Shown: positions 1-41,172 of the stretch, in pieces | How positions within the stretch are numbered: position 1 is the stretch's first letter | How the letters are laid out: each line of letters begins with the position of its first letter | Virus record (IMG/VR): IMGVR_UViG_3300045988_010662 | Coordinates: 1-41,172 of that record | Strand: one strand, 5' to 3' | Source of the DNA: a virus | DNA length: 41,172 bases | Position numbers and translations under genes: made by a program | The notes under the pieces: model-generated | Told to the model about the DNA's origin: nothing | Seen by the model: the letters and a program-made list of their open reading frames with translations, nothing else | Databases searched by the model: none

Positions 1-55
1 ACAACAAGCACAAGAAGTTATTTCCATTAAGGAAAGAACTCAACCAGTAGCGACT
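1..55. repeat. Terminal direct repeat, copy 1 (circular-assembly overlap or terminal redundancy)
   Basis: Bases 1-55 (acaacaagcacaagaagttatttccattaaggaaagaactcaaccagtagcgact) recur exactly at 41118-41172. Confidence 0.95.
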
Positions 56-379
56 TATTACACGCAAGCACCTACTGTAGAAAAGGCTGCAGAAAAGGTG
101 AAAAAGGATATTGCACATAGCAACCCTAATTTGCCTAAAGCAGCAACAGAAAAATCTGATAGGACGGCGGTAGTTGCTAATACGGAAGAGCAAAAGGTAG
201 ATGTGTACAAAATTAAGTTAGATAAACCGCATAGCATATTAGCTGGTGTAACTGTAATGACTAATGGTGAAGTATACGAAACTGTAGGGTACGAAGATAA
301 AAAGGTACATGGGTTAGCACACTTTAAAGGTTCAGAATTTAAAGGTGCATCCGCATTAGTAAAAGTTGTGAGATGGTAG
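2..379 (+). CDS. 3' part of the wrap-around ORF (membrane-anchored protein, 191 aa in total)
   Basis: Same frame as track ORF 98..379. The frame is continuous with 40921..41172 through the 55-nt overlap. Stop TAG at 377-379. Confidence 0.7.
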   Translation, partial: QQAQEVISIKERTQPVATYYTQAPTVEKAAEKVKKDIAHSNPNLPKAATEKSDRTAVVANTEEQKVDVYKIKLDKPHSILAGVTVMTNGEVYETVGYEDKKVHGLAHFKGSEFKGASALVKVVRW

Positions 380-477
380 AGGTGATCCAAAATATCTCCG
401 AGTTGCACGGCTTGCAACAATCAACTGTTAGTTGACAGTTGGAGTATGGTTTGTGAGTATAGCTAAATAAACAAATT

Positions 478-509
478 GAGGGTAGCGTAATTGCTACCCT
501 CTTTTTTTA
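478..509 (+). terminator. Rho-independent terminator after the last plus-strand gene
   Basis: Stem gagggtagc / gctaccctc with loop gtaatt, followed by a T7 run (ctttttttat). Confidence 0.85.
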
Positions 510-512
510 TTG

Positions 513-736
513 CCGTCAAAAATTCGTCAAAAAATGAATTTTAAATATTGTGTTTTGTGTAAGTGGTTTTAATAAACCACGATATAAAACTTTGATTATT
601 ACAACGTATTTTGAAATTTGAAATAAAATCAAGCAATATAACCTTTTATGATCGTTAAGATTGTATGCTTAAAGAAATGCTTATTTACTGTATCTTTTAA
701 TGGTTAGATATTCAATTCGTCAAAAATCGTCAAAAA
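513..736. repeat. attP-like region with two tandem pairs of (T/C)CGTCAAAAA boxes (candidate integrase arm-type sites)
   Basis: ccgtcaaaaa at 513-522, tcgtcaaaaa at 524-533, 717-726 and 727-736. The pairs flank a ~180-nt AT-rich ORF-free stretch containing the inverted repeat gtggttt-taat-aaaccac. The region directly abuts the int stop codon. Confidence 0.6.
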
Positions 737-738
737 TT

Positions 739-1809
739 TTATTTAAAAATATTAGCAACTGCATTTGATGCTGCTGCTTTCATTTCATCGTTATAATGTA
801 CATACGTTTTCATAACCATTTGTGGTGTATCACCAAGTAGTGATGATACAGTTTTCACATCTAGTCCATTTGCTAATAGCTTTGTAGCATAGGTATGTCT
901 AAGGTTATGAGCTGATAGGTTATCTCCAAAGCGTTTTAAGTATGTGTTTATTTGCCATTTAACTCCGTTTTTCTTATATGGGTTTAAAACTAAATCATGT
1001 TCAAACTCTAACTCATGTGATTTATATTCTATTAGTATGTTTTCTAATATGGGCGGAATTGGCAAAATTCGCACCGAATTGGCGGTTTTAGTTTTCTCAA
1101 AGGTGATTGCACCTTTACGGAAAGAAAGTTGCTTATTGATGTGAATTTGACGATTTTCTAGGGATATATCATTCCAAGTTAGTCCATATACTTCACTAAA
1201 TCTCATCCCTGTATATCTAGCTATCTGTAAAAAGTAATAGGCTTGTGGATATTTCTCACGCATAAACTTTGCGAATTGGTTTAATTCCTCATCGGAAATC
1301 GTGTGGATCATACTTTTTCGCTCAATGCGTGGCAACCTAACCCCAGTACATGGGTTATCTGAAATTATCTTGTATGGGTTTATCGCTATATAGAATATCC
1401 TTTCTACTACCTTATAATACGAATTAATGGTAGTAGGTGATGTAGCCATTTTATTTACTGCATTTTGAATGTGTAACGGCTTAACATCTGACAATTTCAT
1501 ATTGTGAATAGAATTGAACGCACACACCGCATGGTTATACATAACCAAAGTACTATGCGCAACGTGTGCCTTTTTTATTTCAAGGAACATATCCGCAAAT
1601 TCCTTGAAAGTTAATTCTTTTAATTCTGTGTCTTTTGTAAGTAGTGCGGTTTTGTCTAATTCTTTAACTATAACGTGTCCGTATTCCTTAGCCTCACGTT
1701 TGGTTTTGAAACCCTGTTTAGATTTCTGTTTCCATTTATAGCCGTCTTTGTACGCTACAATGATTTGAAAACCTTTATCCTTTTTTCTTATTGTAAAGTT
1801 GTATTGCAT
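739..1809 (-). CDS. int: Tyrosine recombinase / phage integrase
   Basis: Catalytic signature ARYTGMRFSEV (Arg), HNLRHTYAT (HxxR) and MKTYVHY (Tyr), plus an N-terminal arm-binding-like domain. ATG at 1809 is preceded by GAGGT; the track start at 1821 is a GTG inside that RBS. Confidence 0.9.
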   Translation of the reverse strand: MQYNFTIRKKDKGFQIIVAYKDGYKWKQKSKQGFKTKREAKEYGHVIVKELDKTALLTKDTELKELTFKEFADMFLEIKKAHVAHSTLVMYNHAVCAFNSIHNMKLSDVKPLHIQNAVNKMATSPTTINSYYKVVERIFYIAINPYKIISDNPCTGVRLPRIERKSMIHTISDEELNQFAKFMREKYPQAYYFLQIARYTGMRFSEVYGLTWNDISLENRQIHINKQLSFRKGAITFEKTKTANSVRILPIPPILENILIEYKSHELEFEHDLVLNPYKKNGVKWQINTYLKRFGDNLSAHNLRHTYATKLLANGLDVKTVSSLLGDTPQMVMKTYVHYNDEMKAAASNAVANIFK

Positions 1810-1817
1810 AATATACC

Positions 1818-2075
1818 TCACAATATATGCGTGTAGAAGTTGATACCCTCAAACTCTATTTCCCTAGCGTGTGCCATGCGTTCGATTAAATCAATATGAG
1901 CATGACTATACATATCATCATTTAATATATGACCTATCTCATGCAGTATACCTTTACGTTGCACATCAATAGGTTTATCACTATTAACGAGAATGGTGTA
2001 AGTGCCATCATCGTTTAGTTTTAATACCGCAGTTTGTGTAGGTCTTAACTTAGTGTAAATCAAAACTATATTCAT
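1818..2075 (-). CDS. ImmA/IrrE-family zinc metallopeptidase (anti-repressor protease)
   Basis: HEIGHILNDD HExxH motif, small size, and position beside the XRE repressor in the lysogeny module. ATG at 2075 has an AAGGGGG RBS; the track ORF extends to 2111. Confidence 0.7.
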   Translation of the reverse strand: MNIVLIYTKLRPTQTAVLKLNDDGTYTILVNSDKPIDVQRKGILHEIGHILNDDMYSHAHIDLIERMAHAREIEFEGINFYTHIL

Positions 2076-2126
2076 AATATTTAACCCCCTTATGGGGATA
2101 TTGTATCTCATGAAATGGGAATGAAA

Positions 2127-2396
2127 TTACACATGCTTGTCATTTTCCCAATAAATTTTATTTAACCCTTGTAATTCAGAAAATAGTTGCCACATATTAC
2201 GTTTAATGTAACTACCAAAATAAAAGATTAACGCAACTGCAATAGATGAACCAATAAAAACTGCCATTAACCAATCTTTTAATAATACAAATAAAGTTAC
2301 CGAAATAGAGATAGATACAACAGAAACAATCAAACAAGGAACTTGCATTGAATTAACACAGTATTCTGTGATTTTTTGTTTATCGTATTCATTCAT
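2127..2396 (-). CDS. Small two-TM membrane protein in the lysogeny module (possible superinfection exclusion)
   Basis: 89-aa ORF with two hydrophobic helices (LIVSVVSISISVTLFVLL, AVFIGSSIAVALIFYFG), co-oriented between the repressor and ImmA genes. Confidence 0.55.
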   Translation of the reverse strand: MNEYDKQKITEYCVNSMQVPCLIVSVVSISISVTLFVLLKDWLMAVFIGSSIAVALIFYFGSYIKRNMWQLFSELQGLNKIYWENDKHV

Positions 2397-2400
2397 ACAA

Positions 2401-2760
2401 CTAACCTCTTTTCTTTAGATTTTCAATCATAGTTACTACAAAATCTATATCATCCTTAGACATATCTTTGCTGGCATCAAACAGTATTCTAAGATTAGGG
2501 TTATCTTTGATTGCTTGTGCATATTCAGAAACATCAGGATCTTCATAGTAAGGAAAATCAAATTCATCTTTTCCATATAGTGTATCTATATTTACGTTAA
2601 AATAATCAGCTATTGCCTCTAGTATCTCAAAGCTTGGTTTTCGTCTACCTTGTTCATACATACCAACAAGGCTTGGTGATACTTCTATATAATTTGCCAA
2701 TTCTTTTTGAGAGATGCCACGGCTTTTTCTTAATTCTATTAATCTGTTAGCAAATGTCAT
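2401..2760 (-). CDS. XRE-family (CI/ImmR-like) phage repressor
   Basis: N-terminal HTH RLIELRKSRGISQKELANYIEVSPSLVGMYEQGRRKPS. Probable start is MTFANR at 2760; the track extension to 2814 overlaps the promoter. Confidence 0.85.
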   Translation of the reverse strand: MTFANRLIELRKSRGISQKELANYIEVSPSLVGMYEQGRRKPSFEILEAIADYFNVNIDTLYGKDEFDFPYYEDPDVSEYAQAIKDNPNLRILFDASKDMSKDDIDFVVTMIENLKKRG

Positions 2761-2802
2761 TTCACACACCGCCTTATATATAATATATACTTCTATGCTT
2801 TG

Positions 2803-2831
2803 ATTATCACACAAAGTGAGTAAAATTTCAA
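2803..2831 (-). promoter_or_regulatory. Repressor (lysogenic) promoter
   Basis: On the minus strand, -35 ttgaaa (2826-2831), a 17-nt spacer and -10 gataat (2803-2808), about 40 nt upstream of ATG 2760. Confidence 0.5.
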
Positions 2832-2837
2832 GAAAAA

Positions 2838-2854
2838 CTACACTTTAAGTGTTG
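2838..2854. promoter_or_regulatory. Operator O1 (17-bp palindrome, one mismatch)
   Basis: ctacact-tta-agtgttg; overlaps the -35 of the lytic promoter. Confidence 0.6.
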
Positions 2855-2880
2855 ACAAGTTTTTATTTGTGTACTACACT
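2852..2880 (+). promoter_or_regulatory. Early lytic promoter (PR-like)
   Basis: -35 ttgaca (2852-2857), a 17-nt spacer and -10 tacact (2875-2880). It overlaps operators O1 and O2. Confidence 0.6.
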
Positions 2881-2890
2881 ATGAGTGTAG
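2874..2890. promoter_or_regulatory. Operator O2 (perfect 17-bp palindrome)
   Basis: ctacact-atg-agtgtag; overlaps the -10 of the lytic promoter. Confidence 0.65.
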
Positions 2891-2912
2891 CAAGAAGCGA
2901 GGTGATTAAATA

Positions 2913-3119
2913 TTGAATACAAAAAACATTGCTACTAAATTAATAGAGTTAAGGAACTCTAAGAATTTAACTCAAAAAGAGTTAGCATTAAAAGTTGGTG
3001 TAGCACCTACATCTATAGCTATGTACGAAGTCGGTAAACGTGTTCCGAGAGATGAAGTAAAAATTAGATTAGCTAAGGTGTTTGGTAAATCTGTACAGTC
3101 AATTTTTTTTGCGAAGTAG
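2913..3119 (+). CDS. Cro-like XRE-family HTH protein
   Basis: HTH LIELRNSKNLTQKELALKVGVAPTSIAMYEVGKRVP. TTG start 7 nt after GAGGTGA. Divergent from the repressor gene. Confidence 0.8.
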   Translation: MNTKNIATKLIELRNSKNLTQKELALKVGVAPTSIAMYEVGKRVPRDEVKIRLAKVFGKSVQSIFFAK

Positions 3120-3136
3120 CTACACTTAAAGTGTAG
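3120..3136. promoter_or_regulatory. Operator O3 (perfect 17-bp palindrome) downstream of cro
   Basis: ctacact-taa-agtgtag lies between the cro-like stop (3119) and the RBS of the next gene. Confidence 0.6.
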
Positions 3137-3147
3137 GGAGGGACAAA

Positions 3148-3387
3148 ATGATAGTACAAAATCAAAAAGATTTAAGGGTAGCAAATCGAATGTACGGACG
3201 AAAACTACCTACATTTGGTTATGCAGGCAGAAATGATGAATACGCACAATACTGGCGGAAACTCATCAAGGCTAAATGGCATAAACGTAACCAATCAAGA
3301 TGGAATAAGAAAGTTATTCTATCATGGGTAAAGTTAGCTAGAACGGCTGACCTCCACGCAAGGAATGAAAAGCGATGGAGAGCCTAG
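3148..3387 (+). CDS. Hypothetical basic protein
   Basis: 79-aa ORF with a GGGAGGG RBS; rich in Lys/Arg/Trp; no motif recognised. Confidence 0.55.
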   Translation: MIVQNQKDLRVANRMYGRKLPTFGYAGRNDEYAQYWRKLIKAKWHKRNQSRWNKKVILSWVKLARTADLHARNEKRWRA

Positions 3388-3671
3388 TATACACGGCTAA
3401 CCAAGTAGCGGAACTATTTCAAATTTCACTAACTGCAGTATATGACCTAAGAAATAAAGGCAAGCTAAAACAACTACCGAATGTAAGCGGTGTAAGGTTT
3501 AGTAAAAAAGAGGTTGAAGCACTTGCAGGAGTTGAAAGTGAATACTCTGCTATTGGTTACAGAAAATTAAAAAACGAGGTAGAGCGATTAGAAAAAGAAA
3601 ATAAAAAGTTAAAGAGTGAAATAAAAAAAATCACCAGCCAAATGCTAGTGATTGTAGGAGAAGAATTATGA
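3375..3671 (+). CDS. Excisionase/MerR-type HTH DNA-binding protein with a C-terminal coiled coil
   Basis: YTANQVAELFQISLTAVYDLRNKGKL...VRFSKKEVEAL resembles the excisionase-family HTH; the tail is heptad-like (LKNEVERLEKENKKLKSEIKK). Confidence 0.55.
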   Translation: MESLVYTANQVAELFQISLTAVYDLRNKGKLKQLPNVSGVRFSKKEVEALAGVESEYSAIGYRKLKNEVERLEKENKKLKSEIKKITSQMLVIVGEEL

Positions 3672-3910
3672 AACTTTTTATTAACAATAACTTTAAAGAA
3701 GCCATCGCTTGTGCTGGTGCAAAAATTCGTGAAGATCACTACGAATATGTAGAAAGTATCTTTGATGAAATTACACCATATGGTTGGGAATGTCATTGTG
3801 CAAACGGACAACGAATGGAAGATGAAAACACTTCCGATGTACTCCGTAGACATTACGGAAAAGTTGGTTCTCACGAAAGAGTGTTTGGGTTCTGTTATAA
3901 CCCAGTTTAA
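3668..3910 (+). CDS. Hypothetical protein
   Basis: 80-aa ORF whose start overlaps the previous stop by 4 nt (ATGA). Confidence 0.5.
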   Translation: MKLFINNNFKEAIACAGAKIREDHYEYVESIFDEITPYGWECHCANGQRMEDENTSDVLRRHYGKVGSHERVFGFCYNPV

Positions 3911-3925
3911 ATAAGGATTTGGTAA

Positions 3926-4129
3926 ATGATTAAGTTATGTTACGTGATGAAAATTATATCCGCACTATTAGTGGTAGGCGGTATGGGTAGCTTAGAACTA
4001 GATAACATCGATATGTGGACATTCATGTGTCAAAGCCTATTAGGTGTAACGATGTGGTTACTAAGTAGTAAATGGGAAGAAGAAATAGCTTTTTATGAAA
4101 ATAAAAAAGTCCGTTGTGAAAAGTTTTAG
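3926..4129 (+). CDS. Small membrane protein
   Basis: 67-aa ORF with two hydrophobic segments (IISALLVVGGMG, LLGVTMWLL). Confidence 0.45.
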   Translation: MIKLCYVMKIISALLVVGGMGSLELDNIDMWTFMCQSLLGVTMWLLSSKWEEEIAFYENKKVRCEKF

Positions 4130-4152
4130 AAGAAGTTTCAACGGACTTTGTG
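4106..4152 (+). terminator. Long hairpin / weak intrinsic terminator
   Basis: Perfect 11-bp stem aaagtccgttg (4106-4116) / caacggacttt (4139-4149), followed by gtgt. The U-tract is poor. Confidence 0.35.
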
Positions 4153-4203
4153 TAGAGATATTGGAAAATACTCTACTTGTATTTTAACACAAGGAGAATT
4201 TGA

Positions 4204-4692
4204 ATGCCAAGTTTATATGAACTAAATAAAGATTATAAAGAGTTACAAGCGATGTTAGAGGTGGCTGAAACCGAAGAGGATATGCAAGCCATCCAAGATA
4301 CTTTGGATATGTTAGATTGCAGCATCGATGAAAAAATCGAAAATACTGCAATGTTTATCCGTAACATCAAAGGTGATATTCAAGCATTTAAGGATGAGTC
4401 AAAACGGCTAAGTGCTAAAGCTAAGACTTTAGAAAACATGACTGAACGATTGAAAAATAACATTGATCATGTCATGAAAGAAAACCAACTAACAGAAAAG
4501 AAAGTTGGACAATTCAAATGTTACTACGAAGAAAGCGAAACAGTAGAGATTGATAACTTGGATGCACTACCTGATGAGTTTAGAAAGGTAACAATCGCAG
4601 CTGATAAGGTGGCAATCAAAAAAGCTATCAAGAACGAACAAGAAGTAGCTGGTGCAAGAATTGAAAAACACATGAACTTACAGATTGGTTAG
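4204..4692 (+). CDS. Siphovirus Gp157-family protein
   Basis: N-terminus MPSLYELNKDYKELQAMLE, with the length and charge pattern typical of Sfi21 gp157-like proteins that precede the annealase. Confidence 0.7.
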   Translation: MPSLYELNKDYKELQAMLEVAETEEDMQAIQDTLDMLDCSIDEKIENTAMFIRNIKGDIQAFKDESKRLSAKAKTLENMTERLKNNIDHVMKENQLTEKKVGQFKCYYEESETVEIDNLDALPDEFRKVTIAADKVAIKKAIKNEQEVAGARIEKHMNLQIG

Positions 4693-4699
4693 GTGAAAT

Positions 4700-5323
4700 A
4701 TGGAAAATATAGAAAAAATAACTGATAGCCAAGTAGTTTTAAATCAAAGGGTTGGTGATATTCAACATAAGTTGAAAGCACCTAAAGGGCAATACAACTC
4801 ATTTGGTAAATACAACTATCGCAGTTGTGAGGATATTTTAGAGGGTGTTAAACCGTTGTTAAAAGAACACAACTTAGCACTTCTCATTGATGATGAAATT
4901 GTACAAATTGGTGAGCGATACTATGTAAAAGCTACCGCAAAAATTACTGATGGTAGAGAGATTGTAAGTGCGACTGCATATGCAAGAGAACCTGATACAA
5001 AAAAAGGTATGGATGAAAGCCAAATTACAGGTGCTACATCATCTTACGCTAGAAAGTACGCACTCAATGCGTTGTTATGCATCGATGATACGAAAGATGC
5101 TGACACAATGGACAATAGCAAAAAGCCAGTACAACAAACACAAGAAACTGTTTACAACTGGCAAACTCTAAAAGCTAGAGCCACGCAAGGTGGTATTAGT
5201 GAGGAAGAGTTAGTGCATTATGTAACCGAAACTTTCAAAGTAAGCAAACCAGCAGACCTAAAACAAGACCACTACCAACAAGCATTTAACTGGGTTAATG
5301 CTAAAAGGTATGCACAACGATGA
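4700..5323 (+). CDS. erf: ERF-family single-strand annealing recombinase
   Basis: FGKYNYRSCEDILEGVKPLLKEHNL and ITGATSSYARKYALNALL motifs. Sits in a Gp157-ERF-SSB recombination module. Confidence 0.7.
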   Translation: MENIEKITDSQVVLNQRVGDIQHKLKAPKGQYNSFGKYNYRSCEDILEGVKPLLKEHNLALLIDDEIVQIGERYYVKATAKITDGREIVSATAYAREPDTKKGMDESQITGATSSYARKYALNALLCIDDTKDADTMDNSKKPVQQTQETVYNWQTLKARATQGGISEEELVHYVTETFKVSKPADLKQDHYQQAFNWVNAKRYAQR

Positions 5324-5871
5324 AGTGGACAACAAGTAACATCGACTTAATAAGAAGTCCGCTAGGTGTAATGGTAGTGATACCAGCACCACATGACAAT
5401 GATCTATCAAAGATTACTACTGACAAAGAATACACAGTAGAAATCAAACGTAAAACTAAATCAAGAAGTCTAAATGCCAATTCTTATTGCTGGCTTATAG
5501 CACAGAAGATTGCAGTTGAGTTAAGCAAAAATAGCTACACAACAAAAGAAGATGTGTACAAAAAGGCTATCAAGGACTGTGGGCATTTCACATATGTTCC
5601 AGTCCGTGAGGATGCAGTTGAACGATACATAACGATATGGCAAGGACATGGCATCGGATGGATAGCCGAAGATGCTGGCGAATGCCAAAGTCTAAAAGGG
5701 TATCACAACATAATGTGCTACCACGGTTCGTCAGTATATACAGTTGCAGAGATGCAAAGACTTATTGATTGCTTAGTTGATGAGTGCAACCAGCTTGGAA
5801 TAAAACTTGATGATAGCGATTATATCCGATCATTGGTTAAGGAGTGGGGGAATGAACAAACGAAAGCGTGA
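5320..5871 (+). CDS. Conserved phage protein (NinB-like or HNHc_6-like; uncertain)
   Basis: KSRSLNANSYCWLIAQKIA motif. Located immediately upstream of, and overlapping, an HNH gene. Confidence 0.35.
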   Translation: MKWTTSNIDLIRSPLGVMVVIPAPHDNDLSKITTDKEYTVEIKRKTKSRSLNANSYCWLIAQKIAVELSKNSYTTKEDVYKKAIKDCGHFTYVPVREDAVERYITIWQGHGIGWIAEDAGECQSLKGYHNIMCYHGSSVYTVAEMQRLIDCLVDECNQLGIKLDDSDYIRSLVKEWGNEQTKA

Positions 5872-6127
5872 AGACGAAAAGCTACTAAAACAAAATAGAC
5901 CTAAAGTGCTTGAACGTGATAACTACTCATGCGTGTTGTGTGGCGGTCATGAGGGTATATCGATACACCACATTGTATTTCGTTCACAGTTAGGTAAAAG
6001 CACGATGGATAACTTAGTTTGTTTATGTGTACATTGCCACGTGCCAATAGCACATGGGGTATTTGCTAAAGAGGTTAGAAAGCGATTACAAGAAATCGTT
6101 AAGGAAAGGAATGAGGGTTATGAATAA
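5852..6127 (+). CDS. HNH endonuclease
   Basis: CVLCGG...IHHIVFRSQLG...NLVCLCVHCH (Cys4 plus His-Asn-His pattern). AAGGAG RBS before ATG 5852. Confidence 0.8.
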   Translation: MNKRKREDEKLLKQNRPKVLERDNYSCVLCGGHEGISIHHIVFRSQLGKSTMDNLVCLCVHCHVPIAHGVFAKEVRKRLQEIVKERNEGYE

Positions 6128-6350
6128 AGATAGATTTGACGAATATGAAAAATTAGAAATGTTAATAGCGTTGATTAATGCTAGAATTTGGTACTTTGAA
6201 AATAAGCAAGGCGATAAGAATTACCATCAAGACATAATCGATGAATATAAAATGTTGGACAATGTTGTGTGTGCTGCTTTGAACCCTCTTTTACGTGAAG
6301 CGATTGGAGAATTAGTAGGAAAGGATAGTGCATGGCTGAAAGACGAATGA
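6120..6350 (+). CDS. Hypothetical protein
   Basis: 76-aa ORF starting at ATG 6120 (MNKDRFDEY) with a GAGGG RBS. Confidence 0.5.
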   Translation: MNKDRFDEYEKLEMLIALINARIWYFENKQGDKNYHQDIIDEYKMLDNVVCAALNPLLREAIGELVGKDSAWLKDE

Positions 6351-7120
6351 TGGCAAAGTCCATTATTAAATCAGACCAATTCCTTGATATGCCAGCTACA
6401 ACACAAAACCTATACTTTCATATGTTGCTAGATGCAGATGATGATGGGTTCGTAAATGCACCTAAATCTATCATGCGGATAGTTGGTGCTAAAGAAGATG
6501 ATATGAAGTTGCTTATAGCTAAACAGTTTGTAATTAGTTTTGGTAGCGGTGTTATCGTAATCAAGCATTGGAAGATACATAACTACATCCAAAGTGATCG
6601 TTACAAACCAAGTATACAACCTGAAAGAAAGTTGCTAGAAATTACTGCAAACAAGGAATATCAGTTAAGTACAGACCATGTATCCGCAATGGATACAGAA
6701 TGTATACAAGATGTATCCGTAGGTAAGGTAAGGTTAGGTAAGGCTAGTATAGGTAAGGTTAGGTTAGATAAGACTATAGAGGGCGAATGTGAGAAACCAC
6801 ATTCACCAAAGCGTAAAACTTTTACTAAACCTACTATTGATGAAATACAAGACTACTGCATTGAAAGGAATAACAAAGTAAACGCTGAACAATTCTTTGA
6901 CCACTACGAAAGCAACGGTTGGAAAGTAGGAAAGAACTCCATGAAAGATTGGAAAGCAGCGGTTAGAACATGGGAGCGTAGCGAATATAGAAAACCTAAT
7001 TCTAAAAAGAATAGCAAGGAAGATGCAATCAACGTAGTAAAGGAGTTGATGGAAGAATATGAACAATCAGCAACAGATAGTGAAAGCACTATCGATGTTA
7101 CAGCTAGCGTACAGTACTGA
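6332..7120 (+). CDS. Replication initiator / replisome organizer (DnaD-like)
   Basis: The N-terminus (SDQFLDMPATTQNLYFHMLLDADDDGF ... IKHWKIHN) is typical of phage replisome organizers. The C-terminal EQFFDHYESNGWKVGKNSMKDWKAAVRTW motif fits, and the gene has internal iterons. Confidence 0.6.
   Translation: MAERRMMAKSIIKSDQFLDMPATTQNLYFHMLLDADDDGFVNAPKSIMRIVGAKEDDMKLLIAKQFVISFGSGVIVIKHWKIHNYIQSDRYKPSIQPERKLLEITANKEYQLSTDHVSAMDTECIQDVSVGKVRLGKASIGKVRLDKTIEGECEKPHSPKRKTFTKPTIDEIQDYCIERNNKVNAEQFFDHYESNGWKVGKNSMKDWKAAVRTWERSEYRKPNSKKNSKEDAINVVKELMEEYEQSATDSESTIDVTASVQY
6719..6772. repeat. Iteron cluster inside the replisome-organizer gene (candidate ori)
   Basis: aggtaaggtaaggttag (6721-6737) and aggtaaggttaggttag (6751-6767), plus the related ggtaaggctag. 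Translated as GKVRLGK...GKVRLDK. Confidence 0.55.
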
Positions 7121-7739
7121 TATGTCAAAAGAACGCATGAAACTATACGTATCAATGCTTTCAAACGTCAACCCAATCACGTTAGAACAATCTGTAGAGA
7201 ACTTGATTAATCGTTGCAAATTTTTACCAACGATTGCAGAAATTAGAGAGGAATGTTCCGCATTAAGTGCCTTTGTAAATGCACATGAGGAACTTCCAAC
7301 CGCACAAGATGCATGGGAAAGGGTGTATCAAGTAGCACGATCATATGGCTACGAAAAGGGGTTAGATAAATTAGAGGGTTTAACAAAGCAATGTGCCAAA
7401 GCAATTTGGAAATCGTTTGACCCTCAAAACGGCGATAACTTCAACGAAACATCATGTAGGGCGCAGTTTGTTAAAAACTACGAAGTGCAAGAAATAAGAG
7501 AACGTGAGCGATTGAGATTGTCTAATTCGATTAAGGATAATCACTTGCTACTTAAAGCAAGAGAGAAAGCAGAACGTGAACGTGCACTGATTGGTGCTGG
7601 TCAAAAGCAAATCGAAATGACTGCAACAGGCAACTTGGTGGAAGTAGCCGAAGAACCAGTAGATGTAACAGAAATAATCAACAAAAGCAAAATATCTGAT
7701 AAGGGGAAAGAGTTATTAAAACAAGCGATAGGTGGTTAA
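7059..7739 (+). CDS. G39P-like helicase-loader protein
   Basis: LQLAYSTDMSKERMKLYVSMLSNVNPITLEQSVENLINRCKFLPTIAEIREEC resembles the SPP1 G39P loader fold pattern. Follows the organizer gene. The start is ambiguous (7059, 7097 or 7122). Confidence 0.45.
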   Translation: MNNQQQIVKALSMLQLAYSTDMSKERMKLYVSMLSNVNPITLEQSVENLINRCKFLPTIAEIREECSALSAFVNAHEELPTAQDAWERVYQVARSYGYEKGLDKLEGLTKQCAKAIWKSFDPQNGDNFNETSCRAQFVKNYEVQEIRERERLRLSNSIKDNHLLLKAREKAERERALIGAGQKQIEMTATGNLVEVAEEPVDVTEIINKSKISDKGKELLKQAIGG

Positions 7740-7741
7740 AC

Positions 7742-7960
7742 GTGAGGGAAAGAGTAAAAGAGTTTGATGTAAGCGTGAATGTATCGTTCAATGTTAGCTT
7801 TCAAGTGCTAGCTAACAACGAGGCACAAGCAAGAACCAAGATTGATAACCTACTTGAAATCATGCGGAATGAGGCAACAGTCGATTGCCATATTCACCCT
7901 AGCTACGATGTATATGTAGATGATTGTGAGGCAGAACTAAACCAGCTTAGTTATTGGTAA
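7742..7960 (+). CDS. Hypothetical small protein
   Basis: 72-aa ORF with a GTG start directly after the previous stop. Confidence 0.45.
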   Translation: MRERVKEFDVSVNVSFNVSFQVLANNEAQARTKIDNLLEIMRNEATVDCHIHPSYDVYVDDCEAELNQLSYW

Positions 7961-7969
7961 GGGGGATAA

Positions 7970-8149
7970 ATGCTAAGTAAAAAACGAAAGATGGTAATCA
8001 CGATTGAGATACCTCTAAATGTGGAAACGCAAGAAGAGGCATCTCAACAGATGCAAATGATTATGAGTGCTGATACAAAGACCTTTGAAAGCCTAGAGGA
8101 AATCATCAAGGTGTATAAAGGAACAATGTGTATCGAACAGAAAATATAG
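7970..8149 (+). CDS. Hypothetical small protein (59 aa, below the track cutoff)
   Basis: Hand-translated MLSKKRKMVITIEIPLNVETQEEASQQ...; AAGGGGG RBS upstream of ATG 7970. Confidence 0.45.
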   Translation: MLSKKRKMVITIEIPLNVETQEEASQQMQMIMSADTKTFESLEEIIKVYKGTMCIEQKI

Positions 8150-8158
8150 GAGGAATGA

Positions 8159-8542
8159 ATGAACACAGTACAAATTATGGGGAACTTGGCACGTGATCCA
8201 GAGGTACGCTATACCAAAAGCGGAAAAGCAGTAGCAACATTCACAGTAGCAGCAAGCAATACATATATTGATAGTAACAATGAAACAAAAGAACAAACTG
8301 CTTTCATTAATTGCGTGGCATGGGGAAATCTAGGTGAAAGCGTAGGTAATCTTCGTAAAGGTAATCGTTGTTTTGTAGAAGGTCGATTGCAAACACGTTC
8401 TTATGAAAACGCAGATGGGCAGAAAAAATATGTAACAGAAGTTGTGGCTAACTTTGTAGGTACATCATTAACAAATGATGAAACTGCATCTAGCAACTTT
8501 GATAGTTTTGAGCAACCGCAAGATGAAAATGTTCCGTTCTAA
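8159..8542 (+). CDS. ssb: Single-stranded DNA-binding protein
   Basis: OB-fold N-terminus MNTVQIMGNLARDPEVRYTKSGKAVATFTVA and an acidic C-terminal tip PQDENVPF. Confidence 0.9.
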   Translation: MNTVQIMGNLARDPEVRYTKSGKAVATFTVAASNTYIDSNNETKEQTAFINCVAWGNLGESVGNLRKGNRCFVEGRLQTRSYENADGQKKYVTEVVANFVGTSLTNDETASSNFDSFEQPQDENVPF

Positions 8543-8554
8543 GAGGTGAATAAT

Positions 8555-8734
8555 ATGGATGAATACAAAATTAGTGGCTATGTAAAGATTGGTTTTTCAA
8601 AAGTTGTGAAATGCGAAAGTTATGTTGATGCGATGGAAAAAGCCGAAGAGATTTCACGTAACGAAGATATTGATTTTAGTGAACTAAATGATTGGTATGA
8701 CGAAGTGGAAGTTGAAGAGGTAGAAGAATTATAG
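8555..8734 (+). CDS. Small acidic protein
   Basis: 59 aa ending in EVEVEEVEEL; AGAGGTGA RBS before ATG 8555. Confidence 0.5.
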   Translation: MDEYKISGYVKIGFSKVVKCESYVDAMEKAEEISRNEDIDFSELNDWYDEVEVEEVEEL

Positions 8735-8746
8735 GAGTGAGTATCA

Positions 8747-9172
8747 ATGCTAGTTAAAGATGAAACAAAATATTGTTGGTGTGAAGATGAAGTAGCTGGT
8801 GAACCACAAAATAGCATTGAAGAAACTATCGAAGATTATGTCAATAATGAATATGACTACGGTGATTTTGATGCTTTAAGTCGAGAGGAATTATTACAAA
8901 CAACGATAGAAATAGGTCATCCATACCGATATGTACCCGAGGTAGATGGTGAACGTGTGATTTGGAATGTGTGTGATTACGATTTAGATGATGAAATTGC
9001 AGAATATTCAGATGATTACATGAAAGATGTTAAAAACGAACACATGGACGAACTAAGCGAAGAATTAACAAAAGTATTTCAAGCATGGGAAAAACGTCAT
9101 GGGTACGAGAACAAATCATGGGTAGTGCAAGAAACAAAAACCTATCGTATTGAAGATTATGTAAAGGAGTAA
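8747..9172 (+). CDS. Highly acidic protein (candidate DNA-mimic / anti-restriction)
   Basis: By hand count about 40 of 141 residues are Asp/Glu. No recognised motif. Confidence 0.5.
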   Translation: MLVKDETKYCWCEDEVAGEPQNSIEETIEDYVNNEYDYGDFDALSREELLQTTIEIGHPYRYVPEVDGERVIWNVCDYDLDDEIAEYSDDYMKDVKNEHMDELSEELTKVFQAWEKRHGYENKSWVVQETKTYRIEDYVKE

Positions 9173-9176
9173 AAAT

Positions 9177-9569
9177 ATGAATAAGATTATCTCAGTTTTA
9201 TTGGTGGTAGTAATGATTGGTGCGGTTGTATGGAGTTTCGCATTTGGTGTTCCAATGTATATGGTATGGCAACAACAAAAAGCAGGCGAGGCAGAACTTG
9301 CTAGAGCGGAACAGAACAGACAAGTTGCGGTGTTAGAGGCTAAAGCAAAACTAGATAGCGCTGAAAGCCTAGCACAAGCCGAAGTAAAACGTGCAGAGGG
9401 TACTGCAAAAGCCAATCAAATTATCGGTCAATCATTGAAAGGTAATGAGGCATACATTCATTGGTTATGGGTTGATACTTTGAAAGACAGTAAAGACCAA
9501 ATCATTTACATTCCAACCGAGGCTGGTGTGCCTATTACGGAAAGTTTCAGATTGAAAGAAAGTAAATAG
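9177..9569 (+). CDS. Membrane-anchored SPFH/Band-7-like protein (truncated type)
   Basis: N-terminal TM IISVLLVVVMIGAVVW, followed by an Ala/Glu-rich helix and EAYIHWLWVDTL...IIYIPTE, resembling the C-terminal half of prohibitin/HflC-type proteins. Confidence 0.45.
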   Translation: MNKIISVLLVVVMIGAVVWSFAFGVPMYMVWQQQKAGEAELARAEQNRQVAVLEAKAKLDSAESLAQAEVKRAEGTAKANQIIGQSLKGNEAYIHWLWVDTLKDSKDQIIYIPTEAGVPITESFRLKESK

Positions 9570-9572
9570 CCT

Positions 9573-10329
9573 ATGCACATTTGGGGGTTATTTGATGATG
9601 GTAATGGCTGTTATCGTCAAGCGGTAGATGAATATAACGTGAATATGGGGGGGGCAACACACGATCACATCAATAGGAATTGGTGATGCGTGTATCAACC
9701 AAGACCTTGCAGTTAATATGCTGCATAAACCAAACGCATTATGGGAGCAGTTGGACAAGCTAGATAGACCTGATGTTATTCTAGCTAGTCCACCTTGTGA
9801 AAGCTGGAGCGTGGCAAGTTCTATGAAAGGTGGTAATGCGTGTTGGAAACAAGAAAAGGATATGACAATCAATCTATTTGGTGAATATGAGCAAGGGAGT
9901 AAATTCACAATCAGAAATCACATTGATTATGAAAACTACCAATTCAAGTATGATAAGTCATTTCTAACACGTATCAATGGTGAGATGTGCATATACAACA
10001 CATTGAAAATCATTGAGCGGTATCAACCTAAAGTATTCGTGATTGAAAACCCAGCATATGGGCGGATATGGGAATACATCAAAAATGTAATAGGGTTCGA
10101 TGTTCCTTATGAGAATTTAACCTATTACAACAACTACGATTACCCAGTTAAGAAACCAACTAAATTTGGTAGTAATATCGATTTAAAGTTATTAAATGAC
10201 AATATAAAGTCTAATTTACGATGGGCAGACTTAAAAAGTAATGGTAATCGATATAACACAAGGTCAAATATTCCGTTGGATTTAGTAAAAGATATTTTAA
10301 AACGATGTGAACAATATGTAGAGGGGTGA
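9573..10329 (+). pseudogene. C5-cytosine DNA methyltransferase-like gene split by a frameshift at a G8 tract
   Basis: The 5' frame encodes MHIWGLFDDGNGCY (motif I-like) and stops at 9681-9683. The 3' frame is open from 9643 (track ORF 9718..10329) and encodes ILASPPCESWS (PC motif IV) and VFVIENP (ENV-like motif VI). The G8 run lies within the short stretch where both frames are open. Confidence 0.55.
9647..9654. repeat. Homopolymeric G8 tract
   Basis: atatggggggggcaac; a length change of -1 or +2 would fuse the two methyltransferase reading frames. Confidence 0.9.
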
Positions 10330-10333
10330 GTGT

Positions 10334-10804
10334 TTGACAGAGCAAGATATTCAATATGCGTTAGGGCAACATTTGTTTCTTAAAAATATATGCATACCTA
10401 ATGTAATGATGAGGGATAGCGGAAAGCCGCCTTATGAGGCTGACTTTGTATACTTCAATCTAAACACTTTGCACTTAACAGAAGTTGAAATCAAAACGGA
10501 TATAAATGATTTCAGAAATGATTTCAAGAAAGCACGTTATCACGATAATCACAATGTGATGTATCTGTATTACGCAATACCAAGGGATTTATATGATGAT
10601 CATTATGAAACGATTGATGAATTACTTGGTGATGCTGGTCTAATCTTAATTGATGAAATAGATACATTTGATTTTAGAGGCAATATTTATGAGTTTGGTG
10701 GCTTTGTAAAAAAGGCTAAACGAATAAAGGGTTCTGTTAAGTTAAATGAACAAGAAAAAGAATATTATATGAGAATTGGGTGTATGAAATGGGTGAATAG
10801 ATAA
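10334..10804 (+). CDS. PD-(D/E)xK nuclease-fold protein (MmcB-like)
   Basis: YEADFVYF ... LTEVEIKTDINDFRNDFKK matches the D...E-x-K plus S/T-x-x-D-F pattern. TTG start after GAGGGG. Confidence 0.5.
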   Translation: MTEQDIQYALGQHLFLKNICIPNVMMRDSGKPPYEADFVYFNLNTLHLTEVEIKTDINDFRNDFKKARYHDNHNVMYLYYAIPRDLYDDHYETIDELLGDAGLILIDEIDTFDFRGNIYEFGGFVKKAKRIKGSVKLNEQEKEYYMRIGCMKWVNR

Positions 10805-11157
10805 TGCCAATAAATAGTAAAGAAAAAGGAGCAAGGGGCGAACGACTATGGAGAGATGTGTGCCGAGAAAATGGGTTTGATAAAGTCCGTAGAACTGCAC
10901 AATATTGCGGTAAAACAGGTGATGCAGCTGATTGCATAGGTTTGCCAAACATCCACCAAGAGGTTAAGTGTGTAGAAAAACTAAATGTATATGATGCATA
11001 TAATCAAGCCAATAGAGATGCAAAAGTAGCTGGCAAAGGAGAAATACCTATAGTTGCATGGAAAAGAAAGTATAAGCCGTTTTTAGTTGTAATGAGTGCG
11101 GATGACTTTTTCCGAATTTATAGAGAAAGTGAATGGAGTAACGAGAATGGCGGTTAA
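10804..11157 (+). CDS. PD-(D/E)xK Holliday-junction-resolvase-like nuclease
   Basis: KGARGERLWRDVCRENGF ... GDAADCIG ... HQEVKC is a typical small phage resolvase/endonuclease pattern. Confidence 0.5.
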   Translation: MPINSKEKGARGERLWRDVCRENGFDKVRRTAQYCGKTGDAADCIGLPNIHQEVKCVEKLNVYDAYNQANRDAKVAGKGEIPIVAWKRKYKPFLVVMSADDFFRIYRESEWSNENGG

Positions 11158-11428
11158 TATGAGTGAGTTTGTACCTGATAATAACCTAAATTGGTTAGCA
11201 TTAGCAGCTTGTGTATATGGAAACATAACTGCTGGCAAGGCGTTATGTTGCTTAGGGTTAGTAGGAACTAAACCGCAGAAAACATATACACGTGTAAGTG
11301 AATTAGATAAAAATTTACTATTAAAAATGCATCAATCTGGAATGTCATTAAATCAAATTAGTTTACGAGTTAGTGCAAATTACAAAACAATCAAGCGTGC
11401 ATTGATTAATAGTGGGGTGGAATTTTGA
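11147..11428 (+). CDS. Small HTH protein
   Basis: The C-terminus LLLKMHQSGMSLNQISLRVSANYKTIKRAL is a resolvase-type HTH. The start is ambiguous (11147 or 11159). Confidence 0.5.
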   Translation: MAVNMSEFVPDNNLNWLALAACVYGNITAGKALCCLGLVGTKPQKTYTRVSELDKNLLLKMHQSGMSLNQISLRVSANYKTIKRALINSGVEF

Positions 11429-11856
11429 GAGAACAAATGAAAGTAAAGTTGGTTAGTGAATATGCACAACTACCAACAAGGGGTAGTGAAGATGCAGCTG
11501 GGTTAGACCTATATTGTCCATTTCACATCAAAGTGTCTGCTGATAGTCAAAAGAAAATTCCGCTAGGGGTGGCGGTAGAGATACCGAAAGGACACATGGG
11601 GTTACTTGTACCACGAAGTAGTATGAGTAAAACACCATTGAGGTGTGCCAATAGTGTAGGTATTATTGATGCTGACTATAGAGGCGAATTGAGTATTGCA
11701 TATGAAAATGTATCTTGTAGCGATTACATGATATTTAGAGGTGATCGTATCGCACAATTAATCATCGTACCAGTAGCAATGGTTGATGTAGTAGAAGTGG
11801 ATGAGTTGAGCGAAACAGAACGTGGTACTGGCGGTTATGGTAGTACTGGTAAATAA
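11425..11856 (+). CDS. dut: dUTP diphosphatase
   Basis: AAGLDLY, GIIDADYRGE, GDRIAQLII and RGTGGYGSTG motifs. Start is TTG 11425 or ATG 11437. Confidence 0.9.
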   Translation: MREQMKVKLVSEYAQLPTRGSEDAAGLDLYCPFHIKVSADSQKKIPLGVAVEIPKGHMGLLVPRSSMSKTPLRCANSVGIIDADYRGELSIAYENVSCSDYMIFRGDRIAQLIIVPVAMVDVVEVDELSETERGTGGYGSTGK

Positions 11857-11859
11857 ATA

Positions 11860-11991
11860 ATGGATAAATTGACTAGAGAACCATTGACTAAAGAACGAGA
11901 GTTAGAGTTAAAACTAGCGATTTTACAAATTAATTATGAAAGCAAGTGTATAGCTAATGAATTAGAATTTCAAAGGGTGGTGAATAGATAG
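11860..11991 (+). CDS. Hypothetical 43-aa protein
   Basis: Hand-translated MDKLTREPLTKERELELKLAILQINYESKCIANELEFQRVVNR; fills an otherwise empty gap. Confidence 0.35.
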   Translation: MDKLTREPLTKERELELKLAILQINYESKCIANELEFQRVVNR

Positions 11992-12164
11992 TGTGTAGTC
12001 CGATTTATACTGTTAAGTTAAGAAAAATGCCGTTAGATCGCAACGATAAAAAACTACAACGGATGCATGACATGGAACGTAATGGTGCGTTAATGTGTGC
12101 AGCGTTACTAATGCTATCAATGGTAGTTATGATTGCGTTCATAGTGTATTGGTTGATTGTGTAA
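11991..12164 (+). CDS. Hypothetical 57-aa membrane protein
   Basis: GTG start overlapping the previous stop; C-terminal TM ALMCAALLMLSMVVMIAFIVYWLIV. Confidence 0.35.
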   Translation: MCSPIYTVKLRKMPLDRNDKKLQRMHDMERNGALMCAALLMLSMVVMIAFIVYWLIV

Positions 12165-12202
12165 AGGATATGGGCGGTGAAATATCCGCCCTATCATAAG
12201 AG

Positions 12203-12466
12203 GTGAGTATGATTGACTTAGAATTGCTATCGAGTGCATTAACAATAGTTATTGGTGATGTAATGCTCAAACCTAAAATAGAGGTTGATAATGGTAGCGT
12301 GAAAATTATATATGATTATTATGGTACTACTTTTACAGAATTAACAACAACTTTTGAAGTTGAGCATTGTATGAGGTTAGATTTTCTTGTTGAAAAGATA
12401 AGACTAAATGCAAAATATGGAATATACAACAATTTATCGATGAGGCATAGATATGGCAAGTTATAG
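12203..12466 (+). CDS. Hypothetical protein
   Basis: 87-aa ORF with an AGAGGTGA RBS (start GTG 12203 or ATG 12209). Confidence 0.5.
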   Translation: MSMIDLELLSSALTIVIGDVMLKPKIEVDNGSVKIIYDYYGTTFTELTTTFEVEHCMRLDFLVEKIRLNAKYGIYNNLSMRHRYGKL

Positions 12467-12677
12467 CGGTTACGTTAAACACTCCGACTTTTACATAGCA
12501 CCTCAAAACTATCAAGATGCATTTGATTTCTTGTGCCGGCTTGCGGTAGAGAGTGAAGAGGATGTGTTCTATATCGGTAAAGTAAGTGAAAATATTGATG
12601 ATTTTGATTTGTATGATGTAGTTGAATTTAGATGGAATGAGGATAGAGGAGCATGGGTACAGTATGATCACAGATAA
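12453..12677 (+). CDS. Hypothetical protein
   Basis: 74-aa ORF overlapping its neighbours within the operon. Confidence 0.5.
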   Translation: MASYSGYVKHSDFYIAPQNYQDAFDFLCRLAVESEEDVFYIGKVSENIDDFDLYDVVEFRWNEDRGAWVQYDHR

Positions 12678-13095
12678 ACAAGGTAGAGAGTGGTTATTTC
12701 AAAAATTATATGATGATGGCTGGCGGTATATAATTGGTAGTAATAGTACATTCATATACTTAACCAAAATTAAACCATTGATTGTTGATGGTTTTTATAA
12801 GTGTAATGGTGAAGAATATACCTGTATTGGACGGACACATGGAATATTACCTGACTTGGAAATAGGCGAGGTAATGGATATTGCAGAAGAATTAGGTATT
12901 GTTGATTGGTCAAAAGTAGAAGTTGATACACCTGTATTTGTAAGAGATAGTATTAATGAAGTATGGAAGTGTAGATATTTTGCCGAATATAAAGATGGAA
13001 AAGTGTATACATGGCGTGATGGGAAGACATCTTGGAGTAATGTAATATCTGATAGACCTGTTGTTTGGGGATATGCGGAACTAGCAGAGGTATAA
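12622..13095 (+). CDS. Hypothetical protein
   Basis: 157-aa ORF; the real start may be ATG 12664 (MITDKQGREW). Confidence 0.55.
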   Translation: MNLDGMRIEEHGYSMITDKQGREWLFQKLYDDGWRYIIGSNSTFIYLTKIKPLIVDGFYKCNGEEYTCIGRTHGILPDLEIGEVMDIAEELGIVDWSKVEVDTPVFVRDSINEVWKCRYFAEYKDGKVYTWRDGKTSWSNVISDRPVVWGYAELAEV

Positions 13096-13099
13096 ATAC

Positions 13100-13234
13100 A
13101 TGGTATTGTTTATGTTTTTTTGCTTGATAGTTGCTATGGGTAATGTAAACAATGGTTATGCAAATGCAATTATATTTATAGCGTGGTGCGTATTGGTGTA
13201 TTTGCTAGCTATAAATGGTAATTTTAAAGAGTGA
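13100..13234 (+). CDS. Hypothetical 44-aa membrane peptide
   Basis: Hand-translated MVLFMFFCLIVAMGNVNNGYANAIIFIAWCVLVYLLAINGNFKE, with two hydrophobic stretches. Confidence 0.35.
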   Translation: MVLFMFFCLIVAMGNVNNGYANAIIFIAWCVLVYLLAINGNFKE

Positions 13235-13244
13235 GGTGAAGTGT

Positions 13245-13694
13245 TTGGGAGAATATGACGAAAAGCAACTAATAGAAAAGGCGGTTGAGTATTTACAACC
13301 AGTAAAGTTAGTAGATGTACAGATTGCATCTATCAAAGAGGAAATCAATCAGTTAAGAGCGAACCTTACATCAATAGGTGCGATTGATTACAGTAAGGAT
13401 AGAGTAACAGGAGGTGGCACTCCGCAAGGGTTAGAGGGTAGCGTAGCAAGATTTCTTGATACAGTCGCAGAACGTGATAAACGAATTGATGAGTTATCTA
13501 AACTAAAATGCGATGCGATCAATAGAATTGATGCACTAGACGAAAAGCTGGGTGCAATTATCCTACGTTATGAATTTGTACTCAACAATTCAACAGAAGA
13601 TGCTTATAAAATGATTGGGTGTTACTCTACGAAACAAGCGAAGAGATACAAGCAAAAAGCATTATTGGAATTTGGACAAAAACTTGTCCTATAA
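13245..13694 (+). CDS. ArpU/RinA-like late-gene transcriptional regulator (sigma region-4-like C-terminus)
   Basis: The C-terminus ILRYEFVLNNSTEDAYKMIGCYSTKQAKRYKQKALLEFGQKL matches the ArpU-type pattern. It is the last gene before the packaging genes. TTG 13245 follows GAGGTGAAG; the track start is ATG 13215. Confidence 0.5.
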   Translation: MGEYDEKQLIEKAVEYLQPVKLVDVQIASIKEEINQLRANLTSIGAIDYSKDRVTGGGTPQGLEGSVARFLDTVAERDKRIDELSKLKCDAINRIDALDEKLGAIILRYEFVLNNSTEDAYKMIGCYSTKQAKRYKQKALLEFGQKLVL

Positions 13695-13749
13695 TGTCCG
13701 TAAATGTCTGTAATTGTCCGTGTACCTATAGTTTGCTATTAGGTATAAT
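13695..13749 (+). promoter_or_regulatory. Candidate late promoter: three TGTC(C/T)GT boxes at 10-bp spacing, then TATAAT
   Basis: tgtccgt at 13695-13701, tgtctgt at 13705-13711, tgtccgt at 13715-13721, and tataat at 13744-13749 with no recognisable -35. Confidence 0.5.
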
Positions 13750-13815
13750 ATATATGTAGAAGTTGCCACTAAGCGACTTGTACTCACTCTTTCCTTATGG
13801 ACAAATCAAAACACA

Positions 13816-13853
13816 ACAACAAGCGCACCCAAATAAGAGTGCGCCTTTGTTGT
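13816..13853 (+). other. Bulged 13-bp hairpin
   Basis: acaacaagcgcac / gtgcgc(ct)ttgttgt with a 10-nt loop. Confidence 0.6.
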
Positions 13854-14219
13854 ATATGGGCGAAATGTGGTATAGAACAATTCATCGATGGACACAGAGT
13901 AGCAGCGCAACCATAATTGATTTGGTGAGTGAAACACTATACTTTTTTCTAATTTCAATTTTTGAAGTATGTGTTAGACAAAAATTTTATATGTAAATTT
14001 TTACTGCTGACTGATACAGGGTAAGTCGAATATCATCAAGCATAGCTTATAGCTTATACATTATACATTTTCAGATACGAACTTACCCTATATTGGTTAC
14101 ACATTGAATACTGACAACTAGCAGCCTCCAAAAGAACTTTATTCATATTTTGTTGTTACTTAACCTAACACGATTACGATCCATCAAATTGTTAGCTGTT
14201 GGTATTGAGTGTGTAATGA

Positions 14220-14327
14220 TCATTGAAAACTAGGTGTGTTTCTCTTTTCCAACTTGTTTATCTTATTCATAGTTGAACCTCAGAAAGCATAAATTGTCAT
14301 ATCATCAACGCACCTAGTTTTGAGTGA
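14220..14327 (+). other. Long-range 19-bp helix enclosing about 70 nt
   Basis: tcattgaaaactaggtgtg (14220-14238) pairs with cgcacctagttttgagtga (14309-14327). The core of 11 bp is perfect; overall there is 1 mismatch and 2 G-U pairs. Confidence 0.6.
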
Positions 14328-14362
14328 TTAATACAGGAAAAAAGAATAAATTTATCACAAAA

Positions 14363-14396
14363 TGGGGTATATTCACGGCGATATACTCCATTTTTT
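14363..14396 (+). terminator. Rho-independent terminator 27 nt upstream of the first late gene
   Basis: Stem tggggtatat / atatactcca (one G-U pair), loop tcacggcg, then tttttt. Confidence 0.75.
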
Positions 14397-14423
14397 GCAT
14401 AAATCTATCATAAAGGGGAGATT

Positions 14424-14615
14424 ATGACAGATGTAATGTGTTGTAAAAAGAAATGCCTTAACAATAAGAATGGCATATGTACCGCAAAAACAATAGAATA
14501 TGATGGCTTGTGCCAAACATATATCACCTGTGGCGGTGCGAGTAAATGTAATTATGGGTTGTGCGTTAGGTCGCATGGCAAGTTAAAAAGGAAAGGTGGC
14601 GAAGTGCTGAAATGA
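14424..14615 (+). CDS. Small Cys-rich protein (DUF1540-like pattern)
   Basis: 63 aa with 8 Cys (CCKKKCLNNKNGICTAKTIEYDGLCQTYITCGGASKCNYGLC). AAAGGGGAG RBS. Confidence 0.55.
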   Translation: MTDVMCCKKKCLNNKNGICTAKTIEYDGLCQTYITCGGASKCNYGLCVRSHGKLKRKGGEVLK

Positions 14616-14812
14616 TTAAAGCAATCAAACAATTCATTGAAGATAGAAAACTATTCAAACAAGCAGCCAAGGACTTAAACAATAAAGACCTACAGGCTAA
14701 AGCTAAATATGCATACGAGCATCGTGGCGATACAATGATTACACTCATTGATGGTTTAGCTATCATATGTGGTGTATTAATCTTAATCGGTATTGTGTGG
14801 TGTTGGATGTGA
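14612..14812 (+). CDS. Small protein with a C-terminal TM anchor
   Basis: 66-aa ORF ending in ITLIDGLAIICGVLILIGIVWCWM. Confidence 0.5.
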   Translation: MIKAIKQFIEDRKLFKQAAKDLNNKDLQAKAKYAYEHRGDTMITLIDGLAIICGVLILIGIVWCWM

Positions 14813-15099
14813 ATTACCAACCAACGATAAAGAAACTACTTAAAGCATTACAGATGAACGGCAGACGATATGTAGTTGATGTAAGGCAATCATGGAGCAA
14901 ATATGATAAGCCTTGTAAGGTATACATAGTCAGTCGAATGTACACGGAAGAGGAATACAAACTAACATTCCCTCATAAGTACAAAAAAGGTAAGACCTTT
15001 AAACAAGGACAACTCTATAAAAAAGAAAGTGAGTACAGTAGCACCAAGCAACATGAGGTGTTACTTTTTTTAGTTAGAACATATAAAGGTGGTGATTGA
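14767..15099 (+). CDS. Hypothetical protein
   Basis: 110-aa ORF; an alternative start is GTG 14809, overlapping the previous stop. Confidence 0.5.
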   Translation: MWCINLNRYCVVLDVNYQPTIKKLLKALQMNGRRYVVDVRQSWSKYDKPCKVYIVSRMYTEEEYKLTFPHKYKKGKTFKQGQLYKKESEYSSTKQHEVLLFLVRTYKGGD

Positions 15100-15102
15100 T
15101 AT

Positions 15103-15543
15103 ATGGCAGATGCTAACACCTTAACAGAAAAAGAACGAATATTTGCAGATGAGTATATCAAGACTACCAACGCAACACAGAGTGCTATTAAGGCTGGATA
15201 TGCAGAAAATAGTGCAAGTGTAACTGGAAGTAAGATGCTAAGAAAACCTAAGGTGCGCCAATATATAGATGCAGTCATGAACGAACGTAGTAAAAACACA
15301 ATCGCAACGGCTGATGAAGTGTTGGAATATCTGACTAGGGTTATGTGTGGCGAAGAAAAAGATGCATTTGGTTTAGATGTATCTGTAGCAGATAGAACGA
15401 AAGCAGCTGAACTCTTAGGTAAACGGCATATGCTATTTACCGATAAGGTCAAACTAGATGCAGAAATAGAGATTGATATATCCGATAGGATGAAACAAGC
15501 AAGGGTGAAATCAGATGAAGTACAACAAGGCACAACTGATTGA
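15103..15543 (+). CDS. terS: Terminase small subunit (Terminase_2-type)
   Basis: LTEKERIFADEYIKTTNATQSAIKAGYAENSASVTGSKMLRKPKVRQYI is the classic N-terminal HTH of this family. Confidence 0.85.
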   Translation: MADANTLTEKERIFADEYIKTTNATQSAIKAGYAENSASVTGSKMLRKPKVRQYIDAVMNERSKNTIATADEVLEYLTRVMCGEEKDAFGLDVSVADRTKAAELLGKRHMLFTDKVKLDAEIEIDISDRMKQARVKSDEVQQGTTD

Positions 15544-16978
15544 TGCGTTGGGTTCGTTCACTCATGATCCATTAGGCTTTGTATATTTCGCATTCCCTTG
15601 GGGTGAAAAGGGAACACCGCTTGAAAACTTTGATGGCCCTGATGAATGGCAAGTAAAGACTTTCAAGAAAATAGGCGAAGAGTTACGCAAAGGCAAATCA
15701 TTGGCCAAAGCAATACAAATAGCCGTGGCATCAGGGCATGGTATTGGTAAGTCCGCCTTTTCTTCGTTGTTGATATTATTTGCCATTGCTACACATGAAA
15801 ACACACGTGGAGTTGTAACCGCTAATACTGATACACAGCTAAAGTCTAAGACTTGGGCTGAGTTGAATAAGTGGTACAACCTATTCATAGGTAAAGAACT
15901 ATTCACCTATACTGCTACCGCATTGTTTAGTGCTGATAAGCAATATGAAAAAACATGGCGCATTGATGCTATTCCTTGGAGTGAAAGTAACCCTGAGGCA
16001 TTCGCTGGCTTGCACAATCAAGGTAACAGAATACTTATCATCTTTGATGAGGCATCCGCAATATCAGATAAGATATGGGAAGTAACAGAGGGTGCATTGA
16101 CAGATAAGGAAACCGAGATTATATGGTGCGTATTTGGTAACCCTACACGTAATAGCGGTAGGTTTAGGGAGTGTTTCAGAAAACATCGTAATTATTGGAC
16201 TACATATCAGATTGATAGTAGAACAGTTAAGATTTCAAACAAGGCTAAGTTGCAAGAATGGGTAGACATTCATGGTGAGGATAGCGACTTTGTAAAGGTT
16301 CGTGTAAGAGGGTTATTCCCTAGTGCATCTGATACACAGTTTATATCGGCTGAAATAGCAGACGAGGCACAGAAACGAGTATACAAAGTTGGACAGTTTA
16401 ACAACTTACCAACAATCATTGGTGTTGACCCTGCATGGACTGGCGGTGATACGTTAGAAATCGTAATGCGTAATGGCTACTCTATGAAGTGCCTAGCAAC
16501 TATTGAAAAGAATGATGATGATATGCGAATGGCTAACCTCATTGCCCAATTTGAAGATGAATATAAAGCTGATGCAGTATTTATCGACCAAGGCTACGGA
16601 ACTGGCATTTATAGTATCGGTAAATCAATGGGTAGGAAATGGCGGTTAGTTGCCTTTGGTGGTAAAGCACCTAATGATATGTATCTCAATATGCGTGCAT
16701 ATATGTGGGGCGAAATGAAAGACTGGCTAAAAGAGGGCGGTTCTATTCCGCCTAATGACCAAGGGTTATATGACGATTTAACGAGTCCAGAGGAACTCAT
16801 TGATAAGAATGGGCGAATACAACTTGAAAGTAAGAAAGACATGAAAGAACGAGGGTTACCGTCTCCGAATAAAGGCGATGCGTTAGCCTTGACCTTTGCA
16901 TTCAAGGTCAATAAAAAAGTGAATGTAGGGAGTAGGGTTCATGCTAATACTGAGTATGATCCATTTAAAAAAAGATAA
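15515..16978 (+). CDS. terL: Terminase large subunit
   Basis: Walker A-like SGHGIGKSA and Walker B ILIIFDEAS; 487 aa; overlaps terS. Confidence 0.9.
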   Translation: MKYNKAQLIDALGSFTHDPLGFVYFAFPWGEKGTPLENFDGPDEWQVKTFKKIGEELRKGKSLAKAIQIAVASGHGIGKSAFSSLLILFAIATHENTRGVVTANTDTQLKSKTWAELNKWYNLFIGKELFTYTATALFSADKQYEKTWRIDAIPWSESNPEAFAGLHNQGNRILIIFDEASAISDKIWEVTEGALTDKETEIIWCVFGNPTRNSGRFRECFRKHRNYWTTYQIDSRTVKISNKAKLQEWVDIHGEDSDFVKVRVRGLFPSASDTQFISAEIADEAQKRVYKVGQFNNLPTIIGVDPAWTGGDTLEIVMRNGYSMKCLATIEKNDDDMRMANLIAQFEDEYKADAVFIDQGYGTGIYSIGKSMGRKWRLVAFGGKAPNDMYLNMRAYMWGEMKDWLKEGGSIPPNDQGLYDDLTSPEELIDKNGRIQLESKKDMKERGLPSPNKGDALALTFAFKVNKKVNVGSRVHANTEYDPFKKR

Positions 16979-16992
16979 GGGGTGATTAGTAA

Positions 16993-17178
16993 ATGTGCAT
17001 GAAAAATAAGATGCCTAACACACCAATGCCAGCACCAGCACCAACTGTACAAACAGATGATGCTACAAAGGTTACCGGTGAAGAGTGGTTTTCTAAAAAG
17101 AAAAAGAACAAAAAAGGCTTTGATAGCACAATTCTTTCTACCGCACCAGCTGGCACTAAGAACACATTAGGGGGTTAA
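16993..17178 (+). CDS. Small Pro/Lys-rich protein
   Basis: 61-aa ORF between terL and the portal gene; no motif recognised. Confidence 0.4.
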   Translation: MCMKNKMPNTPMPAPAPTVQTDDATKVTGEEWFSKKKKNKKGFDSTILSTAPAGTKNTLGG

Positions 17179-17180
17179 AG

Positions 17181-18902
17181 ATGCAAGGTACTATATTATC
17201 AACACTTGCTAGACAACCAACTAACACAGAGCCTAAAAAACGTGATTACACGAAAATTAAGGCGAAGTTTAAAGCGATGTTTGATAATCGTCAAAAGTAC
17301 ATATCAAGATGGAAAGACATTCGAGATTATCAATTGCCTTTCCTTGGTGTATTTGATGATGAACAAGACCAATCGAAAGTTTACACCGATAAGATTAATA
17401 ATGGTGTAGCATGGGAAAGTTGCCAAATCTTTGCTAGTGGCGTTATGAGTGGTATGACACCACCTAGCCGAAAATGGTTTAAACTCACGTTAGAGAATGC
17501 TGAATTGGCTGCTAATAGTAAGGTAGCGGAAGTATTAGATGATAGAGAACAGATACTATACGCAGTATTTGCTAAGTCTAATTTCTATAACACCGTACAC
17601 CAAACATATATGGAGTTGCCATTTGGCCAAGCACCCATGTCAATCATGCCTGATGCAAAAGTAGGTGTGAGGTTCACATCTTATCCTATCGGCACGTATG
17701 CGTTAGAATGCGGAAGTAATGGTGATGTAAATACATTTGGTCGTAAGTATCGAATGACGTCTGACCAATTAGTGGAAGAGTTTGGTTATGATGCTTGCCC
17801 TGATAAAGTTAAACGTGCTTATGATGAGGGCAAGGGTAATGCAAGTACATTTATTGTTTGTTGGTTTGTATTACCTAACAAAGACCGCAACGGAAAACTA
17901 GGTAATAAAAATATGCCTTATTCCTCTATCTATTGGTGTGAGGATAGCAACACAGATGAAATCTTGCGACATAGTGGTTTTAAAGAGTGGGCGATACCGA
18001 TTGCAAGACACACTACACATGATCTAAGCGGTTATGGTAAAGGGTGTGCATGGTTCGCACAATCAGATGCACAGATGTTACAACTACTTGAAAAAGATTT
18101 AGTAACGGCTATTGAATTAGGTATTAAACCACCTATGAGTGCTACATCTGATGTGATTGGTAGTGTAAATCTATTTCCGGGCGGTGTAACGGAAGTTGAT
18201 ACTGGCGGTAAGGTTGAACCGATATTCAATGTAGGTATTGATGTTGCTAACGTACAAGCGAAGATACAGTTTGTATCTGAAAGCATTAAGCGTGCTTATA
18301 GTGCTGACTTATTCTTAATGCTTGATAACATCGATAGCGGACAAATGACCGCACGTGAGGTTATGGAACGCACACAAGAAAAGATGCAACAGTTAGGCCC
18401 TGTGGTTGAACGATTACAAAGTGAGTTTTTAAACCCAATCATTGAACGTACTTACGGCATCCTAGATAGGGCTGGAATATTTCCGCCAATCGATGAACAG
18501 ACTGCTGAAATGCTAAATGGAATGGATGTAAAGATTGAATACATCTCACCACTAGCACAAGCACAGAAAATGTCATCTTTGGTAAATATCGAACAGTACT
18601 ATGCTTTCATAATGTCATTAGCACAGGGCAATGCAAACATCGTTCAGAAATTCAACTTTGAAGAGGCAGCTGACATATATGGTGTAAATCTTGGTGTACC
18701 AGCTAGGGTTATTCGTTCTAATGATGAGTACCAAAAAATCATGGAACAACAACAACAAGCACAACAAGAGCAAGAGGAACAAGCACAAGCAATGCAAATT
18801 GCACAACTAGCACCTCAAATGGCTGGTGCTGCTAAACAAGCAACAGATGCAGCCAATGACGGCAATCCAGTAATGCAACAGTTAATGGGTATGGGGGTGT
18901 AG
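17181..18902 (+). CDS. Portal (head-to-tail connector, T7 gp8-like)
   Basis: 573 aa directly after terL. The N-terminal pattern (RQKYISRWKDIRDYQLPF ... SRKWFKL) is like podovirus connectors, and the C-terminal tail is Gln-rich. Confidence 0.8.
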   Translation: MQGTILSTLARQPTNTEPKKRDYTKIKAKFKAMFDNRQKYISRWKDIRDYQLPFLGVFDDEQDQSKVYTDKINNGVAWESCQIFASGVMSGMTPPSRKWFKLTLENAELAANSKVAEVLDDREQILYAVFAKSNFYNTVHQTYMELPFGQAPMSIMPDAKVGVRFTSYPIGTYALECGSNGDVNTFGRKYRMTSDQLVEEFGYDACPDKVKRAYDEGKGNASTFIVCWFVLPNKDRNGKLGNKNMPYSSIYWCEDSNTDEILRHSGFKEWAIPIARHTTHDLSGYGKGCAWFAQSDAQMLQLLEKDLVTAIELGIKPPMSATSDVIGSVNLFPGGVTEVDTGGKVEPIFNVGIDVANVQAKIQFVSESIKRAYSADLFLMLDNIDSGQMTAREVMERTQEKMQQLGPVVERLQSEFLNPIIERTYGILDRAGIFPPIDEQTAEMLNGMDVKIEYISPLAQAQKMSSLVNIEQYYAFIMSLAQGNANIVQKFNFEEAADIYGVNLGVPARVIRSNDEYQKIMEQQQQAQQEQEEQAQAMQIAQLAPQMAGAAKQATDAANDGNPVMQQLMGMGV

Positions 18903-19208
18903 ATGAAAACTAAACAAGATTATATTCGTGATCGTGATATTGATGCACTTAACCACGTACTTAGTACAGAACTAGGTAGGTGGTTTTTTTGTAGGCTTTT
19001 AGACAATACGGACATTCTAAAGCGTTCGTTTACTGGCAATTCAGAAACCTTTTTCAATGAGGGGAAAAGAAGTGTGGGTCTAAAGTATATGCAAATGCTT
19101 GGTGCTATCGGTGATGGTGTTGAGGGTGTACTTAAATACCACCAAGCACAACTAGAATATATCAATCAACAAAAACTATTTAAAAATTTAGAGGAAAAAG
19201 GTGAATGA
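18903..19208 (+). CDS. Small head-assembly-region protein (Bbp19-like position)
   Basis: 101-aa ORF between the portal and scaffold genes. Assignment is by position only. Confidence 0.4.
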   Translation: MKTKQDYIRDRDIDALNHVLSTELGRWFFCRLLDNTDILKRSFTGNSETFFNEGKRSVGLKYMQMLGAIGDGVEGVLKYHQAQLEYINQQKLFKNLEEKGE

Positions 19209-19843
19209 CTATGGCAGAAGATTTAACGCAAGGCACGAATGATAACACAACGAGTGTAGATAGTAGTACACCTACTACGGATGCTAACACGAATACCCAA
19301 GACACAATCTTAGGCGGTGGTGGTGCTGACACAAGCGGCAACCAAGAACCACCAAAAGAACCTACTGTATATGACTTTACACAAGCCTTTGATAGTGGCG
19401 AAGTAGACCAAACAATAGCAGATGATTTCTCTAAGTTGCTTAATAGCGTAGGTGCTACGCAAGAGCAAGCGGTAGAGATGGCTAAGTTTGGTAATAAGTA
19501 CGCTACTGACCTTGTAACTGCTTATGAAGAGAAAAGACAAGATGCTTTGATTGAACAGTATAAAGGTTACGCAGAACACACCAAAGAGGTATTAGGCAAT
19601 AAATATGATGAAACAGTTGGTAAAGCTGCAACTGGTGTTGAAGTTGTGGAAAAGGCAATTCCTAATATTCGTGAGTTACTAGCAGAAAATGGCTTAGGTA
19701 ATCGTGTAGAAATTATCCAACTATTCGCACAGATTGCTGGTATGGCTGGTGAAGATAATAACGCTGGTGGCGGTCAACCAACTGGCGGTACACAGTCAGA
19801 AGATGCAATCAGAAGAAACTTATATCCGAGTATGTTCAAATAA
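19205..19843 (+). CDS. Scaffolding protein
   Basis: 212 aa, acidic, with a low-complexity N-terminus; immediately upstream of the capsid gene. Confidence 0.6.
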   Translation: MTMAEDLTQGTNDNTTSVDSSTPTTDANTNTQDTILGGGGADTSGNQEPPKEPTVYDFTQAFDSGEVDQTIADDFSKLLNSVGATQEQAVEMAKFGNKYATDLVTAYEEKRQDALIEQYKGYAEHTKEVLGNKYDETVGKAATGVEVVEKAIPNIRELLAENGLGNRVEIIQLFAQIAGMAGEDNNAGGGQPTGGTQSEDAIRRNLYPSMFK

Positions 19844-19859
19844 AAGGAGAAAATAATTT

Positions 19860-20855
19860 ATGGCTACAATCGGAACACAAAACCCTACTTTAATTGATTT
19901 GCAAAAGCGTATGGATCCTAACGGAAAAATCGCACAAATCATTGAACAATTAAACCAATCTAACGAAATCATTCAAGATATGACAATGATTGAATGTAAC
20001 GATGGTACATCTAATAAAACAACAGTACGTACTGGTTTACCTGATGCTACATGGCGGATGCTTTATGGCGGTGTACAACCATCTAAATCTACTACAAAAC
20101 AAATTACCGATACTTGCGGTATGCTAGAGGCTTACTCCGAAGTAGATGCTAAGTTGGTTAAATTGTCTAATGACCCTGTAGCGTTCCGTGCTACAGAAGA
20201 TGCTGCATTCGTTGAGGCTATGGGTCAAGAAATCGCACGTACACTTTTCTATGGTGATGAAAGCACTCCTGAAAAGTTTGTTGGCTTATCCGCACGTTTT
20301 AATACATTAGACCCTAAGAAAGCTGATAGCGCTAAAAACATTATCGATGCTGGCGGTACTGCAAACCTTGCATCTATGTGGCTTGTAGGTTGGGGTCCTC
20401 TTACTGTACATGGTATTTATCCACGTGGTACAGAGGCTGGCTTGCAACAAGAAGATAAAGGTAAAACTACAATCACTAAACCTGATGGTTCTTTGTTTGA
20501 GGCATATCGTACTCACTTTGAACAAAACATTGGCTTGTGTGTGCGTGATTGGCGCTATGTAGTACGTATCGCTAATATCGATATGAAATCTATTAAAGAA
20601 GATATTTCCGCAGGTCCTAACTTGATTAACTTGATGATCCGTGCAGAAGAAAAAATGCAATCTCTCACAGGCTGCCGTCCTGTATGGTACATGAACCAAG
20701 AATTGCGTACATTCTTACGCTTGCAAAAGAACAAAGTACATGGTTCTACAATCACAGAAGATATGGAAATGGGAAAAATGGTTACACGTGCTAATGGCAT
20801 TCCTGTTCGTAAAATCGATGCATTACTTTCCACAGAAGCACGAGTTACTGCTTAA
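19860..20855 (+). CDS. Major capsid protein
   Basis: 331 aa, strong RBS (AAAGGAGA), sits after the scaffold gene. The operon segment ends with a strong terminator. Confidence 0.8.
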   Translation: MATIGTQNPTLIDLQKRMDPNGKIAQIIEQLNQSNEIIQDMTMIECNDGTSNKTTVRTGLPDATWRMLYGGVQPSKSTTKQITDTCGMLEAYSEVDAKLVKLSNDPVAFRATEDAAFVEAMGQEIARTLFYGDESTPEKFVGLSARFNTLDPKKADSAKNIIDAGGTANLASMWLVGWGPLTVHGIYPRGTEAGLQQEDKGKTTITKPDGSLFEAYRTHFEQNIGLCVRDWRYVVRIANIDMKSIKEDISAGPNLINLMIRAEEKMQSLTGCRPVWYMNQELRTFLRLQKNKVHGSTITEDMEMGKMVTRANGIPVRKIDALLSTEARVTA

Positions 20856-20876
20856 TTAATAGGGGGATAAATATAT

Positions 20877-21233
20877 ATGATTATTGATACTCAAAATACA
20901 TTCTTTTTCAAAAAAGACATTACAACAAACACTAACTCCGATGTAGTGATGAATGGTAATGGTGGCGATGCAGACCCTAACTTATTCCTTGTAATTCGCA
21001 TCGATAAAACAGTAACAGGCACACCTTTATTTAATGTGTATACATCTGATACTGAAAACATGGCTAATGCGGTATTATTACATGGCATTACTATGGCTGC
21101 TAATGCTCCAGCTGGTACAGAATACAAAGTGCGTTTGGCCAATGGTGCTAAGAAATATATCAAAGTAAACGCAAATAACATGACTGGCGGTCAAATCTCC
21201 GCATTCTTAACAAGTGGCATTAACATTAAATAA
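20877..21233 (+). CDS. Capsid decoration / cement-like protein
   Basis: 118-aa beta-rich ORF right after the capsid gene. Assignment is by position (BPP-1 Bbp16 analogy). Confidence 0.35.
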   Translation: MIIDTQNTFFFKKDITTNTNSDVVMNGNGGDADPNLFLVIRIDKTVTGTPLFNVYTSDTENMANAVLLHGITMAANAPAGTEYKVRLANGAKKYIKVNANNMTGGQISAFLTSGINIK

Positions 21234-21243
21234 GGTGGATAAT

Positions 21244-21474
21244 ATGGAATACGTTGCAAAAGTAACCCTTTATCACAATACAAAGGGTTTAATTGAAGAG
21301 GGAACAACGGTTGAATTTACAAAAGAAGAAGTAGCCGAATATGATAAAGACTACTTCAAAGATTTGTTTGAAACTGTTGGTGCAGAAGAAGTCGCAGAAG
21401 TAGAACCTACGGAAGAAACTGTAGAAGCTACACCAAAGAAACGTGGTAAAAAAGCGGAAGAAGCTGCTGAATAA
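21244..21474 (+). CDS. Small acidic/Lys-rich virion-region protein
   Basis: 76 aa from ATG 21244 (AAGGTGG RBS); Glu/Lys-rich C-terminus. Confidence 0.45.
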   Translation: MEYVAKVTLYHNTKGLIEEGTTVEFTKEEVAEYDKDYFKDLFETVGAEEVAEVEPTEETVEATPKKRGKKAEEAAE

Positions 21475-21480
21475 TTGAAC

Positions 21481-21508
21481 GAGGGGGTATTTTGCCCCCT
21501 CTTTTTTT
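21481..21508 (+). terminator. Rho-independent terminator after the capsid block
   Basis: gaggggg-tattttg-ccccctc followed by ttttttt. Confidence 0.85.
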
Positions 21509-21525
21509 ATAGAAAGGTGGAACAA

Positions 21526-22119
21526 ATGACACCTACTGACATCTGTAATCAAGCATTATCTCTTATCAATGCAGGTCGCATTCGTTCTATTACAGAGGAA
21601 AACGAACCTGCTAGACAATGTAGATTGCATTATGATCTAACACGAAAAGTATTGTTAGAACAATATGAATGGAACTTTGCACGTAAACGTGAACGTGCGG
21701 TACTATCCGAGCATAAAATAAATGGTTGGGGTTATGTGTATGCTTACCCTGAAAAGTGCGTTCGTATCTTAGCGGTGTTACCACAAGGGGAACGATACCG
21801 AGCAGAACAACAACGTGAATATGATGTGTATTTGACTGACAATAACACGAAATACATTGTTAGTGATGTACCATTGATGCATATAGATTATGTGTACGAT
21901 GTAACCGATGTAGATATAATGAACCCTATATTCGTTAAAGCCTTAGTGTGTAAGATGGCATCTGATTTAGCTATGCCACTAACTGGTAATAGTGGAGTGT
22001 TTGACCAAGCATACAAGTTGTATCAAGCAGCTATCCAAGAGGCAAAATTTATGAGCGCTAAAGAACGCAGATTGAATATGCCTTATGTGTCTAATTATCT
22101 GAAAGCAAGGAGTTGGTGA
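21526..22119 (+). CDS. Tail tubular protein A / adaptor (gp11-like)
   Basis: 197 aa (T7 gp11 is 196 aa from memory); precedes a gp12-sized ORF; AAAGGTGG RBS before ATG 21526. Confidence 0.5.
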   Translation: MTPTDICNQALSLINAGRIRSITEENEPARQCRLHYDLTRKVLLEQYEWNFARKRERAVLSEHKINGWGYVYAYPEKCVRILAVLPQGERYRAEQQREYDVYLTDNNTKYIVSDVPLMHIDYVYDVTDVDIMNPIFVKALVCKMASDLAMPLTGNSGVFDQAYKLYQAAIQEAKFMSAKERRLNMPYVSNYLKARSW

Positions 22120-22120
22120 T

Positions 22121-24436
22121 ATGCAGCCGATGTATATAGGACAAGTCGCATTTACTACAGGCGAGGTATCGCCAGATGTATCTAGTAGATTTGACCTTGA
22201 ACAATATAAAAGTGCATTGCTACTTGCTGAAAATGCAGTCATTAGACCTTATGGAGCGGTAGCACGTAGGCAAGGTTCACAGTTTATCGGATATGCTAAA
22301 TATAATGATAAGTCCGTTAGATTGTTTGAGTTTACCACTAACCGCAACAAATCATTCATGCTAGAGTTTGGACACCTATATATAAGGGTGTGGCGGAATG
22401 GCGAATATACCAATTTAGAAATTAATACACCATTTGAGGATGAAATCATCAATGATTTAAATATTATTCAAAGTGGCGATGTAATGTTCATCTGTAGCGG
22501 TAAATATCCTATCCATACACTATCTAGGTATAGTGATACAGACTGGAAATTAGATGTATACAAATTATCCGAGCAACCATACGAGGATATCAACACCGAT
22601 AATTCTCATACCTTAGTTGTTAATGGTGATACTGTTAAATCCACAAAAGACCTATTCACACAAGATATGGTTGGTAGTGTAGTACAAATTGCGTACTATA
22701 TTGAGGCGGTACATACACAAGTAAGTGGTAATGTTGTTGAAAAAAAAATAATACGTGGTTTTACAGGAACTTTTATTGAAAAGACATACAACAACATCAA
22801 TTATAATGTTGATAGCTATAGTACCGACACAGAACTATCTTGGAAGTTTACCACTCATGGCACATGGGAGGGTACAGTAAAAATACAGATTTCTAACAAC
22901 GATGGTCAAACGTGGAAAGACTACAGAACGTATACTTCTAAATCTGACTACAATGTTACAGATAGCGGTAAGATAGAGGCTGGAGCAAGGTTAAAATATA
23001 TCTCCGATATCCAAAAAGGTTCTGTGAATTGTGATCTATCCATTCTACCGTTCATGCAATACGGCGTAGTTGAGATTGTAAGCGTTGAAAATAGTAAGAC
23101 CGCAAAGGTTAATATCTTGAATGGTATTAAAGAGGGCGAGCCAAGTCATCAATGGAAGTTAGGGAGTTGGAATAAAGGTAAAGGTTATCCTAAATTATGT
23201 ACATTCTATCAAGATAGGTTCATTGTAGCTGCTACTGATAGTAAACCTAATTTTATTTGGTTTAGCCGTACTGGTGATTATCCGAACTTTGGTGTTGAAA
23301 AAGTAGGTGGTACTATCACAGATGATAGTGCAATCACATTGCCTGTTATCAATCGTAAGATGCACGAAATCAGACACCTTGTACCAGCTAATGACTTAAT
23401 CGTTCTAACTAGCGGTAATGAGTGGATAGTTGATGGGAGCAAGACTATTACACCTACTAACTGTTATTTGAAGACACAAACACAACGTGGTGCGCTAAAG
23501 TGTGAACCACATTTTATCGGTAACCGATGTGTATTCGTTCAAGAGCGTGGCGGTACTGTTCGTGATATGGGTTACTCTTACGATAGCGACAACTACACAG
23601 GGCAAGACCTTACATTGTTTGTTAAGAATTTGGTTAAAGGTCATACCACCATAACAAGTGCTTATGCACAAGACCCAGACTCAATCATTTACTATGTACG
23701 AGATGATGGACAGTTGAATTGCTTAACCTACATACCTGAACAAAAGGTATATGGATGGTCGCATTTCTTAACCAAAGGTAAATACAAATATGTAGAGAGT
23801 GTAGCTGAGGGCGAACAAGACACTATCTACTTTGTTATAGAACGCACTATTAATGGTGTAATCACTCAAGGCATCGAATGTAGTAAACCTTTATATGCCG
23901 ATGATGGTTCAGATGTATTCGTTGATTGTTTCATCAAGAAAACATTCAAAGAGAAAACAGACATAATCGAAGTACCTCATCTGATTGGTGAAAGTGTAGA
24001 TATAGTAACAGGAACAAAACAGATGCCATCTGTTGTAGTACCTGAAAGCGGAATTATCAAACTAACCGATAAGGTAAATGATATTACTGTAGGGTTACGA
24101 TTTGTAACACGCATTAAGCTACCTAGTATTGAGCAACAAATAAATGATGGAACATTACAATGTAGAATTGCTACTGTAACACGTTTAGCGTTGAGATTAT
24201 ATAAATCGTTTGGCGGTAAAGTTGGTAGAACCTTTGATGAAATGGATAGTCTAACTTTGAAATACAATGAATTATATACTGGTGATGTTGCAATCGTGCT
24301 ACCTAAAATTGCAAATACGATGAGTACAGATACATCAATTTGTATATTACACGATAAACCGTTCCCATTTAACTTGTTAGCGGTTACTAGAACCCTAGAA
24401 ATAGGCGGTGGTTTGGCAAATGTTCATGGAATGTAA
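22121..24436 (+). CDS. Tail tubular protein B / nozzle (gp12-like)
   Basis: 771 aa (T7 gp12 is 794 aa from memory). Assignment is by synteny. Confidence 0.5.
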   Translation: MQPMYIGQVAFTTGEVSPDVSSRFDLEQYKSALLLAENAVIRPYGAVARRQGSQFIGYAKYNDKSVRLFEFTTNRNKSFMLEFGHLYIRVWRNGEYTNLEINTPFEDEIINDLNIIQSGDVMFICSGKYPIHTLSRYSDTDWKLDVYKLSEQPYEDINTDNSHTLVVNGDTVKSTKDLFTQDMVGSVVQIAYYIEAVHTQVSGNVVEKKIIRGFTGTFIEKTYNNINYNVDSYSTDTELSWKFTTHGTWEGTVKIQISNNDGQTWKDYRTYTSKSDYNVTDSGKIEAGARLKYISDIQKGSVNCDLSILPFMQYGVVEIVSVENSKTAKVNILNGIKEGEPSHQWKLGSWNKGKGYPKLCTFYQDRFIVAATDSKPNFIWFSRTGDYPNFGVEKVGGTITDDSAITLPVINRKMHEIRHLVPANDLIVLTSGNEWIVDGSKTITPTNCYLKTQTQRGALKCEPHFIGNRCVFVQERGGTVRDMGYSYDSDNYTGQDLTLFVKNLVKGHTTITSAYAQDPDSIIYYVRDDGQLNCLTYIPEQKVYGWSHFLTKGKYKYVESVAEGEQDTIYFVIERTINGVITQGIECSKPLYADDGSDVFVDCFIKKTFKEKTDIIEVPHLIGESVDIVTGTKQMPSVVVPESGIIKLTDKVNDITVGLRFVTRIKLPSIEQQINDGTLQCRIATVTRLALRLYKSFGGKVGRTFDEMDSLTLKYNELYTGDVAIVLPKIANTMSTDTSICILHDKPFPFNLLAVTRTLEIGGGLANVHGM

Positions 24437-24908
24437 AATTAGCCGTTCTAAGCACGTTTCTTTAATTCGTGAGTTATATATCAACTTACGTTCGATAGAT
24501 GCCTTAGAGGTTAAATATATCAATCGGAAAAATTCAAACTATAATGAAAATGACTTTGTGAACGATATTCTTGGGGAAGATTATCAAAGTCGAATTGTTA
24601 CTGATAATGACAAGCCATTATGTGTGTATGGGGTATCAAAAATTGCACTTAATGGTATGCATTGTATTTATTTCTTGGGGAGCAAGGAATTTGAACGTAG
24701 TTTAACACTACAAAAACAATTCTTAAAAGTTAGTAGAAATATCATTGGGGAATGGTTAAAAACTAGGGAAGTACTTTTTAATTACATACATAAAGAAAAT
24801 CACCGCACCATTAGATGGCTAAAGTCTTTAGGTGCGGTTATTCATTACGATATTAACGATGGGGATATGGTATTATTCACATTGAGAAAGGGGGATGCGA
24901 ATGTGTAA
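24426..24908 (+). CDS. Internal virion protein A-like (gp13 slot)
   Basis: About 160 aa. Assignment by synteny. The start is ambiguous (24408, 24420 or 24426). Confidence 0.4.
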   Translation: MECKISRSKHVSLIRELYINLRSIDALEVKYINRKNSNYNENDFVNDILGEDYQSRIVTDNDKPLCVYGVSKIALNGMHCIYFLGSKEFERSLTLQKQFLKVSRNIIGEWLKTREVLFNYIHKENHRTIRWLKSLGAVIHYDINDGDMVLFTLRKGDANV

Positions 24909-25521
24909 CCCTATTGCATTAATGGCAGGTCAAATGGTTGCTCAATTATGGGGGCAACACCAACAAGGTAAGGCACAAGCTGCCATGTACAATCAACAAG
25001 CAAGGGTAGCAGAGGCTAACGCACGTATTAGTGATCGCAAGCAAGAACAGATTGCAGACCAAGCCTTGCAAGAGCGAGATAAAATGTCCGATAAGATGCG
25101 ACTTATCCAAGGGCAGAACGTAGCAGAAACTGGTGCAGGCGGTTTGGCTATGAGTGGTACACCATTACAACTTATGGCATCTAGCTATGACGAGTACAAC
25201 AAGGATATTCAAAACTGGGAAACTAACAAAAATAACAGTATCTACAATGAATATCTTAATGGTATGAACTACCGCAACGAGGCAAGCACCGCACGAGCAG
25301 CGGCAAGTAATGCTAAGAAACAAACTAGAATGGCTATGCTAGGCACGATATTAAGTGGTGCATCTAGTATCTATGGACTTAAAAGTCAATATGCTAGTAA
25401 TAGTGTAGGTAGTGGTAATAACTACTACACACCAGCTAGTGATGCACTAGAGGCTGCTGGTATGCCTAAAATGAAATTCGTAACTAAAGGTACTATCAGA
25501 AATAATAGGTGGGGTATCTAA
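24901..25521 (+). CDS. Internal virion/core protein (gp14 slot)
   Basis: 206 aa, Gln/Ala/Asn-rich with a hydrophobic C-terminal segment. AAGGGGG RBS 8 nt before ATG 24901. Confidence 0.45.
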   Translation: MCNPIALMAGQMVAQLWGQHQQGKAQAAMYNQQARVAEANARISDRKQEQIADQALQERDKMSDKMRLIQGQNVAETGAGGLAMSGTPLQLMASSYDEYNKDIQNWETNKNNSIYNEYLNGMNYRNEASTARAAASNAKKQTRMAMLGTILSGASSIYGLKSQYASNSVGSGNNYYTPASDALEAAGMPKMKFVTKGTIRNNRWGI

Positions 25522-27731
25522 TGAAGTTAATAGGCTATGATAGTAATCAACGCTTAAACACAATTAATGGCGGTGTACAAGCTAATGTAAATGAAATGGC
25601 TTATGGTGGCAACACGCAAGGCATGGATAACCTCACAAAAGCCATTGGTGATTTAGGCAACACAATGCTAACAATACAAAAGCAAAAGGAAATGACCGAT
25701 GTTGTGAATGCAACAAATGAGTATAACACCATGATGAATGATTGGCTATATAACCCTGATAATGGTGCTATGAACCGAAAGGGCGAAAATGCTTTGACTA
25801 TTCCGCTTGATTATCAAAATCAAGAGAAAAGAGCAAGGCAGCTTATATCCGAGAAGTATGGCTTTAAATTCAATGATGCGGTCAATGCCTTTAATAAAGT
25901 TGCAGATAATGATATGACCAATACAACAAACACAATCAATAAGTTTGTGCGTGGTCAATTTGAAGATAGTGCTATGAAAGCATTAGATATGAATGTGCAA
26001 AACATATCTAATAATGCGGTAGTAAATGCTAGTCCTGATGCATTCGATGATGCTATGAAACAAGTAAGCGGTAGTGTGGCAGCACAACTATCTAATCTTG
26101 GGTATGATGATAACACTATCCGATTACAAGTAAAGAAAGCGCAACAAAACATTGCTACAACCATGATTGAAAAGAAGATGGCTGATGATGATTTAGATGG
26201 TGCTAATAAGATTATCAATCAAGTTGCCATGTCAGGCTTAATCGATGAAGAAAAAATCATGGGATATCGTCAAAAGGTGCGCAATGCATCAATGGTATTA
26301 GCTACATCAGATGATAGCAAGATTGATGGTGTCATTGGTGAGTTTGACCCTAATGATCCTGACTTACTAACTAAAGTTACTGATAAGTTATTTACAAGTG
26401 GTTTTGGTAAAGTCGCTGGTGCTAGTGGTGGAAATGCAAGCGTTCAAGACCTTATGGATGCGGTTATGGGTCAAGAAAGTAGCGGTGATGCTGGAGCAGT
26501 TAATGGCAGAACTGGTGCTTATGGATTATTCCAAATATTACCTAGTAACTGGCCACAATGGAGTGAACAAGCTGGTATAGCTGGCGCAGACATGACAGAC
26601 CCTGAGGCACAAAAGAAAGTTGCAGCATATAAACTTGGTGAGTATGCAAAAGAGTATGGTGTAGAGGGTGCGTTTGCTGCTTGGTATGCTGGACCTGTAA
26701 ATGGTGCTAGATGGAGAGATGGTGCGCCTGATGCGGTTGATGGTGATGGTAACCATTATTCATGGGATGCTCCGCAAGGTGCTGGTGATGAGCCTAGTGT
26801 TCGTCAATACATACAAGAAGTTAAAGCAAAATTATTTGGTGGTGAAAAAGCTAGAGAAGAAACACCGGCAGAGGCACAAAAGCGAAAAGAAATCATTCAA
26901 CGCAACGTGGCAACACGATTACAAGTCATGGCTAAACGTAAAGCACAAATACTTGAAAATCAAAAAGTAGAGATTGAGCAACGTGTAGCAGCGGCGGTAA
27001 GAAATGGTGCAACCGATGTTGAAGTATTAAAGTTAAGGCAAGATTATGCAGAAACACATCCTGAATACCAAAGAGCAATGCAAGGTCAGTTAAACCAAGC
27101 ACAGATTTCTGTAAATAAAGCAGCGGCAAAAGCATTGCAAGCAAAAGAGGCGAACGTATTGGCGGTTAAAACCGCAATCGCAAATGGTCAATTCAAAAGC
27201 ATGGATGATTTAAATAACTTCATGGGGCAAATGGGTGTGTACTTTACACCACCACAACTTGCACAAATCAACCATGATTTTGACGAATACTCAAATGGTA
27301 CTGGAAAGTATTCTCCTGAAATGTCAGGTATGAAGAGTAGCATAGAAAACTTAGCTGGTAGAAAAATAGATGGTGTTGAATGGCAAGGTGTATCAACCGC
27401 AGTTTATCCTAAAGTACAAGAATTTAGAGAGAAACACGGCTATGATCCATCGCCTGCACAAATGGCACAATGGGGTGCTGATGCGGTAGCAGAACAAACA
27501 ATCGCATCTACAGAAACTGGTAAATATTGGGGTGTAGGTAAACGTGCTAACTTATTTGGTGGTAGAGGCGCTGCATTATCTTACACAAACGCACAACTAG
27601 CATCACAAGGTATGTATGGTTTATATAACACAACTGGTGCAGATGGTCAGCCATACTACGTTTATAAAGATGCTAGGGGCGAAGAATACACCATTACACC
27701 AGCAGAATTAGCTGAAAGGTTAGGTCAATAA
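25521..27731 (+). CDS. Internal virion protein with a lytic transglycosylase (SLT) domain (gp15 slot)
   Basis: The SLT signature LMDAVMGQESSGDAGAVNGRTGAYGLFQILPSNW ... AAWYAGP has its catalytic Glu codon at 26475-26477. The protein is 736 aa. Confidence 0.75.
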   Translation: MKLIGYDSNQRLNTINGGVQANVNEMAYGGNTQGMDNLTKAIGDLGNTMLTIQKQKEMTDVVNATNEYNTMMNDWLYNPDNGAMNRKGENALTIPLDYQNQEKRARQLISEKYGFKFNDAVNAFNKVADNDMTNTTNTINKFVRGQFEDSAMKALDMNVQNISNNAVVNASPDAFDDAMKQVSGSVAAQLSNLGYDDNTIRLQVKKAQQNIATTMIEKKMADDDLDGANKIINQVAMSGLIDEEKIMGYRQKVRNASMVLATSDDSKIDGVIGEFDPNDPDLLTKVTDKLFTSGFGKVAGASGGNASVQDLMDAVMGQESSGDAGAVNGRTGAYGLFQILPSNWPQWSEQAGIAGADMTDPEAQKKVAAYKLGEYAKEYGVEGAFAAWYAGPVNGARWRDGAPDAVDGDGNHYSWDAPQGAGDEPSVRQYIQEVKAKLFGGEKAREETPAEAQKRKEIIQRNVATRLQVMAKRKAQILENQKVEIEQRVAAAVRNGATDVEVLKLRQDYAETHPEYQRAMQGQLNQAQISVNKAAAKALQAKEANVLAVKTAIANGQFKSMDDLNNFMGQMGVYFTPPQLAQINHDFDEYSNGTGKYSPEMSGMKSSIENLAGRKIDGVEWQGVSTAVYPKVQEFREKHGYDPSPAQMAQWGADAVAEQTIASTETGKYWGVGKRANLFGGRGAALSYTNAQLASQGMYGLYNTTGADGQPYYVYKDARGEEYTITPAELAERLGQ

Positions 27732-30700
27732 TGAATAAGATTACACCTGAACAAGCGACAAAGGGTACATTTGGAATTAAATCAAATGCAAATGTAGGTT
27801 TTGTTGGTGGTGTTCAACAAGAAGTAACAGACAATTCATATAGTAAAGCTATAGGTAACGCAGTTAGTGGTATTAGTGATTGGGTAACGAAAGACCCATC
27901 AACCGCCACAGTCGATGTAAATGCAATGAACGCATTAACACAAACTGATGTTACACCGCAACAAAGCGAAAACTTTGTAAATAAAGCTGGTGAAATCTTA
28001 CAACCTGTAATGCATCGTGCAGAGCAAATCTATTTGTGGAATAAAGCAGACTGGGCGCAATCAGCATATGATAGTGGTGAGGCACTAGGTATTAGTCCTG
28101 ACATTATCATGGCTAGTGGTCAAGATGGTATTAGACGAGCAGAGGCAGCAGCAGCACAAATCAATAGAGGTAAAACTCTTAATGAAGTGTATGAGTTGTA
28201 CCCTGAATTAGTTGGTATCAATTATAAAAACTCCGCAGAGGCTATCACTACTCTTCAAAACCTACAATCTGTAAAAGATACACATGGTGTATGGGATAGC
28301 ATTCAACAAAATACATGGGCAATTAATGACCAAATCAAATTAGGCAAAGTTGGTATGGAGTTATCAACTGCTACTGATCCACAACGCATTCAAGAACTTA
28401 ATGACGAGGTAGAACGCTTACAATCTAATTTATCTAAATATCGTAAATCAGATGATAATAACGTATTAGAAAATGTAGTTGGTGCTACTGCTAGTCAAGT
28501 ATATATGATGGCTGCACACGCTATCATGGGTTCTAATCGTGCTGCAGAGGGTATGGCATTAGGTGCAGCGGCTGGTGTTGCTGCTACTGCACCATTTGGT
28601 GGTGAGGGGGCTATCCCCGGTGCATTGGTTGGTTTAAATACTGGTGTTCAAGTTGGTATGGCTGAACAAATGTATCAAATGTCTTTTGGTAACAAATACC
28701 TTGAACTCATTCAAAAACGAGATGCAAATGGAAATCAAGTATACTCTAATGAAGAGGCTAGAAAGTATGCTATGTCATACGCAGCTATTGATGCTGGTAT
28801 CGAATTTGTAGCAACTAAAGCTATAGGTAAAGGCATCAATAATGTTGCACCTAAATCAGCGTTAGCAAAAGTAATTACAAATGGAACTACAGATATTGCA
28901 GCAACCTTTGATAGAGGTATTGGAACAACTGTTGCACAGATGGCTAAAAACTCTATTAAAGCTGGTGTACCTGAACTCTTTGAAGAGGGCTTGCAAGATA
29001 TAAACGAAAAGGTACAACACAACCTAACACGCAAGGATAATGACCTAGAGGGTTATTATAGCGTAGGTGATATTGCTATAGGTTCATTAGATGCAATGAA
29101 ACAAGCATTGCCAGCGGTAATAGGTTTTGGTGCTATCGGTGGTGCAGTAGGTGGTGTACGTACTGCAAAGGCTTTCCGAGATTTCCAAAAGCTAACACCT
29201 GAACAACAACAAGCAGCAATCATCGCAGAGCAAAACCGCAATGGTGCAGTCATTATGGATAATGTTCGTAAGGATAGCACTACCAATAAAATCGCAAAAG
29301 AAAACCCTGAGTTGTACGGAAAAATCGTACAAGCGCAGGGCGATAAGGTTGGTGTATCAACTCAATATGTAGATGTAGCGGAATTAGTACAATCTGAAAA
29401 CGGACAACTTGCTATCCGTGATATGGTTGATAACGGCTTGGTAACACAAGAGGAAGTAAAAGCAGCTATCGAGGCTGATGCACCTGTTGAAATTCCTATT
29501 GGTAGCTATGCACAAGTATCTATGAACTTATCTGATGAAACAGTAGATGCATTGAAACAAACCTCATACTTTACACGTGGCGGTATGTCATTGGCTACAT
29601 TAGAACGTGCAAAACAAGAAGTAGATATTGCTAAATCTGTATTGAAAGACGATACATCAAAACGTGCGGAACGTATCAAAGATGATATTATCCGTAATGA
29701 ATTTGAGGGTGCAAGTGATATAGATCGTGAAGTACTTAACGAGGTACTATCTGACCCTACGAACATTAAACGTAATTTCAATAACTTATTGCATACGTTA
29801 AAAGAACAGTATAGAGAAAACTATGCTAGTGATTTTGACAATGCAGATAAATCTATAAATGATGCGGTAAGTACTGGTATTGAACCACAATGGTTAGTTG
29901 ATTATAAAGCTAACAACGGCGGTAAAGCACCACGTACCAATGCAGAACGTAGACGAGCAGCCTATGAGTATAGCCGAGCAACTACAACTGCTAGTTTAGA
30001 TGGTAATGCCGATGCACTAGCACAATCTGATGCACATTATGCAGATATGGAATATATGTTGATGCAAATCGAAAGTTTAGAGGCTATGAAAGATAAAGTC
30101 TTTGAATTGGCGAATAATGACATAGCATTACGGATGCAATTATCTAAAAGTGGATATGATGTATACAACGAAGTAGTTAAAGCTATTAGCGAAAGCACGA
30201 ATAGAAAACAACGTGAAACTGCAAAAGCAAATGCATTATTGATGGCACAACACGCTGATATAATGGCACAATATATGCGACAAATGGGCAAAGGCGGTTA
30301 TATCGCTATGGATTATTTCCGTGATAGCGTGCGTATCAACATGAATGCTAAATTAGGAGAAAAAGGCGGATATGCACAACCACTAAATGTTGATGTTGAC
30401 TTAAATCACAGATTACAAGTTGTTGATTTAACAAATCTTAAAACTAATCTGAAAACAGAAAAAGACATAATAGATTTATTTAAAAACACACCACCACAAG
30501 CGGTTATGATTGAGGATGGTAAGGTTATTGTTTTACCGCCTGATGATATTAATGGTATTAAACATATTCCATATGGTACGCAAAAAGGTAAAAAAATAGC
30601 AAATAAAAAAAGAAGAATTGTAGAAGATATTGCAAATATATTGCAACATAGTGTATTGATTGATAGCTCGCCTAATAATAAAATTGGTAGATCAAAATCT

Positions 30701-33700
30701 GGCATGAGTGCTAATCAACGTAAATCGCAAAATAGAAAAAATACTATTGTTAATTACCACAATTTACTATCGGCAATTCGTATTAATGGAAATTATTATG
30801 CAGTTAGATTTGTAGCAGAAGAAAAACAAGGGCATTTAACAGTATACCCAAGAACAGTTTATTTATACGATATAATTATGCAAAAAAGCAGTACTACTAG
30901 TCGCCCGACTCAGAGTGGCAATAGCCAAGCGGTCGGTCAAATGACCAGTAATACTGCTTTTGATACTATAAGTATAAAAGATATATTGAACGGGGTCAAG
31001 GACGGAAAAGGTGTTTTATATGTAGATAATAATGGAAATGGCAATTATTACACACAAACATATAATCAATCAGCATGGCATGGTTCACCACATGACTTTG
31101 ACACATTTGATTTAGGTGCTATTGGTACTGGTGAGGGTAATCAAGCACATGGTTGGGGTTTGTATTTTGCTAAGAAAAAATCAGTATCTAGGAATTATCA
31201 AAAGGAATTGTCTAAGCGATTAGGAACTACAAATCCAAAATTATTCAAAGTTGAAATTCCAGATGAAAAAACAATGCTTGATGAAGATAAATATTTCAAA
31301 GAGCAAAATAAAGATATTATTAACAAGATAGTATCAGCCGTTAATAATTTAGAAATCGATAAGCGAAAAGCTTTATTAGATCACTATAAAGAACATCCAG
31401 CTTATCCTGTTAATAAAGAGTATGAAAAAATACTAGGCAAAATACAGAGCATAAATCAAGATAGGGAATATATAACTGATGCTCTAGTAAACAATGTAAG
31501 TAAAATAAAAGAAAAAATTGCTAGAGAAGCTGCTGCTGAGTACGGATATAACTTTGACGAGTTAAAAGCAGATAATACATTTGAAATGGCTAAAAAGTTA
31601 ATAGGTGAAATTAATGAAAAGTTATCGGCACTAGAAAAAGAGAAAGAAGTTGAGGGTGCAAAAGAAAAAATAAAAGAAGATAAGATCTTGGAAAGTATCG
31701 GTGATACATTTACAAAAACACCATATACAGGAAGAGATGTTTATGTTGCATTGTCAAAAGCATTTGGCGGTGATAAAGGTGCATCTGAATTTTTAAACTC
31801 AACTGGTGTTAAGGGCATTACATATGATGGATATACAGACGGACGATGCTATGTAGTATTTGATGATAAGGCAATCAAAGTCATTGAAAAGTACAACCAA
31901 TCAATAAACGGCATGACCGAAATCATGAAAGATGGTGAACGCATTATCAGCATTTTCAAGACAGCTGATAGAAGTACATTCTTACACGAAATGGGTCATG
32001 TTTTCTTTGATGATATACAAAAATTAGCATCTATGGAAAACGCACCTGAGCAACTTGTAACAGATTGGAACAAGTTGAAAGAGTGGAGCGGTTGGGTTGA
32101 TGGTGAAAACGTAGACAATACGAAAGCACATGAAAAATTTGCACGAGGGTGGGAAAGCTACTTGCGAAGTGGTGAAGCACCAACAAGTGCATTGCAAAGA
32201 GTATTCCGTCAATTCTCCAAATGGCTGACATACATTTATCGTAGCGTTCAACGATTAGGTGGTGAAGTACCAACTGATATTAAAGATGTTATGGCACGTA
32301 TGATCGCAACCCAAGAGGATATTGAGGTATACGCAGAGCAACAACAATTAGAACAGTTTGAGAAAACTGAACTGTATAAGCAACTATCCGAACAAGACCA
32401 AGCACGGATGCAGTCTTACATAGCAGATGTTAAGGAAAAAGCAAAAGAACGTGTGATGCGAAAACTCATGAAAGAATTGGATAATCGACCAATTAAAGAA
32501 TGGGAAGAAGAAAAGGATGCTATTCAAATTGAAATAGAAAAACGATTGATTGAGCAATATCCTATATACAAAGAGCATCAACGATATAACGTGTTTGGTG
32601 AGGGTGCATTGAAAGATACACGGTACAACTCTATTGAAGAGTTGGAGAAAGTGGAAGTAGAGCAAACTGGTACTACATTTAACGATGCTATCAATCAAGA
32701 AATGGACAATGCGAAAGCAGAGTTTATGAGTGATAACAATGTAGGCAAAACCAACGAGCAAATCGCAGAAGAAATCTTGCTTAGTACCCAAGGTCAAATG
32801 AGATTAACCGAAGAAGAAAGTAAGATTATTCAAAAGTCTACTAATCGTGAACTAGCGAAGAACTGGGAGTTGTTAGAGCGTATTCGTAAACTAGACCCTA
32901 ACGCAGAAACTATTGATACAGAGTTAAGTGAAATCGAAAAAGAGGTTAAACCTACTAAGTACGATGAGTTAAAATCTGATAAGAAAAAAGTAGATGCTGC
33001 TTTGAGTGATACTACTAAGCAATTAGAAAAAGCAGAAGAACGTATCAAACGCTTACAGTATATGCTGAATAATCGCATCAATAATGTTCGTTCTATTCGA
33101 GGCGCTGGACTTGGTACAATTTCTGACTACATGAACCGAGCAAGAAAAGAATTAGGTGAGTTGCCTATATCTAATGCGATACAGTTTAAAACGTATCAGA
33201 ATAAAGCGGTAACTGCTGGCAAGAAAGCAGATAGAGCATTGGCAATCGGTGATGTTGATAAAGCACTTGGCTTTAAGCGTGAACAGATGCTACAACAAGC
33301 AAGGGCGAGAGTAGCGTTTGAAAACTTTGAAAAGTCCAAGAAGTTGCGATTGAAATTAAAACAACAATTACAACGCATGACTAGACCGAAGAACCCTATT
33401 GCTATTGAACCTAATATGCGTTATTTCTACGCACACATGGCATACCAAATGGGTTTAACTAAGTACGATGGACTAGCACCTACAGATGGTTTTGATATGA
33501 ACACAGTATTATCTGCACTAGATGTGGATGCACTTATTCTTAACCAACAATCAATGGTTCAATTAGAACCTTGGATAGCTGAAATGTTCTATTCTAAAAC
33601 ACCTAAATCATTTAAATCTATCACAATGAACGAGTTAGAAACTTTGGAAGAGTTAATGACTGGGATGTACAAGAATGGTAGAAATGAGTATGAGGGTACA

Positions 33701-35902
33701 ACCATCTTAAACGATGAGGGTAAAAGCATATCGTTTGAAAATGCAGTACAAGAAATCATTGGTGAGGCTACAGAAACATTTGGTGGTGCAACTGGTGATG
33801 TGTTTAACAAACTCAATAACCAAACTAAAACAGATGCAGTAAGTGGTAAACTATATGGTTTCCACTTAGCGTTGATGAAAGTTGAAACATTCCTAAGACG
33901 AATGGGTGGCGGTAAAAATGGGTTTGCGGTTAAATATATCTATGACCCAATCAGTAGAGCAACGCAAGCGTTCAATGAACGTAAGGAAACATCAATGCGT
34001 AGATTGGCCAAGGATGTAGGAATATATTCCAAACGTGAACTATTTGATATGCGTAATGACCACTTATACACAGTTGGTGAGTTACACGGCTTAACCAAAG
34101 AGCAACTTATCATGATTGCCCTTAACTGGGGTACAGAAAGCAATAGACAACGTGTAATGGAAACTACAAAGGCGAATGAAGTCGATATTGAACGTGCATT
34201 CCAAGAGCATATGACAGATAAAGACTGGGAATTTGTTATTCGTACATGGGATCATATCAATTCATTCTTTGAAGAGCGTAGTAGAGTACAAGAGGAACTT
34301 TACGGAAACCCATTAAAGAAAGTAGAGGGTTTATCTTTCACTATCGGTGGTAGAAATATTGAGGGGCAATATTTCCCAATCGTGTATAACCCTAAAGTAA
34401 ATGCATCTGTTAGCGACAATCAAGTTGAAGATATTGCTAAAACTATGGTAAGTAGTAATGCAGTATGGGGAACTGGTATGAGCGCCACTAAAAGCCGGTT
34501 AGATGTAGTAAAAGATAAATCTCTATTGCTTGATTTTGATGTAATTCCTAATGCTATCACAGAGGCTATTAACCACGTTACAATGCGTAAAGCGGTAACT
34601 GATGTTAATAAGCTAATCTCTAATCGTGAACTACAAAACTATATTGTTGATAAGTTTGGTGCTGATACCTACCAATTCTTGCGTACATGGGTTCGTGATA
34701 ACTGGCAAGATGAGGCAGCGAAAACAAATGATATTGATAGACTTATTCTTACATTGAAGAAAAATACATCAACGGCGGTAATGGCTGGGCGTGTATCTGT
34801 AGCATTGCAAAATGCGTTGAACTTACCAGTTGCGTTCTATCGTATCGGTGTAGGTAAGACCATTAGAGCCATCAATCATGCTGGTATTGGTTTTTACGGA
34901 CACGGCACAACCACTTATAACAACACTAGAGATTTTGTATTAGGTCAATCAATCTTCATGCGTGAGCGCATCCAGACATTAGATAAAGACTTGAAACAAG
35001 GGTTATCTATTGCTGGTAAAGGCTTACGTTTAGGTGATACAAATATTGGTGGTTATAAGGTTGAACAACTTGCTGATATTCGTGATGATATAAATCAAAT
35101 GGGGTTCAGGTTACTTACGGAAACAGACTTTGCATTATCCATCCCAGTATGGAAATTTGCATATGATCAAAAGCAAGCTGAACTCTTTGGTAAAGAGGGT
35201 GTAAGTGCTGAATGGGTAGAGCAACAATCTGTTGAGGCTGGTGACAGAGCAGTACGTGATATATTTGGTAGCGGTGATACAAAGGATGCTGCTGCTATTC
35301 AACGTTCACGTTCTACATTCACTCAATTATTCGTTCCGTTCTATTCCTACGCTAATACACTTTATAACATTATCACAGAGGGTAACTATGCACGTAAGGA
35401 TAACGGCGATTATGCAAGGTTCGTTAAAATGCTATGGTGGACATTGATTTCACAGGCTATCGGTATGATGGCTTACAAAGCCTTAACGAATGGCGATGAT
35501 GACAAACCAGAAGATTTAGCTAAGTCATTTATCGAAGAGTTAGTTTCACAAGGTACTATGGGTGTACCAATCATCCGTGATATGTCAAATATGGCTATGA
35601 AATACATTCTAGGTGAAAAGGTATTCAATAAAGGTAATAGCGTTATGGCTTTGAGTATCGTTGAGAAATTCTACGATGTTGGTAATGCTATTATCAACGA
35701 TAAAAAAGATGGTGTTGATTTAGGTAGAAGTCTTAGTCAGTTGGCGAACAGGGCAACTGGTTTTAGTGATACTGTAACAGATGGACTATGGACATTGGCT
35801 AAATATGCGTTCACCGATACCGATGCAGCCTTAGAAGATGTAATCATGGCTATTGTATTTGACCGTAGATTAAAAACTAAAAAAGACAAAAAGAAACATT
35901 GA
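27731..35902 (+). CDS. Giant (2,723 aa) ejected core / polyvalent protein with ART-like and zincin-like modules (gp16 slot)
   Basis: One uninterrupted ORF. It has Gly/Ala-rich hydrophobic segments near the N-terminus, WHGS at 31076-31087, GLYFAKKKSVSRNY from about 31157, and HEMGH at 31985-31999. Confidence 0.8.
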   Translation: MNKITPEQATKGTFGIKSNANVGFVGGVQQEVTDNSYSKAIGNAVSGISDWVTKDPSTATVDVNAMNALTQTDVTPQQSENFVNKAGEILQPVMHRAEQIYLWNKADWAQSAYDSGEALGISPDIIMASGQDGIRRAEAAAAQINRGKTLNEVYELYPELVGINYKNSAEAITTLQNLQSVKDTHGVWDSIQQNTWAINDQIKLGKVGMELSTATDPQRIQELNDEVERLQSNLSKYRKSDDNNVLENVVGATASQVYMMAAHAIMGSNRAAEGMALGAAAGVAATAPFGGEGAIPGALVGLNTGVQVGMAEQMYQMSFGNKYLELIQKRDANGNQVYSNEEARKYAMSYAAIDAGIEFVATKAIGKGINNVAPKSALAKVITNGTTDIAATFDRGIGTTVAQMAKNSIKAGVPELFEEGLQDINEKVQHNLTRKDNDLEGYYSVGDIAIGSLDAMKQALPAVIGFGAIGGAVGGVRTAKAFRDFQKLTPEQQQAAIIAEQNRNGAVIMDNVRKDSTTNKIAKENPELYGKIVQAQGDKVGVSTQYVDVAELVQSENGQLAIRDMVDNGLVTQEEVKAAIEADAPVEIPIGSYAQVSMNLSDETVDALKQTSYFTRGGMSLATLERAKQEVDIAKSVLKDDTSKRAERIKDDIIRNEFEGASDIDREVLNEVLSDPTNIKRNFNNLLHTLKEQYRENYASDFDNADKSINDAVSTGIEPQWLVDYKANNGGKAPRTNAERRRAAYEYSRATTTASLDGNADALAQSDAHYADMEYMLMQIESLEAMKDKVFELANNDIALRMQLSKSGYDVYNEVVKAISESTNRKQRETAKANALLMAQHADIMAQYMRQMGKGGYIAMDYFRDSVRINMNAKLGEKGGYAQPLNVDVDLNHRLQVVDLTNLKTNLKTEKDIIDLFKNTPPQAVMIEDGKVIVLPPDDINGIKHIPYGTQKGKKIANKKRRIVEDIANILQHSVLIDSSPNNKIGRSKSGMSANQRKSQNRKNTIVNYHNLLSAIRINGNYYAVRFVAEEKQGHLTVYPRTVYLYDIIMQKSSTTSRPTQSGNSQAVGQMTSNTAFDTISIKDILNGVKDGKGVLYVDNNGNGNYYTQTYNQSAWHGSPHDFDTFDLGAIGTGEGNQAHGWGLYFAKKKSVSRNYQKELSKRLGTTNPKLFKVEIPDEKTMLDEDKYFKEQNKDIINKIVSAVNNLEIDKRKALLDHYKEHPAYPVNKEYEKILGKIQSINQDREYITDALVNNVSKIKEKIAREAAAEYGYNFDELKADNTFEMAKKLIGEINEKLSALEKEKEVEGAKEKIKEDKILESIGDTFTKTPYTGRDVYVALSKAFGGDKGASEFLNSTGVKGITYDGYTDGRCYVVFDDKAIKVIEKYNQSINGMTEIMKDGERIISIFKTADRSTFLHEMGHVFFDDIQKLASMENAPEQLVTDWNKLKEWSGWVDGENVDNTKAHEKFARGWESYLRSGEAPTSALQRVFRQFSKWLTYIYRSVQRLGGEVPTDIKDVMARMIATQEDIEVYAEQQQLEQFEKTELYKQLSEQDQARMQSYIADVKEKAKERVMRKLMKELDNRPIKEWEEEKDAIQIEIEKRLIEQYPIYKEHQRYNVFGEGALKDTRYNSIEELEKVEVEQTGTTFNDAINQEMDNAKAEFMSDNNVGKTNEQIAEEILLSTQGQMRLTEEESKIIQKSTNRELAKNWELLERIRKLDPNAETIDTELSEIEKEVKPTKYDELKSDKKKVDAALSDTTKQLEKAEERIKRLQYMLNNRINNVRSIRGAGLGTISDYMNRARKELGELPISNAIQFKTYQNKAVTAGKKADRALAIGDVDKALGFKREQMLQQARARVAFENFEKSKKLRLKLKQQLQRMTRPKNPIAIEPNMRYFYAHMAYQMGLTKYDGLAPTDGFDMNTVLSALDVDALILNQQSMVQLEPWIAEMFYSKTPKSFKSITMNELETLEELMTGMYKNGRNEYEGTTILNDEGKSISFENAVQEIIGEATETFGGATGDVFNKLNNQTKTDAVSGKLYGFHLALMKVETFLRRMGGGKNGFAVKYIYDPISRATQAFNERKETSMRRLAKDVGIYSKRELFDMRNDHLYTVGELHGLTKEQLIMIALNWGTESNRQRVMETTKANEVDIERAFQEHMTDKDWEFVIRTWDHINSFFEERSRVQEELYGNPLKKVEGLSFTIGGRNIEGQYFPIVYNPKVNASVSDNQVEDIAKTMVSSNAVWGTGMSATKSRLDVVKDKSLLLDFDVIPNAITEAINHVTMRKAVTDVNKLISNRELQNYIVDKFGADTYQFLRTWVRDNWQDEAAKTNDIDRLILTLKKNTSTAVMAGRVSVALQNALNLPVAFYRIGVGKTIRAINHAGIGFYGHGTTTYNNTRDFVLGQSIFMRERIQTLDKDLKQGLSIAGKGLRLGDTNIGGYKVEQLADIRDDINQMGFRLLTETDFALSIPVWKFAYDQKQAELFGKEGVSAEWVEQQSVEAGDRAVRDIFGSGDTKDAAAIQRSRSTFTQLFVPFYSYANTLYNIITEGNYARKDNGDYARFVKMLWWTLISQAIGMMAYKALTNGDDDKPEDLAKSFIEELVSQGTMGVPIIRDMSNMAMKYILGEKVFNKGNSVMALSIVEKFYDVGNAIINDKKDGVDLGRSLSQLANRATGFSDTVTDGLWTLAKYAFTDTDAALEDVIMAIVFDRRLKTKKDKKKH

Positions 35903-35908
35903 TAAATA

Positions 35909-35940
35909 AGGACTATCCATTATGGGTAGTCCTATTTATA
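35909..35940 (+). terminator. Hairpin / probable terminator after the giant gene
   Basis: aggactatcca-tta-tgggtagtcct (11 bp, one G-U pair), followed by atttatatat. Confidence 0.5.
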
Positions 35941-35962
35941 TATATTGAAAGGGGATGTTAAA

Positions 35963-38900
35963 TTGACACCAGAAGTACTTAGACCATCTGTAACGTATCA
36001 ATGCGATGGGGTAAATAAGCGTTTTATTTTCCCTTACGATTTCGTGCAAATCGAGGATATTCGCTTAATCGTGGTTGACCTTGACGGAACAGAGGAAGTG
36101 CAAACACACAACATCGCATATGATGAAATGGATAAGGCTATTATTTATCCGAATGACGGCGATGCATTGGCCAATGGTAAGAAAGTTATCCTTGAACGTG
36201 TTACTCCGATTTCACAAGATACAGATTTACCTGATGAGTACCCATTCGAGAATATCGAACATTCAACAGATAAAATCATTATGATTTTGCAAGAAATGAA
36301 AGCGGAACTTAACCGCAGTTTAAAGGTAAGACCACATAGCGATGAGAACCCTGACGAGTTAGTGAAATTGATTGTTGAGCGTTCTGTAAAAGCTGCAGAA
36401 GATGCAGTAAAAGCGGTAGCAACGATTGAGGCTAAAACCGATAAGGTGGCTACTGATTTAGATACTATCAGTCAGTTAAACGCAGAAATTAAAGCATTGG
36501 CAGAACGTGCGGAAACTGCTGCTGAGAAAGCTGAGCAAGTATCGTTCCCCAACGCAAAAGGTTTGGTTACAAAAGCTGATGCGGATGCAAAGTATCAAAC
36601 TAAAGATAGTTTAACAGGTATCGTATCAGTAAAAGACTTTGGAGCGGTTGGTGATGGCGTAGCTGACGATACCGCAGCGTTCAAGAAAGCTAATAACAAC
36701 TTAGAAAACAAAATCCTATTTGTGCCTAGTGGTATTTATAAGTTAAATGAACACATCACATTTAACACAGTAGGTTCTGTAATGGATATGGGTACATATT
36801 CCAATATTAAGCCGTTCTATCCTACTGAAACTCCAATGCTAAAAGGTGCTAATAATATTGCGTTTGTAAAAAATATCCAGTATAGCGAAGAGGTCAACCA
36901 ATGCCAAGGGTTTACCTATAATGATAAAAAGAATGTATTCGTGTTAGCTTGTATCAATGGCTATGGCACAACTCAAATCTTATATGAATTGAATGCTGAT
37001 ACATTGGAAATCGTAGGCACATACAAATATAATGACCCAGACAAAATGGGGCATTGCAACACTATGTGCTACAACAAAAACACCAATAAGATTTATTTGG
37101 CCAATGGATTAAAAAATGGTAACAACCTAACAGTACTTGATGCGGATACAATGCAATATGAACGCACTATTACATTAAATGAACGTGTATTTAATATTGC
37201 CTATGACCATATTACACGCACTTATGCAAGCATCGTACCTATTAGCGGTAATAAACGTGTTCGTCAAATTAACTTATACAACGATGATTTCGTCAAAATG
37301 AAATCGTATCAAGTTGACTACCAATACGATGATTTCAATAACAATGGTGCGTTCATGCTAAATGGTTGCATCATGAGTGCTACGTTGGGTAGCCTTGTAG
37401 AATGCACTCCATTTGGTACAGTTAAACAAATCATCGAGATTAACCCTAAGACTGAAATTGAAGATATTGCATATTACAATGGCAAATTCTATTTTGCGGT
37501 TTTGACTATGCAATCTAATAAGCGACATAAAGTAGATATTTATGTTGGTGATCCAAGCCGTGAATATGAAAACTCTATCAACACGCAAAAATTAACTAGC
37601 CTTGATTACCTAAAATTAACTGGTGGCAATGTAACTGGTGCAATTAAAATGGCTAACAATACATTGATTGAGGGTTTCAAGCCTGACGGTCATGGTGTTG
37701 GCATGGCTAAAGTATCTGCAAATGGCAACGTAGAACTTGGCGATGCATCTGTTAATACATTCATTAAGGGTAAAGAGTTTAAATATTATGATGGTACAGA
37801 TAGCTATACAGTACTAACCACAAAACACTATGGAACTGCAATCTACAACAAAAACCAAATTGATGATGCGTTTGTTAAGAAAGGTGATGTAGATGCTATC
37901 TCTAATGGCGCTAATAAACAAATGACTATCACACATCCACTATTTGCAGATAGTGCTATAGAAAGTGGTGATTGTACCTTTGTTGGTGTAGATGGCAAAT
38001 GGTTTATTATCGATAGTTTACAGAAAACAGATGCTAACTTAAATTCCATTCTTAAATGCATGACAGATAATAACATTGAGAAGTTTGAGTTTGGCTTTGT
38101 ATCACATTATCATAACGACCATATTGGGAATTTTGCAGAACTCATCAAGCGTGGCAAAATCGCTAAAATGTATTTACCTAACCCTGATAAGACCGAAGTA
38201 ATTGGTAGCTATGGTATGACCGCACAAGTACTCAATACGATTGCTAATGGTATTAAGGCGGAATGTACTGCTAAGAGCGTTCCAATAGAAACTATCGAGC
38301 CTAAGACAATCGATTTCAATGGCGCATCCATCACGTTCTATAACTGTAGTGATGAAGATTATGCGTATTATAAGTCAATCAACAATGATGATTACAATAA
38401 CTTATCCGCTTGTTTAGAAATAAACTATCTAAACCGCACTGCAATATTTGAGGGTGATAGTAATTATCACGCTATGGAACGAAATGCAATGCGTAACCCA
38501 GCTAATGTTGATTATTTAAAATCTAATCATCATGGCATTTCGCAAGTACCTATTTCATACCGCAAGTTGAACCCTAGAGATGTAATGATTACTGCTACAC
38601 GAACTTTTGGTAGAGAGAATTTGTTTGTATCAAACTATCAAGCTACATTCTTACAAATGGGGTGTAATTTGTATTTGTTAGGCGATCAGATTGTGCCACC
38701 TAAAATTACTTACTATGGAAACGGACATATCGAATACAATAGGGAACTGTTAAGAGATGGTACTGCTGGTCAAGCAACATCATTAGAAATCTATGTAGAT
38801 AGAAATTACACAGGCTCACTAAAAACTGGTGATGCACATTCTCCATTTACACATTTAGCGGATGCAGTACGTTTTATCAACAACACTAAGCACGCTATTG

Positions 38901-39703
38901 TAACAGTTAAAATTAGTGCTGGTGAATACACTAGACCTGATGATATTGGATATACAGGTAATAACCATAAAGAACTACGATTGCTGAATATCCATAATAA
39001 AGTAACCTTCACAACAAATGGTAGTGGTATAGCTAATTTGCCGCCTATGTTTATTGGGTACTGTAAAAATATCTACTTTAAAAATGTATCGTTCTTGGGT
39101 ACAAGTGGTAGTTATAACCGCAAAATTCAAATTGTAGATACAACGTGTATGTTTGAAAATTGTAAGTTAGATAGCGTTAAACAAGCCACAGACAAAGATA
39201 GTAATAATGTAGTTATTCAATCGCAAGATGATAGTATGTTGAAATTGGTTAATGTCAACTTTACTGGTGGTTGGGCTGCATTACAAGTAGTAGGCGGTAT
39301 GGTTTTATTAACTGGTACAGAAAATCATTGTAACACTAGCCATGCATATGTATTACAAAGTGGTGTGGTTATGGTCGAAACACCATTCACCGAAAAAAAC
39401 AATGTAAATAAATTTGATGATAGTGCTGCAAAAGAGGCGGGTCAAATCTATTTTAAAGCGGTTAAGAATACCGATAGTATGCCTAATAACTTACTGGCAG
39501 GTACAATCGTTCCAGCTAAGAATAGAGAGTTCCCTCAAATTACACAGTTTGTTCAGATGAAATCAACTAAATTAGCAGACTTTGTGTACTCATTGGCTAA
39601 TATTACTGAAACAACTACACCAGTATTTACTGGTCAAATTGGGTACAACGGCGAAGAAGTGTATTTTGGTATAAATGGTAAATGGGTAAAAATTAGCAAT
39701 TAG
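35963..39703 (+). CDS. Multidomain tail fibre / tailspike with an embedded MBL-fold domain
   Basis: Four modules are visible. (1) N-terminus TYQCDGVNKRFIFPYDF (T7-type fibre adaptor pattern). (2) VSVKDFGAVGDGVADDTAAF (pectate-lyase_3-type motif). (3) HYHNDH at 38105-38122, plus FEGDSNYH and LKSNHHGIS. (4) C-terminal beta-helix-like repeats. TTG 35963 follows GAAAGGGGA; the track start is 35945. Confidence 0.8.
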   Translation: MTPEVLRPSVTYQCDGVNKRFIFPYDFVQIEDIRLIVVDLDGTEEVQTHNIAYDEMDKAIIYPNDGDALANGKKVILERVTPISQDTDLPDEYPFENIEHSTDKIIMILQEMKAELNRSLKVRPHSDENPDELVKLIVERSVKAAEDAVKAVATIEAKTDKVATDLDTISQLNAEIKALAERAETAAEKAEQVSFPNAKGLVTKADADAKYQTKDSLTGIVSVKDFGAVGDGVADDTAAFKKANNNLENKILFVPSGIYKLNEHITFNTVGSVMDMGTYSNIKPFYPTETPMLKGANNIAFVKNIQYSEEVNQCQGFTYNDKKNVFVLACINGYGTTQILYELNADTLEIVGTYKYNDPDKMGHCNTMCYNKNTNKIYLANGLKNGNNLTVLDADTMQYERTITLNERVFNIAYDHITRTYASIVPISGNKRVRQINLYNDDFVKMKSYQVDYQYDDFNNNGAFMLNGCIMSATLGSLVECTPFGTVKQIIEINPKTEIEDIAYYNGKFYFAVLTMQSNKRHKVDIYVGDPSREYENSINTQKLTSLDYLKLTGGNVTGAIKMANNTLIEGFKPDGHGVGMAKVSANGNVELGDASVNTFIKGKEFKYYDGTDSYTVLTTKHYGTAIYNKNQIDDAFVKKGDVDAISNGANKQMTITHPLFADSAIESGDCTFVGVDGKWFIIDSLQKTDANLNSILKCMTDNNIEKFEFGFVSHYHNDHIGNFAELIKRGKIAKMYLPNPDKTEVIGSYGMTAQVLNTIANGIKAECTAKSVPIETIEPKTIDFNGASITFYNCSDEDYAYYKSINNDDYNNLSACLEINYLNRTAIFEGDSNYHAMERNAMRNPANVDYLKSNHHGISQVPISYRKLNPRDVMITATRTFGRENLFVSNYQATFLQMGCNLYLLGDQIVPPKITYYGNGHIEYNRELLRDGTAGQATSLEIYVDRNYTGSLKTGDAHSPFTHLADAVRFINNTKHAIVTVKISAGEYTRPDDIGYTGNNHKELRLLNIHNKVTFTTNGSGIANLPPMFIGYCKNIYFKNVSFLGTSGSYNRKIQIVDTTCMFENCKLDSVKQATDKDSNNVVIQSQDDSMLKLVNVNFTGGWAALQVVGGMVLLTGTENHCNTSHAYVLQSGVVMVETPFTEKNNVNKFDDSAAKEAGQIYFKAVKNTDSMPNNLLAGTIVPAKNREFPQITQFVQMKSTKLADFVYSLANITETTTPVFTGQIGYNGEEVYFGINGKWVKISN

Positions 39704-39713
39704 GGGAGAATAA

Positions 39714-40259
39714 ATGATAGAAGTTGTATTAGCGCCTTTCATGGTAGAGGGGTTTAACATGGTAGAGGCGGTGAGAATATCACTAGCTATATTTACAAGT
39801 GTTGTGTTGGTTTTTATTGATACATTGTTGCGTGTCTTAGTTGAGGCACGTAATTTTAATTTGGCTACTAATAGAGAATTAACCATTAAGAATATGTTCC
39901 TTGCAATCATATGGCGAGGATGGGCGAGCGTTGAAGTCAACGGACACCAACGAAGATTTCTAGTAAGCGGAAAACTACGAGCGGACATGACAAAAAAATT
40001 AGTTAAGTCTTATCCTTGGTTATTCCTCTTATCATTCATTCTCTTAACCTTGCCTGATGTGGATATTCCTATGTTAGGTCGTATTGATGTGTTCTTGTCT
40101 ACGCTACTATATCTAGTGCCTATTATGGTTGAGTTAGCATCTATTGTGGAGAATATGATTGAACTAGAATTTGTAGAAAGTGCATGGTTTAAACGTGCGA
40201 TGAAATTGGTTAAAGAGTTGATAGAGTTCGTTAAATCAATAAAGGATGCGATTAAATGA
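39714..40259 (+). CDS. Holin (phage_holin_4-like)
   Basis: Multiple TM helices and a VELASIVENMIE motif resembling the E-x-x-S-I-x-EN signature. Sits directly after the tail fibre gene. Confidence 0.6.
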   Translation: MIEVVLAPFMVEGFNMVEAVRISLAIFTSVVLVFIDTLLRVLVEARNFNLATNRELTIKNMFLAIIWRGWASVEVNGHQRRFLVSGKLRADMTKKLVKSYPWLFLLSFILLTLPDVDIPMLGRIDVFLSTLLYLVPIMVELASIVENMIELEFVESAWFKRAMKLVKELIEFVKSIKDAIK

Positions 40260-40453
40260 AAATTAATTATGAGGACACTATAACCTTAGTGGCACTAGCA
40301 ACCGCACTAATCATGACTATTTATCTTGAACAGAAAGATTTGGCAAGTGTAATAGTTGGTGTGTTAGGTGGTTATATCGGTGCTACTGGTGGTGTTAAGC
40401 GTTCCCAATATATGAAAGAACAAGAAGTAAAAAAGGAAGATACCGGGTGCTAA
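40256..40453 (+). CDS. Small membrane protein (second holin / antiholin candidate)
   Basis: 65 aa with two hydrophobic helices; ATGA overlap with the holin gene. Confidence 0.5.
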   Translation: MKINYEDTITLVALATALIMTIYLEQKDLASVIVGVLGGYIGATGGVKRSQYMKEQEVKKEDTGC

Positions 40454-40471
40454 TATTAGCACCCTCTTTTA
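40445..40471 (+). terminator. Palindromic hairpin / terminator between the holin genes and the endolysin
   Basis: A perfect 20-nt palindrome gggtgctaatattagcaccc (40445-40464) followed by tctttta. It overlaps the stop codon at 40451-40453. Confidence 0.55.
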
Positions 40472-40482
40472 GTAAAGGAGAT

Positions 40483-40896
40483 ATGAATATGAAAGTTGGT
40501 AAATATTTTGATGAAAGCGAATTTGCGTGTAAATGTGGCAATCACGGATTTCATGATGATGGCACACCTTGCCTAGACCATGTGATTGATAAACGATTGG
40601 TGGATTTGCTAGATGCAATTCGTGAACGCTTGGGTGTTCCTGTATATATTTTAAGTGGTTATCGTTGCCCTACCCATAACGCAGAAGTAGGTGGTGTATC
40701 CAACTCTCAACACGTTTTGGGTACGGCTGCAGATATTACATACGATGGAATTGATGTGGATTATTTAGCATCCGTGGCGGAAGAGTGTGCAAACGAAGTA
40801 TTGGGTGAGGGTGTTGGCATTGGTAGTTATTACTACCAAGATTTCGTGCATGTAGATGTACGTGGTTACGATGCACGATGGAACGATTTAGACTAA
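40483..40896 (+). CDS. Endolysin, peptidase M15A (zinc D,D- or L,D-peptidase)
   Basis: Zinc-ligand pattern SGYRCPTHN, SQHVLGTAADI and FVHVDVR. AAAGGAG RBS. Start is ATG 40483 or 40489. Confidence 0.85.
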   Translation: MNMKVGKYFDESEFACKCGNHGFHDDGTPCLDHVIDKRLVDLLDAIRERLGVPVYILSGYRCPTHNAEVGGVSNSQHVLGTAADITYDGIDVDYLASVAEECANEVLGEGVGIGSYYYQDFVHVDVRGYDARWNDLD

Positions 40897-40920
40897 ATTT
40901 AATTAAATGAGGTGTAAGCC

Positions 40921-41172
40921 ATGTTAATTAGTAAGTTGGTACAAATTATCAAAGAACACTACAAACTAGTCGTAGCGATTGTCCTATGCGTTTTTGTCGC
41001 TATTGTAGGTGTAGTGATATATCATTACAAACATAAGCAATTAGAAAAGCCTGTTGTAATTACACAACAACAAGCTAAATCACCTGTAGAGTTATCAAAA
41101 GCAATTCATGTTACAGAACAACAAGCACAAGAAGTTATTTCCATTAAGGAAAGAACTCAACCAGTAGCGACT
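40921..41172 (+). CDS. 5' part of the wrap-around ORF: signal-anchored protein downstream of the endolysin
   Basis: GAGGTG RBS 7 nt upstream of the start. N-terminal TM VVAIVLCVFVAIVGVVIY. The ORF has no stop before the window end and continues in frame at position 2. Confidence 0.7.
   Translation, partial: MLISKLVQIIKEHYKLVVAIVLCVFVAIVGVVIYHYKHKQLEKPVVITQQQAKSPVELSKAIHVTEQQAQEVISIKERTQPVAT
41118..41172. repeat. Terminal direct repeat, copy 2
   Basis: Exact 55-nt match to bases 1-55, so the window closes on itself. Confidence 0.95.

Follow-up and report, generated by a model that had tools for sequence, protein, structure and literature searches.

The boxA element nucleates both the rrn and the lambda-N antitermination complexes (PMC10250234), and within boxA (UGCUCUUUAACA) the key bases for NusB/NusE are G2, C5, U6, and U8; transversions at positions 2, 5, and 6 of the E. 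coli and lambda boxA abolish NusB/NusE binding (PMC3177189). Large cis-acting RNA antiterminators that adjoin regulator genes have also been described in mobile elements of the Firmicutes, namely canT (PMC11658703) and conAn2 (PMC8191782). Here, we analyzed a 729-nt gap in a 41,172-nt stretch of viral DNA (IMG/VR record IMGVR_UViG_3300045988_010662, hereafter "the window"), located between a late regulator gene and the single late operon (~27 kb) of a temperate Veillonella phage (prophage). The gap probably encodes the untranslated leader RNA of this late operon. It is a conserved, noncoding region structured as + strand RNA, and the hairpin modules repeated in it are copies of the host 16S pre-rRNA leader-trailer helix core.

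The gap extends exactly from the regulator stop codon (13692-13694) to the ATG at 14424, i.e., over 13695-14423. An earlier note on this DNA described it as an ORF-free interval between the late regulator and the late operon, and this description is borne out by matching bounds and absent coding signals. The only ORF of at least 60 aa (13763-13996, TTG start, 77 codons) encodes a product with no Pfam or PHROG match, and it is disrupted in relatives by 1-2-nt indels and a ~160-nt deletion. Diversity by codon phase is 0.123/0.112/0.125, which shows no 3-nt periodicity, and the overall pi of 0.120, as against 0.24-0.32 at the third codon positions of the genes on either side, amounts to about half of the synonymous-site variation. 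We looked in homologous phages for the conserved protein-coding ORF that the earlier note had set against its own prediction of a noncoding transcript, and found none. No tRNA or tmRNA was found, and INPHARED and PLSDB returned no DNA or protein match to known phages or plasmids. The leader occurs in a family of Veillonella prophages that human samples contain very commonly; a single regulator cluster comprises 1733 member sequences.

The features of this region are listed below, where R1 denotes our covariance model of the H2/H3 hairpin family.

13215-13694, + strand: late regulator gene, 159 aa, distant ArpU/RinA-type (phrog_36, E 3.3e-13; phrog_248, E 3.1e-5)
13685-13719, + strand: four direct repeats, TGTCC/TGTCC/TGTCT/TGTCC, in 10-bp phase, overlapping the regulator stop codon
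13744-13749, + strand: TATAAT -10 box of a putative late promoter, conserved, with no -35 hexamer, 24 nt past the last TGTCC
13756-13815, + strand: most conserved 5' leader segment, pi 0.041
13816-13853, + strand: t1, GC-rich hairpin with a broken U-run, -16.9 kcal/mol, two compensatory pairs
14008-14099, + strand: H1, 18-bp hairpin outside the R1 module family, -23.2 kcal/mol, covariation at 14024/14083 and 14022/14085
14098-14215, + strand: H2, module type A, with 8 bp, a G·G mismatch, ~17 bp, and a 66-nt apical region, R1 score 78.8 bits
14217-14330, + strand: H3, module type B, R1 score 83.5 bits, with host-motif matches
14356-14397, + strand: t2, intrinsic terminator, 12-13-bp stem with an 8-nt loop, preceded by an A-tract and followed by U6, -17.5 kcal/mol, z -6.35
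14415-14615, + strand: ribosome-binding site GGGGAG and first late gene ORF63, a small 63-aa Cys4 protein (phrog_33034, E 1.3e-8)

The regulator also matches TIGR01637 (ArpU) with an E of 8.7e-4, its 19.5 bits lying below the curated cutoff of 43.1. The TGTCC repeats, which the earlier note had missed, are the sole such cluster in the window; their cores are kept among relatives, the spacers are variable, and we infer that they are the predicted binding sites of the regulator. Related locus L094 has five copies, a divergent group has five copies of TCGGA, and L344 has three to four copies of GTTCAA, with the latter two repeat types each adjoining a divergent regulator. The TATAAT box previously reported at 13744-13749 is present and conserved in relatives, and its spacing from the repeats is 24 nt in L094 as well. 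A second candidate promoter (13889-13917, TGGACA-17-CATAAT) was rejected, because most relatives have a different sequence in place of its -35 hexamer and a deletion removes the region from L084 and L081. More distant regulator homologs (29-31% identity, L097-L100) occur without R1 hairpins.

The conserved 5' segment contains a 5'-terminal hairpin (13756-13783, -12.3 kcal/mol, z -3.6), followed by t1, the bulged hairpin that had been noted at 13816-13853 and that we likewise find there. Two of the t1 pairs covary (GCGCAC/GUGCGC to GCACGC/GCGUGC), the divergent group carries an analogous hairpin (GGGGAAC/GUUCCCC), and t1 may be an attenuator or a structural element. The next element had been described as a 9-bp inverted repeat (14018-14026/14081-14089); the repeat is present and forms the top of the 18-bp H1. 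H1 is missing from L084 and L081 and is thus dispensable in some relatives. The heptamer duplications reported in its loop are also present; 27% of relatives have gaps in this stretch, so the duplications have the look of a lineage-specific indel. A pairing between 13788-13799 and the ORF63 ribosome-binding site, seen in the minimum-energy fold, was discarded: both segments are invariant, and no comparable complement was noticed in L094 or L165.

The whole gap folds on the + strand with -178.9 kcal/mol (z -6.45; - strand, z -3.9). Compensatory changes were found in all five structures (t1, H1, H2, H3, and t2), and the covarying base pairs in related phages that the earlier note had proposed as a check are thus there. 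H2, which that note overlooked, and H3 are members of a new family of hairpins comprising 8 bp, an invariant G·G mismatch, and then 15-18 bp, for a total stem of 23-27 bp. Within the window, R1 matches only 14098-14215 and 14217-14330, both on the + strand, and it favors this strand over the - strand by 40-60 bits (for H2, 78.8 versus 20.2 bits). Across the family, 98.3% of cells are paired, as compared with ~40% in register-slid controls, and both sides have changed at 15 of the 23 pairs. Moreover, G·U cells far outnumber A·C cells in the helices (299 versus 11), which indicates that the folding molecule is + strand RNA. H3 accounts for the 19-bp helix that had been reported at 14220-14238/14309-14327; this helix is real, although its true extent is 14217-14240 with 14307-14330. 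The palindrome at 14215-14224 exists as well, but as the junction between the two hairpins, module junctions being quasi-palindromic (AGTTTTGAGTGATCATTGAAAACT).

Relatives carry one to four modules, each an 87-166-nt inverted-repeat hairpin with an insert of 40-115 nt. The variable parts of the arms covary inside each hairpin yet differ from hairpin to hairpin. The insert is constrained in type A (H2, pi 0.106) and almost neutral in H3 (pi 0.210), and by manual count UUUCC or CCUCC motifs occur in 17 of the 22 listed module inserts. None of the 4227 Rfam models, those of ROOL, GOLLD, HEARO, and raiA included, matched the window or five related loci at the gathering score, and raising the E limit to 10 added nothing but chance matches to miRNA-like hairpins. 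Hence, the earlier suggestion of a large structured noncoding RNA holds as to structure and conservation, but not as to kinship with GOLLD, ROOL, or any other Rfam family, and the leader is a modular hairpin array rather than one large fold. We also rejected (i) a ToxI-like antitoxin RNA, which would have near-identical 34-54-nt direct repeats ahead of a terminator and a ToxN-type gene instead of 87-166-nt inverted repeats with different arms, the downstream gene encoding a 63-aa Cys4 protein; (ii) a CRISPR-like mini-array, as the repeated motif sits in inverted arms that pair together and not in identical direct repeats with spacers; and (iii) attC-like, BOX/REP-like, and ribozyme readings, on the grounds of repeat geometry, missing partner genes, and the lack of Rfam matches.

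The host counterpart of these modules, which the earlier note did not recognize, is found in 66 Veillonella rrn operons, where ACAGAUCUUUGAAAACUGAACAAUG of the leader forms base pairs with CAUUGUUCGGUUUUGAGAGAUCUGU of the trailer and the rrn boxA is the 5' strand of the 16S leader-trailer helix. The 5' arm of H3 (GAUCAUUGAAAACU) agrees with the boxA strand of the host rrn leader in 13 of 14 nt, and the 3' arm (GUUUUGAGUGAUU) agrees with the trailer strand of the host in 11 of 13 nt. For each of the two strands, there are phage loci with 14 nt exactly as in the host, 44 and 36 loci, respectively. Further, the G·G mismatch and the U·G wobbles of the host helix occupy the same positions as in the phage modules, where they are invariant on both strands, and the 3'-strand G is kept in 86 of 86 module variants. 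The modules thus form a long helix (>17 bp) from two distant, host-conserved strands, as a leader-trailer helix does; they do not enclose a 16S gene, as the inserts are short and no rRNA lies in the window. The remainder of the leader has no similarity to the host rrn leader or spacer, such that the stem core alone matches. Since the leader hairpins copy the host 16S processing stem, the phage probably borrows the host machinery for rRNA transcription and processing to turn on its late genes.

At the level of the boxA key bases, the host Veillonella boxA keeps all four. The boxA-like strand of H3 (UGAUCAUUG) keeps G2, C5, and U8 and has an A at position 6, and that of H2 additionally lacks G2. 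A shorter, mostly 68-nt hairpin family, present in at least 51 other IMG/VR contigs, keeps C5, U6, and U8; L344, which has a single rrn-mimicking hairpin, keeps all four, including G2. At all of these loci for which a flanking gene was detected, the hairpin shares the strand of that gene and follows a phrog_36/1058 regulator and/or precedes terS/terL. Similar rrn-helix mimics between late regulator and terminase are found in other Firmicutes phages, in at least two other phage groups. The Veillonella-phage modules themselves are retained where the regulator is just 32-50% identical and the DNA repeats have changed, and this persistence argues for recognition by a host factor.

The leader ends in t2, an intrinsic terminator that the earlier note had correctly placed 27 nt before the first late gene. 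Its stem covaries (14365/14388 and 14366/14387), L094, L117, and L165 have nearly the same t2 sequence, and a simple terminator scan did not pick it up, probably owing to pairing of the U-run with the A-tract upstream. The distance from t2 to the first late gene leaves no room for another promoter. ORF63 has four invariant cysteines (C6, C11, C19, and C30) and is co-conserved with the leader, and a homolog is also found downstream of the leader in the divergent group; family searches with ORF63 found no informative family. An upstream ORF across t2 (14362-14427, with an ATGA overlap at the ORF63 start) was rejected as a by-product of the t2 hairpin, because neither its length (17-35 codons) nor its start codon is constant and a similar peptide can be read from the reverse strand. 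Another strong terminator lies inside the late operon (21481-21501), and in relatives, the interval that separates the leader from the ORF63 homolog holds reverse-strand morons with their own terminators, as well as bidirectional terminators. Together, t2, the moron terminators, and the 21481-21501 terminator suggest that read-through is needed. In this respect, the layout fits the lambda PR'/6S/tR'-style read-through leader that had been suggested earlier, with a regulator, repeats and a promoter, an untranslated leader, and a terminator directly before the late genes.

We tentatively favor, with slightly less than even confidence, an rrn-leader mimic that combines Nus-type read-through of t2 and the later terminators with RNase III processing. 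Under this hypothesis, the ArpU-like regulator would bind the phased TGTCC repeats and fire the TATAAT promoter, and RNA polymerase would transcribe the leader. The modules, with their boxA-like 5' strands and their helices, would be treated as an rrn leader, on which host NusB/S10, NusA, and NusG would be loaded, and processive elongation would then pass t2, the moron terminators of relatives, and the 21481-21501 terminator across the late operon. The completed helices would be cut by RNase III like the 16S stalk, thereby detaching the leader, while unmodified transcripts would end at t2 and leave the late genes silent. Several observations count against the Nus component. An A replaces the equivalent of E. 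coli boxA U6 in 74 of 86 Veillonella-phage module variants, and positions 2-5 are variable, at odds with what E. coli and lambda require (PMC3177189). The partner strand of boxA is transcribed only ~90 nt later, which leaves a short time for Nus loading, and t1 lies upstream of the modules, so that they cannot help polymerase past it. The E. coli rrn complex counters mainly Rho rather than intrinsic terminators, whereas t2 is intrinsic. Finally, antitermination does not need a variable number of modules (one to four) or varied apical inserts.

An alternative that we consider possible but rather unlikely is that the modules copy the 16S stalk for RNase III processing only. The leader would be cut at defined sites, t2 would be read through passively, the late mRNA would be freed with t2 as a protective 5' hairpin, and the apical inserts could be excised as sRNAs, the leader then resembling a polycistronic sRNA precursor. 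The long stems (24-27 bp), a G·G mismatch and U·G wobbles that match those of the host and are invariant on both strands, and the fully conserved 3'-strand G, which a NusB site does not require, agree with this, as does the change at boxA position 6 being compensated on the opposite strand. Indeed, selection preserves the helix, including the 3'-strand G, and not a single-stranded boxA, and an RNase III-like helix reader fits this better than NusB. The inserts give a mixed picture: they differ among modules, that of type A is constrained, and most share the UUUCC/CCUCC motifs, but the H3 insert evolves almost neutrally. The passage of t2, the moron terminators, and the 21481-21501 terminator is left unexplained. 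RNase III processing can, in any case, coexist with the read-through that we favor.

Many modules carry CCUCC or CCUUUC, which resemble the 16S 3' tail. In a "pseudo-rRNA operon", a proposal that we rate as unlikely, the modules would be miniature pre-16S units, each with the processing stalk, handled by the host as pre-rRNA; either exchangeable sRNAs would be excised by RNase III, or ribosome-biogenesis and antitermination factors would be held, and late in infection the phage would thereby reprogram translation or rRNA synthesis in the host. If true, this would be a mimicry strategy common to many Firmicutes phages with ArpU/RinA-type regulators.

It is improbable that the ArpU-like protein, loaded via the TGTCC repeats, makes polymerase terminator-resistant alone, in the manner of lambda Q, with t1 and t2 as tR' counterparts and the hairpins as accessories for stability or Rho protection. 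The gene order is that of lambda Q-PR'-6S-tR', and the repeats co-vary with the regulator lineage; however, ArpU/RinA-type proteins are annotated as activators, and the copying of the rrn helix and its conservation across 32-50% identical regulators would go unexplained. Equally improbable is a decoy, in which an abundant leader ending at t2 would titrate RNase III, Nus, or 30S assembly factors, shutting down host ribosome synthesis or protecting phage dsRNA. The variable module number, the sharing of modules by several phage lineages, a terminator that would raise the leader above the mRNA in abundance, and the 16S 3'-tail-like sequences in the inserts are in line with such a sponge, but the element of the shorter family is a single copy upstream of terminase genes, a placement that fits a cis-acting role better.

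We give almost no credence to a DNA-level site (pac, cos, replication origin, or recombination) read as a palindrome or cruciform, for which the position upstream of packaging genes and the quasi-palindromic junctions might speak, and reject the earlier pac/ori suggestion, because the G·U/A·C asymmetry, the strand preference of R1, and the hairpin-specific covariation of the arms point to + strand RNA and not to duplex DNA. Just as negligible is a decayed or unrecognised protein gene or a known large RNA family (GOLLD, ROOL, HEARO, or raiA), since the 77-codon ORF and the size class of the gap are outweighed by the missing periodicity, the indels that are not multiples of three, the partial deletion in relatives, and the empty Pfam, PHROG, and Rfam searches.

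The rrn-leader mimic, placed precisely between the late regulator and the packaging genes, is a candidate RNA signal by which polymerase may get past terminators and inserted morons in the long late operons of Gram-positive-type phages with ArpU/RinA-type regulators. Confirmation would bring a new class of phage elements within the reach of boxA/Nus biology or of RNase III stalk recognition, provide a case of RNA mimicry of pre-rRNA, and offer portable read-through/processing cassettes for Veillonella and other Firmicutes.

Among known systems, the RNase III hairpins of phage T7 are likewise paralogous long hairpins in transcripts, with a conserved noncanonical feature within the stem. The T7 sites are intergenic and are not known to copy the host rRNA stalk, whereas the Veillonella-phage hairpins are all stacked in one leader. 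The lambda PR'-6S RNA-tR' unit with Q shares the order of regulator gene, DNA sites and promoter, untranslated RNA up to a terminator, and late genes, but the Veillonella-phage leader is 3-8x longer and highly structured, and its regulator is ArpU/RinA-type rather than Q. Similar to canT of Tn916 and conAn2 of pLS20, which are cis-acting, untranslated 260-600-nt RNA regions near regulator genes of Firmicutes mobile elements, the leader precedes a gating terminator and, after it, a long operon. No sequence similarity to them was found, with no plasmid match and, in a Pfam scan of ten nearby proteins, Terminase_2 only and no ConAn1 domain (PF17362); canT and conAn2 are not reported as rRNA-leader mimics. 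The lambda nut sites (boxA plus boxB) are also phage RNA signals between promoter and terminators that carry a variant of the host boxA off the rrn consensus. In contrast to nut and N, the Veillonella-phage element is modular and multicopy, serves the late and not the early operon, and has its boxA buried in a long helix, with no boxB or N homolog identified. A further likeness is to the rrn leader itself, with its boxA and 16S leader-trailer helix. The phage unit differs in that it encloses 40-115 nt and no rRNA, sits in a phage late leader with a terminator after the array, and has A instead of U at boxA position 6, compensated on the opposite strand. Both share the stem core UUGAAAACU paired with (A/G)GUUUUGAG, an identical placement of the G·G mismatch and the U·G wobbles, and a boxA-like 5' strand; some modules are host-identical over 14 nt per strand, the phage helix reaches 24-27 bp, and at least two phage units follow one another, like the 16S and 23S units of an rrn operon.

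The gap at window 13695-14423, which the earlier note had described as ORF-free and rich in hairpins, is non-coding: its diversity among 67 distinct relatives (0.120) lacks 3-nt periodicity (0.123/0.112/0.125 by phase), whereas in the three genes beside it the values are 0.04-0.11 at the first two codon positions and 0.24-0.32 at the third. The gap thus changes at no more than about half the pace of synonymous sites, and its best-conserved leader part is the opening 60 nt downstream of the promoter (13756-13815, π = 0.041). All of the elements that the note had listed, from the TATAAT box to the intrinsic terminator, were found at or near the positions assigned to them. The + strand of the gap folds with a z of -6.45 against shuffles and the - strand with -3.9; no Rfam family matched the gap at the gathering score, nor with E allowed to rise to 10, and a tRNA search of it found none. 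Gap lengths range from 504 to 928 nt among relatives, because these differ in the number or combination of the hairpin modules described below.

Features of the late leader and its surroundings (window coordinates)
739-1821, - strand: integrase ORF
13685, 13695, 13705 and 13715 (starts): four TGTCC direct repeats (one is TGTCT), exactly 10 bp apart
13756-13783: 5′ hairpin
13816-13853: t1, a GC-rich hairpin with pairs that change on both sides
between t1 and H1: less structured stretch of about 155 nt
14008-14099: H1, a long hairpin with pairs that change on both sides
14098-14215: H2, a long hairpin
14217-14330: H3, a long hairpin
between H3 and t2: spacer of 25 nt
14356-14397: t2, the intrinsic terminator, with pairs that change on both sides, then the RBS GGGGAG and ORF63
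15103-15543: TerS, packaging gene
15515-16978: TerL, packaging gene
17181-18902: portal, packaging gene
21481-21501, + strand: strong intrinsic terminator inside the late operon, GAGGGGG...CCCCCUC then U7

The window is a temperate phage of roughly 41 kb, with long ORFs mainly on the + strand from 2913 onwards in the ORF listing. The 159-aa ORF ending at 13694 matches PHROG 36 'transcriptional regulator' (E = 3.3e-13) as well as PHROG 248 'transcriptional activator', and has a weak, below-cutoff match to the ArpU family model. This regulator is present on many metagenome contigs (125 blocks), with 175 IMG/VR relatives and 1733 member sequences in one 90%-identity cluster of close relatives; its genomic location is Veillonella (V. 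parvula DFI.7.83 and Veillonella MAGs), and nothing similar was found among INPHARED phages or PLSDB plasmids. The tail region holds one 2723-aa ORF (27731-35902), followed by a 1252-aa ORF.

Within the leader, H1 is dispensable, because 13868-14030 is missing from two relatives (L084 and L081). The tandem heptamers of its loop (TAGCTTA twice, TACATTA/TACATT; 14043-14070) lie in a stretch gapped in 27% of relatives and thus look like a recent slippage duplication. A 21-codon ORF (14362-14427) crosses t2 and has an ATGA overlap with the ORF63 start; since its length and start codon vary among relatives, it seems to arise incidentally from the palindromic hairpin. In both Veillonella-phage groups, the leader is invariably followed first by ORF63 (here 14424-14615), which some gene callers extend across t2 to 84 aa. 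ORF63 is small and basic and has four invariant cysteines (C6, C11, C19, and C30); the motifs CLNNK and IEYDGLCQTYIT are likewise invariant, and the protein could be a zinc-binding partner of the leader RNA.

H2 and H3 share a common design, seen in all relatives too, that comprises (i) a lower stem of 8 bp, followed by an invariant G·G mismatch, (ii) an upper stem of 15-18 bp, varying in sequence between hairpins while complementary within each, and (iii) an apical insert of 40-115 nt. In 20 representative modules, standard pairs occupy 98.3% of the cells and 15 of the 23 pairs change on both sides; none of 500 shuffles matched these pairing and covariation values, and a slid pairing register gave only 34-42% pairing. 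The helices of 86 distinct modules contain 1648 Watson-Crick and 299 G·U cells against only 11 A·C cells, which argues that + strand RNA, not duplex DNA, is under selection. R1, the module covariance model, has exactly two matches in the 41-kb window, namely H3 (83.5 bits) and H2 (78.8 bits), with - strand scores of 35.7 and 20.2, respectively. Relatives carry 1-4 modules each, of about ten types in differing combinations, most frequently A,B (30 sequences) and A,B,D (13); the apical insert is constrained in type A, that of H2 (π = 0.106), but not in type B, that of H3 (0.210). By our own count, the inserts of 17 of 22 module types contain UUUCC, CCUUUC, or CCUCC, resembling the 16S 3′ tail (anti-Shine-Dalgarno), with examples at 14124-14129 and 14241-14249 and also in the conserved 5′ leader (13788-13795); D-type modules carry the palindrome GUUUCCUAGGAAC.

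The module core is invariant: 5′ (C)AUUGAAAACU pairs with AGUUUUGAG(UG), G·G mismatch included. It resembles the pattern of Firmicutes rrn leaders, and this resemblance was put to the test on rrn loci retrieved with a Veillonella genus-specific 16S primer that co-occurs with 'Veillonella' in 14 full-text papers. This gave 120 metagenome loci, whose Veillonella origin is by the genus-specific primer and not by taxonomy; in one of them (L219), Rfam places SSU rRNA at 9820-11384 and LSU rRNA from 9463. In 66 operons, ACAGATCTTTGAAAACTGAACAATG lies about 155 nt 5′ of the 16S gene and CATTGTTCGGTTTTGAGAGATCTGT 70-110 nt 3′ of it; judged by complementarity and position, these strands would form a 25-bp host leader-trailer helix, the 16S stalk. 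The helix has a G·G mismatch, with U·G wobbles two positions before and six after it, as in the phage modules, and its 5′ strand bears the rrn boxA. In our own alignment, this boxA fits the gamma-proteobacterial consensus GYTCTTTAANA (PMC5725501) at 10 of 11 positions; a standard Mollicutes PCR primer has the same string as its conserved target in the spacer, and the boxA recurs in the host 16S-23S spacer as TTGTTCTTTGAAAACTGCATAGAAG, where its partner is the 23S trailer, via a G-C pair. On either strand, a 14-nt stretch is exactly the same in phage and host: TTGAAAACTGAACA is present in 44 phage loci, and TGTTCGGTTTTGAG in 36. The 5′ arm of H3 is the window's best match to the host 14-mer GATCTTTGAAAACT (1 mismatch), and its 3′ arm matches the host trailer motif; similarity between the leader and the host rrn flanks is nil outside the stem core. 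The leader modules copy the core of the host 16S stalk and boxA.

The TGTCC repeats form the sole such cluster in the window (13685-13719), overlap the regulator stop codon, and are followed after 24 nt by TATAAT, before which a -35 hexamer is absent. Among relatives, their cores are kept while the spacers drift; a related locus, L094, has five copies (4425-4479) at the same 24-nt distance, and its regulator lacks a stop codon, so that the ORF continues through the repeats to 171 aa. A divergent phage group with regulators 32-50% identical has five TCGGA-type repeats instead (L117 6130-6190; L165 3228-3280), and L344, an unrelated phage, has three to four GTTCAA repeats in 9-bp phase (about 5330-5285, - strand). 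Because a different regulator lineage brings a different repeat type, the repeats are predicted to be the regulator's binding sites. In each of the window, L094, L117, L165, and L344, the repeat array overlaps the regulator gene at its 3′ end.

The divergent group was found by an IMG/VR scan for the module motif, followed by R1 and tblastn. Its layout is the same: the regulator, a stretch of 1.0-1.7 kb that has 2-3 modules and lacks forward genes, and an ORF63 homolog (51-57% identical). In L117 and L165, t2 is almost identical in sequence to that of L094 and is followed by one module, a bidirectional terminator, a reverse-strand cassette of inserted extra genes (morons), and only then the ORF63 homolog.

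Moron cassettes
L117 6750-7070, reverse strand: cassette bounded by the bidirectional terminator
L165 3720-4430, reverse strand: cassette bounded by the bidirectional terminator

Both encode a conserved 50-51-aa protein, to which L165 adds 61-aa and 64-aa ORFs, the former looking helix-turn-helix-like in sequence; there seems to be a hot spot for insertions immediately 3′ of t2. Because the only recognisable late promoter of L117 and L165 precedes the terminators and morons, late transcription from it must cross several terminators. In the window, late transcription must likewise read through the terminator at 21481-21501, located within the late operon after ORFs that end at 21474 and ahead of the next block.

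Searching IMG/VR with the host-type motif gave L344 (41% GC), whose single R1-type hairpin lies just 3′ of a phrog_36/1058 regulator with direct repeats. A second family of stalk/boxA-mimic hairpins, TTGCTTTGAAAACTGCATCAAAC...GTTTGGTGTGGTTTTGAGAGCAA, mostly 68 nt, some about 76 and about 138 nt, occurs on at least 51 phage contigs (L366-L476), with the same G·G mismatch (29 of 29 variants) and wobbles at the same places. Wherever a flanking gene could be identified, the hairpin shares its strand and lies 0.5-4 kb 3′ of a phrog_1058/36 regulator and/or 0.3-2.9 kb 5′ of terS/terL. The order late regulator, stalk mimic, packaging genes is thus not confined to Veillonella phages. In L366, the hairpin (e.g., 4170-4255) directly follows the intrinsic terminator of a gene that we read as DUF2829-like, its protein matching only unnamed PHROGs.

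The leader combines a conserved + strand RNA structure carrying these host copies with a terminator, likewise conserved, that immediately precedes the first late gene, and more terminators follow downstream. BoxA nucleates a Nus-factor antitermination complex, which lambda exploits via nut, and the completed rrn helix is the RNase III processing stalk (PMC10250234). By analogy, the late operon may be transcribed 'like an rRNA operon', a function that we infer tentatively, at somewhat under even chances: the modules would load Nus factors, polymerase would then read through t2 and later terminators, and RNase III would afterwards trim the leader. Against this, the boxA-like strand of the Veillonella-phage modules has an A at the E. 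coli U6 position in 74 of 86 variants, matched by a compensating change on the other strand, and transversions at U6 prevent NusB/NusE from binding, both in E. coli and in lambda (PMC3177189); further, selection is clearly on the helix, mismatched 3′-strand G included. The A at U6 and the selection on the helix favour the main rival, namely that the modules serve solely as RNase III sites and may free apical inserts as small RNAs, which we nonetheless rate as rather unlikely, and which is compatible with Nus-mediated read-through rather than exclusive of it. Less weight is given to a regulator that acts by itself in the manner of Q and to a decoy for host rRNA factors; a DNA site, also considered in the earlier note, is rejected because of the strand asymmetry.

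No phage or plasmid record in INPHARED or PLSDB matched the leader, and we found no paper describing such an element in the searchable literature. The building blocks, namely boxA, the leader-trailer helix, terminator-gated leaders, and RNase III hairpins, are already known, and tandem host-stalk copies in a phage late leader appear to be a new use of them; this mimicry is of interest as specific, widespread, and directly testable. Although they share neither sequence similarity nor a partner protein with the leader, canT of Tn916 and conAn2 of pLS20 offer a likeness to the proposed read-through, as large cis-acting RNA antiterminators that likewise lie near regulator genes in Firmicutes mobile elements.

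What the first reader, a model, noticed from the sequence alone, without database searches (positions are those of the whole stretch)
31060..31870. PARP-like (H-Y-type) ADP-ribosyltransferase signature inside the ejected giant protein
Residues 1116-1156 read WHGSPHDFDTFDLGAIGTGEGNQAHGWGLYFAKKKSVSRNY. From memory, human PARP1 has WHGS (His862) followed about 30 residues later by GIYFADMVSKSANY (Tyr896, Ser904, Tyr907). The spacing Y-F-A-x3-S-x-S-x-N-Y is the same in both, and these residues form the nicotinamide pocket.

After a coiled-coil insertion of about 200 aa, the protein continues GVKGITYDGYTDGRCYVVFDDKAIKV. This looks like the final ART strand (PARP1 NEYIVYD). In my hand alignment the catalytic Glu position is occupied by Cys1373. 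The domain could therefore be a mono-ART-like variant, an NAD-binding or NAD-cleaving domain, or simply misaligned by me.

A virion-delivered ART would act on host or defence targets at the moment of DNA entry.
Basis: partly seen in the sequence, partly recalled or inferred. Interest (0 to 1): 0.85.

Follow-up and report, generated by a model that had tools for sequence, protein, structure and literature searches.

The report
Phage-injected ADP-ribosyltransferase domain, cysteine variant
The motif is real and belongs to ART-PolyVal, a known but biochemically untested family of ADP-ribosyltransferase domains, here sitting inside the giant internal virion protein of a Veillonella prophage; the one unusual feature is that the position of PARP's catalytic glutamate holds the protein's only cysteine.

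Summary
Residues 1116-1156 and 1359-1384 of the 2,723-aa ORF (27731-35902, +) read as reported. They form one ART-PolyVal domain (Pfam PF18760), split by a helical insert of about 100 aa that is poorly conserved.

- **Profile match:** with the insert removed, the domain scores 37.5 bits against a cut-off of 31.2.
- **Fold:** an AlphaFold model gives confident ART strands. It matches annotated viral ART-PolyVal models (E down to 9e-12) and, remotely, tankyrase, ParT and RES.
- **Family size:** about 19,500 clusters at 50% identity. The family was described computationally in 2017. I found no experimental study.
- **Context:** a temperate Veillonella podovirus. The gene sits where T7 has gp16, after homologues of gp13 and gp14 and a protein with an SLT domain. 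Delivery on ejection is therefore plausible but inferred.
- **Modularity:** the ART and the cassette upstream (LPD3 here, MuF_C in relatives) are swappable modules in a conserved scaffold.
- **The twist:** the position equivalent to PARP's glutamate is Asn in about 87% of the family and Cys in this clade. Cys1373 is the only cysteine in 2,723 residues, and this holds in six of eight relatives.

Verdict: a new member of a known kind, of moderate interest.

The parts
27731..35902 (+). Giant 2,723-aa polyvalent / internal-virion-type protein that carries the ART domain
   Evidence: ORF list and translation. It sits after homologues of T7 gp13 and gp14 and a protein with an SLT domain. The C-terminal half matches PHROG 9880 and large proteins of BPP-1-like podoviruses.
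29102..29161 (+). The only strongly hydrophobic segment (aa 458-477, QALPAVIGFGAIGGAVGGVR). It may insert into the membrane.
   Evidence: Kyte-Doolittle scan. The function is inferred.
30551..30832 (+). LPD3 domain (aa 941-1034), inside the hypervariable cassette at aa ~900-1100
   Evidence: Pfam PF18798 scores 30.1 bits (cut-off 27) when the segment is scanned alone, and 21.4 bits in the whole protein. Veillonella relatives carry MuF_C here instead.
31064..31402 (+). ART-PolyVal N-terminal half (aa 1112-1224): strand 1 with His1117, strand 2 with Tyr1145, a helix with Tyr1156, strand 3, and conserved helices
   Evidence: Pfam PF18760. AF2 pLDDT is 82-97. H, G, F, F, G, G, G, G, Y and Y are invariant in the family alignment.
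31079..31081 (+). His1117 codon (CAT): strand-1 His of the H-Y-D configuration
31163..31165 (+). Tyr1145 codon (TAT): strand-2 Tyr in GLYFA
31196..31198 (+). Tyr1156 codon: the second invariant Tyr, in SRNY. It aligns with the last Tyr of tankyrase SKSNQY and PARP1 SKSANY.
31403..31702 (+). Clade-variable helical insert (aa ~1225-1324) that splits the ART domain
   Evidence: AF2 pLDDT is 55-69 and all helical. Identity to relatives other than L003 is 13-23%. Removing aa 1193-1330 raises the Pfam score above its cut-off.
31703..31900 (+). ART-PolyVal C-terminal half (aa 1325-1390): two helices, then strands 4 (GITYDG), 5 (GRCYVV) and 6 (KVIEKY)
   Evidence: AF2 pLDDT is 84-97. The Pfam profile is covered to position 136 of 140. 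G1359, Y1365, V1375 and F1377 are invariant and D1378 is conserved in 90% or more.
31847..31849 (+). Cys1373 codon (TGC): the position collinear with PARP's catalytic Glu, and the only cysteine in the 2,723-aa protein
31862..31864 (+). Asp1378 codon: the family's conserved acidic residue, probably the 'D in strand 5' of Iyer et al. 2017
31928..32170 (+). Putative zincin-like metallopeptidase segment (aa ~1400-1480): HEMGH at 1419-1423, and a downstream helix HEKFARGWE with E1468 and E1475
   Evidence: Motif-level evidence only. There was no hit in Pfam or in PDB sequences. The segment is nearly identical in all Veillonella relatives. A homologue, P0003, also has an HExxH motif about 80 residues after its ART domain.
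24408..27731 (+). Upstream ejection-module genes: gp13-like (24408-24908), gp14-like (24895-25521), and a 740-aa protein with an SLT lytic transglycosylase domain (25509-27731)
   Evidence: Pfam PF11090 scores 29.1 (cut-off 25), PF24072 scores 32.3 (cut-off 27), and PF01464 scores 46.4 (cut-off 21.3).

Best explanation
Residues ~1112-1390 of the giant protein form an ART-PolyVal domain: an ADP-ribosyltransferase fold of the H-Y class, remotely related to PARP, tankyrase, diphtheria/cholix toxin and ParT. A variable helical insert of about 100 aa splits it.

It is one swappable effector module in a 'polyvalent' internal virion protein of a temperate, T7/BPP-1-like podovirus of Veillonella.

The proposed mechanism is inferred, not shown:
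1. The giant protein is packaged in the capsid core together with the gp14-like and SLT proteins.
2. It is ejected through the tail at infection, and its effector part reaches the cytoplasm with the leading DNA.
3. The adjacent HExxH segment may cut the effector free.
4. The ART domain binds NAD+ in the pocket lined by His1117, Gly1118, Tyr1145 and Tyr1156, and transfers a single ADP-ribose to a host target. That target is most likely a protein of transcription, translation or defence, by analogy with T4 Alt.

The PARP-type Glu is absent, so poly-ADP-ribosylation is not expected. Catalysis would depend on Asp1378, on Cys1373, or on the substrate.

My confidence by step: ART-PolyVal membership about 0.95; virion delivery about 0.7; real NAD+-dependent enzyme activity about 0.6.
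For: - **Profile:** Pfam ART-PolyVal scores 29.4 bits on the native segment. With the insert excised it scores 37.5 bits (cut-off 31.2) and covers profile positions 10-136 of 140.
- **Homologues:** 175 proteins, most carrying PF18760, with a near-invariant [WY]HGSPHDFDxF...IGTGEGxQAxGxGLYFA...Y motif.
- **Family size:** 19,524 representative clusters at E<=1e-3, many in proteins of 2,000-7,000 aa with several copies.
- **Fold:** the AF2 model has core pLDDT 82-97 and the six expected strands.
- **Foldseek, viral models:** 35 viral hits at E<=1e-3, the named ones being ART-PolyVal or LPD proteins.
- **Foldseek, solved structures:** PDB hits 2-20 for the query model, and the top 10 for the compact homologue P0003, are all ART-superfamily enzymes. 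They include tankyrase-2 (E=7e-3, prob 0.99), ParT, RES, MbcT, cholix toxin and PARP1/2.
- **Partner domains:** LPD3 upstream and HEMGH downstream, as described for polyvalent proteins (PMC5512222).
- **Synteny:** T7 gp13, gp14 and SLT homologues lie upstream.
- **Selection:** dN/dS is 0.08-0.11 for the ART core against the V. parvula prophage L003.
- **Cys1373:** it is the sole Cys in a protein otherwise purged of cysteine, and this is conserved across relatives.
Against: - No member of ART-PolyVal has been tested biochemically in any paper I could find.
- The canonical catalytic Glu is missing. Both candidate third residues vary in some relatives that keep His and Tyr: L010 has Ala and Asn, L008 has Cys and Asn.
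- Matches to solved ART structures never reach E<1e-3. The PARP Pfam model scores only 17.6 bits against a cut-off of 26.7.
- I could not inspect model coordinates, so the pocket geometry is unverified.
- Packaging and ejection rest on gene order alone. No Pfam family for T7 gp15 or gp16 matched the giant protein.
- The metallopeptidase rests on a motif only.
Confidence: 0.62

Rival explanations
1. It is an active NAD+-consuming enzyme, but not a protein mono-ART. It could be an NAD+ glycohydrolase or phosphorylase that lowers or reshapes host NAD+ at entry. Or it could ADP-ribosylate nucleic acid (as DarT does) or a small molecule.
For: - The catalytic Glu is replaced by Asn or Cys across the family.
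- Among the structural neighbours are the RES and MbcT toxins, which degrade NAD+ (my own knowledge).
- The domain would travel with the leading DNA end.
Against: - Iyer et al. group the family with protein-modifying H-Y clades: PARP, cholix/diphtheria toxin and Gig2.
- The H-Y-Y pocket resembles tankyrase, not RES, which is of the R-S-E type.
- Nothing in the data points to a nucleic-acid-binding surface.
Confidence: 0.2
2. It is a pseudo-enzyme: an ART fold kept as a structural, NAD-binding or target-binding module of the ejection protein, with no catalysis.
For: - There is no canonical Glu.
- Relatives exist with a lost His (P0036; the first domain of P0058) or with both third-residue candidates replaced (L010).
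- Large inserts are tolerated.
Against: - The NAD-pocket residues H, G, Y and Y are invariant across the 29 trimmed family sequences aligned here, and the same motif recurs in the roughly 180 domains surveyed.
- The core is under purifying selection, while the insert and the upstream cassette vary freely.
- A single Cys is kept at the active-site position of a protein purged of cysteine.
Confidence: 0.15
3. The resemblance to PARP is chance similarity inside a low-complexity or coiled-coil structural protein.
For: Direct comparisons with PARP or PDB sequences are not significant on their own.
Against: There are significant profile matches, homologue matches and structure matches to the ART-PolyVal family.
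Confidence: 0.01

Closest known systems
ART-PolyVal (Pfam PF18760; Tox-ART-HYD2-like ART of polyvalent proteins, Iyer et al. 2017, PMC5512222), prototyped by the ART fused to the N4-like vRNAP of Roseovarius Plymouth podovirus 1
   Same: It has the same motifs, fold and H...Y...D configuration. It sits in a giant phage protein encoded with structural genes, with LPD and HExxH neighbours, and is predicted to be injected with the DNA.
   Different: - The host scaffold occupies the T7 gp16 position and has no vRNAP.
- A helical insert of about 100 aa pushes the native sequence just below Pfam's cut-off.
- This sub-clade has HGWG in place of YGHG, a short loop between strands 4 and 5, and Cys in place of the family's Asn before strand 5.
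PARP / tankyrase catalytic domain (H-Y-E ARTs, Pfam PF00644)
   Same: The HGS motif, the GxGxYFA...S..NY motif and the strand order are collinear. Tankyrase-2 is the best solved-structure match for the compact homologue.
   Different: - It does not reach the PARP cut-off (17.6 against 26.7 bits).
- The catalytic Glu is replaced by Cys, or by Asn in most of the family.
- There is no helical regulatory domain.
- Poly-ADP-ribosylation is not expected.
Phage T4 Alt (virion-packaged R-S-E ART that modifies host RNA polymerase on injection)
   Same: The working model is the same: an ART carried in the capsid and delivered with the DNA to reprogram the host.
   Different: It belongs to a different ART clade (R-S-E, Alt/VIP2). 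T4 is a myovirus and Alt is a stand-alone protein. Alt's activity has been shown by experiment; here nothing has.
T7 gp14-gp15-gp16 ejectosome proteins
   Same: The gene order gp13-gp14-(SLT protein)-giant protein-tail fibre is the same, and the neighbouring protein has a lytic transglycosylase domain.
   Different: The giant protein has no detectable sequence match to gp15 or gp16. It is twice the size of gp16 and carries effector cassettes.
ParT, RES and MbcT toxins (minimal bacterial ART-fold toxins)
   Same: They are among the best structural neighbours.
   Different: They are toxin-antitoxin toxins with other active-site residues and targets, and the match is remote (E of 0.05 or more).

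Membership tests
ART-PolyVal (PF18760) | Match to the Pfam profile at or above the gathering score of 31.2 bits | tested here: met
   The native segment scores 29.4 bits, just below the cut-off, and covers only profile positions 10-94. With aa 1193-1330 excised it scores 37.5 bits over positions 10-136 of 140. The shortfall is caused by the insert. The excised construct is artificial.
ART-PolyVal (PF18760) | Active-site configuration of His in strand 1, Tyr in strand 2 and Asp in strand 5 (Iyer et al. 2017) | tested here: met
   His1117, Tyr1145 and Asp1378 are present at the invariant or near-invariant columns, on or next to the predicted strands. Equating the paper's 'D' with D1378 is my inference: it is the only conserved acidic residue there.
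ART-PolyVal (PF18760) | ART fold (split beta-sheet core) | tested here: met
   The AF2 model has a confident core. Foldseek against viral models annotated ART-PolyVal gives E=9e-12 to 1e-4. PDB neighbours are ART enzymes but only at E of 7e-3 or more.
ART-PolyVal (PF18760) | Located in a multidomain polyvalent protein of a phage or conjugative element, with LPD, MuF or MPTase partner domains | tested here: met
   LPD3 lies upstream. Relatives have MuF_C in the same slot. An HEMGH motif lies downstream. The gene is inside the phage structural module.
ART-PolyVal (PF18760) | NAD+-dependent ADP-ribosyl transfer | not testable with these tools
   This needs biochemistry. I found no report for any family member.
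PARP catalytic domain (PF00644), H-Y-E clade | Match to the Pfam profile at or above the gathering score of 26.7 bits | tested here: not met
   14.8 bits on the native segment and 17.6 bits with the insert excised.
PARP catalytic domain (PF00644), H-Y-E clade | Catalytic Glu at the start of the strand after the acceptor loop | tested here: not met
   The collinear position holds Cys1373. In the family it is Asn in ~87% and Cys in ~11%. The equivalence rests on strand order and sequence collinearity, not on superposed coordinates.
T7-type ejection (internal core) proteins | Gene position downstream of gp13 and gp14 homologues and upstream of the tail fibre | tested here: met
   Pfam T7 Gp13 and T7_gp14 hits are above their cut-offs, an SLT protein follows, then the giant ORF, then a tail-fibre-like ORF.
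T7-type ejection (internal core) proteins | Sequence homology to T7 gp15 or gp16 | tested here: not met
   A whole-protein Pfam scan at E<=1 found no such family. The C-terminal half matches only PHROG 9880 (unknown function) and large proteins of BPP-1-like podoviruses.
T7-type ejection (internal core) proteins | Physical presence in the virion and ejection into the host | not testable with these tools
   This needs virion proteomics or cryo-EM.
Zincin-like MPTase of polyvalent proteins | HExxH helix plus a downstream Glu-bearing helix, recognised by a profile | tested here: inconclusive
   HEMGH (1419-1423) and HEKFARGWE (1467-1475) are present and conserved in relatives. No profile or PDB sequence hit was found.

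The most novel reading that the evidence does not exclude
Cys1373 is a working active-site residue of a thiol-dependent variant of the ART fold.

One possibility is that it acts as a nucleophile or as the site of self-ADP-ribosylation, giving an S-linked ADP-ribose. Another is that it acts as a redox gate: the enzyme stays silent in the virion and periplasm and switches on only in the reducing cytoplasm after ejection.

That would explain why this is the single cysteine tolerated in a 2,723-residue protein purged of cysteine. It would also give a first mechanistic handle on a family of about 20,000 clusters that has never been characterised.
Probability: 0.2. Interest if true: 0.7.

Novelty: new member of a known kind. 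Interest (0 to 1): 0.38.

Why it matters
ART-PolyVal is one of the commonest predicted enzyme domains in proteins that phages and conjugative elements inject into cells. The profile search found about 19,500 clusters at 50% identity. I found no experiment on any member, so its target, its chemistry and even its third catalytic residue are unknown.

This locus would make a convenient test case:
- **Host:** a culturable human commensal. V. parvula DFI.7.83 carries a prophage whose ART region is 89% identical.
- **Natural controls:** relatives swap the ART insert and the upstream cassette.
- **A sharp mutational target:** the sole cysteine sits at the position of PARP's catalytic Glu.

As a discovery, though, it is an expected member of a curated family, not a new kind of system.

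Tried and rejected
- **PDB sequence searches.** phmmer of the insert-excised domain found nothing. A family profile gave only non-significant tankyrase and PARP12 alignments.
It aligned only the Tyr896 region and not the C-terminal strands, so it could not settle the Glu equivalence.
- **Foldseek top PDB hit for the query model.** It was a cyanophage A4 pre-ejectosome chain (E=6.6e-3). With rmsd 18 Å, TM 0.32 and no mention of ADP-ribosylation in the paper, I treat it as similarity of helical bundles, not an ART match.
- **The HEMGH region.** It had no hit in Pfam or in PDB sequences. A homologue search returned only fragments of close relatives. In one search no hit was longer than about 545 aa, so giant proteins may be missing from that search or present only as fragments.
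- **Megablast of the 24-kb structural region against phage genomes** found no match.
- **dN/dS against relatives other than L003** was saturated and is not used.
- **P0058's SEFVVFE motif.** I first took it as an ART-PolyVal member with a canonical Glu. It belongs to a second ART domain in the same protein, where the precomputed Pfam list also shows PF13151, so I use it only as a loose analogy.
- **Model coordinates** are not exposed by the tools, so the His/Tyr/Cys/Asp pocket geometry could not be measured.
Full report
**1. The observation**

The window encodes a 2,723-aa ORF at 27731-35902 on the + strand.
- WHGSPHDFDTFDLGAIGTGEGNQAHGWGLYFAKKKSVSRNY is aa 1116-1156.
- GVKGITYDGYTDGRCYVVFDDKAIKV begins at aa 1359, with Cys at 1373 (codons read).
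- No other ORF of 60 aa or more overlaps the region on either strand.

**2. What it is**

*Profile evidence.* Pfam finds ART-PolyVal (PF18760) on the native segment at 29.4 bits, E=1.5e-6. That is just under the 31.2-bit cut-off, and only profile positions 10-94 of 140 are covered. After I removed aa 1193-1330, the same model scored 37.5 bits (E=5e-9) over positions 10-136. So the domain is complete but split by an insert. The PARP model (PF00644) stays below its cut-off, at 17.6 against 26.7 bits.

*Homologues.* A search of 5.8 billion proteins gave 175 hits, most with precomputed PF18760. They share a near-invariant [WY]HGSPHDFDxF...IGTGEGxQAxGxGLYFA...VAxxY motif. In a trimmed 29-sequence alignment the invariant columns are H1117, G1118, F1123, F1126, G1134, G1136, G1141, G1143, Y1145, Y1156, G1359, Y1365, V1375 and F1377. 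D1378 is conserved in 90% or more.

*Family size.* A profile search of 1.84 billion cluster representatives found 19,524 proteins at E<=1e-3 and 11,766 at E<=1e-30. Many are 2,000-7,000 aa long with up to eight copies of the domain.

**3. Structure**

An AlphaFold2 model of aa 1095-1395, built on 55 aligned sequences, has mean pLDDT 78.5. pLDDT is 82-97 for aa ~1115-1224 and ~1325-1384, and 55-69 for aa ~1225-1324.

The predicted strands are:

| Strand (aa) | Sequence or key residue |
|---|---|
| 1112-1119 | His1117 |
| 1144-1147 | Tyr1145 |
| 1170-1177 | |
| 1182-1184 | |
| 1362-1367 | GITYDG |
| 1371-1376 | GRCYVV |
| 1383-1388 | KVIEKY |

*Foldseek against predicted viral structures* gave 35 hits at E<=1e-3, the best at 9e-12. 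They include proteins named 'PolyVal ADP-Ribosyltransferase', 'ART-PolyVal-like domain-containing protein' and 'Large polyvalent protein associated domain-containing protein'.

*Foldseek against the PDB* gave no hit at E<=1e-3. Ranks 2-20 are nevertheless all ART-superfamily enzymes: ParT, tankyrase-1/2, MbcT, RES toxin and PARP1.

*A compact homologue.* P0003 comes from the same Cys clade, is about 50% identical in the core and lacks the long insert. Its model gave tankyrase-2 at E=7.4e-3 (prob 0.99, 222 aligned columns), followed by ParT, cholix toxin and RES.

*Sequence alignments to PARPs.* The family profile aligns to tankyrase-2 exactly at HGSP and GxGIYFAEN...Y, though at E of about 1.5.

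The fold assignment is therefore solid. The link to solved ARTs is remote, which fits a distinct family within Pfam's set of ADP-ribosyltransferase families (it is listed among them in PMC7955679).

**4. The third catalytic residue**

Iyer et al. (PMC5512222) define the family by His in strand 1, Tyr in strand 2 and Asp in strand 5, and group it with Tox-ART-HYD2. The only conserved acid near strand 5 is D1378, in VVFDD.

By strand order, PARP1 NEYIVYD-(5 aa)-LKYLLKLKF lines up with RCYVVFD-(4 aa)-KVIEKY. This is inference, because I could not inspect coordinates.

I surveyed 178 recognisable domains from the sequences retrieved here:
- The Glu-equivalent position is Asn in about 87%, Cys in about 11%, and rarely Gly or Ala.
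- The +5 position is Asp in about 94%.

The family as a whole therefore lacks a PARP-type Glu, and this clade replaces the family's Asn with Cys. Going from AAY to TGY needs two base changes.

**5. The sole cysteine**

- Cys1373 is the only cysteine in 2,723 residues.
- The other 21 ORFs of 150 aa or more in the window hold 1.12% Cys (81 of 7,210), so about 30 would be expected. The Poisson probability of one or fewer is about 1e-12 (my calculation).
- Six of eight Veillonella relatives have exactly one Cys, at the same motif. L008 has that Cys plus one more. L010, whose motif is GVAYVIFND, has none.
- Across the 139 best-scoring representative proteins retrieved, Cys is 0.10% of 297,344 residues and the median is zero. 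In Cys-clade giants with two ART copies, two of the three to five cysteines are the motif Cys.
- The neighbouring gp14-like and SLT proteins have one and zero Cys.

I read the depletion as selection on proteins that must be threaded unfolded through a channel and an oxidising compartment. That is inference. I read the retained Cys as functionally required. That too is inference, and a harmless buried residue is the alternative.

**6. Context and delivery**

*The phage.* The window is a temperate phage:
- An integrase lies at 739-1821 on the - strand.
- ERF and Gp157 are among the early genes.
- The structural module is T7-like: terminase, portal, major capsid protein and tail proteins.
- Next come gp13-like and gp14-like genes and a 740-aa SLT protein, all above their Pfam cut-offs, then the giant ORF and a 1,252-aa tail-fibre-like ORF.

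*The host.* It is Veillonella. A V. parvula DFI.7.83 contig carries a region 89% identical to the ART region. Seven further loci are 41-59% identical: five are labelled Veillonella (one V. fallax strain and four MAGs), one is a MAG labelled uncultured Streptococcus, and one is an unclassified MAG. Other relatives lie next to bacterial genes and an integrase.

*The scaffold.* The C-terminal 800 aa match large proteins of BPP-1-like and other podoviruses at about 24% identity. Only two of the 46 phage records that share this scaffold also share part of the ART region. One hydrophobic segment, aa 458-477, could insert into a membrane. Packaging and ejection are thus supported by synteny only.

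**7. Modularity**

Identity along the protein against seven relatives shows three zones:

| Region (aa) | Identity to relatives |
|---|---|
| Scaffold, 1-900 and 1401-2723 | mostly 45-100% (17-48% over the first ~300 aa in five of the seven) |
| Cassette, 901-1100 | 14-27%, meaning it has been replaced |
| ART region, 1101-1400 | core conserved; insert 13-23% except in L003 |

- The cassette is LPD3 here (30.1 bits, cut-off 27) and MuF_C in four relatives (E=1e-14 to 1e-23).
- Against L004, the scaffold between about aa 400 and 2723 is mostly 80-100% identical, while the cassette and ART are 15-55% identical.
- Against L003, the ART is 85-94% identical, while the scaffold is 50-70% identical.
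- The ART core has dN/dS of 0.08-0.11 against L003.

This is the cassette shuffling expected of polyvalent proteins. It also shows the ART is kept under purifying selection.

**8. The downstream peptidase motif**

Directly after the ART come HEMGH (1419-1423) and HEKFARGWE (1467-1475). Both are nearly invariant in relatives. Iyer et al. describe zincin-like metallopeptidases as the commonest domain in polyvalent proteins and propose that they cut the effectors free. Here the assignment rests on the motif only.

**9. Comparison with what is known, and verdict**

This is a member of ART-PolyVal in a phage polyvalent protein, which is the situation described in 2017. It is not a PARP-family member: both the profile cut-off and the Glu fail. 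It most probably works like T4 Alt, a virion-delivered mono-ART, but no step has been tested for any family member in the literature I could search.

What is new:
- The host and scaffold: a Veillonella podovirus, with the gene at the gp16 position.
- The insert that hides the domain from Pfam's cut-off.
- The Cys-for-Asn sub-clade, with its sole cysteine.

Novelty: new member of a known kind. Interest: about 0.38.

Noticed in passing
window 27731-35902; loci L003-L010; proteins P0125-P0263: Proteins that carry ART-PolyVal are almost free of cysteine: 0.10% over 297,344 residues in 139 representatives, with a median of zero. The gp14-like and SLT proteins of this phage have one and zero Cys, against 1.1% in the other ORFs of 150 aa or more. 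This may be a general signature of proteins threaded through phage tails or secretion channels.
   Followed up: partly
window 35945-39703 (+): The 1,252-aa tail-fibre-like protein combines a pectate-lyase-like domain (PF12708, 32 bits) with a metallo-beta-lactamase-fold hit (PF00753, 25.8 bits against a cut-off of 22.7, aa 674-745). That is an unusual pairing for a receptor-binding or depolymerase protein.
   Followed up: no
window ~30430-31030 (aa ~900-1100) versus L003-L010: The cassette just upstream of the ART has been replaced by a non-homologous one. It is LPD3 in the window and MuF_C (PF18819) in the Veillonella relatives, while the flanking scaffold can be close to 100% identical (L004).
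   Followed up: yes
model of window aa 1095-1395 versus PDB 9k3a_B: The best PDB Foldseek hit for the query model was a chain of the cyanophage A4 pre-ejectosome (E=6.6e-3, 302 columns, rmsd 18 Å, TM 0.32). It is probably generic similarity of helical bundles. Even so, it is curious that another podovirus ejection protein ranks first.
   Followed up: partly
P0058 (521 aa, metagenomic): This protein has two ART domains in tandem. The first is a Cys-clade ART-PolyVal that has lost its His (YAGSP..., RCFVIFNP). The second is compact and has a canonical-looking H-Y-E layout (YHGT..., GKGFYFT, SEFVVFE); the protein's precomputed Pfam list shows PF13151 as well as PF18760.
   Followed up: partly
L001 and L002 (GCA_015473165.1, GCA_015473145.1): In these assemblies the homologous giant gene is broken into many ORFs of 50-400 aa, although the fragments are 82-92% identical to the window. 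The likely cause is frameshift errors in the assemblies rather than real pseudogenes.
   Followed up: no
L010 (uncultured Veillonella sp. UMGS8), ART motif region: This relative keeps the His/Tyr pocket motifs but has Ala in place of Cys1373 and Asn in place of Asp1378 (GVAYVIFND), and has no cysteine at all. It may be a naturally inactive or mechanistically different version, which would make it a useful control.
   Followed up: partly
window 9718-10329 (+): A 203-aa ORF matches only a short stretch of the C-5 cytosine DNA methylase profile (PF00145, positions 57-85 of 324). It may be a truncated or divergent methylase.
   Followed up: no
one search hit list: No hit in the first large homologue search was longer than about 545 aa, although the family is full of proteins of 2,000-7,000 aa. 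Giant proteins seem to be missing from that search or present only as fragments, and this limited the search on the HEMGH region.
   Followed up: no

Follow-up and report, generated by a model that had tools for sequence, protein, structure and literature searches.

A metallo-beta-lactamase-fold domain of the ComEC/Pce subgroup in the tail fibre of a Veillonella podovirus

The receptor-destroying enzymes known from phage tails are glycosidases, lyases, deacetylases, GDPD phosphodiesterases and the beta-helix of phi29 gp12, the virion-borne pre-neck appendage protein that degrades wall teichoic acid, a phosphodiester-linked wall polymer. GDPD domains are found in tail proteins of phages of Gram-positive bacteria, and these tail phosphodiesterases have been proposed to attack teichoic acids. 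Phosphodiesterases built on the metallo-beta-lactamase (MBL) fold have been described from bacteria themselves. Pce (also called CbpE) of Streptococcus pneumoniae is an exo-acting teichoic-acid phosphorylcholine esterase, and the C-terminal domain of ComEC has demonstrated phosphodiesterase and nuclease activity. The ComEC domain uses Mn2+, has HxDxDH as its motif II, with Asp in place of the second His (Silale et al.), and has been modelled with a strongly positive active site. The MBL superfamily as a whole is chemically diverse; it also has lactonases, thioesterases, sulfatases and nucleases, and homology within it does not fix the substrate. MBL genes in prophage-like regions of Veillonella have been flagged in print, with caution, as putative resistance genes. 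No MBL-fold enzyme characterised as a tail-borne receptor-destroying enzyme was found in the literature searched, and searches that paired MBL with tail fibre, receptor-binding protein or depolymerase brought up nothing but papers mentioning NDM-type resistance.

The fibre gene and its domain layout

The window (the whole stretch of 41,172 nucleotides that was analysed) comes from a temperate T7-like podovirus that infects Veillonella, a diderm genus with LPS. A megablast comparison of the fibre gene and 25 kb of the window with 50,697 phage records gave zero matches, so that this is a phage without a close deposited relative. The structural genes run in the order terminase, portal, capsid, tubular tail proteins A and B, internal virion proteins and fibre, followed by a holin-like ORF and an endolysin. 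The fibre gene is the last of the structural genes, preceded by those for a 740-aa SLT protein and a 2723-aa polyvalent internal virion protein, and it stands where an enzymatic tail fibre or tailspike is expected, distal in the structural module and adjoining the lysis genes. Its product matches phrog_1640 ("tail protein", E 9e-6), and aa 12-89 give a weak match to Phage_T7_tail (16 bits; gathering score 25.2). PF03906 is clear in protein P0006 and in the partial proteins P0159, P0160 and P0165, and these three partial proteins match the propeller region of the fibre at 63-68% identity. The 1,246-aa fibre of an earlier, sequence-only reading of this DNA is the same protein, and only the choice of start codon separates it from the 1252 aa given here. 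Around the start of the gene, nt 35923-35945 show an apparent frameshift of 1 nt.

The fibre is a mosaic of putative N-terminal anchor, coiled coil, beta-propeller, shaft, MBL-fold domain, right-handed beta-helix and small tip, with the boundaries listed in Table 1.

Table 1. Features of the tail fibre gene, in positions of the window
Feature	Position	Strand	Remarks
Tail fibre gene	35945..39703	+	1252 aa from TTG start
Putative virion anchor at N-terminus (aa 1-135), then coiled-coil stalk (aa ~136-220)	35945..36604	+	52% identical to N-terminus of short-form fibre P0002
Short pectate-lyase-type opening motif (VSVKDFGAVGDG...)	36620..36766	+	PF12708 at aa 226-274
Beta-propeller (aa ~305-535)	36857..37549	+	AF2 model and Foldseek
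Shaft/linker (aa 541-655)	37565..37909	+	Terminates at recombination breakpoint "...TTKHYGTAIYNKNQIDDAFVKK"
Exchangeable cassette: MBL, beta-helix and tip (aa ~651-1252)	37894..39700	+	DNA homology breakpoints
MBL-fold domain, ComEC/Pce subgroup (aa ~656-935)	37910..38749	+	Pfam, phmmer, AF2 model, Foldseek, family profile
Motif I Asp D690	38012..38014	+	Asp in 147/149 relatives; invariant in 18 genes
Motif II HYHNDH (H721, H723, D725, H726)	38105..38122	+	All four invariant in 18 genes
Motif III region NNLS (N818, S821)	38396..38407	+	N818 in 148/149, S821 in 145/149 relatives
Motif IV bridging Asp D838 (FEGD)	38456..38458	+	149/149 relatives
Motif V HH (H862, H863; KSNHHG)	38528..38533	+	H862 in 148/149, H863 in 149/149 relatives
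Right-handed beta-helix (aa ~936-1175)	38750..39469	+	Profile matches, DSSP strand pattern, BFVD matches
C-terminal tip (aa 1176-1252)	39470..39700	+	Small, beta-rich, after low-confidence loop in model

The sequence-only reading had described a pectate-lyase_3-type motif and a propeller-like region upstream of the MBL domain, and a right-handed beta-helix downstream of it. The motif, VSVKDFGAVGDGVADDTAAF (aa 227-246, nt 36623-36682), is present and belongs to a PF12708 match (E 1.4e-7), but this match spans just positions 1-53 of a profile of 213; PDB matches to the element are limited to its first ~50 residues and a low-confidence linker comes next in the model, so that what exists is a motif of about 50 residues and not a beta-helix domain. 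The propeller was borne out by an AF2 model (mean pLDDT 79, with 84-96 across most of the propeller) and by Foldseek matches to 3mbr (TM 0.69), 3qqz (TM 0.66) and YncE. This propeller domain may be the primary receptor binder. The downstream beta-helix, with an N-cap motif GDAHSPFTHLADA at aa 962, also proved real. It is visible to the family profile only, which matches polygalacturonase 1nhc (2e-7), pectinesterase 1xg2 (6e-5) and 1gq8 in the PDB; a single-sequence PDB search with the last 322 aa turned up no meaningful match. BFVD matches of this part include beta-helix and tail proteins, and an identity profile among relatives marks it as the most variable part of the fibre. The beta-helix could itself be a depolymerase, in which case the role of the MBL domain would be accessory or different.

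The MBL domain and its active site

Between propeller and beta-helix, the fibre carries a domain that truly has the MBL fold and belongs to the ComEC/Pce subgroup. Pfam Lactamase_B (PF00753) reaches 25.8 bits, above its gathering score of 22.7, and 27.4 bits with a 612-aa segment. A single-sequence phmmer search of the PDB has Pce/CbpE as its best match (E 2.8e-7), and the family profile finds both the ComEC MBL domain (9ic4, 1.2e-32) and CbpE (1.9e-30). The AF2 model has a mean pLDDT of 86.7, with values above 93 in the MBL part up to aa ~890 and 83-95 at its C-terminal end. Foldseek with this model returned 127 PDB matches at E<=1e-3, headed by MBL-fold enzymes with their alpha-beta/beta-alpha sandwich, with Pce (1wra) best by E-value (2.7e-12) and the MBL domain of ComEC (9ic4, rmsd 3.3 A) best by TM-score (0.81). 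The central claim of the sequence-only reading, an MBL domain embedded in the tail fibre, therefore stands by Pfam, PDB profile and predicted structure alike, with two amendments. The coordinates 38015-38590 cover the catalytic core, but the folded domain is larger and D690 of motif I lies immediately ahead of their start. The label "ComEC-like" is right as to homology, but Pce/CbpE is equally close and motif II is of the Pce type. By sequence, profile and fold, the nearest relatives are all phosphodiesterases: Pce and ComEC, then enzymes of the RNase J, CPSF and tRNase Z type.

All five MBL motifs (D; HxHxDH; H or N; D; H) are present and stand in this order, as D690, H721-H726, N818, D838 and H862/H863. 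An HxHxDH motif within FGFVSHYHNDHIGNF had been placed at codons 38105-38122, and HYHNDH lies exactly there; the GD and HHG-type motifs expected after it are found in AIFEGDSNYH...KSNHHGIS (aa 833-866). The NNLS of motif III aligns, in the family profile, with "NNnS" of ComEC 9ic4. Conservation of the metal ligands, on which the earlier claim was to be judged, is pronounced. Each of D690, H721, H723, D725, H726, N818, D838, H862 and H863 is kept in 133-149 of 149 distant relatives, even in those at 20-30% identity; within motif II, H721, D725 and H726 are kept in all 149, whereas at position 723 there are 133 relatives with His and 16 with Asp. Among 18 genes (this one and 17 close relatives) the metal-ligand residues are invariant, though 86 of 245 MBL positions vary. 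The domain is under purifying selection, with dN/dS of 0.08-0.13 (about 0.1) across these genes and dS up to 0.4-0.8. The segment from motif III to motif V is 84-91% identical in 17/17 related genes, short forms included; other MBL segments of the short forms are 59-78% identical. With this complete ligand set, the domain, as a member of the ComEC/Pce subgroup, is predicted to be a binuclear-metal hydrolase. It is acidic (pI 5.6), as are its relatives (pI below 6 in 92%), and in this it is unlike the positively charged site of ComEC.

An exchangeable cassette in tail modules

DNA homology to the fibres of two Veillonella prophages (L006, L007) ends at 37893 and returns at 39698-39705, and homology to short-form fibres (L004, L016) begins at 37910. 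A modular swap of the distal fibre between related phages is thus seen, with breakpoints at nt 37893/37910 and about 39700, and with long and short forms of the fibre; the short-form fibre P0002 is 69% identical across aa 656-1252. Veillonella prophage fibres that are otherwise homologous have, distally, a short tip and an extra ORF where the cassette stands here, and this replacement speaks for a role of the cassette in receptor binding. MBL domain and beta-helix together make up a single fibre cassette that is conserved and exchangeable, with the MBL domain as its putative enzymatic part. It had been suggested that the MBL domain might be an unrelated passenger enzyme, an option that is unsupported because the two domains swap as one conserved cassette under purifying selection.

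A word-indexed search with the MBL segment gave one fragment; relatives were gathered by an exhaustive HMMER scan, number 952 and make up hundreds of 50%-identity clusters. Those whose context was examined come from podo-, myo- and phi29-like phages and lie in the tail module. The unit of MBL domain and beta-helix recurs behind T7-tail, tail-collar (collar-fibre), BppU_N and Mtd_N anchors; it also ends a myovirus baseplate operon, comes before the lysis genes in a podovirus-like contig and fills the gp12 appendage slot of a phi29-like phage. In some relatives the MBL domain is paired with a pectinesterase-like beta-helix, with pectinesterase and polygalacturonase profiles matched. Among 70 relatives, 66 match phrog_7043 ("tail protein") and 68 match phrog_14556 (listed as of unknown function). 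Weak tblastn matches were obtained to phiQ, CPD7 and susfortuna.

Proposed activity and comparison with known systems

Because the domain is homologous to Pce and to the C-terminal domain of ComEC, phosphodiesterase chemistry would be expected of it, and the sequence-only reading had already suggested phosphodiester cleavage. The function towards which we lean is that of a virion-borne metallo-phosphodiesterase that would cleave or trim a phosphodiester-containing surface glycan under the guidance of the beta-helix. In the proposed division of labour, the variable, specificity-bearing beta-helix would dock on such a host glycan, the MBL site would hydrolyse the phosphodiester with a metal-bridged hydroxide, and the chain would be depolymerised or stripped of a phospho-substituent, so that the phage could then cross the glycan layer and reach the outer membrane. 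Wall teichoic acid, one of the targets named at the outset, was dropped once the host was found to be Veillonella, because this genus is a diderm with LPS and has no teichoic acid. The best candidate substrate is phosphodiester-linked O-antigen. Such an O-antigen is known from a single strain, V. parvula DSM 2008, in which the repeat units of the LPS O-antigen are reported to be polymerised via mannitol-6-phosphate-3-glucosamine phosphodiesters; another strain makes LOS that lacks it.

Several other activities have to be weighed against this one. The MBL domain might act as a trimming esterase of the Pce type, which removes phosphocholine, phosphoethanolamine or glycerol-phosphate from LPS or capsule and so unmasks or destroys the receptor, with the beta-helix as the real depolymerase or binder. 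The Pce-type HxHxDH, the likeness of the beta-helix to polysaccharide-active folds and the exo-acting phosphorylcholine esterase activity of Pce, the closest characterised non-nuclease relative, all point this way, but the fibre has no choline-binding repeats (a Pfam scan found no CW_binding_1, the C-terminal part being beta-helix), phosphocholine-like decorations on Veillonella were not found in this analysis, and the sole structural information found favours a backbone phosphodiester; on this evidence a trimming role is unlikely. Less likely again is a virion-borne nuclease, which would degrade the extracellular DNA of plaque or gut biofilm matrix to reach Veillonella. The ComEC domain, a demonstrated nuclease, is the best match by profile and TM-score, and its HxDxDH is found in 16/149 relatives. 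The fibre itself has HxHxDH, however, its acidic character and that of its relatives sits badly with the strongly positive site of the ComEC model, and relatives of the cassette fill the phi29 gp12 slot. Moreover, the exchange of the cassette for a receptor-binding tip, and its tie to a variable beta-helix, argue for strain-specific recognition and not for a generic matrix nuclease.

The diversity of the superfamily would also allow other chemistry on a surface glycan, such as that of a carboxyl-esterase/deacylase, lactonase or sulfatase, with phosphodiesters left untouched. Deacetylating tailspikes are known and offer a precedent, and the pectinesterase-like partner of some MBL relatives points the same way; with phosphodiesterases as the nearest relatives throughout, we consider such chemistry improbable. 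Phage receptor-binding proteins sometimes recruit enzyme folds as inactive binding modules, and a catalytically silent MBL domain of lectin-like or structural role would follow this precedent, but it is very unlikely when all metal ligands are invariant in a domain with 35% variable positions and dS of 0.4-0.8, and are still kept among relatives at 20-30% identity. Scarcely credible is a resistance beta-lactamase, an Apyc1-like anti-defence cyclic-nucleotide phosphodiesterase or a misassembled passenger gene, even with the cautious resistance flag on Veillonella prophage-like regions and weak Apyc1 matches near motif II. The class B beta-lactamase model was rejected at 20.3 bits (bla_class_B_core, cut-off 100), Apyc1 because the similarity covers only ~25 residues, and the passenger gene because, in at least 15 independent viral contigs, the domain lies in frame within a structural protein of 1252 aa.

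A wider proposal, which is tentative and on present evidence doubtful, is that the cassette represents a widespread class of metallo-phosphodiesterase tailspikes that depolymerise phosphodiester-linked glycopolymers and are common to phages of monoderm Firmicutes and of Veillonella. In the former the cassette, in the phi29 gp12 slot, would be directed at teichoic acids; in the latter, phages of a diderm Firmicute, at the teichoic-acid-like mannitol-phosphate O-antigen. If true, it would link the surface chemistry and phage arsenals of monoderm and diderm envelopes. The fibre cassette and the phosphodiester-linked V. parvula O-antigen make a testable enzyme-substrate pair in a genus of commensals that has been little studied, and such cassettes might serve as reagents to type or degrade teichoic-acid-like polymers. 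The analysis also corrects annotation of such domains as a "late competence protein" or as a possible carbapenemase-type resistance gene in prophages. The former label, on phiQ_19 and CPD7 of Clostridium perfringens picoviruses, is a carry-over from ComEC similarity. These proteins have an MBL module like that of the fibre (~25-30% identity over the MBL core), which is not discussed in the C. perfringens phage papers; they and phrog_7043 and phrog_14556 have been catalogued without a described function.

Of the described tail enzymes, phi29 gp12 resembles the fibre in its right-handed beta-helix and in the slot that distant relatives of the cassette fill, but gp12 has its catalytic activity in the beta-helix and lacks an MBL domain, whereas the beta-helix of the fibre is preceded by an MBL domain of its own. 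GDPD, for which the Pfam scan gave no match in the fibre, is a TIM-barrel fold unrelated to MBL, and the MBL domain would be a second, convergent solution. The C-terminal MBL domain of ComEC/Rec2 (9ic4, 30bt, 9vc6) shares an identical motif order with the fibre, including the N-x-x-S of the motif III region and the K..HHG of motif V, and is likewise an extracytoplasmic phosphodiesterase, with DNA as its substrate. ComEC, however, is a polytopic membrane protein that serves as a DNA channel, whereas coiled coil, propeller and shaft stand upstream of the fibre MBL, and the Pfam scan found neither Competence nor DUF4131 domains there; membership in ComEC/Rec2 was rejected (TIGR00361 14.4 bits, cut-off 190; HYHNDH and not HxDxDH). 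Pce/CbpE (1wra, 2bib) has the homologous catalytic module at ~15-25% identity, with the same HxHxDH and aligned GD and HH motifs. It is a secreted bacterial protein targeted by choline-binding repeats to a host polymer, teichoic acid, that Veillonella does not have, whereas the partner of the fibre MBL is a beta-helix in a phage fibre. In Pce a catalytic MBL domain is joined to a separate polymer-binding module, as is proposed for the fibre, which would also share with Pce an extracellular action on a phosphodiester of a cell-surface glycopolymer. With this predicted activity, the fibre MBL would be a new variant among enzymatic tail fibres.

Fold and active site of the fibre domain

The tail fibre carries a domain that is a member of the metallo-beta-lactamase (MBL) superfamily, of the ComEC/Pce-type subgroup. 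An HxHxDH motif had been noticed in the sequence-only reading and lies precisely where it was placed (FGFVSHYHNDHIGNF; see table), and AIFEGD...KSNHHGIS follows at residues 833-866. Several lines of evidence rule out a chance match. The Pfam Lactamase_B cut-off is passed (25.8 bits against a gathering score of 22.7), and the top sequence match among solved structures is Pce/CbpE, an esterase of pneumococcus that acts on teichoic-acid phosphorylcholine (E 2.8e-7 across 164 residues, motifs II-V). With a profile built from 70 relatives, the ComEC MBL domain 9ic4 reaches E 1.2e-32 and CbpE 1.9e-30. An AlphaFold2 model of residues 641-1252 (mean pLDDT 86.7; above 93 in the MBL part up to about residue 890) superposes on both Pce (Foldseek E 2.7e-12, TM 0.70) and 9ic4 (TM 0.81, rmsd 3.3 A), in agreement with the MBL fold that had been claimed. 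The folded domain is somewhat wider than the interval first assigned to it (38015-38590).

An exhaustive HMMER scan recovered 952 representative proteins at E<=1e-3, most of putative phage origin, and the 149 best domains were aligned with MAFFT to count ligand conservation (table). A set of close relatives comprised 18 genes, from the window, the 15 IMG/VR loci that carry the distal part of the fibre at 72-92% identity, and 2 ENA contigs. Every ligand position in the table is invariant in 18/18 of these genes, although 86 of the 245 MBL positions are variable; comparisons of each gene with the window give a dN/dS of 0.08-0.13. Residues 801-870 (motifs III-V) are 84-91% identical in 17/17 related genes, and this stretch stays high even in short-form fibres, where other MBL segments fall to 59-78%. 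The expected conservation of the metal ligands is thus upheld in both sets.

Features of the fibre and neighbouring genes, with ligand conservation among 149 relatives
Feature	Fibre residues	Window nt	Remark or relatives keeping the residue
Polyvalent protein		27731-35902	2723 aa
Fibre start region		35923-35947	from ATG 35923: MGSPIYIY, then stop
Fibre ORF (+)	1252 aa	35945-39703	start codon TTG
Beta-propeller	~305-535	36857-37549	
Distal cassette	~651-1252		MBL, beta-helix, tip
MBL domain	~656-935	37910-38749	
Motif I	D690		147/149
Motif II	H721-H726	38105-38122	HYHNDH
Motif II	H721		149/149
Motif II	H723		His 133/149, Asp 16/149
Motif II	D725		149/149
Motif II	H726		149/149
Motif III	N818		148/149
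Motif III	S821		145/149
Motif IV	D838		149/149
Motif V	H862		148/149
Motif V	H863		149/149
Right-handed beta-helix	~936-1175		
Endolysin ORF		40447-40896	Peptidase_M15_3, E 4e-21
Interval without DNA homology		40417-41008	

The flanking domains that had been suggested are largely present. The upstream pectate-lyase motif exists but is just an opening motif of ~50 residues. The propeller is confirmed by a model with mean pLDDT 79 (Foldseek matches 3mbr, TM 0.69; 3qqz, 0.66; and YncE), and so is the downstream beta-helix, whose family profile matches polygalacturonase 1nhc (2e-7) and pectinesterases 1xg2 and 1gq8. The helix has an N-cap motif (G..PF..L..A) at residue 962, is 45-90% identical in its middle across relatives, and is followed by a small C-terminal tip. 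Propeller homologues (P0169-P0205; 35-47% identity) also occur as stand-alone proteins of ~254 and ~374-401 aa, without Pfam annotation and in large clusters, the biggest with 1523 member sequences; the contigs of >200 kb that carry them are presumably bacterial chromosomes.

An exchangeable distal cassette

The window is a temperate podovirus. Its genes include those for an integrase and a DnaD-like loader, for terminase, portal and capsid, and for tubular tail proteins A and B; among its internal virion proteins are an SLT protein of 740 aa and a large polyvalent protein. The fibre gene is the final structural gene; a holin-like ORF comes next, then an M15 endolysin. At its N-terminus the fibre has a match to a PHROG tail protein and a weak one to the T7 tail-fibre N-domain; this Pfam domain is present outright in partial proteins 63-68% identical to the propeller region. 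When one genome per species was scanned, the first 652 residues of the fibre turned up in prophages of two Veillonella assemblies (70-84% identity), and Veillonella is the host genus.

The fibres of these two prophages (839 aa) are common with the query up to '...TTKHYGTAIY.K..DD.FVKK', beyond which they have a ~130-aa tip. DNA homology ends at window nt 37893 and returns at ~39700. In the short-form fibres (P0002, L004, L016) an anchor is fused straight to the distal part, with homology from nt 37910. These breakpoints and fusions show that MBL, beta-helix and tip form one exchangeable cassette, and that the window fibre is a chimera in which propeller and cassette are both present. Conserved along its whole length, the cassette also follows other anchors: a T7-tail N-domain in P0006 (30% identity over residues 647-1243), a tail-collar N-domain in P0008 (26% over 662-1233), and BppU_N and Mtd_N anchors. 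Genomic contexts of these distant relatives agree with a tail location. P0008 (L026 8001-10748) is last in a myovirus baseplate operon, and P0006 (L023 1495-3891) lies ahead of holin and amidase, a pre-lysis position, on a podovirus-like contig. P0011 (L028 6658-8805), from an abundant group of ~715 aa, follows the connector in a phi29-like genome (a picovirus-like contig), which is the slot of the phi29 gp12 appendage, an enzyme that digests wall teichoic acid.

The prophage fibre genes are directly followed by an extra ORF of ~160 aa (L006 12496-12981; L007 3662-4141), with no Pfam match and absent in the window, which may encode a tip chaperone or a second receptor-binding subunit travelling with the short tip. 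A 1344-aa MBL protein (P0005, L024 8001-12035) with the cassette at 35% identity has very large ORFs without annotation as neighbours (1794, 1454 and 534 aa); its contig, of 240 kb, may come from a jumbo phage or from a chromosome. The polyvalent protein shows a zincin-like HEMGH motif and weak matches to LPD3 and ART-PolyVal (ADP-ribosyltransferase). Compared with the orthologue in Veillonella prophages it diverges in its central third, and the flanks are ~85% identical in DNA. The endolysin is a swapped module too: sister contigs and Veillonella prophages have a 219-aa T6SS_VgrG3-like_C lysozyme at its site, and DNA homology is lost exactly over that interval.

At the fibre start, the ATG at 35923 has a good RBS (AAGGA) and opens only a short frame. 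Relatives have MGSPIYIQLKGDVKL here, in frame; in the window a TATATAT run carries a 1-nt deletion, so that the main ORF opens only at the TTG. Either the assembly is in error, or the N-terminus is genuinely truncated or translation reinitiates. Locus L011 has a different 1-nt indel close by. In a 91% identical sister contig (L001; BNJU01004258.1, GCA_015471965.1; 7711-11457) the same gene is split into five ORF calls, one a 218-aa 'Lactamase_B' fragment, and 13 alignment gaps occur across 7.4 kb, a pattern suggestive of sequencing error of the indel type or of pseudogenisation.

Proposed activity and its alternatives

Pce is an extracytoplasmic phosphodiesterase on teichoic-acid phosphorylcholine, and the ComEC C-terminal domain is an extracytoplasmic, Mn-dependent general phosphodiesterase and nuclease. 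Veillonella is a diderm whose LPS has an O-antigen ladder and thus has no wall teichoic acid, which argues against the teichoic-acid target once suggested. From the chemistry of the relatives and this host surface, we propose that the fibre domain is a virion-borne metallo-phosphodiesterase. By homology, its active site would cleave or trim a phosphodiester-containing surface glycan, and the variable beta-helix would supply polymer binding and specificity. The data demonstrate fold, conservation, modularity, tail location and host, and homology suggests the chemistry and the substrate.

Alternatively, the domain could be a Pce-style substituent esterase, perform some other MBL chemistry, or be a silent binding module. 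It could also be a nuclease acting on eDNA; the domain is acidic (pI 5.6, and below 6 in 92% of relatives) whereas the modelled ComEC site is strongly positive, which is weak evidence against a DNA substrate. A preprint treated MBL genes of Veillonella prophage-like regions, with caution, as possible resistance genes. A resistance, anti-defence or passenger gene, the last raised in the sequence-only reading, is effectively excluded here by a class B beta-lactamase score of 20 bits (cut-off 100) and by the presence of the cassette in the IMG/VR loci.

Relation to known families

The label 'ComEC-like' holds for the MBL domain, which is homologous to 9ic4, but the protein is no ComEC: it has no channel domains, scores 14 bits for TIGR00361 (cut-off 190), and has a Pce-type motif II, whereas ComEC is described with HxDxDH. 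Nor is it a Pce, having no choline-binding repeats. At least 250 residues follow motif V in 97 of the 135 relatives with recognisable motifs, an architecture unlike that of ComEC or Pce. The module is already catalogued, 66/70 relatives matching phrog_7043 ('tail protein') and 68/70 phrog_14556. GenBank phages give nothing beyond weak matches, to unannotated faecal contigs and to a few proteins of C. perfringens picoviruses, of which some carry the annotation 'late competence protein'. No functional description of it was found in the literature searched, and in a survey of enterococcal tail lysins GDPD was the sole phosphodiesterase-type domain, beside pectinesterase and peptidoglycan-targeting domains. 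The MBL-bearing fibre would therefore add a variant to a known kind, the enzymatic tail fibres.
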